Positions 1-34,611 of a stretch of 34,611 nucleotides of DNA are shown here, piece after piece (position 1 is the first letter of the stretch; each line of letters starts with the position of its first letter). A program made the translations under genes and the position numbers. The stretch is taken from NCBI GenBank assembly GCA_045613265.1, contig JAZLAP010000145.1:1-34611 (forward strand). Direction: 5' to 3'. The notes beneath the pieces are model-generated. The model ran no database searches, had not been told where the DNA came from, and saw only the letters and a list, made by a program, of their open reading frames with translations. The DNA comes from Eubacteriales bacterium. GTDB taxonomy: Bacteria > Bacillota > Clostridia > Oscillospirales > CAG-272.

Positions 1-606
1 TGTCTGCTCTGTCACGGTCAGCTCCTCTGCAGTCGGTAGCTGCCAATATTCTCCCCCGATCTGCGGCATAGCGGCGGCATAGCTTTCGCGAAGATTCATA
101 AACACGCGCCGCAACATCGGCAGCGCCGCCTCGCGTGTCCGCAAAATCAGGCTACGCGTCGTCTCGTCCGCACGGATCGGAAAGCGCGTCACCGCAACGA
201 GGTCGCCCGTGTCAAAGCTCTCCGCGATCTTATGAAGCGCCGCCCCGTATTCAGAACAGCCGCGCAGGATCGCCACGGGAAACGGCCACGGTCCGCGCCC
301 CACGGGAAGCGGCGCGGGATGATAATTCAGCATCATCATATCGGGAACAACGGGAATACGGTATATATATCCCGCCGACAAGAGAAGCTCTGCCCCCGCC
401 CGACGAAACGCAAGAATATCCTCGCGCGTGATCCGCGTCTCCGAAAAAGGGATGCCGTTTTCTTCGGCAAATCCGCGCAATCGCTCGTTTGTTTCGCATG
501 GATCCTCCGAATGAAAGCTATACACAGCAACCACCTCATGCCCCGCCTCCATAAGTGCATCGAGACAGTAATCAAATTCGTCATAGCCAAGATAAATACA
601 CTTCAT
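1..606 (-). CDS. Formyltransferase (methionyl-tRNA formyltransferase-like N-terminal domain); 3' end runs off the window
   Basis: Not in the ORF track; translated by hand from ATG at 606 (RBS GGAG): MKCIYLGYDEFDYCLDALMEAGHEVVAVYS...LLLSAGYIYRIP...MLNYHPAPLPVGRGPWP...GAALHKIAESFDTGDLV. Has the N-x-H-P-x-x-LP-x-x-RG and D-T-G-D formyltransferase motifs. Open to position 1. Confidence 0.85.
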   Translation of the reverse strand, partial: MKCIYLGYDEFDYCLDALMEAGHEVVAVYSFHSEDPCETNERLRGFAEENGIPFSETRITREDILAFRRAGAELLLSAGYIYRIPVVPDMMMLNYHPAPLPVGRGPWPFPVAILRGCSEYGAALHKIAESFDTGDLVAVTRFPIRADETTRSLILRTREAALPMLRRVFMNLRESYAAAMPQIGGEYWQLPTAEELTVTEQT

Positions 607-620
607 TTTTTCTCCGTAAC

Positions 621-651
621 GAAAAGCCCTCTCGGTCAGAGAAGGCTTTTG
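621..651 (-). terminator. Probable intrinsic terminator after the aminotransferase
   Basis: Minus strand GCCTTCTC-tgacc-GAGAGGGC stem followed by TTTTCGTT. Confidence 0.55.
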
Positions 652-658
652 TTTTCTT

Positions 659-1834
659 TTATTTTTTCTTTTCGGCGCGCAAACGGGCAACAAAATGCTC
701 AATACGTTCTACCGCCGCCTTCAGCTCGGAAATCGAATAGGCGTAAGAAACACGCAAATGTCCCTCACCCGATGCACCAAACGCCGTTCCGGGAACGATC
801 GCAACCTTTTCCTCATTCAGAAGCCGCGTTGCAAATTCCTCGCTCGTCATGCCGAACTCGGAGATGTTCGGGAACATATAAAACGCACCGTACGGCTCAA
901 AGCACGGAATGCCCATACGCTCCCATGCTCGGAGCAAAAAGCGGCGACGCTCATTGTATGACTCGCGCATCATGGCAACGTCGGCATCACTGTGCAGCAT
1001 CGCCTCGATCGCCGCATATTGGCTGACGGTAGGTGCGCACATAATGGCAAACTGATGCACCTTTGTCATGGCGCCGAGAATGTCGGCAGGACCGACGGCA
1101 TAGCCAAGTCGCCAGCCGGTCATGGCAAACGCCTTCGAAAAGCCGTTGATCACAATCGTGCGATCGCGCATGCCGGGAAGCGAAGCAATACTGATATGCT
1201 TTCTTCCGTAAGTAAGATCGGCGTAGATCTCGTCCGAGATCACGAGAAGATCATGCTCGATACAGAGACGCGCAATCCCTTCAAGATCCTCCTTTTCCAT
1301 GATCGCACCCGTCGGGTTGTTCGGGAAGGAGATCACAAGAACGCGCGTTTTATCGGTGATAGCACGCGCAAGATCCTCGGCGCGGAGACGAAACTCATCC
1401 TTTGCCTTCAACGGAATGGTAACGGGAACGCCGCCCGCAAGCGCAATACACGGCTTGTAGCATACAAAGCATGGCTCGCAATAAATCGCCTCGTCGCCGG
1501 GATTCAGAATCGTGCGGAGCGCAACGTCGATCGCCTCGCTGCCTCCCACCGTGATCAGCACCTCGTGCAAAGCATCGTAGGAAATGCCGATCTGTCGCTC
1601 GGTATAAGAAGCGATCGCACGGCGAAGCTCGGGAAGCCCCGCGTTTGAAGTATAAAAGGTCTTGCCGCCTCTGAGAGCCGCAATGCCCTTCTCACGAATA
1701 TGCCATGGCGTGTCGAAATCGGGTTCGCCAACACCAAGCGAAATAACGTCGGGAATGTCGTGTGCAAGGTCAAAGAAGCGTCGAATACCCGACGGCTCCA
1801 TCTCGCTGACACAGCGGTTGATGCGCGGCTTCAC
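659..1834 (-). CDS. PLP-dependent aminotransferase class I/II (AlaT/YugH-like)
   Basis: SLGVGEPDFDTP, FPNNPTGA, SDEIY and the PLP-lysine motif GFSKAFAMTGWRLGY. GTG start overlaps the lrp stop (GTGA). Confidence 0.93.
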   Translation of the reverse strand: MKPRINRCVSEMEPSGIRRFFDLAHDIPDVISLGVGEPDFDTPWHIREKGIAALRGGKTFYTSNAGLPELRRAIASYTERQIGISYDALHEVLITVGGSEAIDVALRTILNPGDEAIYCEPCFVCYKPCIALAGGVPVTIPLKAKDEFRLRAEDLARAITDKTRVLVISFPNNPTGAIMEKEDLEGIARLCIEHDLLVISDEIYADLTYGRKHISIASLPGMRDRTIVINGFSKAFAMTGWRLGYAVGPADILGAMTKVHQFAIMCAPTVSQYAAIEAMLHSDADVAMMRESYNERRRFLLRAWERMGIPCFEPYGAFYMFPNISEFGMTSEEFATRLLNEEKVAIVPGTAFGASGEGHLRVSYAYSISELKAAVERIEHFVARLRAEKKK

Positions 1835-2325
1835 GCGGTCACCACCATTCTCCCGTCCTTCTTTTTAAAGGTCAGGCTGACTCCAAGCTCTTTATACTTT
1901 GTAAGAATAAAATGCGTGGTCGTGCTCTGCACCGCCTCGATCGATGCCAGCTTGTCGGAAATGAACAGAGAAATGTCGCGGATGCTGCTTCCCTTTACGG
2001 TAATGAGAAAATCGTAGGTGCCCGACATGAGGTAGAGCGTCTCCACCTGCGGATAGTCTCCGATCTCCTCGGCGATCTTGTTGTAGCCGTCGCCCCCCTG
2101 CGGCGTTACGCGCAATTCCACAAGAGCCGTCACGTCGCCCGACGATACCTTATCCCAATTTACGAGAGCCTGATAACCGCAGATCACGCTTTCCGCCTCA
2201 AGACGCGCGATCTCGGCGGCAACCGCCGCCTCATCCATGCCCATCGCCGCGGCAATATCCGCCGCCGTCAATCGGCAATCGCTTTCCAAAAGCCGTAAAA
2301 TTTTGTCTTTTTCCTGTACGGTCAT
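1831..2325 (-). CDS. Lrp/AsnC family transcriptional regulator (AlaR/YugG-like)
   Basis: N-terminal HTH (ILRLLESDCRLTAADIAAAMG), RAM domain with LYLMSGTYD and TTTHFIL; RBS AAGGAGG; coupled to the aminotransferase as in B. subtilis alaR-alaT. Confidence 0.92.
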   Translation of the reverse strand: MTVQEKDKILRLLESDCRLTAADIAAAMGMDEAAVAAEIARLEAESVICGYQALVNWDKVSSGDVTALVELRVTPQGGDGYNKIAEEIGDYPQVETLYLMSGTYDFLITVKGSSIRDISLFISDKLASIEAVQSTTTHFILTKYKELGVSLTFKKKDGRMVVTA

Positions 2326-2377
2326 AATAACCCTCCTTATTAACTTCGGGAACGCTTCCCCGAGTATATATTAATTT

Positions 2378-2406
2378 ATTGTAGCATACCTTCGCCCGAA
2401 TTGCAA
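2378..2406 (-). promoter_or_regulatory. sigmaA-type promoter of lrp-aminotransferase
   Basis: Minus strand TTGCAA-17 bp-TACAAT with TGn extension. Confidence 0.65.
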
Positions 2407-2586
2407 TATTTTTGCCGTATTTTTTGCAATTTTTTCTCGCTTCCGCATATTTTCACACCAAAACGCACCGCAATTCCTCTTTTTGTGATCAAACGTAAAG
2501 CAGGTCACTTTTTTGGGACACACGAATATAATAGATATCAGAACAGACAGCAAGAAAATGAATACGGAAAATAGGGGGGACATACC

Positions 2587-2742
2587 TTGAAAAGCAAAAT
2601 GCTTTGCTGCATTCTCGGCGTCGGTGCACTCGCCTTCGGACTCGGCGTGCTCCTGTCTTGCTTCATGCCGTCCGAGGTGTTAGTCGTCATTCTGGCAATT
2701 CTGATCGCCGCCGTCGGTGTCGCATATTTTATCAGAAAGTAA
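2587..2742 (+). CDS. Small 2-TM membrane protein (51 aa) upstream of spoVM-like gene
   Basis: Below ORF-track cutoff. RBS AGGGGGA, TTG start (alternative ATG at 2599): MKSKMLCCILGVGALAFGLGVLLSCFMPSEVLVVILAILIAAVGVAYFIRK*. Confidence 0.75.
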   Translation: MKSKMLCCILGVGALAFGLGVLLSCFMPSEVLVVILAILIAAVGVAYFIRK

Positions 2743-2754
2743 GAGGTCAGTCTC

Positions 2755-2838
2755 ATGAAATTCATTGTCATCCGTCCGCCGCGTTTTCTGTTGCCGCTTT
2801 TTCGTAAAATGAGCGGCAGCAACCAAAAGAAAAAGTAA
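2755..2838 (+). CDS. spoVM: Stage V sporulation protein M-like peptide (27 aa)
   Basis: RBS GAGGT; MKFIVIRPPRFLLPLFRKMSGSNQKKK* aligns with B. subtilis SpoVM (MKFYTIKLPKFLGGIVRAMLGSFRKD), including Pro9 and F11-L12. Confidence 0.8.
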   Translation: MKFIVIRPPRFLLPLFRKMSGSNQKKK

Positions 2839-2842
2839 AAAT

Positions 2843-2878
2843 AAAGCGATATGTAAAGCTTAATTTACATATCGCTTT
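2843..2878. terminator. Bidirectional terminator between spoVM and glgB
   Basis: Perfect 15-bp inverted repeat AAAGCGATATGTAAA / TTTACATATCGCTTT between convergent genes. Confidence 0.8.
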
Positions 2879-2881
2879 GTT

Positions 2882-4870
2882 TTATTGCTTTGTCGTGCGC
2901 ACCAGAATCAGTGCCGTACGCGTCGGCAAATAGACCTTCGTAAAAGTACCTCCCTCTTCACGCACAGCATAATGCACGCCACCGCGTGTCACCCGCCCGA
3001 AGCCTCCGAACACCTTCTCGTCGCTTGACAAAGCAACGGTGTATGTCCCCGAACGCAGCATGGGAACCACAAGGTCGGCATACGAGCGCGTCGGATGCAG
3101 ATTGTACAAAAACACCGCTCCCCCACGTGCATACGCGATAATCTTGCGCTCATTATCGATCATGAGACAAACGGCAGGCTTCGATCCGAGCTTTTTCTTT
3201 TTGGCAAATCCGATCATCGCCCGATCAAACATAAGCATTTCACGATAGCGAAGCGCCTCATCGTCAGCAAGATGCCATTGCCGCCGCGCATAAAAATGAC
3301 TCCATCCGTTCCCCTCGCGCGGAAAATCGATCCACTCGGGATGCCCGAACTCGTTGCCCATAAAATTGAGATACCCCTCTCCACCAAGCGAAAGCGAGAG
3401 AAGACGCATGATCTTGTGCAAAGCAATACCGCGATCGATCACCGCACTTTGACAGTCCTTGCGCATATCGGTGTACATCACGCTGTCGCAAAGACGAAAC
3501 ATCAAGGTCTTGTCCCCTACAAGTGCCTGGTCGTGTGACTCGGCATATCCGATATATTTTTCGTGCGGGCGGCGGCTCGACAGCTCATAATAAATATGGT
3601 GCATATCCCAATCCTCATCGCACACGTCGCGCAAAAGCCGTGTCCACATGTCGGGAATCCCCATTGCCAGCCGATAATCAAACCCGATTCCGCCGTCACC
3701 GATCGGAAGACACATCCCCGGCATCCCCGACATGTCCTCGGCAATCGTTACCGCATGCGGATTTACCTCATGTATCAGCTCGTTTGCCAGCTGCAGATAA
3801 GTCACCGCCTCAACCTCGGTATTCATCGAAAAGTATTTACTGTAATCGGTAAAGGCAGCACCCAGCCCATGATCGTGATAGATCATCGATGTCACCCCGT
3901 CAAAGCGAAAGCCGTCAAAATGAAATTCGCAAAGCCAATACTTTAAATTTGATAGAAGGAAATGAATGACCTCGTTTTTATTGTAATCAAAAAGCTTCGT
4001 CCCCCATGCAGGATGATTGCCGCGCGAGCCTGCGTGAAAAAACTGATAGGGCGTTCCGTCAAATTCGGCAATTCCCTCGGCAGTATTGGAAACCGCATGC
4101 GAATGTACTACGTCGAGAAGCACCGATAGCCCCATTCCATGCGCTTTATCGATCAGCAGCTTCAGTTCCTCGTTGCTTCCGTAACGCGAGGAAGCAGCAA
4201 AAAAATTCGAAACCTGATAGCCGAACGAGCCGTAGTACGGATGCTCCATGATAGCCATGATCTGCACCGTGTTGTAACCGTTCTCACAAATGCGCGGCAA
4301 TATATTTTCGCTGAATTCGCGATAGCTTCCCACCCCCTCCCGCTCCTGCGCCATCCCAATATGACATTCGTATATATATATATCCTTTTGCCGACGCGGA
4401 GATTTGTACTTCCATTCATATGGCAAAGCATCTGTTATAATACCGCAAAATTCACGCGTGACGGGATCTTGCTCCACACGGCGAATGTATAGCGGAATAC
4501 GGTAAAACAGCGCATCTCCCCGCCGCACGACCGCCTTCACGTGACAGCCGTGATACAGACTGCCCTCGCCCGCAAGAAATAACTCAAAAACTCCGTTTTC
4601 CAGCCGACGCATCGGAAGACTCGTCATATCCCAGCCATTCATATCCCCCGCAAGATACATAGCATCCGCCCCCGGCGCCCACTCTCTGTAATACCACCCG
4701 CCGTCCACCTTGTGAAAGCCGAAGTATTCATATCCGCTTGCAAATTCCGTAAGAGACGACACACCCCGTAAAAGCTCTCGCTTCTTCTTTTCATATCGCT
4801 CCATCCGAAGCTCTATGTCTGCCTTATACGGCAAAAGATACTCGTCATGCTCCAGTATCTTGTATTCCAT
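2882..4870 (-). CDS. glgB: 1,4-alpha-glucan branching enzyme (GH13, eukaryote/Bacteroides-like GH13_8 type)
   Basis: YREWAPGA, IYECHIGMAQE, IMEHPYYGSFGYQV, GFRFDGVTSM, IAEDMSG, YAESHDQALVGDKT, FMGNEFGHPEWIDFPREGN. Confidence 0.95.
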   Translation of the reverse strand: MEYKILEHDEYLLPYKADIELRMERYEKKKRELLRGVSSLTEFASGYEYFGFHKVDGGWYYREWAPGADAMYLAGDMNGWDMTSLPMRRLENGVFELFLAGEGSLYHGCHVKAVVRRGDALFYRIPLYIRRVEQDPVTREFCGIITDALPYEWKYKSPRRQKDIYIYECHIGMAQEREGVGSYREFSENILPRICENGYNTVQIMAIMEHPYYGSFGYQVSNFFAASSRYGSNEELKLLIDKAHGMGLSVLLDVVHSHAVSNTAEGIAEFDGTPYQFFHAGSRGNHPAWGTKLFDYNKNEVIHFLLSNLKYWLCEFHFDGFRFDGVTSMIYHDHGLGAAFTDYSKYFSMNTEVEAVTYLQLANELIHEVNPHAVTIAEDMSGMPGMCLPIGDGGIGFDYRLAMGIPDMWTRLLRDVCDEDWDMHHIYYELSSRRPHEKYIGYAESHDQALVGDKTLMFRLCDSVMYTDMRKDCQSAVIDRGIALHKIMRLLSLSLGGEGYLNFMGNEFGHPEWIDFPREGNGWSHFYARRQWHLADDEALRYREMLMFDRAMIGFAKKKKLGSKPAVCLMIDNERKIIAYARGGAVFLYNLHPTRSYADLVVPMLRSGTYTVALSSDEKVFGGFGRVTRGGVHYAVREEGGTFTKVYLPTRTALILVRTTKQ

Positions 4871-4933
4871 ACCTTTTTCCGATTCCTTTTCTCAGATTTT
4901 CTACCGCTTTTATATTTTCCATTTCATACCAAT

Positions 4934-4962
4934 ATTATACAGGATTATCCCCTTCCTGTCAA
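4934..4962 (-). promoter_or_regulatory. Consensus sigmaA promoter of glgB
   Basis: Minus strand TTGACA-17 bp-TATAAT. Confidence 0.8.
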
Positions 4963-5053
4963 GACGAAAATTTTCCGAACCGCATCAACACGACTCGGAT
5001 TGAAAACGCTCAAATTTTTGATGCAAAATTTTTGTAATTTTTTCAAAAAACAC

Positions 5054-5082
5054 TTGAATTTGTTATATTTTTATCATATAAT
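5054..5082 (+). promoter_or_regulatory. sigmaA promoter of the decarboxylase operon
   Basis: TTGAAT-17 bp-TATAAT. Confidence 0.7.
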
Positions 5083-5184
5083 ATATACTGACGGAATTTG
5101 TGCGATGAGCAAGTTTTCTGCAATGTTATCCTGCCCATCGCCTCTTTATAATAATCCGATCGCAAAACAAAAAGGAGGAAAACC

Positions 5185-5484
5185 ATGTTTCTTGCAGCCA
5201 TTTCCGAAAAAACACCCGACTGGCTCGTCGTCGTTCTCGGCATCGGCATCGTATTTGCAGGACTCGTCTGCATTATTGCGATCTGTTCGCTGATGAATAT
5301 GATTTTCGACAAAATGTCGAAAAAGAATGCGGACAAGCCGGTTCCCGTTCCCGCGGCTCCGACAGCGCCTGCTGTCATCCCGAATCGACAGGAGCTGATC
5401 GCGGCGATCACCGCCGCCATCGCCGAGGAGGAAGGCACCGATCTTTCGGCGATCCGCATCCTCTCGTTCAAAAAAATCTCGTAA
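5185..5484 (+). CDS. oadG: Na+-translocating decarboxylase gamma/delta subunit (OadG/MmdD family)
   Basis: Single N-terminal TM ([17 protein letters not shown]), Pro/Ala linker, [11 protein letters not shown] motif; RBS AGGAGG. Confidence 0.85.
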
Positions 5485-5518
5485 CCATTGCAATAAAAAG
5501 AAAGGCTTAGGTATCACC

Positions 5519-5875
5519 ATGAAAAAGTATAATGTAAACGTAAACGGCAATCTCTATGAGATCACTCTCGAGGTCGTTGAGGCCTCCGAGGTCAAAAATG
5601 CACCCGCAGCCCCTGCTGCTGCACCCGCTCCCGCAGCTCCTGCCGCAGCCGCACCCGCAGGTGGACAGAAGGTTGAGGCACCCATGCCCGGTACGATCCT
5701 CGATGTTAAGGTATCCGCCGGCGCAAGCGTCAAAAAGGGCGATGTTCTCTTCATCCTCGAAGCAATGAAAATGGAAAACGAGATCATGGCACCCTGTGAC
5801 GGGCAGATTTCGGCTGTCAACGTACAAAAGAATTCCTCCGTACAAAGCGGCGACCTTCTCTGCGTCATTGCATAA
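5519..5875 (+). CDS. Biotin carboxyl carrier subunit of the Na+-pumping decarboxylase (MmdC/GcdC-like)
   Basis: [11 protein letters not shown]-terminus, Ala/Pro linker, APMPG and the EAMKMENEI biotinylation motif. Confidence 0.93.
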
Positions 5876-5890
5876 GGGAGGGATCTTCCC

Positions 5891-7279
5891 ATGTCACAAT
5901 TCCTTGACGGAATCAACAGTTTTCTGACGCAAACGGGATTCTTCCTGTTCGGCGAGGGGCAAAACTGGAAATGCATCGTCATGCTGGTGATTGCATTTGC
6001 GCTTTCCTACCTTGCCATTGTGAAGAAATTCGAGCCGATGCTGCTTCTCCCCATCGCCTTCGGTATGCTTCTCACCAATCTCCCCGGCGCTGAAATGTTC
6101 CACGAGGAGCTTTTTGCAAACGGTCATATCAACTGGCAGCTCTTCGGCGGTGCCACGATCTCGGACGGAACCATCTATACCGTTCTCGGTGACCTTCTTT
6201 CAAAAATTGAAGGCATGCCCGAATTGATCGCAGTAGCTGAAGCTGCGCATGTCCCGGTTGAAAGCTTCATCGCAGGCATTCAGAACACCGATGCACTTGC
6301 GCTGATCGAAAACAGTGCCGCGCTCCAGAAGCTGATCGCCAATATGGGCAACTCGATCACCCCCGGCATCGTGGACTATCTCTATCTCGGCGTCAAGTTC
6401 GGTCTTTACCCCTGCATCATCTTTATCGGTGTCGGCGCAATGACCGATTTTGGTCCCCTGATCGCCAATCCGAAATCGCTCCTGCTCGGTGCCGCCGCGC
6501 AGGCAGGAATCTTTGCAACCTTCGCCGCCGCACGCCTTTTCGGCTTCACAGGCGCAGAGGCTGCCTCGATCGGTATCATCGGCGGTGCCGACGGTCCGAC
6601 CGCGATTTTCACAACCTCGATTCTCGCGCCGCACCTTCTCGGCCCGATCGCCGTTGCCGCATACTCGTATATGGCACTTGTTCCGGTCATTCAGCCCCCG
6701 ATCATGCGTGCGCTCACCACGAAAAAGGAGCGCGCCATCGTGATGACCGAGCTTCGTCCGGTCTCCAAAACGCAGAAGATCCTTTTCCCCTTCATCGTTA
6801 CGGCATTCGTTGCACTTCTCGTTCCCTCGGCAGCACCGCTTGTCGGCTGTCTCATGCTCGGCAATCTTTTCCGTGAAACCGGCGTTGTGGAGCGTCTCTC
6901 AAAGACGGTGCAGAACGAGCTGATCAACATCGTCACGATCTTCCTCGGCGTTTCGGTCGGCGCAACGGCTACCGCCGCCACCTTCCTCTCCTGGAACACG
7001 ATCACAATTATCGGAATGGGCATCGTTGCCTTTGGTGTTGCTACGGCTACCGGCGTGCTCTTCACGAAATTTTTAAACCTCTTCTTAAAGAACAAACTCA
7101 ATCCTCTGATCGGCTCTGCCGGCGTTTCTGCCGTCCCGATGGCGGCACGTGTCTCGCAGGTTGAAGGTCAGAAGGAAAACCCCGGCAACTTCCTGCTCAT
7201 GCACGCCATGGGTCCGAATGTTGCGGGCGTTATCGGCTCAGCCATTGCCGCAGGCGTACTGATCGGCATCTTTGGTTGA
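5891..7279 (+). CDS. oadB: Na+-translocating decarboxylase beta subunit
   Basis: [70 protein letters not shown]. Confidence 0.95.
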
Positions 7280-7293
7280 TATAGGAGGACACA

Positions 7294-8724
7294 ATGGAAC
7301 AAAATAATCTTTTCACAACTAACAAAAAGCTGTTTATCACCGACACCATTCTCCGTGATGCACACCAGTCGCAGGCGGCTACACGCATGACACTCGAGGA
7401 TATGCTTCCCGGATGCAAAACGCTGAACGAGATCGGCTACTGGTCGCTCGAATGCTGGGGCGGTGCTACCTTCGACTCCTGCATGCGATTCCTTGACGAG
7501 GATCCTTGGGAGCGCCTCCGTGCTCTGCGCCGTGCGATCCCCGACACGAAGCTCCAGATGCTTCTGCGCGGTCAGAACATCCTTGGCTACAAGCATTACG
7601 CAGACGATGTTGTCGAAGAATTTGTCAAAAAGTCTATCGAAAACGGCATCGACGTTATCCGCGTATTCGATGCTTTGAACGACACCCGTAACATGGAAGC
7701 CGCTATGCGCGCGATCAAAAAGTATAAGGGCATCTGCGAGGCGACCATCTCCTACACCACCTCTCCCGTCCACAACGAGGAATACTTCGTTGCACTGGCA
7801 AAGAAGCTTGAGGGCATGGGTGCCGACACGATCTGCATCAAGGACATGGCAAACCTCCTTCTCCCGAAGGAAGCCTACAGCCTCGTCCGTAAGCTGAAGG
7901 AAAACATCGACTGCCCCATCCATCTGCACACCCACAACACCTCGGGCACCGGCGACATGGTCAACCTCATGGCTGCTATGGCAGGTGTCGATATCGTGGA
8001 CTGCGCACTCTCGCCGATGGCAAACGGTACGGCACAGCCGGCTACCGAATCGCTCGTCGCCGCCCTTGCAGGAACGCCGCGCGATACAGGGCTCGATCTT
8101 TCCAAGATGAGCGATGCCGCATCTCACTTCCGCAAGGTTGCTCAGCGCTTGAAAGCGGCAGGCTCTCTGGATCCCAAAGTGCTGAATGTAGATACAAACA
8201 CGCTTCTCTATCAGGTTCCCGGCGGCATGCTCTCGAACCTTTTATCTCAGCTGAAGCAGGCAGGTGCCGAGGATAAGCTTTATGACGTGCTTGCCGAGAT
8301 CCCGCGCGTCCGTAAAGATTTCGGGTATCCGCCGCTCGTTACGCCGACCTCCCAGATTGTCGGTACACAGGCTGTGCTGAATGTCCTGCAGGGACAGCGC
8401 TACAAGATGGTGACGAAGGAATCGAAGGGTCTCCTTCGCGGAGAATACGGCCAGCTTCCCGGTGAAATCAACGAGGAAGTACGGAAAGCCGCGATCGGCG
8501 ATGCCGAGCTTGTCACCTGCCGCCCTGCCGATATGATCGGTCCCGAGCTTCCCAAATACAGAGAGGAAGCAAAGGATCTGGCAAAATCCGATGAGGATGT
8601 CCTCTCGTATGCTCTCTTCCCCGCCGTTGCGCAGAAATTCCTTGAAAAGCGCAATGCACCGAAGGTAGAGGCGCCCGCTGAGGATGCCGTCCGCACGATC
8701 TACGTGCAGGATCTCTCGGTATAA
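7294..8724 (+). CDS. oadA: Oxaloacetate decarboxylase alpha / pyruvate carboxyltransferase subunit (no fused biotin domain)
   Basis: LRDAHQS, LECWGGATFD, MLLRGQN, IKDMA, LHTHNT, QVPGGMLSNL, GYPPLVTPTSQIVG. Confidence 0.9.
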   Translation: MEQNNLFTTNKKLFITDTILRDAHQSQAATRMTLEDMLPGCKTLNEIGYWSLECWGGATFDSCMRFLDEDPWERLRALRRAIPDTKLQMLLRGQNILGYKHYADDVVEEFVKKSIENGIDVIRVFDALNDTRNMEAAMRAIKKYKGICEATISYTTSPVHNEEYFVALAKKLEGMGADTICIKDMANLLLPKEAYSLVRKLKENIDCPIHLHTHNTSGTGDMVNLMAAMAGVDIVDCALSPMANGTAQPATESLVAALAGTPRDTGLDLSKMSDAASHFRKVAQRLKAAGSLDPKVLNVDTNTLLYQVPGGMLSNLLSQLKQAGAEDKLYDVLAEIPRVRKDFGYPPLVTPTSQIVGTQAVLNVLQGQRYKMVTKESKGLLRGEYGQLPGEINEEVRKAAIGDAELVTCRPADMIGPELPKYREEAKDLAKSDEDVLSYALFPAVAQKFLEKRNAPKVEAPAEDAVRTIYVQDLSV

Positions 8725-8759
8725 ATCTTATTTAATAAACAAAGGTGCTAACGCATTTA

Positions 8760-8809
8760 GCAAAAACGAAAGCCAAGGGAATTTTAAATCCCTTGGCTTT
8801 CGTTTTTGC
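8760..8809. terminator. Bidirectional terminator between oadA and araC
   Basis: Inverted repeat GCAAAAACGAAAGCCAAGGGA / TCCCTTGGCTTTCGTTTTTGC. Confidence 0.85.
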
Positions 8810-8827
8810 CAAATAGAGTAAAGAGCG

Positions 8828-9646
8828 TTATGTAGGATCGGAAAGTGTGCGGCGATATTCTGTTGGGGATACGCCAAAGCGTTTGCGAAATACACGGCTG
8901 AAATACAGACCGTCCGAAAAACCCACGACAGATGCGATTTCTTTCACGGGATGATCGGTGAAACGGAGCATCTTTGCCGCATTTCGCATTCTTGTATTGT
9001 GAATTGCTTCTTTGGGGAGCGTGCCGGTTTCTTTCTTGAAAAGAATAGAAAAATAATTGGGGTGCAGATGTAGGGCATTGGCGATAGACAGGACGTTGCA
9101 TCCGGGAGAGGCATAATCCTTTTCAATGATAGAGAGCGCTTGCCGCACGTAAGGGCTTTTGTTTTCGCGTTTATCAGCGGAAAGCAAAGAAAACAGCTTG
9201 TGTAAAAGCGATATGCAGTAGATGCGCGTGGAGAGGGAGGGGCGGTCAAAAAGCTCATACATTTCATCAAAAAGCACCTCCACCTCGCGCCCGTTTTGGA
9301 GCGGCATAAAGGGCTGCTCGCGCGTGATACCGACGAGGGCAAGATAACGCTCGATAAGCTCGCCGTTTGCCGAGATCCATTTTATGCTCCACGGGTGTGC
9401 ATCGGTCGATCGATAGATGTAGTTACTGTGCGGAAAGTTAACGAAGAAGCCCTCTCCCGAAAGCAGGATACGGGAATTTCCTACGGTAAGCTCTGCCTCG
9501 CCTTTTTTTATGTAGTAAATAAGATAGTCGTCACGCATGTGCGGTCCATAGCGATGTCCGATATTTTCAAGACGCCTGCCGCAGTAGGAAAGCACAAGGT
9601 CGCTGTCAAGTCCTTCAAAGCTTTTTTCTTCAAAGTTGTTCGCCAT
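8828..9646 (-). CDS. AraC family transcriptional regulator (MsmR/MelR-like cupin sensor domain)
   Basis: N-terminal CG...HRYGPHMRDDYLIYYIKKG; C-terminal VKEIASVVGFSDGLYFSRVFRKRFGVSPTEYR; RBS GAGGTG. Confidence 0.93.
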   Translation of the reverse strand: MANNFEEKSFEGLDSDLVLSYCGRRLENIGHRYGPHMRDDYLIYYIKKGEAELTVGNSRILLSGEGFFVNFPHSNYIYRSTDAHPWSIKWISANGELIERYLALVGITREQPFMPLQNGREVEVLFDEMYELFDRPSLSTRIYCISLLHKLFSLLSADKRENKSPYVRQALSIIEKDYASPGCNVLSIANALHLHPNYFSILFKKETGTLPKEAIHNTRMRNAAKMLRFTDHPVKEIASVVGFSDGLYFSRVFRKRFGVSPTEYRRTLSDPT

Positions 9647-9753
9647 TTTGCATCACCTCGTTGTTATTATAACACAAGAAAGAGAAAAAGTCCATATAAA
9701 ACTCGTGTTTTTCTATAGAAAAAAGAGAAAAAATGATGTACAATGGTCTTGTT

Positions 9754-10031
9754 ATAGCCGAAAAGAGCCTAACCCATAAGGTTTTCGCCTTCATAAATCT
9801 CCGTATCCATCAGAGAAATTTTCTCGGAATATCCTATATTCCTTCGTAAATTTTCTTCGTCTACGAAAATTTCTGTCCGACGGAAACTGCAAGGCACCTC
9901 TCGGCGAGCGGATTTCCGATGATTTCTGTCGAAAATCGGCGAAGCAAGGTAAGACCTTGCGAGACGGGAGACGGCAGAAAGCGCGGAAATACGTCGTCGA
10001 GAGGCTTATGGGTTCGGCTTTCTTCGGCTAT
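9754..10031 (+). repeat. 278-bp element with 27-bp imperfect terminal inverted repeats and nested internal stems (structured leader RNA or MITE)
   Basis: 9754-9780 ATAGCCGAAAAGAGCCTAACCCATAAG vs reverse complement of 10005-10031 ATAGCCGAAGAAAGCCGAACCCATAAG (24/27). Inner pairings CCTCTCGGCGA..ATTTCCG / CGGAAAT..TCGTCGAGAGG, TTTCTGTCG / CGGCAGAAA, GCAAGGT-aag-ACCTTGC. Confidence 0.7.
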
Positions 10032-10063
10032 TCAACAAAACGATCAAAAGGAGAGAATTCTGA

Positions 10064-12292
10064 ATGATGAACAAAAAGGAACTGACGGCAGCCGTCAAGC
10101 AAATGGCATACGCACTTGGCGCGGATATGGTGGGCATCGCCCCTGTCTCTCGCTTTGACGGACAGCCGCATATGCTGCACCCGAAGGCGCATCTGCCCGA
10201 GGCAAAATCCGTCATCTGCTTCGGCATCCACCACCCTGACGCATCGGTGGAATGGTGCGGCGAGCCTAACCCGAACTATCCCGAGGCATTCCAGATCGGT
10301 ATGATCCCGAAGCTTGATACGATGTGCTATCGCATTGCTAAAATGCTGGAAAAGGAAGGCTATCCGACGGTCGCACAGCCCTGCACGACCTATTGGCGAC
10401 ACAGAAAATACAAGGATATTCCCTACGAGCACGCCGCAACCTTCAGCCATATGGCGGCATTTGTCGCCTGCGGCCTCGGCGAATACGGTTATCACGGTAT
10501 GGTAATGTCTCCCGAATACGGTCCGCGCGAGCGCATTATTTCCATCATCACCTCGGCAGAGCTTGAGCCTGACCCGCTTTACAACGGCGCACCGCTTTGC
10601 GATGAATGTAAGATGTGCGCCCGTGTCTGTCCGGGCAGAAATTACGAAGCCGAAAAGCTGAACGATCCGAATTTTATTGAGTTTGAAATCGAAGGCAAGA
10701 CCTTCCGTTATCCGAATATTAACCGTTGGCGGTGCTTTTTCGGTGAGCAGGCACATCTTGATACAACGAAGCTCGGCGACATCGTTAAGCTTGATGAAGA
10801 TGGCATCTACGAGGCGATAGACACCGTGCCGCGTATCATTACCCGTAACGGCGGCTATATGTGTAAGTCCTTCAAGCACTGTATGTCGAGGGGCAAGCGC
10901 TATTACGATAAGAAGTATGCACCCGGTCCGCGCCGCAAAAAAGAAAAATCCGACCTTTCAAAAGAGGCTATGATGGCAAAGATCGTCGAGCTTGCCGTCG
11001 CGTCGGGCGCCGACCGTATCAGCGTTGCGCCGCTTTCCGAGTTCGCAGACCACAAGCCGAACTTTGAGGAAGGCTTCCGCACGGAACAGTTCTTCGAGCA
11101 TTTCAAAACCGTGATCACCTTCGGTCGCCTCGTTCACAAGTACAGTAAGGATATTCCGCTCGAGGACAGAAATGCTCTGCACATTCAGCGTCCGACCGAT
11201 GAGCATATGGAGTCGATACTGATTGACGTCAGCCGCTATCTCGACGATCTTGGGTATGATGCCATTCAGGACTGGTATGCTACGGGTATTGCCAAGGAGC
11301 ATGCACGCCGCAGTGGTTGGTATGAAAACGGAAAAGAGGTCTATGCCTTCTCTGTGTTCTGCGATATTCCCTTTGAGAGAGAAAACCGCATTCTGAAAAA
11401 ATTCGAGCTTGAAAGCTTCCCTGCGGTAGATGCTACGCTTCCTCTTTTTGAAAATGTGGAATTTGTCAGCGTCGGAAACGTTGAGGGTATTACATACGAG
11501 GGTATGGAAGCGGTCAAAAAGGTTTACCCGAATGTACGCTCGATCGTGGCAATCGCCTCGGCGATTCCCGAACGAACCGTTGAGCTTGCCTGCCGTCAGG
11601 AGGCGGAAGACGGCGGCCCTTATGCGTACATGCACTACGAAACCCTAAAGGAATCTCTTTGGACAGGCGAAGACCTTTGTGACGCGCTCGAGGCTCGTGG
11701 CTATTTTGCCGTGACGCTCCCCGATCTTGCCCCCGATTCCTATTTGACGATCGGCAAGCTCGGTCGTCATATGCCCGACCTCTATGCAAACGCGCCCTTC
11801 GCCGCTGCGGCGGGACTCGGTGCGATTGGGAAGAGTGGTATGCTTACCCGTGCCGATGTCGGCCCGCGCCTGCGTTATGTGTTCGTGCTCACCGATGCGC
11901 CCCTCACTCCGACCGAACACGCGGGAAAGGACGTCGCTTGCCCCATCGACTGCACCGCTTGCGCCGAGGCTTGTCCGATGAAGGCGCTGTCTCCCGAACG
12001 GCTTATGAACGTAACCGTCAGAGACGGAGAATCTTATCCCGTAATGAAGCGCGATGAGACGCGCTGCATGTGGGCGCGCTCGCTTGCTATGTGCGAGGGG
12101 GCAGGCTCGACGCAGCTCGGTTGGCAGATTCCCGACATCGCCGTTCCCGAAGTGATCACTCCCGAAAAAATAGAAGAAGTGCTTCAGTCAAAGGACAAGA
12201 TACAAACGCTCTGCTACCAATGCCCGAACTTCACGGACATCATCATTGAGCGCTGCTTGCAGGTCTGTCCGATCGGAAAGAAAAAACAATAA
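10064..12292 (+). CDS. Fe-S protein with three tandem epoxyqueuosine-reductase (QueG)/reductive-dehalogenase-like units
   Basis: Unit 1: LGADMVGIAP, LPEAKSVI, SHMAAFVACGLGEYG..GMVMSPEYGPR, CDECKMCARVCP. Unit 2 (no Fe-S motif): SGADRISVAP, FKTVITFG, YLDDLGY. Unit 3: YPNVRSIV, LEARGY, AAAAGLGAIGKSGML..VGPRLR, CPIDCTACAEACP, ERCLQVCP. RBS AAGGAG. Confidence 0.8.
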   Translation: MMNKKELTAAVKQMAYALGADMVGIAPVSRFDGQPHMLHPKAHLPEAKSVICFGIHHPDASVEWCGEPNPNYPEAFQIGMIPKLDTMCYRIAKMLEKEGYPTVAQPCTTYWRHRKYKDIPYEHAATFSHMAAFVACGLGEYGYHGMVMSPEYGPRERIISIITSAELEPDPLYNGAPLCDECKMCARVCPGRNYEAEKLNDPNFIEFEIEGKTFRYPNINRWRCFFGEQAHLDTTKLGDIVKLDEDGIYEAIDTVPRIITRNGGYMCKSFKHCMSRGKRYYDKKYAPGPRRKKEKSDLSKEAMMAKIVELAVASGADRISVAPLSEFADHKPNFEEGFRTEQFFEHFKTVITFGRLVHKYSKDIPLEDRNALHIQRPTDEHMESILIDVSRYLDDLGYDAIQDWYATGIAKEHARRSGWYENGKEVYAFSVFCDIPFERENRILKKFELESFPAVDATLPLFENVEFVSVGNVEGITYEGMEAVKKVYPNVRSIVAIASAIPERTVELACRQEAEDGGPYAYMHYETLKESLWTGEDLCDALEARGYFAVTLPDLAPDSYLTIGKLGRHMPDLYANAPFAAAAGLGAIGKSGMLTRADVGPRLRYVFVLTDAPLTPTEHAGKDVACPIDCTACAEACPMKALSPERLMNVTVRDGESYPVMKRDETRCMWARSLAMCEGAGSTQLGWQIPDIAVPEVITPEKIEEVLQSKDKIQTLCYQCPNFTDIIIERCLQVCPIGKKKQ

Positions 12293-12445
12293 ACAACCGA
12301 ATGCCGCTTGATCATACACACAGCAAGCTGAAAGGAAGCACAATCATGATCGAGCTTTTCGGCAAAGCCGAAGAAGCCATTTTGACGGCTGAGCAAACCG
12401 TCGATAAATGCTCGGTATATAAAAAGATCGTCTCATTCAGCAATG

Positions 12446-12485
12446 CAAAAAGCCAAGGGATTTCAAAAGCTCCCTTGGCTTTTTG
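12446..12485. terminator. Bidirectional terminator between QueG-like gene and M48 gene
   Basis: 15-bp stem CAAAAAGCCAAGGGA / TCCCTTGGCTTTTTG. Confidence 0.8.
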
Positions 12486-12523
12486 GCGCTTAATGAGACC
12501 GCCCCTTTTCACGCACTACCCCA

Positions 12524-13081
12524 CTACTGCTTTTTCAGCAAAGCGGCACGCTCCTTGTAATCGGGCATATACCGTGCAACCAACTCATAAAACCGCTTTC
12601 CGTGATTCTTTTCCCTGATGTGTGCCAGCTCGTGAACGACCACGTAGTCGATCGCTTCTCTTGGGTAACGCATCAAACGGTAAGAAAAGGATATGCCATT
12701 TTCCGGGCTGCAACTTCCAAAACGAGTCTTTGCCGACGTAACACACACACTTTTGGGTTTCAGCCCCATAATCGTAGCATAGTATTGTGTACGCGCAGGT
12801 AAATACTGCTTCGCCGCCGCACGCAATTCTTCGATCTGATCGTCTGAAAGCGGAGGATACGCTGCCTGATATTGCGCCACCCTTTCGCGCGTTCGCGCGA
12901 TCCAAGCCGCATTACGTTCGACGAAATTCAAAATACGCGCAAGCTCGGTGTATAGTGGTGCATATACGATTACGGTTCCATCATTCTGCATCTTCATCGC
13001 TAACGTGCGCCTTTTGCCAGAACGGCGTAACCGATACCCATTCGGCAAAACGCTTTCTGCTATTTTACTTTTCTTTTTCAT
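12524..13081 (-). CDS. YgjP-like / M48 family metal-dependent hydrolase (DUF45)
   Basis: RRSGKRRTL, KTRFGSCS, IDYVVVHELAHIREKNHGKRFY (HExxH). Start moved from 13156 to ATG 13081, which has RBS GAGGGAG. Confidence 0.88.
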   Translation of the reverse strand: MKKKSKIAESVLPNGYRLRRSGKRRTLAMKMQNDGTVIVYAPLYTELARILNFVERNAAWIARTRERVAQYQAAYPPLSDDQIEELRAAAKQYLPARTQYYATIMGLKPKSVCVTSAKTRFGSCSPENGISFSYRLMRYPREAIDYVVVHELAHIREKNHGKRFYELVARYMPDYKERAALLKKQ

Positions 13082-13135
13082 ATCTCCCTCGTATATAGCA
13101 AAACCTTCTAACACTTCAATCGCAATACAGAGAAA

Positions 13136-13166
13136 CGCCCCGTGGATGAAAATCATCCACGGGGCG
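13136..13166 (-). terminator. Terminator of the giant repeat-protein gene
   Basis: Perfect 14-bp stem CGCCCCGTGGATGA / TCATCCACGGGGCG followed by TTTCT on the minus strand. Confidence 0.75.
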
Positions 13167-13215
13167 AAGCTCTTCAGAGAATGTCTCTCCGTCCGAGTAC
13201 AATATAAAGCTTATA

Positions 13216-16200
13216 TTACTCAGCAATGTAAGCCATCATTGCACGGAGCAGATTGGAGAGTGCGTTGGTCTCGTCTGCCACAATCTTGAGTGCAGCATAC
13301 TGAGCAAGGCTGTAGTAGTTGGTATTGCTGATTGCGGTGTTTTCCGCATTGCAAATGGTAGCAGCAAATACCTGACCCCAGTTTGCAGCATCGATCTCAA
13401 CCTCAACAACATACACACCGTTCACGATCTCGCAATCGGCAATCGCGATGCTGTCGTAGATCTTGTCGCCATCCTTGTTCGTGAGAACAAGGCGTGCTCC
13501 CTCGGGAAGGTTGGTGGTGATGTGATAAACAAAGCTAACCTTGTCACCGATCGAAACACCACGGCCTGCAAAGAATGCAGTAGCGTTCTCAATCTTCTTG
13601 GTGGGCACTGCTTCAACAACAGGAGCCTCGGCTACACGGTCAAACGCGAAGGTCTCGGCATCGCCTGCGCAAAGAATACCAGCGATCTCACCAAAGAGGC
13701 GGACCTCAAAGGTGTCAAGGATTGCAGAAAGCTTATCAGTGGTGTAAACGAAGGTGTAAACGCCCTCAACCTCATCGTAGCTTTCGACCTTCTCGCCGTT
13801 CACTTCGATCCATGCAGCATGGTAACGACCAAGATGCGTGTCCTTAACACTGATGGTAAGCGTGATCTTAGAATCAATGGTAGGAACAATCGAAATTGCA
13901 GAGTCAAAGCCAATGAAATCAACAACCTGACCTACTTCGACATCCTGCTCACCGAAGTAAGCAGCGATATGATACGAGCCGCAAACCGCGCAGATCTGGT
14001 AAACGGTATCAGAGATCTCGCTGATGTGATCATGCTCGCACCAGGTGTGACCTGCAGGAATGATGTAGTATTCCTCTACAACACCACATGCACAAGCGGA
14101 TTTTGCAATGCCGGTCGTGTTGCAATCGGTGCTGGGCTTAATAATAACTTCTGCAAATGCGTGGTTGGTTGCATCAAGCTGCTCGCCGGGTTCCGAATCA
14201 TAGGAATCCTTGCAAACAGAGCACTCGAAGTGCGTATATGCACCCTTCTGGCAGGTTGCAGCAACCGAGGTTTCAACGTAGGAGCATTCAGCCTTCTCGG
14301 TCTTGTTGCAAGTAGCACAAACGCGGCTATGCTCGCCGTCAACGGTAACGTATTCGCTCCAGTCATGACCGAGAGCCTTCAGAGTGTCATCGCCCTTGCC
14401 GGTCTCGGGATTGATCGAAGCTACGTAGTGATTGATCGTCTGGATCTCCGTCTGACATACGGAGCAGGAGATAACGGTACGTGCATCGTTCTCACAATCT
14501 GCTGCGTATTCGGTAACAAGCTCGGTGTGCTCAAGCTTCGAGTTTGCTACTTCGTGCTTAACGCCGTCCTTTGCAGCCGAGCAAACGGTGCAGGGGATGT
14601 AAACGAAAGCATTGTGTGTGCAGGTTGCCTCTTCGATATACTCCTCAGCTGCCCAGGTATGCTCGCCGGTTGCATCAATAGCCGCAGTCTCGCCTTCAGC
14701 ACCACAGACCTTGCAGAACTCAGTCTTCTTGCCATCAACGCCGCAGGTAGGATTGGTAACAACCTTGAATTCCATATTGTGACCAGTTGCATCGATCACA
14801 ACATCAACGGACACGCCGCATACCTTACAGGTATCAACACCTGCGCCGGGCTCGGTGCAAGTAGGAGCGGTTACGACCGTACGGTCATAGCTGTGTGCTG
14901 CGGGCATAAGGAAGTAGCCGTTGTTGAGCTTGGAATCGCAAGCACATACGTACTTGCCGATACCGCTTGCCGTGCAGGTAGGAGCCTTTACAACTGCCTC
15001 GGTCCATTCATGGTTCTGAGGATTCTTGGCAGCAGTCTCCTCGGTGTAAGCATGCTTACAATCCTTACAGGTGTAGGTAGTAACTTCCTTCTTCTGGCAG
15101 GTAGCTACCGTAGTAACGGCAGATCCATAGCGGTGTGCCTTCTTCTCTACGTACTGGCAAACCTTACAGGTACGGGTATGCTGATCCTTGTCAGCGTAAG
15201 CATAGCCGCCGTAGGTGTGACCAAGAGCCTTCTCGGCTTCGTCACCGGTCGCCTCGTAAAGGTCTACCTTATCAAACTCGGTCTTACATCTGTCACAAAC
15301 GGAAACGTCAAGACCATTCGTGGTACAGGTGGGCTTACGGTACTCGGAACCATCGGCATCTACGTGACCGAGAGGATCGCCAACCGTAACAACGTCCTTT
15401 TCAGCTTTACATACGGTACATACGGTGTAAACCTTTGCAGCCTCAGTACAGGTAGCGTCCTTGGTCTGCTCGGTTACCCAAGTATGATTGCCGGTAGGAT
15501 TGATTGCAATTGCATCGCCAAAGGTCTTCAGACAAACGGTACAGGTGTCGATCTTCGAGCCGGCAACGCCGCAGGTAGGATTCTTAGTGACAACGATCTC
15601 AGTCTTGTGACCAAGAGCGGGAACCGTGTAATCCTTTTCCTCTACGCCGCAAACCTTACATACGTGAGAAGCTTTGCCTTCACCATCACAGGTGGGGACT
15701 ACGCTGTAAACGGGTTCATCCCACGTGTGTGCAGCGGGAACGAGGTAGTAGGGATTTTCAGGTCTGATCGCGCCACATGCGCAAGCAGCCTTTGCAATAC
15801 CGTTGGTCGTGCAGGTAGGTGCCTTGATGATCAGTTCCTTATCGTAGGTGTGGTTGGTGGGATCCTTCTCACCGGTTTTATTCTGGAAGCTGTGCTCGCA
15901 AACCGTGCATGTAAACTTCGTGTACTCGTAATTCTGGCAGGTTCCGGGGATAATCTCATTCTCCCACTCACAGTTCTCAAAGTCCTCATCACCGCAACGT
16001 GCGCAAACAGCCTTGTGCTTGCCGCCCGTAGCATAAGCAAACTCGCCGTAGTTATGGCCGAGTGCGGGAGAACCGACAGGATTACCGTCTGCACCCAGTT
16101 CCTCGGAAAGATCTACCGTATCAAGGATCTCTTTGCAAACCGTGCAGAAGATCTCCTCGCGCTCGGGATTCTCGCAATCCGCATCATAGTGCTTGGACTC

Positions 16201-18450
16201 TTCCTTATGACCAAGAGCATCGTTCAGGGTCTCAATTCTCGTAGGATCCTTCGCACCGCACGAGGTACATGCAAAATAAATCTGCGTGCCGGTCGTACAG
16301 GTAGCATCCACAACCGTCTCGGTATCGGCATACACGTGGTTGCCGGTAGGATCGATTGCGATCGCTTCGCCAAAGGTCTTTTCGCAAACGAGGCACATCT
16401 CGATCTTCGAGCCTGCAACGCCGCAGGTAGGATTCTTAGTGGTTACAATCTCAGTCGTGTGGTCGAGAGCAGGAACCGTGTAATCCTTCTCCTCTGCGCC
16501 ACAAACCTTACATACGTGAGTTGCCTTGCCTTCACCCTCACAGGTGGGGACTACGCTGTAAACGGGATCGCCCCAAGTGTGCGCTGCTTCGACTACGTAA
16601 TAACCGCCGACAAAGCCGCATTCACAGATCTGCTTCTTGATGCCGTTGGTCGTGCAGGTGGCAGGCTTAATTACCTTATCCTTGCCCCAAACGTGATTGT
16701 CGGTATTCTTTTCGCCTTCAACCTTATCAACAGTATAGCCACACTCGTCACAGGTGTAACGGTTGACTTCTGCCTTAAGACAGGTTGCAACGGAAACGTT
16801 TACTTTATTAAGGGTGCATTCGCTCTCGCTGAGCTTTTCGCCACAGGTCTGGCAGGACACGGTATGGTTGCCGTTCTTGTCGCTGACAGGACTACCGAGA
16901 GTGTGACCGAATGCCTTCAAAGCAGGATCGGCTACGCCCTCGCCGCCAAGTGCCTCGAACAGGTCACGAACGCCGTCCTCAGGCTTGTAAGTACATCTTG
17001 CGCAGAACTGAACTTCCACAGAGTTGGAGGTACAGGTCGCAGGCTTGACTACGTAATCCCAGTCATGACCAAGGGCATTTGCGCCATCAATCACCTTCTC
17101 GGAGCCTTCCTTCACGGCCTGGCATACGGTACAAGCGATCCAGACCTTGCCGGGGTTCAGACAATCGGCATTCGAATGCGATTCGGTATCCGACCAAGCG
17201 TGTTCACCCACAGCAGGAAGCACCTCGGTAGCGCCGCCTTCCTTTACGGTAAGGCACTTGGTACACATTTCAACAGCAAGACCGGTGTTGCCGCAGTTGG
17301 GCTTCGCCGTGGTCACCATATCATACGTGTGGCCCTCGGTCTCAATCGTGTAGATCTCTTCAAGGTTACATGCGCTGCACTTATGCGTTGCCTTGCCGTC
17401 CTCTTCGCAGGTAGCGGGAGTCACGTTGTAATCCTCGCCCCACGTGTGGCCCTTTTCGATGATCATGTAATCACCGGTCGCGCCGCAGACCTTACAAACC
17501 TGTTTGCCGATGCCGTTCATCGTACAGGTAGCGGGCTTGATTGCCTTCACGTCATAATCGTGCTTCGTGAAGTCGAAGCCTGCATCCTCATCCGTCACGG
17601 AGTAGGAGTAACCGCAGGTGCAGGTGTACGTGGTTACCTTGTAGGTATGGCAGGTAGCATCGGTAACGTCGGTGGTATATACGCACTCGATGTTCTCCTC
17701 GATAACCGTTTTGCAGTCGGCACATACCTTATCGTGGGTTCCGTCGCCGTTAGCAACGAGCTTCGTCTCTGCATGTTCCTTCTTCTTCAGGAGGAGATCT
17801 TCAGCACCTGCTGCAACGGATGCCTCGTAAAGGTCGTCTTCGCCTACTACTTCATCGCAAAGCGCACAGTAGGTAACGACCTTGGCATTGTCCTCGCAGG
17901 TAGCGTCGAACGTCTTGTCATAGGTCTCGGGATGATTGAGCGGAGCAAGATCCTCAATCACCTGCTTGTGTTCCAGATCGGCATAGCCGCAAACCGAACA
18001 CTCATAGACCGCATAGCCGTACTCGGTACAAGTAGGATCAACGATCGTCTCGGTTGCATTCCACGTATGCTCGCCGGTCGCGGGAATCACAACGTCTTCA
18101 CCCAGCTTCTGCTCGCAGATCGCGCACCAAAGATACTTGATTCCGCTCTCGCCGCAGGTCGGCTTCTTGGTTACAAGCCAGTCGTTGGTGTGAAGGGGAA
18201 GCTGCTCGTAAACGGGCTTTCCGCAATCGTCACACTTGTACTTTGCAATACCGATCACGCCGGTTTTGCAGTCCGATTTTTTGAGATCGCTCACATGCGT
18301 CTTGTTCTCGTGGCTGCACTCTTCTACAACCTCAGTGATCGTAGAAGTGAAATCATTGGCCTCGTTCTCTTCTGCTGCAAAGGAAGGAATGTACAGCGAA
18401 GAAAGAAGCGTAAGGCAGGCCAAAATGATTGCAAAAATTCTGTTTTTCAT
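13216..18450 (-). CDS. Giant secreted His/Cys-rich repeat protein (~1744 aa) with a non-repetitive C-terminal region
   Basis: ATG 18450 has RBS TGGAGG (track start 18462 is a TTG inside the RBS). Sec signal peptide MKNRIFAIILACLTLLSSLYIPSFA-A. About 36 modules of the form H-x~10-(P/A)TC-x~9-CxxC. C-terminus ends YSLAQYAA..LSNLLRAMMAY. Confidence 0.9.
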   Translation of the reverse strand: MKNRIFAIILACLTLLSSLYIPSFAAEENEANDFTSTITEVVEECSHENKTHVSDLKKSDCKTGVIGIAKYKCDDCGKPVYEQLPLHTNDWLVTKKPTCGESGIKYLWCAICEQKLGEDVVIPATGEHTWNATETIVDPTCTEYGYAVYECSVCGYADLEHKQVIEDLAPLNHPETYDKTFDATCEDNAKVVTYCALCDEVVGEDDLYEASVAAGAEDLLLKKKEHAETKLVANGDGTHDKVCADCKTVIEENIECVYTTDVTDATCHTYKVTTYTCTCGYSYSVTDEDAGFDFTKHDYDVKAIKPATCTMNGIGKQVCKVCGATGDYMIIEKGHTWGEDYNVTPATCEEDGKATHKCSACNLEEIYTIETEGHTYDMVTTAKPNCGNTGLAVEMCTKCLTVKEGGATEVLPAVGEHAWSDTESHSNADCLNPGKVWIACTVCQAVKEGSEKVIDGANALGHDWDYVVKPATCTSNSVEVQFCARCTYKPEDGVRDLFEALGGEGVADPALKAFGHTLGSPVSDKNGNHTVSCQTCGEKLSESECTLNKVNVSVATCLKAEVNRYTCDECGYTVDKVEGEKNTDNHVWGKDKVIKPATCTTNGIKKQICECGFVGGYYVVEAAHTWGDPVYSVVPTCEGEGKATHVCKVCGAEEKDYTVPALDHTTEIVTTKNPTCGVAGSKIEMCLVCEKTFGEAIAIDPTGNHVYADTETVVDATCTTGTQIYFACTSCGAKDPTRIETLNDALGHKEESKHYDADCENPEREEIFCTVCKEILDTVDLSEELGADGNPVGSPALGHNYGEFAYATGGKHKAVCARCGDEDFENCEWENEIIPGTCQNYEYTKFTCTVCEHSFQNKTGEKDPTNHTYDKELIIKAPTCTTNGIAKAACACGAIRPENPYYLVPAAHTWDEPVYSVVPTCDGEGKASHVCKVCGVEEKDYTVPALGHKTEIVVTKNPTCGVAGSKIDTCTVCLKTFGDAIAINPTGNHTWVTEQTKDATCTEAAKVYTVCTVCKAEKDVVTVGDPLGHVDADGSEYRKPTCTTNGLDVSVCDRCKTEFDKVDLYEATGDEAEKALGHTYGGYAYADKDQHTRTCKVCQYVEKKAHRYGSAVTTVATCQKKEVTTYTCKDCKHAYTEETAAKNPQNHEWTEAVVKAPTCTASGIGKYVCACDSKLNNGYFLMPAAHSYDRTVVTAPTCTEPGAGVDTCKVCGVSVDVVIDATGHNMEFKVVTNPTCGVDGKKTEFCKVCGAEGETAAIDATGEHTWAAEEYIEEATCTHNAFVYIPCTVCSAAKDGVKHEVANSKLEHTELVTEYAADCENDARTVISCSVCQTEIQTINHYVASINPETGKGDDTLKALGHDWSEYVTVDGEHSRVCATCNKTEKAECSYVETSVAATCQKGAYTHFECSVCKDSYDSEPGEQLDATNHAFAEVIIKPSTDCNTTGIAKSACACGVVEEYYIIPAGHTWCEHDHISEISDTVYQICAVCGSYHIAAYFGEQDVEVGQVVDFIGFDSAISIVPTIDSKITLTISVKDTHLGRYHAAWIEVNGEKVESYDEVEGVYTFVYTTDKLSAILDTFEVRLFGEIAGILCAGDAETFAFDRVAEAPVVEAVPTKKIENATAFFAGRGVSIGDKVSFVYHITTNLPEGARLVLTNKDGDKIYDSIAIADCEIVNGVYVVEVEIDAANWGQVFAATICNAENTAISNTNYYSLAQYAALKIVADETNALSNLLRAMMAYIAE
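15488..16566. repeat. Pair of ~227-bp closely similar direct repeats (15488-15714 and 16340-16566) inside the giant gene
   Basis: Constant 852-nt (284-codon) offset; shared blocks such as GCAACGCCGCAGGTAGGATTCTTAGTG and TCACAGGTGGGGACTACGCTGTAAACGGG. Confidence 0.9.
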
Positions 18451-18517
18451 TTTTTCCTCCAAGTGGTAGTGTTAGATAAAATTGGTTGCTGTTACGTATG
18501 ACTGTCTTTCTCCCTCG

Positions 18518-18556
18518 TCAGGGGGGCCTCACCCTTTGTCGAAGTTGCTTTTCCAT
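18518..18556 (-). CDS. Leader (upstream) ORF MEKQLRQRVRPP*, candidate ribosome-arrest peptide
   Basis: Strong RBS GAAAGGAG 8 nt before ATG; 12 codons ending AGG CCC CCC TGA; lies between the promoter and the giant gene. Confidence 0.65.
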   Translation of the reverse strand: MEKQLRQRVRPP

Positions 18557-18646
18557 AGCAAATGCTCCTTTCAAATTTTGAATACGATAAGAATTTTGGT
18601 ACGCAACAAGGATTGCGTATTTGCATAGCTCTACCTACGCATGATA

Positions 18647-18675
18647 AGAATACCATAAAAAATCAATTTTGTCAA
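18647..18675 (-). promoter_or_regulatory. sigmaA promoter of leader ORF + giant gene
   Basis: Minus strand TTGACA-17 bp-TATTCT with TGn extension. Confidence 0.75.
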
Positions 18676-19276
18676 GCGTTTGTAAAATTTTTATTCATAT
18701 AAAACGTAAAAAAAACGTTAAATTTCACAAAACTTCACAATTCCTTCACCCAACAACATTTTTTTGGTAAAAATTCCGCGCAAATACAAGCCGTTTTTAC
18801 CCCCATTTCAGAAGGCTGAACAGAATCGGCAAAGTACAGCTCGCTTGCTTTCCGAAGCCTCTGTGCGTGCCGTTATATCCGAACCCAACACCCATTTTTT
18901 TGATATCCGTCGCTTTGTACTCTTACCGTTTTCTTGCGGATACGGATGATGCAAAAACAACGGAATTTTGTCGCATAATCGCGGCCCCGCGAAACAGGTG
19001 TTCGTGCATTGTTCACAAAAATTTAATATTTAAATGTGCCCAAAAACCACGTGGGATTCTTTGATTATAGCATACAAAAAGATATTTTGCAACAATTATT
19101 CGTATTTTTGCAAAAATTCACAATTTGTTTAAATTTAAACCCCCGTTTTTTTACGGCAGCAATTTTGTTACCCGTATGCTCTCCGCGGCTTGCACGCATT
19201 TTTCTCTACATTATATATGTGCGTATGCGCGTATCCGATACTCAATGTATCGACATAGCATGATACAAAAAAGGAC

Positions 19277-19332
19277 TTGCAAAATCAAATTCAACATGTT
19301 ATAATATATGTACGCGACATGTTATAATATAT
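19277..19332 (+). promoter_or_regulatory. sigmaA promoter of the DtxR/MntR gene with a duplicated extended -10 block
   Basis: TTGCAA-17 bp-TATAAT (19277-19305); ACATGTTATAATATAT occurs at 19294-19309 and 19317-19332. Confidence 0.7.
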
Positions 19333-19355
19333 AATGTTGAAAAGGAGGTGCTGAC

Positions 19356-19727
19356 GTGGCACTGCAGGAATCGGGTGAAATGTATCTCGAATCAATTCTC
19401 CGCCTCGAAAAGGAAAAGCCCTTCGTGCGCTCGATTGACATAAGCGAGCACATGAATTATTCAAAGCCCAGTGTCAGTCGCGCCGTAGGACTGCTGAAAA
19501 AAAGCGGGCACATTGACGTTGATAAGGACGGTTACATCCGTCTGACCGACGCAGGACGCGTAGTTGCCGAAAAAATATATGAGCGACACACCTTTCTCAC
19601 AGATTTTCTCGTACGTCTCGGCGTCCCCAAAGACATCGCCGCAAGCGATGCCTGCAAGATCGAACACGTTTTAAGCGATGCCACCTTTTGCGCCATCAAA
19701 GCCTTTGCCGCCACAGACCTTCCATAA
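19356..19727 (+). CDS. DtxR/MntR family metal-dependent transcriptional regulator (short form, no FeoA domain)
   Basis: ESGEMYLESI, VRSIDIS..MNYSKPSVSRAV, IYERH, DACKIEH; RBS AAGGAGGTG, GTG start. Confidence 0.93.
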   Translation: MALQESGEMYLESILRLEKEKPFVRSIDISEHMNYSKPSVSRAVGLLKKSGHIDVDKDGYIRLTDAGRVVAEKIYERHTFLTDFLVRLGVPKDIAASDACKIEHVLSDATFCAIKAFAATDLP

Positions 19728-19819
19728 CGTATGAAGCGTTATTCACAAGCGTAATGTAAGCTACGGTTTACCTTACGCTTTTCTTTTTGCGAATATGTGA
19801 ACAAATTTTGCAATTTGTC

Positions 19820-19848
19820 TTGACAGAGCGAACAGAAAGCGTTATAAT
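19820..19848 (+). promoter_or_regulatory. Consensus sigmaA promoter of the antiporter
   Basis: TTGACA-17 bp-TATAAT. Confidence 0.8.
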
Positions 19849-19924
19849 CATACGCAGCGCGTGGTGCGCCCGTGAGCTTCGGTGTCGTGCCACGCCAATT
19901 ATGTTGCAAAAGAGGTCATCCATC

Positions 19925-21205
19925 ATGCAATCACTACTCGCGCTCGCCATCGCCCTTTTGGCAGGACTCTTTCTTTCACGCTTGGCAAAACGCCTCGGTC
20001 TTCCCGCCGTCACCGCATATCTTGTCGCCGGTGTTCTCATCGGTCCCTATTTGCTCGGTGCCTTCGGCATCAAAGGACTCGGCTTCATCAGCCACACGGA
20101 TGTAAAATACTATAGCATCATTTCGGACGTCGCGCTCGGCTTCATTGCCTTCTCGATCGGCAACGAATTCCGCCTTGCACAGTTGAAACAGATCGGCAAA
20201 CAGGCAACCATCATTGGCATCCTGCAAGCAGTGGTCTCCTCCCTTACCGTCGATGCTGCCCTGATCGCCCTGCACTTCGTCTTCCCGCATGTGCTCCCTC
20301 TTCCCGCAGCCATCGTTTTGGGTGCCGTTGCTTCGGCACCCGCTCCTGCCGCAACGCTGATGGTCGTCCGTCAATACAAGGCAAAAGGCCCCGTCACGGA
20401 TATGCTTCTCCCCGTTGTCGCACTGGATGATGCCGTCGGACTTGTTCTGTTTGCGATCTCCTTCGGCGTAGCCAAAGCCCTCATTTCGGGAGCCGTCGAT
20501 GTCGTTTCGATCATCATCGAGCCGCTTCTCGAGGTTCTGCTTTCTCTCCTTCTCGGTGCCGTTATGGGCATGCTCTTCACCTTTGCCGAGCGTTTCTACC
20601 ATTCGCGCTCTAAGCGTCTCTCCATATCGGTCGCATTTGTACTTCTGACCGTCGGAATTTCAATGATGAGCTGGCAGTTTGAGCTGTTCGGCCACACAAT
20701 CCACATTGCCTTTTCCTCACTTCTCGCCTGCATGATGCTCGGCACTATGTTCTGCAATCTGTGCGACTTTTCCGAGGAGCTGATGGATCGCCTCGACCGT
20801 TGGACGAGTCCGCTCTTCATCCTCTTCTTCGTCCTGAGCGGCGCAGAGCTTGAGCTTTCAGTCTTCAAAAGCGGTGCTGTAGTGCTGATCGGTATCGTTT
20901 ACATACTCGCACGCTCGATCGGTAAATGCGTCGGTGCATTCGGCAGCGCCAAGCTGGTTCACAGTCATCCCAACGTCATTAAGTATCTCGGTATAACGCT
21001 CCTGCCGCAAGCGGGCGTCGCACTCGGCATGGCAATCAAGGCGGAAACGCTCGGTGACGCAGGCATGACGGTCGCCAACATCACCCTGCTCGCGGTTTTG
21101 TTCTACGAGCTCGTCGGACCGCTTCTTACCAAGATCGCGCTTTTGAAAGCAGGCGAAATCAAGCCGGAAGAACGGAAGAGTGTGCGCGGCGAACAAATCA
21201 AATAA
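19925..21205 (+). CDS. Cation:proton antiporter (CPA2/KefB-like Na+/H+ exchanger family)
   Basis: LPAVTAYLVAGVLIGP, ALGFIAFSIGNEF, APAAT, VALDDA, FFVLSGAEL, LLPQAGVALG. Start moved to ATG 19925 (RBS AAGAGG, downstream of the promoter). Confidence 0.9.
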   Translation: MQSLLALAIALLAGLFLSRLAKRLGLPAVTAYLVAGVLIGPYLLGAFGIKGLGFISHTDVKYYSIISDVALGFIAFSIGNEFRLAQLKQIGKQATIIGILQAVVSSLTVDAALIALHFVFPHVLPLPAAIVLGAVASAPAPAATLMVVRQYKAKGPVTDMLLPVVALDDAVGLVLFAISFGVAKALISGAVDVVSIIIEPLLEVLLSLLLGAVMGMLFTFAERFYHSRSKRLSISVAFVLLTVGISMMSWQFELFGHTIHIAFSSLLACMMLGTMFCNLCDFSEELMDRLDRWTSPLFILFFVLSGAELELSVFKSGAVVLIGIVYILARSIGKCVGAFGSAKLVHSHPNVIKYLGITLLPQAGVALGMAIKAETLGDAGMTVANITLLAVLFYELVGPLLTKIALLKAGEIKPEERKSVRGEQIK

Positions 21206-21214
21206 CGCTCTAAA

Positions 21215-21250
21215 AAAGCGGAATGTAAATCCGAATTTACATTCCGCTTT
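21215..21250. terminator. Bidirectional terminator between antiporter and malQ
   Basis: Perfect 16-bp stem AAAGCGGAATGTAAAT / ATTTACATTCCGCTTT. Confidence 0.8.
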
Positions 21251-21255
21251 CTGTT

Positions 21256-22719
21256 TTATATTCTGCCGTAACGGCGATTTTCTTCATATAATAACGTACT
21301 GTCAAGCCGCGCAAGCTGCTCTGCCGTCACCCGATATCGCCAATTCCCCGCTGCACGACCGGGAATATTGATACGCGTGTCGGCTCCGTACACAAGCAAA
21401 TCCTGTATCGGAAAAATCACCAAATTTGCGTGCGAAGCAAGCAAAACACGGCGAGCATCGCATACCAGAGATTCGGCACGTGTGTCTATGCCGCCCACAT
21501 ACCGACGGATACACTCCCGCCTTTCCGCATCACATTCCATCAGATAGCCGAGAAGCGTATTATTGTCATGCGTCCCCGTATACGCCGCGATCTCGCTGTG
21601 ATAGCGATACGGCAAATGCCGGTCATCGTCACCTTCAAACGCAAACTGAAATACCCGCGTCGCATAAAAACCGCTATAACGCACAAGACTCTCTACAGCA
21701 GGCGTGATATTACCAAGATCCTCGGCGATCATAAGTGCATCGCCGGCAACCTCCTTTATCGCGCGGATAAAAGGACGCCCCGGCCCGGTCTGCCAGCGAC
21801 CGCCACGGGCATCCTCTGCATCCGCAGGAATCGCATAATAGGCATCAAGTCCACGAAAATGATCGATACGCACCCCATCAAACAACATCAGCATGTGTGA
21901 AAGCCGATCCCGCCACCAGCGGTAATGATCCTTCTTCATCTCCTGCCAGTTGTATAGCGGATTTCCCCAAAGCTGCCCGTCTGCGGTAAAATCATCGGGC
22001 GGCACACCCGCCACCATACGCGGTCTCCCATCCTTTGTCAGCAAAAACTGACGCGGATCACCGTACACATCGGCGCTCTCCAACGAAACGTAAATCGGCA
22101 AATCGCCGATAATCGATACCCCGTGCTCATTGGCATACGCGCGCACGCGCGCCCACTGCTCGAAAAAGGTGTACTGAATAAACTCCCAGGAGAACAGTCG
22201 ATCGGGATCCGGCACATCATCAGGAAACAAAGCGGAAGGTATGCCGTTGTGCTTGTCACGAAGTGCCATATAGCGGCAAAACGCAGCAATATGCGGATGT
22301 GCTTCCATAAACGCCCGAATCGGCGCGCGATCGCAAACCCGGGCAGCAGCTCGCATCAAAAGCGGAATCCGTTCGTGCGATAAGGTGGTATAATCAACCG
22401 CATACGGTGCATCGACCGTTGCACGGTACACCTCTTCCTCCGTCAGAAGTCCTTCTTCGTATAAAAGCTCCGGGTCAACGAAATACGGATTGCCGCTAAA
22501 GCTGCCGTAGGATGCGTAAGGCGAACCGTATTCGTCGGTCATACCAAAGGGGAGCACCTGCCAATATGAAAACCCGGATGCAGCAAGAAGATCAATAAAA
22601 GAGCGTGCCTCCTTACCAAAACTGCCGCAGCCGTAACGACCGGGCAGAGAAAAAACGGGCAGAAGAACACCACTTGCACGGCGATTTTCCCGAAGACTTG
22701 TTTTGCCTCTGTTATGCAT
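21256..22719 (-). CDS. malQ: 4-alpha-glucanotransferase (amylomaltase, GH77)
   Basis: RASGVLLP..SLP, YWQVLP, IIGDLPIYV, AGVPPDDF..GQLWGNPLY, VRIDHFRG, IAEDLG, YTGTHDNNT, RINIPG...NW. Confidence 0.95.
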   Translation of the reverse strand: MHNRGKTSLRENRRASGVLLPVFSLPGRYGCGSFGKEARSFIDLLAASGFSYWQVLPFGMTDEYGSPYASYGSFSGNPYFVDPELLYEEGLLTEEEVYRATVDAPYAVDYTTLSHERIPLLMRAAARVCDRAPIRAFMEAHPHIAAFCRYMALRDKHNGIPSALFPDDVPDPDRLFSWEFIQYTFFEQWARVRAYANEHGVSIIGDLPIYVSLESADVYGDPRQFLLTKDGRPRMVAGVPPDDFTADGQLWGNPLYNWQEMKKDHYRWWRDRLSHMLMLFDGVRIDHFRGLDAYYAIPADAEDARGGRWQTGPGRPFIRAIKEVAGDALMIAEDLGNITPAVESLVRYSGFYATRVFQFAFEGDDDRHLPYRYHSEIAAYTGTHDNNTLLGYLMECDAERRECIRRYVGGIDTRAESLVCDARRVLLASHANLVIFPIQDLLVYGADTRINIPGRAAGNWRYRVTAEQLARLDSTLLYEENRRYGRI

Positions 22720-22783
22720 AGCATCTCCTTTTTTCTAACACAAATCAAAGTCTTCCCCGTGCCGTTGAAATTTAATCAGGTTT

Positions 22784-23527
22784 TCAAAGTGGTCTCTTTA
22801 ATATTTTTGCATAAGGCCGCGGATATTCCTGCGGCGTATTCAGTTTTTTTCGAGCGATCAATGCCACGCGAGAGAGTGTTTCATCTTCATTACGCACAAG
22901 CAATTCCTCCGCATGCACGTCACAGCCTCCGAGAACGCGGTAGGCGTTCTTCGCCGCCGTCGCCTCCTCCATGGCATCGCGCCCCTTCGGTGCAACGAAA
23001 AGGCCGCCGACACGCAGGAAGGGCAGACAAAGCTCAGCCAACACGGGCAGCGCCGCCACAGCGCGCGCCGTCACTGCATCAAAGCTCTCGCGATAGACAG
23101 GTTCCATCCAGATCTCCTCGGCGCGCCCCGTCAAAACGGAAACGTTGCTCAGAGACAGAATACGCGCGCTCTCTTCAATATATACCGTCTTCTTCTTCGT
23201 TGCATCCAACGCCGTGATTCTGAGATCGGGACGAACAATCGCAAGCGGAAGTGTCGGAAAACCGCCGCCCGCGCCCACGTCCAGAACACGCGCTCCTTCC
23301 GGAAAGCAGGGCGCAATGGATACACTGTCGCAAAAATGCAGCAGCGCAGCCCGCGCAGGCTCGACAACTGCGGTCAGGTTGTACCGCTTGTTTTCCTCGA
23401 TCAGACGAAGATACAGCGTTGCCATTTTTCGCCGTACCTCATCAGACATATACGCATCCAGTCCCGATAGGGACATGCATGCGCAAAGTGCTTTTTCAAA
23501 ATCCGAAAAAAGATCAGTTTCATGCAT
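22784..23527 (-). CDS. rsmG: 16S rRNA (guanine-527-N7) methyltransferase
   Basis: NLTAV, HFCDS, LDVGAGGGFP..PLAI, GRAEE, RESFDAVTARAVA, TPQEYPR. Start ATG 23527 chosen for RBS AGGTG. Confidence 0.92.
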   Translation of the reverse strand: MHETDLFSDFEKALCACMSLSGLDAYMSDEVRRKMATLYLRLIEENKRYNLTAVVEPARAALLHFCDSVSIAPCFPEGARVLDVGAGGGFPTLPLAIVRPDLRITALDATKKKTVYIEESARILSLSNVSVLTGRAEEIWMEPVYRESFDAVTARAVAALPVLAELCLPFLRVGGLFVAPKGRDAMEEATAAKNAYRVLGGCDVHAEELLVRNEDETLSRVALIARKKLNTPQEYPRPYAKILKRPL

Positions 23528-23965
23528 ATTTTTCACCTGTTTCGTCCATAATATCCATAGTTTTGTCAATATTTATTCTATATTTGTTCTGCAAAACCCC
23601 TCCACGCATACGCCACACGCAGAACGCAAAAAGCAGCCGCGCGCATCGCGGGATAGCTTATAAAAAATTCGTCTCCATGCGTGCGAGGGACCTGCGTTTT
23701 TTCGTTTTTCACCGCACGCCGCCGTCAAACCCAACCCGAACCGCAGAATTCAACGGAATGCAGAACATAAAAGAAAAATCCATTTATTACAGAATTTACA
23801 ATTATAAAAAGTCAAATGCGTCCCAAACAGCATTCGCCGCTCCGAATGCATTATCAAATGTATTGCGCCACTATTGTATCACACATCCGTAAAAATTGCA
23901 AGACACAAATATGGGCTTTCACGGAGATTTTTTCCTTTCCTTCCGTTTTATTTTTAACAATCTAC

Positions 23966-23994
23966 TTGACTTCATGCAGAAAATGTGGTATTAT
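23966..23994 (+). promoter_or_regulatory. sigmaA promoter of pgk-tpiA
   Basis: TTGACT-17 bp-TATTAT with TGn extension. Confidence 0.75.
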
Positions 23995-24039
23995 TTATAT
24001 TTGGAAAGTAATTAATTTATTTTAAAGGAGAAAATAGCC

Positions 24040-25338
24040 ATGTCGATGTACAACAAGAAGTCCGTCGAGGACATGGGCGAGATCAAGGGCAAAAAGATCC
24101 TCGTCCGTTGCGACTTCAACGTCCCCATGAAGGACGGCGTTATCACCTCGCTTAAGAGAATCGAAGGAGCAATGCCTACCGTCCGTTACCTTTCGGACAA
24201 GGGTGCCAAGGTCATCCTCTGCTCCCATATGGGTAAGCCCCACAACATCTTCACCGAAGGCTTTGGTCTTTCCAAGAAGGAGAAAAAGGCCGTCGAAAAG
24301 CTTCCCGAGGCAGAACGCGCAGCCGCTACCGAGGAGTACCTCAAGAAGGCGCTGAAGGATAAGGAAAAATTCACGCTTCGCCCGGTTGCCGAAAAGCTTA
24401 CCGAGCTCGGCATCAAGACCACCTTCGCTTCCGACATTGTCGGTGACGATGCGAAAGCGAAAATTGCCGCCATGAAGGACGGCGACGTTATCCTGATCGA
24501 GAATGTCCGCTTTGACGCAGGCGAGGAAAAGAACAAGCCCGAGTTCGCAAAGGCACTTGCCGATCTTGCTGACCTCTACGTAAACGATGCGTTCGGTACG
24601 GCACACCGCGCACACGCTTCCACCGCAGGCGTTGCCGATTACCTCCCCGCATACTGCGGCTACCTGATCGAGAAGGAAATCTCTGTCATGGGTAAGGCCC
24701 TCGAAAACCCCGTCCGTCCCTTCGTTGCCATTCTCGGCGGCGCTAAGGTTTCGGACAAGATCGGTGTCATCAACAACCTCATCGAAAAGGTCGACACGCT
24801 CATCATCGGCGGCGGCATGGCTTACACCTTCTTTGCCGCTATGGGTAACGCTACGGGTACCTCGATCTGCGAGCATGATAAGATCGAGCTCGCACGTGAA
24901 ACGATGAAGCGCGCACGCGAAAAGGGCGTCAACTTCCTTCTCCCCGTTGACAACGTGATCGGTAAGGAATACGACGAGAACACCTGCCATATGCGCATCT
25001 ACTCGGATTGCATTCCCGACGGTTGGATGGGACTTGATATCGGCCCCGTTACCCGCGAGCTCTTTGCAAAGACCATTGAGGGCGCAGGTACCGTTGTATG
25101 GAACGGCCCGATGGGCGTCTCCGAATGGAAGAACTTCGCCGCAGGCACCGAAGAGGTTGCCCGCGCAGTTGCAGAATCGGGCGCCATCTCGATCATCGGC
25201 GGCGGCGACTCGGCAGAGGCTGTAGAACGCCTCGGCTTTGCTCCCAAGATGACGCATATTTCCACCGGCGGCGGCGCTTCCCTCGAGTTCCTTGAAGGTC
25301 TCGTTCTTCCCGGCATCGCTTGCCTTGAAGACAAATAA
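24040..25338 (+). CDS. pgk: Phosphoglycerate kinase (with an N-domain insertion)
   Basis: [60 protein letters not shown]. Confidence 0.97.
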
Positions 25339-25350
25339 GGAGAAACGACC

Positions 25351-26106
25351 ATGAGAAAGACCGTTATTGCAGGCAACTGGAAAATGAACATGACGCCCTC
25401 GAAGACCCGTGCGTTCATCGAAGAGCTTATCCCCATGGTGAAGGGCAAGGATGCATGCGACATCGTCCTCTGCGTTCCCTTCGTTGACATCGCCACCGCC
25501 GTTGAAGCGGCAAAGGGCACGAACATTAAAATCGGTGCTGAGAACGTCCACTTCAAGGAGTCGGGTGCATACACGGGCGAAGTCTCCGCAGACATGCTGA
25601 AGGAGATCGGTACCGAGTATGTCATCGTCGGCCACAGCGAACGCCGTCAGTACTTTGCAGAAACCGACGAGACCGTCAACCTTCGCACGAAGGCTGCACT
25701 CGCCAAGGGCCTCAAGGTCATCCTCTGCCTCGGCGAGCTGCTTGAAGCAAGACAGGCCGGCATTACCGCCGAGATCGTTTCGATGCAGACGAAGCTCGAC
25801 TTCGCGGGTATTCCCGAGGAGGATCTCAAGAACGTTATTATCGCCTACGAGCCCGTCTGGGCAATCGGCACCGGCCTTACCGCTACTCCTGAGCAGGCAG
25901 ATGAAGCCTGCGGCATTATCCGCAACGTCATCCGCGACCTTTACTCAGACAAGGCAGCCGAGGAGATCACGATCCAGTACGGCGGCTCGATGAATGAAAA
26001 GAATGCAAAAGAGCTGCTCTCGAAGCCCAACGTAGACGGCGGACTGATCGGCGGCGCATCGCTCGTTACCGAAAAGTTCACGGCGATCGTTGATGCAGCA
26101 AACTAA
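25351..26106 (+). CDS. tpiA: Triosephosphate isomerase
   Basis: AGNWKMN, GAYTGEVS, GHSERR, AYEPVWAIGTG, YGGS, DGGLIGGASL. Confidence 0.98.
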   Translation: MRKTVIAGNWKMNMTPSKTRAFIEELIPMVKGKDACDIVLCVPFVDIATAVEAAKGTNIKIGAENVHFKESGAYTGEVSADMLKEIGTEYVIVGHSERRQYFAETDETVNLRTKAALAKGLKVILCLGELLEARQAGITAEIVSMQTKLDFAGIPEEDLKNVIIAYEPVWAIGTGLTATPEQADEACGIIRNVIRDLYSDKAAEEITIQYGGSMNEKNAKELLSKPNVDGGLIGGASLVTEKFTAIVDAAN

Positions 26107-26118
26107 TCAAAAGCATAA

Positions 26119-26149
26119 AAAACGGTGGCGCAAATCGCGCCGCCGTTTT
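26119..26149 (+). terminator. Intrinsic terminator after tpiA
   Basis: AAAACGGTGGCGC-aaatc-GCGCCGCCGTTTT. Confidence 0.75.
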
Positions 26150-26191
26150 CACTAAGATGCAAACTAACGCTTACAAAAACGAGGGATAAGA

Positions 26192-27418
26192 ATGAAAAAA
26201 ACGATTCTTCGCAACTATGCAAAACTGATTGCACGCATGGGCATCCATGTCAAAAAAGGGCAGGAGGTCATCATTCAAGCAGAGCTTGACCAGCCCGAAT
26301 TTGTGGAAATGCTGGTCGACGAGGTCTATAAAGCAGGCGCAGGAAAGGTTACCGTCGAATGGTCACATCAGAAGCTCACGCGCTACCACGTCCGCTACCG
26401 CAAACCCTCTGTTCTTGCCGAAGTGACCGAGTGGGAAAAGGCAAAGCTCCGCCACCGTGTCGATATGCTCCCCGCCATGATCTACCTTTTATCCGAGGAT
26501 CCCGACGGACTTTCGGGCATCAATCAAAAGAAATACGGCGATGCGATGCAGAAGCGCGCCAAGATCACCAAGCCCTTTCGCGATGAAATGGACAACAAGT
26601 ACCAGTGGTGTATTGCCGCCGTACCGGGGGCCGCTTGGGCAAAGAAGGTCTTCCCCGGCGAAAAGAAAAACAAAGCGGTCGAAATGCTCTGGCAAGCGAT
26701 CCTCGAAGCCTCGCGCGCGACCGACGATCCCGTCGCCGCATGGGAAGCGCATAACGCCGACCTTCACCGCCGCGCCGACTACCTGAACAGCCTCGGGCTT
26801 ACCGAGCTGCGCTATAAGGACGAAAACGGTACCGATTTCCGTGTCGGACTCATCCCCGATGCTCTCTTTATGGGCGGTGCGGAAAGCCTGCCGAACGAGG
26901 ATCACATCTACAACCCCAACATTCCTTCCGAGGAGATCTTCGTGACTCCGATGGCAGGCGATGCCGACGGCATCGTCTTTTCGTCAAAGCCGCTCTCCTT
27001 CCGCGGCGCACTGATCACCGACTTCTCGGTACGCTTTGAAAACGGTCGCGCCGTTGAGGTGCACGCCAAGGAAAACGAGGATCTGCTCCGCCAGTTGATC
27101 GAAATGGACGAGGGAGCCGCCATGCTGGGCGAGGTTGCGCTCGTTCCCTACCATTCCCCGATCTCAATGCAGAACATCCTGTATTACAATACCCTGTTCG
27201 ATGAAAACGCCGCCTGCCACCTCGCGTTCGGTCGCGGTTTCTCAAATTGCCTTCGTGACTATGAAAAATATTCGCAGAAGGAATATCGCGAAAAAGGCAT
27301 CAACGATTCGATCGTCCACGAGGACTTTATGATCGGCACAAAAACACTTTCCATCACAGGAATCACGAAGGATGGTAAGCAGATCCCGATCCTCATGGAC
27401 GGCGACTGGGCGTTTTGA
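26192..27418 (+). CDS. Aminopeptidase, M29 family (AmpS/PepS)
   Basis: WCIAAVP..AWAKKVFP, PNIPSEEIF, LGEVALV, YNTLFDENAACHLAFG, NDSIVHEDFMIG. Confidence 0.94.
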   Translation: MKKTILRNYAKLIARMGIHVKKGQEVIIQAELDQPEFVEMLVDEVYKAGAGKVTVEWSHQKLTRYHVRYRKPSVLAEVTEWEKAKLRHRVDMLPAMIYLLSEDPDGLSGINQKKYGDAMQKRAKITKPFRDEMDNKYQWCIAAVPGAAWAKKVFPGEKKNKAVEMLWQAILEASRATDDPVAAWEAHNADLHRRADYLNSLGLTELRYKDENGTDFRVGLIPDALFMGGAESLPNEDHIYNPNIPSEEIFVTPMAGDADGIVFSSKPLSFRGALITDFSVRFENGRAVEVHAKENEDLLRQLIEMDEGAAMLGEVALVPYHSPISMQNILYYNTLFDENAACHLAFGRGFSNCLRDYEKYSQKEYREKGINDSIVHEDFMIGTKTLSITGITKDGKQIPILMDGDWAF

Positions 27419-27478
27419 TTCGCCGCTCCCCCACCCGTCTTTCCCATTCATCTTAACACATGTAAAGCGAGATATATT

Positions 27479-28162
27479 ATGAGTAACGTAGACTATCGCG
27501 ATTATATCATCGACGCCCCCACTCGCCACGAAAACACCGAGTGGTCGATAGATTACTCCTATAATTCCAAGGACGAGACCGCGCCACGCGTTCTGATGAT
27601 CGGTGACTCGATCTGCAACCTTTACCACCGCTACGTCAGAGAGCTGCTCGGCGACAAGGTGAATCTCTCCTTCTGGGCAAGCAGCCGTTGCGTGACCGAA
27701 AAGCCATATCTGCGCATCCTCGACCAGATCCTCGACGTTCGCCCCTACAGCCTCGTTCTGTTCAATAACGGCTGCCACTCCCTCGGCAAGCTTGAATACT
27801 GTGAGCCCGCCTATCGCGCAGCGCTCCGCTTTATCAAGGATAAGCTGCCGGACGTCAAGATCGCCGTTGTTTTGGCAACGCCAAACCGCAGAGAGGCAAT
27901 CACAGCATCCATCGAAAGATTAAACAACGTTGCGCAAAATATCGCCGCAGAAAACGGCTATCCCGTAATCGATCTGTTTTCTCCGATGAACGTCCTCGAC
28001 CGCGGCGCCGAAAACTGGGTGGACGACTTCCACTTCACCGAAAAATGCTGCAGAATGCAAGCAAAGATCGTCTCGGATGCGATCGTGGAAATCCTCGGTG
28101 TCAAGGACGGTTGCCTCGTACAGGAAGCAAGCGAAATGGGACCGGAGGGCATTCTCAAATAA
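27479..28162 (+). CDS. SGNH/GDSL hydrolase family protein
   Basis: Block I IGDSI, block III FNNGCH, block V DDFH. Confidence 0.85.
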   Translation: MSNVDYRDYIIDAPTRHENTEWSIDYSYNSKDETAPRVLMIGDSICNLYHRYVRELLGDKVNLSFWASSRCVTEKPYLRILDQILDVRPYSLVLFNNGCHSLGKLEYCEPAYRAALRFIKDKLPDVKIAVVLATPNRREAITASIERLNNVAQNIAAENGYPVIDLFSPMNVLDRGAENWVDDFHFTEKCCRMQAKIVSDAIVEILGVKDGCLVQEASEMGPEGILK

Positions 28163-28177
28163 GAAAAAAGGCAAAGA

Positions 28178-28216
28178 AAGAGCCGAACGCTTACCGTAAG
28201 CATTCGGCTCGTTTTT
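28178..28216. terminator. Bidirectional terminator between SGNH gene and ABC operon
   Basis: GAGCCGAACGCTTAC-c-GTAAGCATTCGGCTC flanked by A-rich and T-rich tracts. Confidence 0.75.
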
Positions 28217-28989
28217 TATTTCAGCGATTGATTCAAGAACGCGCGCGTGCGCTCGGATTTCGGGTGCAGGAACACCTCGTCGGGTGTGCCCTCCTCCTCG
28301 ATGACACCGTCCGCCATAAAAATAACGTGGTCGGAGACCTGACGGGCAAATTCCATTTCGTGCGTTACGACGATCATGGTGCGCCCCGTCTTTTTTAACT
28401 CGCGGATGGTCGCCAATACCTCGCGTGTCAGCTCGGGATCGAGCGCCGAGGTCGGCTCATCAAAGCAGAGAATGTGCGGATTCTGCGCCAGTGCACGGGC
28501 TATGGCAACGCGCTGCTGCTGACCGCCCGATAATTCACCGGGATAGTGATCCTCTTTGTCCGAAAGTCCAACGCGCGTAAGAAGCTCGCGCGCCTCGACA
28601 ATGGCATCCTCCTTCGGAAGTGCCTTGCGTAATACGGGAGCAAGCCAAATGTTTTTCAGTGCAGTGTACTGCGGAAACAGGTGAAACGCCTGAAAAACCA
28701 TACCGAAGTGAAGACGGTTTTCTGCGATCTCCTTCGGCTTTTGCGGCACCTCGCTGTGATATAAGCACTTGCCGTCGAGCGAAAAAAAGCCGCCATCCGC
28801 CTTTTCAAGAAAATTCAGGCAACGGAGAAGCGTGGTCTTGCCGCTTCCCGAAGAGCCGATAATCGACAAAACCTCACCCTTCGCCATATCGAAGGAGATA
28901 CTCTTTAATACTTGTACGTCTCCGAAAGATTTGGAGAGATTTTCTACGTGAAGATAGCTGTTCGTATTCATGCCTTTTCCTTTCTTCAC
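28216..28989 (-). CDS. Polar amino-acid ABC transporter ATP-binding protein (GlnQ-like)
   Basis: Walker [41 protein letters not shown]. Start may be the internal ATG six codons downstream. Confidence 0.93.
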
Positions 28990-28995
28990 CCAAAA

Positions 28996-29670
28996 TCAGA
29001 CCTTGTAGTAGCTCGTTTTCTTCTCCGCAAAGCGGAAGAAAAGTGTGAGCAATCCGCTGAACAGAAGGTAAAACGCACCCGCGCCAAGGAGCGGATAGAT
29101 CTGCCCCGAAACGTTCACCTTGTCGTTCGCAACCATCAGGATCTCCACGACACCGAGCGCCTTCGCAAGCGCGGTATCCTTGACGAGCGTGATGATCTCG
29201 TTCGACATCGGCTGCAGAATACGGCGCAAAACCTGCGGAAACACAATGTGTGAGAAGGTCTGACCGCGCGTAAGGCCTAATACGTCACCCGCCTCGTACT
29301 GACCGAGCGGAATGCTCTTGATGCCGCCCTCGTAGATCACCGAAAAGTAGCAAGCATAGTTCAGAGAAAAGGCGATCAGAACGAAAATGAATTGCAAAGA
29401 GCTGATGCTCATGCCGAAAAAGCTTGCAACATCCTTGTTGGGAATCTTGAACACCACACTCGGTATAAAGCTCACCACAATGCATTGCAAAAGCAGAGGC
29501 GTTCCGCGCACCACCCACACGAGTCCGCGCATGAACCAACGGAGCGGCGAAATCCGCGACATGGAACCAAGAGTAATGAGAAGTCCAAGCGGAATGGCAA
29601 ACAGAAGCGTCAGAAAGAACAGTTCAAGCGTAACGCCAAAGCCGCGCAGCATATCGTAGAAAATGTCCAT
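28996..29670 (-). CDS. Polar amino-acid ABC transporter permease
   Basis: RGTPLLLQ, SLNYACYFS, SIPLGQYEAGDVLG, NEIITLVKDTAL. Confidence 0.93.
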   Translation of the reverse strand: MDIFYDMLRGFGVTLELFFLTLLFAIPLGLLITLGSMSRISPLRWFMRGLVWVVRGTPLLLQCIVVSFIPSVVFKIPNKDVASFFGMSISSLQFIFVLIAFSLNYACYFSVIYEGGIKSIPLGQYEAGDVLGLTRGQTFSHIVFPQVLRRILQPMSNEIITLVKDTALAKALGVVEILMVANDKVNVSGQIYPLLGAGAFYLLFSGLLTLFFRFAEKKTSYYKV

Positions 29671-29707
29671 TGCGATCCTTTCGGAAAACGTATTTTAAAG
29701 AATGCGA

Positions 29708-30598
29708 TCAGTCCTCGGTACCCATGACAATAGATTCGCCCGCAGAGCCTTTTTCCACCGTGACGATGGCGCCCTTTGCCTTCTCGGCAAAATCGGCAAG
29801 CGTGGTCGCATCGTACTTCTCTACGTTCGCCTTGTTGACGACGGCAACCTGCTTGTTCGCAAGGTAAGGAACCGAAATGGTCATGGCGGTAAGGCGGTCA
29901 TTGTCGATCGTCATGCCGTTCCAGACAAGATCGATCGAGCCGTTGTTAAGAAGAGCTTCCTTCGAGTTCCATTCGATCTTAATAAACTCAGGCTCAATAT
30001 TGGTGCTATAGGTCGTGTTGAGGTAATCGATAACCTTCTTCGCAAGATCGATGTCAAAGCCGATCAGCTTTCCGTCGGCACCGTCCTGGTCCATATACGC
30101 GATGGGAGCAAAGATCGTGTAGCCGATGACCATCTTGCCGGATGCGACAAGCTCAGTCCAGGATGCATCGGTCGCATCCTTGTAAGGATCAACAGTGTCC
30201 TTCGTCACGAGAAGCTCGCTGGCAAGACCGTAGGTCTCGGCAATCGTCTTGTAGTCGGTGTCGGCAAGAGCGATCAACGCCTCGTTGATCTTGCTCATCA
30301 AAGCCTCGTTGCCCTTCTTGGCGGCAATACCGTATTCCTCTTCGGCAAAGACCACGTTCGGCAGAACCTGATAATCGTTGAAGGCATCGGTGTCGTTCAT
30401 GTAGTGGCCTGCCATGACCGAGTCGATGACGGCGATATCGGCGTCGCCGCGCTTCAGACCGTTCAATGCGTCAAGCTGGCTCGCAAGAGCAAGGACCTCC
30501 TTACCGTAAACGCCCTTCGTGCCGCCGCAAGCGACGAGCGACATCGGCAGGGTTGCCAGCATCAGAACTGCAAGAATAAGAGTGATAATGCGTTTCAT
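29708..30598 (-). CDS. Amino-acid ABC substrate-binding lipoprotein (family 3), apparently circularly permuted
   Basis: Lipobox LVA-C24. Family-3 motifs all present, but the canonical C-terminal block (DALNGLKRGDADIAVID...EEEYGIA...INEAL) precedes the canonical N-terminal block (GKMVIGYTIFAP...GFDIDLA...IDLVWNGMTI...EKGSAGE). Confidence 0.88.
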   Translation of the reverse strand: MKRIITLILAVLMLATLPMSLVACGGTKGVYGKEVLALASQLDALNGLKRGDADIAVIDSVMAGHYMNDTDAFNDYQVLPNVVFAEEEYGIAAKKGNEALMSKINEALIALADTDYKTIAETYGLASELLVTKDTVDPYKDATDASWTELVASGKMVIGYTIFAPIAYMDQDGADGKLIGFDIDLAKKVIDYLNTTYSTNIEPEFIKIEWNSKEALLNNGSIDLVWNGMTIDNDRLTAMTISVPYLANKQVAVVNKANVEKYDATTLADFAEKAKGAIVTVEKGSAGESIVMGTED

Positions 30599-30660
30599 AA
30601 TAATGTCTCCTTTATGATTAAAAAATACTTTTTCACTTTAGCAGACTCAAGTGATGCTCT

Positions 30661-30689
30661 ATTATAGCACATATTTTTCATTTTGTAAA
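30661..30689 (-). promoter_or_regulatory. sigmaA promoter of the amino-acid ABC operon
   Basis: Minus strand TTTACA-17 bp-TATAAT with TGn extension. Confidence 0.75.
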
Positions 30690-30995
30690 GCCTTTTGCAG
30701 CAGAAAAAAATTTTACGTGGGATATAACAGCCTGTAAAGGTAGCCGGAAGGCAAAATGTCGTACCGCCGACGCAGCCGGAATACAATCCGCCCGAAAAGC
30801 CGACACAATGGTTGCCGCCATTATTTCCATCCTCTCGGAGATAGTCCTGAAACACGTTTGCGGAATCTGTCGTTCGCTAACAACAGACCCCGCAAATGCT
30901 TGAATTATTTTTCTGCCCGGGATTCTTTTAACCCGAAACTACAAAATCATTTCAGCGTGTTGCACTTCTGTTGGCAACTCACTGACAGGATTGGT

Positions 30996-32576
30996 TTATT
31001 CCACTGTCGTAGCCTCTGCAAAGGCACCGCTTCTGACCGCTTCAAAGTCCTCTTCGATCTCCTTCGAGGGCTTCTTTGTAAGCAGCGAAACAACAACGAT
31101 CAAAAGACAGGAGAAGATGAAGGCGGGAAGCAGCTCGTAAATGGCGAACACGCCGCCAATCTTCGCAATCAGGAACTTCCAGATGAAGACCATCGAGCCG
31201 CCGCCCAGCATGCCGGCGATCGCACCGGCTCTCGTCGTTCTCTTCCAGAAGAGGGAAAAGAGCATCAAAGGACCAAAGGTCGCGCCAAAGCCTGCCCATG
31301 CAAAGGACACGATGGTGAAGATCACGCTGTTTTCGTCAAGTGCAATCAGCGCGGCGATCACGGCAATCGCAAGAAGCGTGATACGCGATACCCACATGAC
31401 CTGCTTGTCGCTCGCGTTCTTCTTGAAAATGCCCTGGAACAGGTTCTTCGAAACCGAGGATGCGGCAATGAGAAGATAGGAGTCGGACGAGCTGATGGTC
31501 GCGGCAAGAATACCCGCCATCACGAAGCCCGCAAGGATTGCGGGGAGCGAAGACTGCGCAAGATGAATGAAGATATTCTCTGCGTCGGGCGCGGTGAGAT
31601 ACTGTACAGGATAAAGCTGTCTGCCCACAATGCCGATAAATACGGCAACGGCAAGCGAAATGACCACCCATACCATTGCAATGCGGCGCGAGGTCTTAAG
31701 CTCCTTCTCATGGCGGATCGCCATAAAGCGGAGAAGCACCTGCGGCATGCCAAAGTAGCCGAGGCCCCATGCAAGCAAGGAGCAGATCGTAAGAAGCGAG
31801 TAGGGATTCTTCGCGCCAAACTGCGGAACACCGTCCACAACCGATTGCACACCGTCTACAACCGTCGGATTGGCTATACCGAAAAATTCAAGAAAACCGG
31901 GGATCTCTCCTGCGTTTTTGATCACGGCACCAACACCGCCCGCACTGACCGTGCTGATGATCACGATAATTGCAAGCGCCGAGATCATAACGATACTCTG
32001 CATAAAATCGGATGCACTTTCGGCAAGAAAGCCGCCGATCAGCGTGTAGAACAAAACGAACGCCGCACCGATCAGCATCATTGTCCAGTAGGGTGCACCG
32101 AAGAGCGTGGAAAAGAGCTTGCCGCAGGTAACAAAGCAGCTCGCCGCATACACGGTAAAGAATACGAGAATAAAGATCGCCGCAATCGAGGTGATAAGCT
32201 TTTTCTTCTCGCGGAAGCGGTTGGAGAAAAATTCGGGAAGCGTGATCGCATTGTTAGCGCGCACACTGTAGCGACGGAGGCGCTTGGATACGATCAGCCA
32301 GTTGAGATAGGTGCCGATGGCAAGACCGATTGCCGTCCATGCTGCTTCAGCAAGACCGCACCAATAGGCAACGCCGGGAAGCCCCATCAGCAGCCATCCG
32401 CTCATGTCCGATGCCTCGGCACTCATTGCCGTCACCCAAGGACCGAATGAACGCCCTCCGAGAAAGTAGTTTTCCGAACTCTTGTTTGCGATTTTGTAGT
32501 AGTACAAACCGATGCCAATGACCACCGCCATATAAACGACCATTGCAATCAGCATCTGTATCTGACTTGATGTCAT
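30996..32576 (-). CDS. putP: Sodium/proline symporter (SSS family, PutP/OpuE-like)
   Basis: YFLGGRSFGPWVTAMSAEASDMSGWLLMGLPG, GLGYFGMPQVLLRFMAI, AWAGFGATFGP; RBS AAAGGAG. Confidence 0.9.
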   Translation of the reverse strand: MTSSQIQMLIAMVVYMAVVIGIGLYYYKIANKSSENYFLGGRSFGPWVTAMSAEASDMSGWLLMGLPGVAYWCGLAEAAWTAIGLAIGTYLNWLIVSKRLRRYSVRANNAITLPEFFSNRFREKKKLITSIAAIFILVFFTVYAASCFVTCGKLFSTLFGAPYWTMMLIGAAFVLFYTLIGGFLAESASDFMQSIVMISALAIIVIISTVSAGGVGAVIKNAGEIPGFLEFFGIANPTVVDGVQSVVDGVPQFGAKNPYSLLTICSLLAWGLGYFGMPQVLLRFMAIRHEKELKTSRRIAMVWVVISLAVAVFIGIVGRQLYPVQYLTAPDAENIFIHLAQSSLPAILAGFVMAGILAATISSSDSYLLIAASSVSKNLFQGIFKKNASDKQVMWVSRITLLAIAVIAALIALDENSVIFTIVSFAWAGFGATFGPLMLFSLFWKRTTRAGAIAGMLGGGSMVFIWKFLIAKIGGVFAIYELLPAFIFSCLLIVVVSLLTKKPSKEIEEDFEAVRSGAFAEATTVE

Positions 32577-32755
32577 GCGTTTGCTCCTTTCGGTAATTGA
32601 AATAAATTTGCGTGTATTATACTGCGTGTATTATACAACAAAGCAAAAATGTTTGCTTGCAAAGACATTTTTGCGAGGCCGTCAATAACGCAGACGCACT
32701 TTGTGCGTAGAGGGGCATGGCCCCAAGGCTTGCATCAGCAAGACTTCCTGCGTGT

Positions 32756-32784
32756 ATTATACCATGTTTTTTCAGATTTGTAAA
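32756..32784 (-). promoter_or_regulatory. sigmaA promoter upstream of putP
   Basis: Minus strand TTTACA-17 bp-TATAAT with TGn extension. Confidence 0.7.
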
Positions 32785-32968
32785 GTTTTTTTAAAAAAAT
32801 ATTTATACTCGTCGCAATTTGCCGAAACGCCCCCGAAAGAGATGCGTATATTATCGAAAAAGGTATTGAAATTTGCAGTTTTTGTGCTATAATAAAAGTG
32901 AAAGTCGATCGGTCTTTGCTCTCTCCTGCCGCACCTGACCGAAACGGCGCACGAAAGGAGGCTCTGCT

Positions 32969-33511
32969 TTGAACGTTTGGGAATTGATTCTGGAGTTTTT
33001 GTTTGGATCCGCACAACAGAATCCTGACAAAATGCCCGACATTGTATACGCAGAACGCTTTACGGTGAAATATCCACGAGAAAGAATCATGACACGGATC
33101 ACAGTCGCTTCGGTGGCAACTGCTGTTTTCGCGCTCCTCTGGCTCTGCATTGAGGGCGCAACACGTTACTTGTTTACCATTTTTACAGTTCTGAGTGCCA
33201 TTCTTCTCCTTCTGTTTCTGTTCTGCTTATCCTTTGAATGCAGCGTGACCGATAGCATGATCCGCTACGCATACTGTGGATTTCTTTTCAAAAAAGAGAT
33301 CCTTTGGGACAACGTTCGCTGCGTAAGGATCGTCGAACGCAACCACGAAAAGGATGTCTCCATCATTCTCTATGACTGCTGCGGACAGGAAACCGTAGAT
33401 TTTCATTCCGAAATGGAGAACGCTTGGTTTATCGTAAAAGCGGCTGAACACCGCGGCATAGAGATAAGAAAGGAACGCGACCTTTCCCTGAAGGAGCTTC
33501 GCCGCCTTTGA
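32969..33511 (+). CDS. Hypothetical membrane protein (2 TM + possible bacterial PH-like domain)
   Basis: RBS AAGGAGG, TTG start; two hydrophobic segments then a beta-rich tail with KEILWDNV; TTGAAA-16-TATAAT upstream. Confidence 0.7.
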   Translation: MNVWELILEFLFGSAQQNPDKMPDIVYAERFTVKYPRERIMTRITVASVATAVFALLWLCIEGATRYLFTIFTVLSAILLLLFLFCLSFECSVTDSMIRYAYCGFLFKKEILWDNVRCVRIVERNHEKDVSIILYDCCGQETVDFHSEMENAWFIVKAAEHRGIEIRKERDLSLKELRRL

Positions 33512-33568
33512 AAACGAACACAAAGCAGTCGATGCCCGATCAACAGCTTCAAGGTGCAAACATAATGA

Positions 33569-33625
33569 ATAAATACAGGAGAGACGGGGCGCACGGTATT
33601 TGCACCCCGTCTCTCCTGTATTTAT
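33569..33625. terminator. Long hairpin, likely bidirectional terminator between convergent genes
   Basis: 21-bp perfect arms ATAAATACAGGAGAGACGGGG / CCCCGTCTCTCCTGTATTTAT. Confidence 0.75.
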
Positions 33626-33753
33626 CGTTTTACTGCAAGCAATCATTCATGCGCTGCTGTAAAACATTATTACACTTTGATCACAAAAGGGTCATGCTAT
33701 GCCCCCGTAATACCGTATGAAAGATAGAACAATGATGGAACAAAGACTATAGA

Positions 33754-34290
33754 CTACCGCTTTCTTCGCACATGATATTTGAAAATAGAAACAACGTTGG
33801 CACTGAATTCAAATACGTAGGAGAGCGTCGTAAAGATCGCCGCATCGGTCAACAGATTGAACAAAACCGAAAGCAGCGTCGGCAAAAGCATCAGAAAACG
33901 CACGGTTTTCAGATTGCGTATTCGGAAAATGAAGGCATATGCAACAAGGCCCACAAGAAAAAGCAGATCAAGCGGCTGCGCAGTCTTGAGAATCATAAGA
34001 TTCACAACGAGATAGGCACCGATCGATAACCCCGAGAAAAGAACCGACCATAGGATCGGTGCTTTTTTTCCCTTCTGCTCATACAGAAAAAACGTAACGG
34101 TACGTAACGCGCCGATCAGAAGCCCCACCATCGCAAAGAACTGCACCGTAAAAAAATACGACGTGATCAGAAACAGAATGCAAAGCAACTGAAACAGAAG
34201 ATAATGTTCCTTCTTCTTTGAAAAATAGGACACCGTCACAAACGACATCGCAATAAAGCTTGCAACCAAAGCAAGAACTCTGTTGTCCAT
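33754..34290 (-). CDS. Multi-pass inner-membrane protein, YgjV-like
   Basis: 178 aa, about 6 TM; SYFSKKKEHYLLFQ and RNLKTVRFL repeated-half pattern; RBS AAAGGA. Confidence 0.65.
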   Translation of the reverse strand: MDNRVLALVASFIAMSFVTVSYFSKKKEHYLLFQLLCILFLITSYFFTVQFFAMVGLLIGALRTVTFFLYEQKGKKAPILWSVLFSGLSIGAYLVVNLMILKTAQPLDLLFLVGLVAYAFIFRIRNLKTVRFLMLLPTLLSVLFNLLTDAAIFTTLSYVFEFSANVVSIFKYHVRRKR

Positions 34291-34570
34291 AAAAAATTCC
34301 TTTCAGAAACAGATAGCCGAGAAAATTATAGCACAAGAGAAGCAAAAAAGCAAGGGGCTGACGCAAATGCGAAAATCGGCGAAAATTGTTAAATCATTCG
34401 CTTTGGCACCGTGGCGTGTGCTTGTCTTGATACGTGGGAATCCGACTTCCTTCGGCATTGGCGGAATCTGCCGTGCCGACTGTGAGAAAGCGGGAATTTC
34501 ATCTAAGATGAATATACCCGCACCCTGCGCGTTGAAAGCAAGCTTTCAGATTTTCGGGTGGGGTATGCGA

Positions 34571-34605
34571 ACCAAGCACCGAGCGCAAAGCGCTCGGTGC
34601 TTGGT
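34571..34605. repeat. Perfect 16-bp-stem palindrome at the window end
   Basis: ACCAAGCACCGAGCGC-aaa-GCGCTCGGTGCTTGGT; no flanking U-tract. Confidence 0.7.
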
Positions 34606-34611
34606 CAATGA

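Follow-up and report, generated by a model that had tools for sequence, protein, structure and literature searches.

A triplicated RdhA/QueG-type iron-sulfur protein encoded divergently from an AraC-type regulator

The 742-aa protein encoded in a 34,611-nucleotide stretch of DNA from an Eubacteriales bacterium (GCA_045613265.1, JAZLAP010000145.1:1-34611; hereafter, the window) is a triplicated RdhA/QueG-type scaffold. On balance, we consider it probable, albeit with modest confidence, that this protein is a soluble cytoplasmic reductase of the RdhA/QueG superfamily that arose by triplication, is controlled by an AraC-type regulator and reduces a carbohydrate-derived small molecule. The fusion of three units is a new architectural form inside a known superfamily, and one that is apparently unstudied.

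Results

The presence of three scaffold copies, proposed in an earlier note on this DNA, is borne out by two comparisons of the thirds of the protein (coordinates in Table 1). In BLASTP, residues 135-199 of unit 1 match residues 582-647 of unit 3 (E = 2e-9), and residues 2-54 match residues 298-354 of unit 2 (E = 2e-6). Profile-profile comparison of sub-alignments cut out of the 74 family members connects units 1 and 3 with a probability of 100% (E = 1.1e-64, 256 columns), units 1 and 2 with 99.5% (E = 4.6e-23, 138 columns) and units 3 and 2 with 99.2% (E = 2.8e-19). Because the match between units 1 and 2 is confined to positions 5-172 of unit 1, unit 2 corresponds to the N-terminal core and lacks the ferredoxin part. 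Unit 1 is the most conserved of the three (mean column identity 64%), followed by unit 3 (42%) and unit 2 (30%). The AlphaFold2 model of the whole protein reaches a pLDDT of 95.6 and a pTM of 0.95, and the predicted fold of unit 2 alone a pLDDT of 93.7.

Table 1. Features of the regulator-reductase locus (positions in the window)
Feature	Position	Strand	Basis
AraC/XylS-family regulator, 272 aa, divergent from reductase gene	8828..9646	-	ORF calling, domain search
Promoter-like site of regulator gene, TGGACT-17-TATAAT, TG ahead of -10	9666..9694	-	10 of 12 matches
Conserved box 1, AAAGAGAAAAA, candidate regulator-binding half-site	9679..9689	.	8 aligned intergenic regions
Reductase promoter-like site, TAGAAA-17-TACAAT, -10 at 9739-9744	9716..9744	+	9 of 12 matches
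Conserved box 2, AAAGAGAAAAA, 43 bp from box 1	9722..9732	.	8 aligned intergenic regions
Dispersed inverted-repeat (MITE-like) element, 5' leader of reductase gene	9753..10031	.	fold, genome matches
Ribosome-binding site GGAGAG, 8 nt ahead of ATG	10050..10055	+	GGAGG-like sites similarly placed in homologous loci
Gene, 742-aa three-unit RdhA/QueG-like Fe-S protein	10064..12292	+	ORF calling, homology, AlphaFold2, fold search
Unit 1, aa 1-292	10064..10939	+	complete core and ferredoxin insert
Unit 1 first cluster motif, C179-x2-C182-x2-C185-x3-C189	10598..10630	+	74/74 each Cys
Unit 1 remaining ligands C224, C267 (C269 in other members), C273	10733..10882	+	conservation among 74
Unit 2, aa 293-452	10940..11419	+	nitroreductase-type core alone, without clusters
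Unit 3, aa 453-742	11420..12289	+	complete core and ferredoxin insert
Unit 3 first cluster motif, C626-x3-C630-x2-C633-x3-C637	11939..11974	+	74, 74, 74, 73 of 74
Unit 3 remaining ligands C668, C731, C735	12065..12268	+	conservation among 74

Units 1 and 3 each display the superfamily fold, in which a ferredoxin insert for two clusters comes after a nitroreductase-type cofactor core. The best sequence-level relative of both is PceA (PDB 4uqu, 8q4h), with PDB profile matches at E = 4.7e-17 for unit 1 and 4.8e-20 for unit 3; QueG follows at 1.3e-8 and 7.7e-12, respectively, and NpRdhA matches unit 3 at 6.6e-10. In structural comparison by VIA, the scores are Z 17.7 for QueG (rmsd 3.5, 226 aligned residues), 17.1 for PceA (rmsd 3.0-3.2, about 225 aligned) and 16.7 for NpRdhA on unit 1, and a Foldseek comparison of the whole model with NpRdhA yields E = 8e-11. 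Unit 2 alone matches NpRdhA (Z 9.6), PceA (8.8) and QueG (8.3), with about 45 nitroreductase-fold entries below these, and its best sequence-profile match in the PDB has an E-value of just 0.45. Similarly to unit 2, MMACHC/CblC, CblD and the FMN nitroreductases have the nitroreductase-type core without a ferredoxin insert; however, the likeness to these proteins (Z 10.2 for MMACHC against the full model, 7.4 for CblD over residues 463-615 and 6-9 for nitroreductases against unit 2) is far weaker than that to RdhA/QueG, and the kin of unit 2 by sequence profile are units 1 and 3, not these families.

The full first ferredoxin motif described earlier for units 1 and 3 is indeed found in both (CDECKMCARVC, C179-C189, and CPIDCTACAEAC, C626-C637), and unit 2 contains no cluster motif. 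In contrast, the second motifs, previously described as degenerate, turn out to belong to a conserved seven-Cys pattern: C224, C273, C731 and C735 are present in all 74 family members and C668 in 73, whereas C267 (23 members) and C269 (51 members) are complementary and together also cover all 74. The unit 3 position that corresponds to C267 is occupied by E729 (72/74). Nor is there a conserved spare CYQC upstream of the second motif of unit 3, given that C717 occurs in 17 of the 74 members and C720 in 5 of 32. Thus, each complete unit carries seven essentially invariant Cys, as opposed to the eight that in the superfamily bind two [4Fe-4S] clusters. By analogy to B. subtilis QueG (PMC5175355), seven Cys would allow each of units 1 and 3 to hold a distal [4Fe-4S] cluster with all its ligands and a proximal one bound by three Cys. 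A single ligand would then be gone from the predicted cluster beside the active-site pocket.

One possible, if doubtful, reading of this pattern is that the enzyme is independent of B12, with the free iron of the three-Cys proximal [4Fe-4S] cluster binding and reducing the substrate, and the former corrinoid pocket serving as the substrate site. Reductive deoxygenation or dehydroxylation directly at the iron of a [4Fe-4S] cluster is carried out by IspH, IspG and QueH. The iron-dependent QueH, which replaces QueG, indicates that another iron enzyme can perform a reduction of the kind catalysed by QueG (PMC9508795). In the present family, the Cys that is absent is the first one of the C-x2-C-x3-C motif, the equivalent of C240, which in QueG ligates the cluster adjoining the cofactor (PMC5175355). 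The loss is fixed in both complete units of all 74 members. Among 41 single-unit relatives at a greater distance, this Cys is retained in at least 21, and a CobS was not detected in the genome (87% complete). However, a three-Cys cluster may also be [3Fe-4S], a non-Cys ligand is possible in the form of E729 in unit 3, and C107, present in 33 of 34 members of the orthologue subgroup only, is a further ligand candidate. Moreover, the cobalamin-binding core fold of the relatives is fully kept, at Z of about 17.

The relationship to catabolic RdhAs bears on another alternative, namely, a corrinoid enzyme of that kind that dehalogenates natural organohalides in the cytoplasm at two active B12 sites per chain, which we consider unlikely. 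Under the earlier note, RdhA was a single-unit protein, but catabolic RdhAs bear a vestigial, cofactor-less second core in the same chain (PMC10463259), and unit 2, with its core fold and no Cys motif, corresponds to such an extra core here. NpRdhA (PDB 4ras, 6zxu) shares with the present protein the nitroreductase-type core with a two-cluster ferredoxin insert and, like JtRdhA, is also soluble and without a Tat signal. RdhAs are the top matches in both sequence and fold, and the genome encodes a classical B12-binding-domain protein, which indicates that cobamides are in use. Nevertheless, the RDH model (NCBIfam TIGR02486) matches in two stretches at 97.3 bits, below its curated cut-off of 160.35, one proximal-cluster Cys is absent, and an RdhB-, RdhC-, RdhK- or RdhR-type partner is annotated in none of the 59 recurrent neighbour clusters. 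The neighbours of the homologues are sugar-catabolic, and the habitat is the animal gut and that of anaerobic glycan degraders.

The active-site equivalences are also uncertain. A conserved Tyr above the corrin is a trait of the superfamily (Y246 in PceA, Y101 in S. thermophilus QueG). In weak alignments (scores of -1.4 and 5.8 bits), PceA Y246 falls opposite about I78 of unit 1, with F76 nearby, and a Tyr occurs in this region in 27 of 40 distant paralogues; in unit 3, it is weakly aligned with Y522, and the neighbouring Y520 (69/74) and Y525 (53/74) would fit a dehalogenase. The catalytic Asp134 of B. subtilis QueG, placed by setting Cys188 at chain position 216 (an offset of 28), lies opposite H123 of unit 1 in a variable column (F in 31, H in 23 and N in 13 of 74), and the loop alignment of unit 3 is gapped at this point. 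For NpRdhA, the substrate and catalytic residues are Y426, K488 and R552 (PMC10463259).

Compared to NpRdhA, the present chain has three cores, the cluster-less one being flanked by two complete cores that each have a ferredoxin insert. It has seven Cys per complete unit instead of eight and no C-terminal NAD(P)H-reductase module; the genomic context is an AraC-type regulator with sugar genes, as opposed to aromatic catabolism. It shares two features with PceA, namely, the isolated Cys (C668, aligned with C372 of PceA) and the first motif, CxxCxxCxxxCP, but PceA is Tat-exported, PceB-anchored, dimeric, single-unit and equipped with eight Cys, none of which applies here. The absence of a Tat signal and of an rdhB-like neighbour, asserted earlier, is confirmed by the lack of a Tat-like motif in any of the 74 members, of a hydrophobic small ORF downstream of the reductase gene, and of an RdhB-type protein among the 59 recurrent neighbour clusters. 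No membrane segment was predicted either (maximum 19-residue hydropathy, 1.08), in agreement with the proposed cytoplasmic location.

QueG (PDB 5d08, 5d0a, 5d6s) is likewise cytoplasmic and has an equal core and ferredoxin insert, and several homologues have been automatically named 'epoxyqueuosine reductase QueG'. Nevertheless, a role in the queuosine pathway, as a QueG isozyme whose substrate is tRNA or, in salvage, free epoxyqueuine, appears highly improbable. The QueG model (NCBIfam TIGR00276) does match significantly (E = 3.9e-13), but at 49.1 bits against a cut-off of 200 and at model positions 134-203 of 337 only. Pfam finds no DUF1730 in the 742-aa protein, which also lacks an equivalent of the C240 ligand. 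The HEAT-like, tRNA-binding part of QueG, delimited as Leu257-Leu385 (PMC5175355), is unmatched, and in most entries the structural match stops at chain residue 267. The genome has a separate QueG-like gene (276 aa, 131 bits, weak DUF1730) and a tgt gene, both on contigs other than that of the reductase gene, and the 59 recurrent neighbour clusters include no que or tgt genes. The AraC association and the patchy distribution also speak against this role. Identity with QueG is accordingly rejected, and the earlier suggestion that the protein does not act on tRNA stands.

Given that four clusters could fit in one chain and that the cores resemble FMN nitroreductases, the protein might alternatively be a non-catalytic, polyferredoxin-like electron wire or a flavin-binding nitroreductase-type enzyme with a shared fold, both of which we regard as distinctly unlikely. 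Outside the cluster motifs, unit 1 contains many conserved polar residues (R30, D59, R157 and D180 in 74/74, H129 in 66/74 and E228 in 71/74, along with W111 in 71/74), which fits a substrate or cofactor site. In structure, the protein is much closer to RdhA/QueG (Z 17) than to flavin nitroreductases (Z of about 7), and a dedicated ligand-sensing regulator suits an enzyme better than a wire.

This regulator combines a cupin-type AraC_binding domain (aa 22-151, 66 bits) with HTH_18 (aa 188-266, 81 bits), both above the cut-offs, and thus has the double helix-turn-helix and the cupin ligand domain of the AraC/XylS family. The earlier assignment to AraC holds, but its refinement to an MsmR/MelR-like sensor lacks specific support, because the highest-scoring full-length model, E. 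coli AraC, reaches 84 bits, which is below the cut-off, and the MelR model scores just 46 bits. Similarly, the label 'sugar-type' had only the generic cupin domain as its basis; what points to sugars is the gene neighbourhood of the homologues. The proposal that the gene is under a dedicated AraC-type regulator is supported by the conservation of the divergent arrangement: in at least 33 of 58 homologous loci from several phyla (25 by ORF calling and 8 by tblastn), the gene immediately upstream encodes a full-length AraC, with AraC-HTH/periplasmic-binding hybrids in a further 2 loci. No AraC was detected directly upstream in 25 of the 58 loci.

The intergenic DNA contains two A-rich boxes that vary little or not at all among 8 aligned intergenic regions and, judging from this conservation, are candidate half-sites for binding of the regulator; box 2 falls within the reductase promoter, after the weak -35 and before the -10. 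The good -10 and weak -35 reported for this promoter are present, and the TAnAAT box is invariant in all 8 aligned regions, but the number of promoter-like sites (4) does not exceed that in shuffled sequences (3.1). On the side of the regulator, GTCCAT (plus strand, 9690-9695) is also invariant in 8 of 8 aligned loci.

The reductase family is found in many sugar-fermenting anaerobes and is common to gut Clostridia and anaerobes of the PVC group. Within the family of the host, matches at E <= 1e-30 were detected in 4 of 120 other genomes, with a clear orthologue in one, and neither of the 2 same-genus genomes had a match; the gene is accessory and patchy in this family. The host itself is a gut bacterium. 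A Gfo/Idh/MocA gene is the immediate downstream neighbour, in the same orientation, in 9 of 59 loci and is found within 8 kb in 12. Other neighbours of the homologues include LacI, a sugar ABC transporter, a HAD-IIB protein of the sugar-phosphatase type, GH20 (adjoining the reductase gene in 3 loci), GH88, GH113, a fucosidase and DUF4838. A dehydratase-type glycyl-radical enzyme with its activase is found nearby in 6 loci, and several loci carry extra reductase paralogues in tandem. In the present window, no sugar genes stand beside the cassette, the downstream gene being a convergent YgjP-type peptidase, so that the evidence for a sugar link comes from other genomes, and from a minority of loci.

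Discussion

The preferred reading, a regulated reductase of a carbohydrate-derived small molecule, translates into the following model. The module would be a two-gene cassette in which an AraC-type regulator is paired with a divergently transcribed oxidoreductase. The latter, a soluble and cytoplasmic member of the RdhA/QueG ('class III B12') superfamily, presumably arose by triplication of one unit. Low-potential electrons, from ferredoxin or a similar donor, would be taken up by the distal clusters of units 1 and 3 and passed on to a pocket in the core of each of these units. A small carbohydrate-derived molecule would be sensed by the AraC protein and reduced at this pocket, where the chemistry could involve either a base-off corrinoid, as in RdhA and QueG, or the three-Cys proximal cluster itself. 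Unit 2 could play a structural role similar to that of the vestigial core of NpRdhA, packed against a working core such that a single chain would make a closed assembly.

A bolder extension, which we offer tentatively and consider rather doubtful, is that the family is an unrecognised branch of RdhA/QueG with two working redox modules and a vestigial core, in which catalysis by a three-Cys [4Fe-4S] cluster replaces or supplements the corrinoid. The reaction would be an AraC-switched reductive step, such as deoxygenation or dehydroxylation of a sugar-derived metabolite, in glycan fermenters of guts and sediments.

In this genome, the leader of the reductase gene contains an inserted repeat element of about 280 nt, between the -10 box and the ribosome-binding site, which the earlier note does not mention; its terminal inverted repeats are 34 nt long (9754-9787 and 9998-10031). 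As RNA, the element folds at -122.2 kcal/mol (z = -7.5), and the genome contains 43 matches to it, spread over 28 other contigs, with loose ends at 9751-9753 and 10031 and a summed depth several-fold above that of the flanks. This insertion might impair expression of the reductase in this genome.

Three related units in one chain

The reading best supported by our results is that the 742-aa three-unit protein is an AraC-controlled cytoplasmic low-potential reductase of a carbohydrate-derived small molecule. What the analysis shows directly is the homology and triplication of the units, their cysteine pattern, the cytoplasmic localisation, the linkage to the regulator, the conserved promoter and the accessory distribution of the gene; the substrate, the cofactor, the electron path and the role of unit 2 are inferred. 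In Pfam, only generic 4Fe-4S models match it. The NCBIfam models for reductive dehalogenase and for QueG, the epoxyqueuosine reductase, each hit two stretches, with 97.3 bits against a cut-off of 160 and 49.1 bits against a cut-off of 200, respectively. Sequence matches in the PDB, which run through residues 113-214, comprise the respiratory dehalogenase PceA (E 1.6e-10 and 4e-8), QueG (1.5e-4) and the catabolic dehalogenase NpRdhA (1e-3). Among 7992 candidates scored, 147 were full-length homologues at E ≤ 1e-3 (40-89% identity, lengths of about 726-811), and a search of a representative library for more distant ones yielded 1924 matches at E ≤ 1e-3, of which 105 reached E ≤ 1e-30. The relatives are carried by gut Clostridia, Lentisphaerae, Planctomycetota, Verrucomicrobia, Kiritimatiellaeota and Spirochaetes, and the family is large and apparently unstudied. 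Names in the ESM Atlas are automatic only, such as 'hypothetical' and 'epoxyqueuosine reductase (fragment)'. Two or more family members lie close together in nine loci (L010, L017, L033, L049, L055, L056, L062, L064 and L068), for example as pairs of 343 and 777 aa or of 807 and 347 aa; single-unit and three-unit forms thus coexist as neighbours.

Features of the reductase cassette and adjoining genes
Feature	Position	Strand	Basis
Three-unit protein gene, 742 aa	10064..12292	+	ORF call
AraC/XylS regulator, 272 aa	8828..9646	-	cupin-type AraC_binding domain and HTH_18 (Pfam)
−10 box TACAAT (invariant TAnAAT)	9739-9744	+	intergenic alignment, window and 7 loci
Candidate AAAGAGAAAAA box, then GTCCAT	9679-9689		invariant columns, intergenic alignment
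Second candidate AAAGAGAAAAA box	9722-9732		invariant columns, intergenic alignment
MITE-like dispersed repeat, ~280 nt	~9753-10031		34-nt terminal inverted repeats, nested repeats
Na+-translocating biotin-dependent decarboxylase, biotin carrier	5519-5875	+	
Na+-translocating biotin-dependent decarboxylase, beta subunit	5891-7279	+	
OadA-type carboxyltransferase without its own biotinyl domain	7294-8724	+	

The triplication is apparent already from BLASTP of the protein thirds (unit 1 against unit 3, E 2e-9; unit 1 against unit 2, E 2e-6). When the alignment of 74 homologues was cut at residues 292/293 and 452/453 and the pieces were compared as profiles, units 1 and 3 matched with a probability of 100% (E 1.1e-64, 256 columns), units 1 and 2 with 99.5% (E 4.6e-23, 138 columns) and units 3 and 2 with 99.2% (E 2.8e-19). 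Because the match of unit 2 spans only residues 5-172 of unit 1, unit 2 duplicates the core and lacks the ferredoxin part. Constraint is very unequal across the units: in per-unit alignments of 55 fetched loci and the window, mean column identity falls from 64% in unit 1 to 42% in unit 3 and 30% in unit 2.

An AlphaFold2 model of the whole chain, built on the same 74-member alignment, reached a pLDDT of 95.6 and a pTM of 0.95. Foldseek ranked NpRdhA (8e-11), PceA (3e-8) and QueG (6e-8) at the top, with nitroreductases and MMACHC next (about 1e-2 to 1e-3). Applied to Foldseek's list, VIA-align gave Z 17.7 for QueG (5d0a; rmsd 3.5, 226 aligned), 17.1 for PceA, 16.7 for NpRdhA and 10.2 for MMACHC, with a minimal nitroreductase on residues 300-435 (Z 7.0) and CblD on residues 463-615 (Z 7.4). 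Units 2 and 3, barely probed by this whole-model comparison, were then examined separately. The unit 3 profile found PceA (4.8e-20 and 1.4e-15), QueG (7.7e-12) and NpRdhA (6.6e-10) among PDB sequences, where the unit 2 profile had no match (best E 0.45). Modelled alone, unit 2 had a pLDDT of 93.7; Foldseek gave it nothing at E ≤ 1e-3 (a marginal best of 1.8e-3), and a Foldseek-independent search of 48,161 representative chains returned NpRdhA first (Z 9.6, 153 aligned), then a yeast nitroreductase (9.1), PceA (8.8), QueG (8.3) and about 45 further nitroreductase-fold rows. The predicted fold of unit 2 is thus assigned by VIA-align together with the internal profiles. The earlier note had placed units 2 and 3 in the QueG/RdhA fold, and neither failed to align with it, unit 3 by its profiles and unit 2 by VIA-align.

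The same note regarded RdhA and QueG proteins as single-unit enzymes, which is not fully right, given that NpRdhA carries a vestigial duplicate core. Unable to bind cobalamin, this core imitates the interface between the monomers of the respiratory RdhA dimer, which leaves NpRdhA monomeric (PMC10463259). The unusual feature here is the presence of two complete units and one vestigial unit in a single chain. A survey of 'RdhA-like' proteins describes cytosolic forms, 300-1000 aa long, that carry a vestigial core and, in its available part, does not mention a three-core form (PMC12219181). We found no paper describing such a form; the supplementary 'cytosolic RdhA-like' tables of that survey might include relatives. 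We propose that the three cores form an internal pseudo-oligomer in which unit 2 would be structural and units 1 and 3 redox-active, the electron path presumably involving the latter. The three-core fusion would then be a natural example of dimerisation replaced by internal duplication.

A fixed change next to the candidate active sites

The second cysteine motifs, described in the earlier note as degenerate, are in fact conserved: the second-motif cysteines of units 1 and 3 are kept in 73-74 of the 74 family members. In unit 1, C179, C182, C185, C189, C224 and C273 are present in all 74, and C267 (23 members) and C269 (51) are mutually exclusive and together cover 74/74; in unit 3, C626, C630, C633, C731 and C735 occur in 74/74, and C637 and C668 in 73/74. 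The QueG motif reads C188-x2-C191-x2-C194-x3-C198-xn-C214-xm-C240-x2-C243-x3-C247, with the cobalamin-adjacent cluster held by C198, C214, C240 and C243, and the distal cluster by C188, C191, C194 and C247 (PMC5175355). When the units were aligned with 41 shorter relatives, C-x2-C-x3-C was found to be kept in at least 21 of the latter, and the equivalent of its first cysteine, C240, to be absent from the units of the three-unit family and from the nearest single-unit relatives. By analogy with QueG, each complete unit would therefore have four of four distal and three of four proximal ligands; the loss of the C240 equivalent is fixed in the family and alters the cluster that adjoins the active site.

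No candidate fourth ligand is universal: C107 occurs in 33 of 34 members of the orthologue subgroup and in none of 40 distant members, C717 in 17/74, and E729, at the unit 3 position matching C267, in 72/74. Accordingly, the proximal cluster could be of the 3Fe type or of the 4Fe type, in the latter case with either a non-cysteine ligand or an open iron. The superfamily chemistries cited, reductive dehalogenation and epoxyqueuosine reduction, both employ a corrinoid fed by two clusters (PMC4646009). The three-unit protein may bind a corrinoid, or catalysis may take place at the three-Cys proximal cluster itself. The source genome encodes a classical B12-binding domain, and no CobS was found in its 87%-complete assembly.

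For the catalytic residues, tentative equivalences were drawn with numbering anchored on the cysteine motif (QueG Cys188 at chain position 216, PceA Cys329 at chain position 329). In profile alignments, QueG Asp134 and PceA Asn272 fall opposite H123 of unit 1, a variable column (F 31, H 23 and N 13 of 74), and in the 8q4h alignment an Asn-Asp pair lies opposite P571-D572 of unit 3 (D572, 63/74). PceA Tyr246 falls near I78/F76 of unit 1 and at Y522 of unit 3, in weak alignments only (-1.4 and 5.8 bits). F76 is found in 34/34 orthologues, with Tyr in 27 of 40 distant paralogues; H129 of unit 1 is kept in 66/74 members, and Y520, Y525 and N576 of unit 3 in 69, 53 and 55 of 74, respectively. At the level of sequence, we regard it as firm that the two complete units are not redundant copies.

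Distinction from respiratory dehalogenases and QueG

A respiratory dehalogenase was considered and rejected: a Tat-like motif was found in none of 74 family members, the 742-aa protein has no membrane-like segment, and no small hydrophobic ORF lies downstream of its gene. QueG identity was rejected as well. The sub-cut-off model match covers positions 134-203 of 337 only, DUF1730 (Pfam) has no match in the protein, and the structural match to QueG ends at about chain residue 267, ahead of the HEAT-like domain.

The source genome (2.06 Mb, 314 contigs, 87% complete) was checked for a separate queG or queH, as the earlier note had suggested, and a QueG-like gene was indeed found, with tgt on contig C25 (486 bits) and no QueH in the 87%-complete assembly. 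The QueG-like ORF, 276 aa, lies on contig C235 (L001; 1333-2160, + strand) between plsY and a ZIP zinc transporter; it scores 131 bits against the QueG cut-off of 200, with weak DUF1730 and Fer4_16, has the canonical second cysteine motif and is essentially unrelated to the 742-aa protein (BLASTP E 0.11). Although shorter than the model, it is probably the real epoxyqueuosine reductase of this organism. Contig C273 (L002) encodes a single-unit paralogue of 360 aa (1087-2166, - strand), which is 33% identical to unit 1 (E 2e-26) and likewise has a divergent AraC-family gene beside it (2282-3067, +). A split-gene second locus there was rejected, since the adjoining 350-aa ORF is unrelated to units 1, 2 and 3 (probabilities of 0.5%, 0.1% and 0.2%; BLASTP E 6); this ORF has no family match.

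A divergent regulator and a conserved promoter

In 79 loci fetched from reference genomes, with ORFs called crudely and then clustered, there were 61 full-length reductase-family genes (window included), 58 of which had an upstream neighbour. This neighbour was a divergent member of the AraC cluster of the window in 25 of the 58 and an AraC-HTH fused to a periplasmic-binding-type sensor in two; tblastn with the window AraC recovered eight more full-length divergent homologues, 119-255 bp upstream, that the ORF caller had missed. A divergent upstream AraC is therefore found in at least 33 of 58 loci, spread over Oscillospiraceae, Acutalibacteraceae, Lentisphaerae/Victivallales, Planctomycetota and Verrucomicrobia. 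The significance of the three-unit family lies in the altered cluster adjacent to its active site combined with a ligand-sensing regulator of its own. If the ligand of the AraC protein were found, the substrate would follow, and one could test directly which further roles class III B12-type scaffolds have in the carbohydrate metabolism of anaerobes.

Alignment of the left flank of the window with seven loci encoding proteins about 72% identical revealed 26 invariant intergenic columns, which include the −10 and the candidate boxes. The −35 of the reductase promoter is weak (TAGAAA). The earlier proposal of a good −10 with a weak −35, suggestive of activator dependence, is supported by the conserved TAnAAT and by the boxes, which are candidate binding sites of the regulator.

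The intergenic region is 417 bp long in the window compared to about 90-125 bp in the seven loci, and an inserted MITE-like repeat separates the −10 box from the ribosome-binding site. A genome search with this repeat gave 43 matches, which lie on 28 other contigs and often at contig ends; most of the long copies are 85-91% identical. Four gut metagenome runs gave contigs that stop or diverge at 9751-9753 and 10031, with a summed depth several-fold higher within the repeat than outside; no DNA contig in these runs joined across it, so that no empty site was seen. The repeat would be transcribed within the reductase leader, where the computed fold is a very stable hairpin (-122.2 kcal/mol; shuffled sequences, -84.3 ± 5.1; z -7.5, with none of 100 shuffles as stable). 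A known RNA such as a riboswitch was considered for the long leader and rejected: Rfam gave nothing at gathering thresholds in the whole window and chance-level rows only (E ~3) in 9600-10120, and the structure there belongs to the dispersed repeat.

Genomic context and distribution

The cassette stands alone in the window, with the Na+-translocating decarboxylase genes, which stop 104 bp before the AraC gene, on one side and a convergent YgjP-type peptidase on the other. Elsewhere, a Gfo/Idh/MocA oxidoreductase, with a best match that is IolG-like and under its cut-off, is found near the gene in 12 loci; in 9 of 59 it follows immediately downstream in the same orientation. A dehydratase-type glycyl-radical enzyme of the PFL2-3 subfamily (817 bits in L006) adjoins the AraC/reductase module, together with its activase and a HAD-IIB phosphatase, in six loci from two phyla (L006, L011, L013 and L020 from Oscillospiraceae, where it is on the strand of the AraC gene; L046 and L048 from Victivallales). 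As these matches are only at the subfamily level or below cut-off, the substrate cannot be deduced from them. Other recurrent neighbours are a PF12831 FAD oxidoreductase (five loci), LacI and IclR regulators, a sugar ABC transporter, GH20, GH88, GH113, a fucosidase and DUF4838. Annotation covered the 59 recurrent neighbour clusters, and none of these comprised que/tgt, RdhB or corrinoid-handling genes.

With the 742-aa query, the three-unit gene is rare within the organism's own family: at E ≤ 1e-30, matches were obtained in four of the other 120 genomes, including one clear orthologue, and in neither of two genomes of the same genus. The DNA datasets carrying the gene are animal-gut metagenomes, and no RNA dataset was listed among the carriers.

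Four other ORFs of the window have no Pfam family at E ≤ 1e-5: 24022-25635 (-; 537 aa), 29702-30667 (+; 321 aa), 30756-32450 (+; 564 aa) and 13216-18462 (-). The last encodes 1748 aa with an N-terminal signal-like segment and many paired-cysteine repeats (C-x2-C-type spacings), and appears to be a very large repeat protein, either secreted or located at the surface.

Follow-up and report, generated by a model that had tools for sequence, protein, structure and literature searches.

The window, a stretch of 34,611 nucleotides of DNA from an Eubacteriales bacterium, harbours on its minus strand a gene of 1744 codons plus stop codon (13216..18450, stop at 13216-13218), encoding a predicted secreted protein of 1744 aa whose mature part is acidic (270 D+E versus 140 K+R). 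The open reading frame extends upstream to a TTG codon (13216..18462, minus strand), and residue numbers used here refer to this longer frame (P0001); numbers for the ATG-initiated protein are lower by 4. A Shine-Dalgarno sequence read from the DNA, GGAGG (18456..18460, minus strand), lies five bases before the ATG at 18450, the copy of the protein in the search collection (P0003) has the identical length of 1744 aa, and the coordinates given in the initial annotation match the ATG-started gene exactly. Translation of the TTG frame begins MKNRIFAIILACLTLLSSLYIPSFA/AEE, where MKNRIFAIILACLTLLSSLYIPSFA (18376..18450, minus strand) is a predicted Sec signal peptide, read from the sequence, with cleavage after SFA. 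Proteins carrying the same C-terminal domain begin MKKRILA.FLAC...AFA, which supports this prediction. A lipoprotein signal (ILAC, residues 9-12) was considered and rejected, as the Cys is placed too early and the hydrophobic stretch appears to run on to the SFA/A site.

Candidate expression signals flank the gene on both sides. A promoter-like TTGACA-17-TATTCT with TG extension (18647..18675, minus strand), identified by consensus match, is situated ~200 nt upstream of the ATG and a second promoter-like site is present at 19064-19092, such sites being no more numerous in the region than in shuffled sequence. Searches with Rfam revealed no riboswitch in the ~200-nt leader, nor anywhere in 12400-19800. 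Downstream, 50 nt past the stop codon, a terminator-like hairpin (13136..13166, minus strand; 14 pairs, 10 of them G-C) is followed by TTTCTCTGT; a contig from an RNA library (X19, 13169-13407) ends just upstream of this stem, which is a weak indication of termination. Expression is represented by three exact short contigs from two RNA-library runs of one study, and these libraries may contain DNA. Among public runs, depth was recorded in 29 of 30 bins for X1 and in 19 of 30 for X2, and no single public contig was found across the whole gene; the few contig joints have short sides (22-34 nt) and are therefore uninformative on copy-number variants.

The body of the protein is an array of His/Cys modules (13981..18318, minus strand; aa 49-1494). 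It contains 36 Cx(1-2)C knuckles and hence 36 modules of 32-50 aa each, covering 83% of the protein length, in agreement with the approximately 36 modules initially proposed. The array opens with an N-terminal cap, C49-x-H51 (18310..18318), which would give the Cys that the putative first metal site would otherwise draw from a preceding module. Module 1 is followed by five super-repeats of module types A-G, all on the minus strand: super-repeat 1 (17368..18222; modules 2-8, aa 81-365), super-repeat 2 (16501..17367; modules 9-15, aa 366-654), super-repeat 3 (15649..16500; modules 16-22, aa 655-938), super-repeat 4 (14818..15648; modules 23-29, aa 939-1215), which is closest to super-repeat 3 (47% identity), and super-repeat 5 (13981..14817; modules 30-36, aa 1216-1494), in which the last module is devoid of the first Cys. 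At ~284 aa each, the five are 36-47% identical when aligned over their full lengths. The remainder of the chain is a C-terminal domain (13219..13980, minus strand; aa 1495-1748, 254 aa).

A period of seven modules had been claimed and a check for it named beforehand. As residue lag autocorrelation was too noisy owing to indels, the period was measured by module-by-module alignment. Mean normalised module similarity amounts to 0.32, 0.30, 0.22 and 0.21 at offsets 7, 14, 21 and 28, respectively, and to 0.08-0.13 at every other offset up to 28; when the module order was permuted, none of 5000 shuffles attained the observed period-7 contrast. The best-matching module lies at a multiple of seven for 33 of the 36 (the exceptions being modules 1, 4 and 11), and the short D-type knuckles succeed each other at distances of 290, 283, 279 and 283 aa. 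The claim of a seven-module cycle is thus confirmed, and the seven types A-G agree with the per-type alignments. Only one DNA repeat is longer than 40 nt at more than 80% identity (266 nt at 83%); the super-repeats have diverged at the DNA level, making assembly collapse or inflation unlikely.

The motif content also bears on function. There is no CxxCH haem-binding motif in the 1744 aa, as originally observed, which rules out a multiheme cytochrome. Iron-binding by rubredoxin-like modules forming a redox chain, with electrons carried outside the cell, is hardly credible as an explanation: the protein shares CxxC knuckles with rubredoxin, and one family member (P0093) is labelled 'rubredoxin' by JGI, but, apart from the missing CxxCH motif, the centres would be separated by an estimated ~2.5 nm, too long for electron hopping, and the vicinity of the gene holds no redox partner genes.

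Alignment of the five super-repeats yields 40 invariant columns, of which 31 are His or Cys. With C1 denoting the first Cys of a module and C2 and C3 those of its knuckle, the D-type modules carry His at the C1 position and all five of them read H-x3-C-x2-C-x7-9-[C/H], while the E-type modules that follow start with Cys (C260, C549, C831 and C1393) but with His in super-repeat 4 (H1110). Such Cys-His swaps at ligand positions would not be tolerated by disulfides. A disulfide-rich, metal-free extracellular repeat comparable to EGF, LDL-A or thrombospondin repeats is accordingly a very improbable description of the array. It would suit a Cys-rich protein that is predicted to be extracellular, and weak structural matches to thrombospondin-type repeats exist (properdin and CCN3, Z 2.5-2.7), yet it has to contend not only with this interchange but also with three Cys per module accompanied by an invariant His. 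Further, the gene occurs in runs whose labels read bovine or other gut metagenomes, and the gut is an anoxic and reducing habitat that disfavours disulfides.

The pattern is better accommodated by metal sites, and the question becomes how the ligands are apportioned. Four ligands per module had been proposed; the number is correct, but the ligands of one metal probably originate from two adjacent modules. One metal would be held by C1 of module i together with the His and the CxxC of module i+1. Under this shared assignment, 107 of the 108 array Cys become ligands, and a scripted tabulation returns 34 HisCys3 sites and one His2Cys2; assigning His1472 by hand makes site 36 a further HisCys3, giving 35 of 36. 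The competing possibility is that of beads on a string, in which every module binds one ion by itself, as a HisCys3 zinc-ribbon-like unit (His-x11-C-x9-CxxC), and the array serves as a flexible tether or spacer. This would require mixed sites, i.e., His2Cys2 in the five D-type and Cys4 in four E-type modules; it would also leave Cys49 unused and the last module lacking one Cys. Nevertheless, H-x(10-12)-C-x9-C-x2-C makes a compact linear motif, and the distance from His to the C1 after it varies less (sd 1.2) than that from CxxC to the next His (sd 2.0), which, taken alone, would favour a single-module site.

Covariation was assessed by direct-coupling analysis of 1094 unique two-module units (effective number 831) from 120 proteins, comprising P0001 and 119 family matches, with 3 column shuffles as the null (maximum scores 0.71-0.83). 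The strongest couplings link C1-5 with C2-3 (5.0 and 4.5) and C2-2 with C3+4 (4.0 and 3.5), followed by His-2 with the inner knuckle residue (3.8), His+2 with C3+2 and C3+4 (3.2-3.4) and His+1 with the knuckle (2.6-2.75). Together with the predicted strands, the strongest of these separate C1 from its own knuckle by the length of a 6-7-residue hairpin, an estimated ~2 nm, which speaks against self-contained beads; no coupling of the C1 flank to its own knuckle appears in the top 50. Across the module boundary, C1(i)+3/+4 is coupled to the residues 5-6 before His(i+1) (2.0-2.5), and C1(i)+1 to His(i+1)-1, -2 and -3 (1.1-1.3) and to C3(i+1)+2 (1.23). The between-module couplings are the weakest of those cited (1.1-1.3 versus a null maximum of 0.83), and a module-type order fixed by the super-repeat could alone yield them without contact.

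The ends of arrays provide a further line of evidence. In the non-redundant set, the proportion of modules with C1 is high inside arrays (1834 of 1948) and at their start (362 of 389) but drops to 237 of 383 for array-last modules (odds ratio 9.9), a selective loss which independent beads leave unexplained. A Cys is found 1-3 residues before His in 54 of 417 array-first modules (13%), as compared to 62 of 2250 internal ones. Furthermore, Cys occupies the His position in 6 of 14 modules that follow a His-for-C1 module (one of these six from another protein, P0010) versus 8 of 1964 that follow canonical modules. The rule of sharing is not absolute, as C1 is retained in 62% of array-last and in 81% of isolated single modules (100 of 123), and few arrays have a cap Cys; the very existence of isolated modules that keep C1 speaks for self-contained units. 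Taken together, covariation, predicted strands and array-end statistics suggest that each metal is shared between neighbours, and we regard the beads-on-a-string arrangement as unlikely.

Structure prediction is consistent with a shared-site stalk. For super-repeat 3 and the 17 residues after it (aa 655-955), AlphaFold2 gives an all-beta model in which each module has about three strands (pLDDT 85.2); its pTM of 0.42 is as expected for an elongated chain. Comparison of this model using VIA-align retrieved no chain at Z>=5. The weak matches include G5 stalk domains (RpfB, Z 3.5; SasG, Z 2.7), one Rib-domain pair and, over 38-41 residues at Z 2.5-2.7, zinc ribbons of NrdR, a putative ADP-ribose pyrophosphatase and chains of two transcription pre-initiation complexes. 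Foldseek hits to the model were discarded as meaningless global matches (BamB propellers, TM about 0.1). In classical zinc ribbons the metal is bound within one domain, and the likeness to them is the structural argument for self-contained modules. With the zinc-ribbon fold of the NrdR N-terminal domain and of transcription factors, the modules would share a CxxC knuckle at the tip of a beta-hairpin, small three-stranded sheets and four Cys/His ligands. In contrast to these, the array is predicted to be extracellular, comprises 36 copies, would have HisCys3 sites with one true knuckle per metal and probably takes its ligands from two successive repeats; moreover, P0001 has no Pfam zinc-ribbon match even at E<=1.

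The initial annotation had offered a metal-stapled filament or a metal sink. Of these, the filament is best supported, by inference from the invariant His/Cys, the Cys-His swaps, three Cys per module, the elongated all-beta model and the weak likeness to zinc ribbons and G5 domains, while specific support for a sink is lacking. An extracellular sink or buffer, sequestering or storing zinc or another thiophilic metal at about 36 ions per chain, is improbable in our assessment. It draws on the 36 predicted sites per chain, on a codon usage compatible with high expression (TTA, CTA and TCA are absent versus ~9.5 expected; P about 6e-5) and on a DtxR-family metal repressor gene lying divergently upstream of the stalk gene. 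However, control by this repressor was rejected: its exact 16-nt repeat occurs just upstream of the repressor gene alone (19294-19332), more than 600 nt from the promoter-like site of the stalk gene, and is absent from the stalk promoter region. Likewise, a Na+/H+ exchanger-family gene is the sole transporter-type link in the neighbourhood, family repeats act as spacers beside adhesin-type and enzyme domains, and structural Cys3His sites hold zinc too tightly to give it up readily.

The C-terminal domain is modelled with confidence (pLDDT 90.8, pTM 0.80) as two FN3/Ig-like beta-sandwiches followed by two helices. Its structural matches are generic tandem Ig/FN3/CBM sandwiches (TMq <=0.28), FN3/CBM-like at the level of fold with Z 8-9.5, a common range, and SiiE is among the weak ones. 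The domain is rare, nearly always C-terminal and common to other surface proteins: a search of 1.84 billion representatives yields 24 protein clusters at E<=0.001, three of which match a short internal stretch of the query only; of the remaining 21, 19 have a match that ends <=26 residues from the C-terminus. Proteins sharing it contain LRR_5, Big_3, CUB, Laminin_G_3, F5/8-C, Flg_new or collagen domains, and the 87%-complete genome holds one copy of it. The protein contains no LPxTG motif, no second or C-terminal hydrophobic segment and no membrane anchor, and the Pfam scan gave no match to SLH or dockerin; an LPxTG sortase substrate and a membrane-anchored protein are thereby rejected on motifs, and attachment to the cell is putative.

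The fibrillar-adhesin stalks (SasG/Aap E-G5, Rib, SiiE BIg) resemble the present protein in being secreted, in their long tandem arrays of small beta domains, in a copy number that varies among relatives and in their predicted elongated shape. They differ in being stabilised by a hydrophobic core or isopeptide bonds, as opposed to the probable metal-thiolate stabilisation here, and P0001 has neither a recognisable adhesive tip domain nor LPxTG or another known anchor. Set against the fibrillar-adhesin definition, the protein provides tandem stalk domains (36 modules) but no surface anchor of the LPxTG, SLH or lipobox kind. With no adhesive tip domain discernible in its sequence, it would not appear to fit that definition.

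Similarity over many modules makes P0001 a clear member of an unnamed GH-x11-C-x9-CxxC-G repeat family of secreted proteins, and its modules show the family spacing (His-x10-13-C-x9-C-x2-C, linker 12-16 residues; x9 in 2296 of 2873 triads for the family C-x9-CxxC). Of 7992 scored candidates, at least 1255, ranging from 961 to 3059 aa in length, reach E<=0.001 (best non-self E 1e-191); those named in the searches are from uncultured Clostridia only, and the closest relatives are just 29-32% identical to P0001. Family matches are present in 75 of 151 genomes (the window's own and 150 of its bacterial family), and no orthologue was detected in the two same-genus genomes searched. A profile HMM of the super-repeat run on retrieved genome loci gave few full-length relatives (the best, L002, at 136 bits), and a pattern search with the super-repeat alignment gave 5 pattern matches and no relative. 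In other family members, the repeat stands beside BspA-type LRR, SLH, dockerin, Big_2, fn3, CAP or subtilase domains.

No description of this repeat was found in the resources searched. Scanning the whole protein against Pfam and NCBIfam gave no domain above threshold, catalytic or other, so that the initial annotation is right in assigning about 80% of the protein to repeats and in recognising no catalytic domain. This is not unusual, as 93 of the 120 best family matches lack any Pfam domain. At E<=1, Pfam offers solely PTS_EIIA_1 (12.6 bits versus a cut-off of 27.2), with no zinc-ribbon model and no HEWD (PF20576); a PDB sequence search with the module gave no match, and ESM Atlas returned only 'hypothetical protein' clusters for the array and the C-terminal part alike. 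No paper describing the repeat was found by literature searches, and a text search of PMC9210967 gave no occurrence of 'zinc' and no description of the repeat.

The comparison of relatives also bears on how the seven-type cycle is to be read. Super-repeat periods of 2, 4, 5, 6, 7 and 8 modules occur among 119 family proteins examined, and many have none, so that the suggestion of a heptad implying higher-order structure is not supported. Relatives vary in period and copy number, and the seven types in the same order are not conserved: ABCDEFG x5 is found in this protein alone among 67 typed, the type models being built from this protein, and relatives have partial orders only, e.g., B-C..F-G. 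Four proteins with the same signal-peptide type and the same C-terminal domain (P0124, P0125, P0126 and P0129) have ~19, 7, 10 and 19 knuckles, respectively, without the ABCDEFG order. The cap recurs in them, C-x-H opening the mature chain in P0124 (CAH), P0129 (CTH) and P0126 (CAH) and lying 10 residues into it in P0125 (CLH). In nebulin and titin, small modules are likewise ordered in a higher-order repeat, with seven distinct types in nebulin. Those proteins, eukaryotic and intracellular, have no relationship to the present one, and their period corresponds to that of a partner filament, whereas here the period varies between relatives. The cycle is a lineage-specific curiosity and not a general principle, and we read the super-repeat as an old block duplication setting stalk length, not as a structural heptad.

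On balance, it is rather probable that this is a Sec-secreted protein whose body forms a long, rigid, metal-stapled beta-ribbon stalk with shared sites, the metal most likely being zinc, and whose C-terminus is the functional end. Every ~40-aa module would supply three short strands, with the His preceding beta1, C1 preceding beta2 and the CxxC knuckle preceding beta3. C1 would sit at the hairpin end far from its own knuckle, beside the His of the next module, which in turn packs on the next knuckle. Every ion may thus rivet two neighbours, uniting the 36 modules in one continuous rod of perhaps ~80-100 nm, a rough estimate from about 2.5 nm per module. The array appears closed at both ends: the C-x-H cap makes up for the Cys that no upstream module provides, and a C1 that would now be useless has been lost from the last module. 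The five super-repeats of seven types would stem from an old tandem duplication of a multi-module block, which lengthened the stalk, and the C-terminal tandem beta-sandwich would most likely hold the stalk on the cell envelope or bind a ligand.

A bolder proposal, which we advance tentatively, is that the family forms extracellular fibres of a class not recognised before, in which consecutive repeats of a single-chain beta-ribbon are locked by shared zinc. The stiffness and length of such a fibre, here with about 36 rivets and on the order of 90 nm, would depend on metal supply and the reducing gut, and in the present protein the seven-type cycle could also give a surface register of ~18-20 nm for lateral packing or partner docking. 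With its nearly pure array, defined caps at both ends and diverged, cloneable repeats, the protein is a convenient model. Large proteins based on a His/Cys module that has no sequence match in Pfam, NCBIfam or the PDB are encoded by half of the genomes searched from this bacterial family, and the protein described here, from a widespread family of which no description was found, is most likely a stiff, zinc-stitched fibre. If the arrays are indeed zinc-riveted stalks, the repertoire of stalk domains known from bacterial surface proteins would gain a metal-dependent member, annotators could recognise more than 1000 largely unannotated proteins, and the surface architecture of these bacteria would be linked to the redox state of the gut and to the zinc available there.

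Two very long ORFs lie on opposite strands of one locus, at 13216..18462 on the minus strand (1748 aa) and 13522..18501 on the plus strand (1659 aa). At the N-terminus of the minus-strand product, a typical signal peptide (MKNRIFAIILACLTLLSSLYIPSFA/AEE) precedes the His/Cys pattern. This gene (termed here the stalk gene, 13216..18450) begins with the ATG codon at 18450, five bases downstream of a GGAGG. The ATG-started protein has 1744 aa, equal in length to the collection's own copy (P0003); residue numbers refer to the TTG-started ORF product (P0001), those of the ATG protein being lower by 4. The 1659-codon plus-strand ORF, the product of which is low-complexity antisense text, runs in exact codon register with the stalk gene and is open because the latter contains no TTA, CTA or TCA codons (17 neighbouring genes would predict ~9.5; P ~6e-5). 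It is read as a shadow ORF arising from strong codon bias, and the absence of these codons is compatible with high expression. A 537-aa ORF at 24022-25635 (minus strand; no Pfam hit), which overlaps the gene for phosphoglycerate kinase on the other strand (24040-25338, plus strand), is probably another shadow ORF.

The stalk protein contains 112 Cys and 57 His, and its 36 Cx(1-2)C knuckles define 36 modules of 32-50 aa each, which span aa 49-1494 (83% of the protein). The initial annotation, which described ~36 modules of seven types (A-G) in a 7-module super-repeat devoid of CxxCH, proved correct in every detail checked. In an all-against-all module alignment, mean normalised similarity was 0.32, 0.30, 0.22 and 0.21 at offsets 7, 14, 21 and 28 and 0.08-0.13 at every other offset up to 28; the period-7 contrast was matched in 0 of 5000 shuffles of module order, and the best partner lay at a multiple of 7 for 33 of the 36 modules. 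The seven types are evident in per-type alignments, and no CxxCH, LPxTG or further hydrophobic segment is present in the protein, the mature form of which is strongly acidic. The five super-repeats share 36-47% identity in end-to-end alignment (38-47% by tblastn against the organism's own genome), with His or Cys in 31 of the 40 invariant columns. At the DNA level a single stretch still matches: super-repeats 3 and 4 are 83% identical over 266 nt (15485-15750 and 16337-16602; 852 nt apart). As DNA-level similarity is left in this one stretch only, the super-repeat is old and maintained, rather than a recent amplification or an assembly artefact. The 266-nt repeat itself suggests that gene conversion acted locally, or that part of an otherwise old array was duplicated more recently.

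The same periodicity measure, run on 119 proteins of the family, recovered period 7 in P0005, P0010, P0034, P0040 and P0006, period 5 in P0004, P0058, P0082, P0029 and P0030, period 6 in P0027, P0028, P0041, P0060, P0064-P0069 and P0083, period 4 or 8 in P0018, P0053 and P0108, and period 2 in P0073, P0077 and P0115, while many others displayed no period. When 67 proteins were typed with HMMs built from the stalk protein's own seven types (circular for P0001), relatives had parts of the cycle in common (e.g., B-C-(E)-F-G), and the ABCDEFG repetition was found in none of them. The seven-type super-repeat is thus real and old, yet lineage-specific, and with periods of 2-8 or none in relatives, the proposal that the heptad implies higher-order structure is left without support. 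Homologues of differing repeat number, which the initial annotation had proposed to seek, do exist. P0124, P0125, P0126 and P0129, found via the C-terminal domain, have the same signal-peptide type and the same C-terminal domain, with ~19, ~7, ~10 and ~19 knuckles respectively and the heptad in none; as in the stalk protein, a C-x-H motif stands at the start of the mature chain in P0124, P0126 and P0129, and 10 residues into it (CLH) in P0125. Array length therefore varies between conserved ends, as would befit a spacer or stalk.

Each module carries a His, a first Cys (C1) and a CxxC knuckle (C2 and C3), and sequence counting alone is undecisive on which of these hold one metal: a His lies ahead of the triad in 283 of 300 array-first cases and behind it in 194 of 210 array-last cases, and the His-to-C1 spacing is somewhat tighter than that from CxxC to His. 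Direct-coupling analysis was performed on 1094 unique two-module units from 120 proteins (P0001 and 119 family hits; effective number 831), with top scores of 0.71-0.83 in three column shuffles; a one-module version agreed with it. Coupling of position C1-5 with C2-3 (5.0 in one module, 4.5 in the other) indicates that C1 occupies the turn of a beta1-beta2 hairpin, and coupling of C2-2 with C3+4 (4.0 and 3.5), and likewise of C2-1 with C3+1, places the knuckle at the tip of a beta2-beta3 hairpin. Given these two hairpins, beta2 has C1 at one end and the knuckle of the same module at the other, in agreement with the 6-7-residue strand between them in the AlphaFold2 model; the estimated distance of ~2 nm would be too far for one common ion. 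No coupling of the C1 flank with its own knuckle was found among the top 50. To judge by its couplings (3.8 for His-2 with the inner residue of the knuckle; 2.6-2.75 between His+1 and the knuckle; 3.2-3.4 for His+2 with C3+2 and C3+4), the His region packs on the knuckle of its own module.

Extrapolation of the beta2-beta3 register sets C1 of module i opposite C3+12, adjoining the His of module i+1 at C3+13 to C3+15. Weaker couplings of C1(i)+3/+4 with His(i+1)-5/-6 (2.0-2.5), of C1(i)+1 with His(i+1)-1 to -3 (1.1-1.3) and of C1(i)+1 with C3(i+1)+2 (1.23) are consistent with C1(i) lying beside His(i+1), although these inter-module couplings are modest and the fixed type order within super-repeats could yield some of them without contact. 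One metal site would then comprise C1(i), His(i+1) and CxxC(i+1), so that neighbouring modules would be riveted together.

Three independent observations are in line with such shared sites. Firstly, retention of C1 falls at the end of arrays (1834 of 1948 internal, 362 of 389 array-first and just 237 of 383 array-last modules), and a Cys located 1-3 residues N-terminal to the His is found in 54 of 417 array-first modules, versus 62 of 2250 internal ones. Secondly, the stalk array itself opens with C49-x-H51 and ends in a module 36 lacking C1, i.e., it is capped exactly as the shared-site model requires. Under this assignment, 107 of the 108 array Cys become ligands, in 34 HisCys3 sites and one His2Cys2 site, with site 36 also HisCys3 if His1472 is assigned by hand. 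Thirdly, the D module has His at the C1 position and the module after it has Cys at the His position, and under shared sites the D and E modules become ordinary, since each swapped site stays HisCys3. Family-wide, 6 of 14 His-for-C1 modules are succeeded by a module with Cys at the His position (1 of the 6 in P0010), compared with 8 of 1964 canonical modules. The family sequences are related and not independent, so that P values overstate the evidence. Against strict sharing, C1 is retained in 62% of array-last and 81% of single modules, and the cap Cys is absent from most array-first modules. Metal binding of some kind by the modules is considered highly probable, and the sharing of sites between neighbouring modules is somewhat favoured. 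The 'metal sink' of the initial annotation found no support.

The AlphaFold2 model, which covers super-repeat 3 and the next 17 residues and was built from an alignment of 11 rows (the window's five super-repeats and six stretches from related genomes), is all beta, with ~three short strands per module (mean pLDDT 85.2, pTM 0.42). Global Foldseek matches to it are meaningless (TM ~0.1), and an exhaustive VIA-align search returned nothing at Z>=5. Its weak local hits comprise G5 stalk domains (RpfB, Z 3.5; IgA1 protease and SasG, Z 2.7), thrombospondin-type repeats and zinc ribbons (Z 2.5-2.7: NrdR, a putative ADP-ribose pyrophosphatase and chains of two transcription pre-initiation complexes).

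The C-terminal domain (aa 1495-1748) matches no Pfam family even at E<=10, and a search of 1.84 billion representatives yielded just 24 clusters at E<=0.001. A short internal query stretch is all that matches in three of these; in 19 of the remaining 21, the match ends <=26 residues from the protein C-terminus, and the alignment displays a conserved ending (...SNT..YS...YA....L..L..AMMKYG). The nearest of these proteins have the same His/Cys array; more distant ones have mainly the second half of the domain in common, behind BspA-type LRR, Big_3, CUB, Laminin_G_3, F5/8-type C, Flg_new or collagen repeats. The model (pLDDT 90.8, pTM 0.80) consists of two beta-sandwiches and then two helices, matching generic tandem FN3/Ig and CBM-like sandwiches only (TMq <=0.28, Z <=9.5). 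The domain occurs once in the organism's own genome. That this conserved domain sits at the very end of the chain, preceded by a variety of binding-type domains, suggests a role in attachment or sorting; ligand binding is equally possible.

The stalk gene looks monocistronic, since a terminator-like hairpin (14 pairs, then a T-rich run) lies 50 nt past its stop codon and a promoter-like TTGACA-17-TATTCT site ~200 nt upstream. Its neighbours are ordinary chromosomal genes: a YgjP-like metallopeptidase gene downstream, a divergent DtxR-family repressor gene (19356-19727, plus strand) followed by a Na+/H+ exchanger-family gene upstream, and glycolysis, starch-metabolism and ABC-transporter genes farther away. 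Two exact copies of a 16-nt motif (19294-19309 and 19317-19332, minus strand; 23 nt start to start; 0.07 chance matches expected) just upstream of the repressor gene are likely the repressor's own operator; no copy was found near the promoter-like site of the stalk gene, nor any Rfam element in its leader. Exact contigs at 13169-13407, 13482-13682 and 18207-18462 in two RNA-library (metatranscriptome) runs of one study give a hint of transcription, a weak one because such libraries may contain DNA. Their outer ends lie just upstream of the terminator stem (13169) and 12 nt upstream of the ATG (18462) and, belonging to contigs and not reads, cannot be taken as transcript ends. Eight studies include runs, labelled bovine-gut or gut metagenome, that contain the gene or near-identical DNA. 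Elsewhere in the window, a 742-aa protein (10064-12292, plus strand) has weak 4Fe-4S ferredoxin-type matches only (E 1e-6 to 5e-4 for the protein as a whole, with no individual stretch passing by itself) and no other Pfam assignment, and Pfam gives no match at E<=0.001 for three successive plus-strand ORFs (29702-30667, 30756-32450 and 32969-33511; 321, 564 and 180 aa).

The stalk protein has no above-threshold Pfam or NCBIfam match (sub-threshold only: PTS_EIIA_1, 12.6 bits, cut-off 27.2; TIGR00830, 15.8 bits, cut-off 97.5), and no PDB chain is similar by sequence at E<=1. In a search of 5.8 billion proteins, 1255 of 7992 scored candidates (961-3059 aa) matched at E<=0.001, the best non-self matches showing only 29-32% identity. 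Source names are few and read 'hypothetical protein', from metagenome genomes of Oscillospiraceae, Acutalibacteraceae, Clostridia and Blautia; one member bears the JGI label 'rubredoxin', and ESM Atlas neighbours are likewise 'hypothetical protein' clusters. Among the 120 best hits, 93 have no Pfam domain and 27 have domains such as BspA-type LRR, SLH, dockerin, Big_2, fn3, CAP and subtilase. A full-text literature search found no published description of such a repeat, and a term search of the fibrillar-adhesin survey PMC9210967 did not return the word 'zinc'. The repeat is matched in 75 of 151 genomes (the window's own and 150 of its family). Two genomes of the same genus gave one weak match and none, and so contain no orthologue. 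Open frames with the same His/Cys modules elsewhere in the bacterial family reach 6336 aa (G057:C10, L035), 4525 aa (G057:C25, L034), 4381 aa (G093:C40, L036, which additionally has D-like knuckles, GH-x7-CxxC-x7-C-x-H) and 3920 aa (G107:C18, L032). The organism's own 87%-complete genome (G000) encodes additional repeat proteins on five other contigs (C295, 1375 aa; C13, 764 aa; C79, 1494 aa; C71, 504 aa; C74, 958 aa), all without the C-terminal domain, and the organism thus has several proteins of the repeat family. The stalk protein is a member of a very large gut-Clostridia protein family for which no description was found, and it is best read as a zinc-stapled, probably inter-module-riveted stalk, secreted or at the cell surface.
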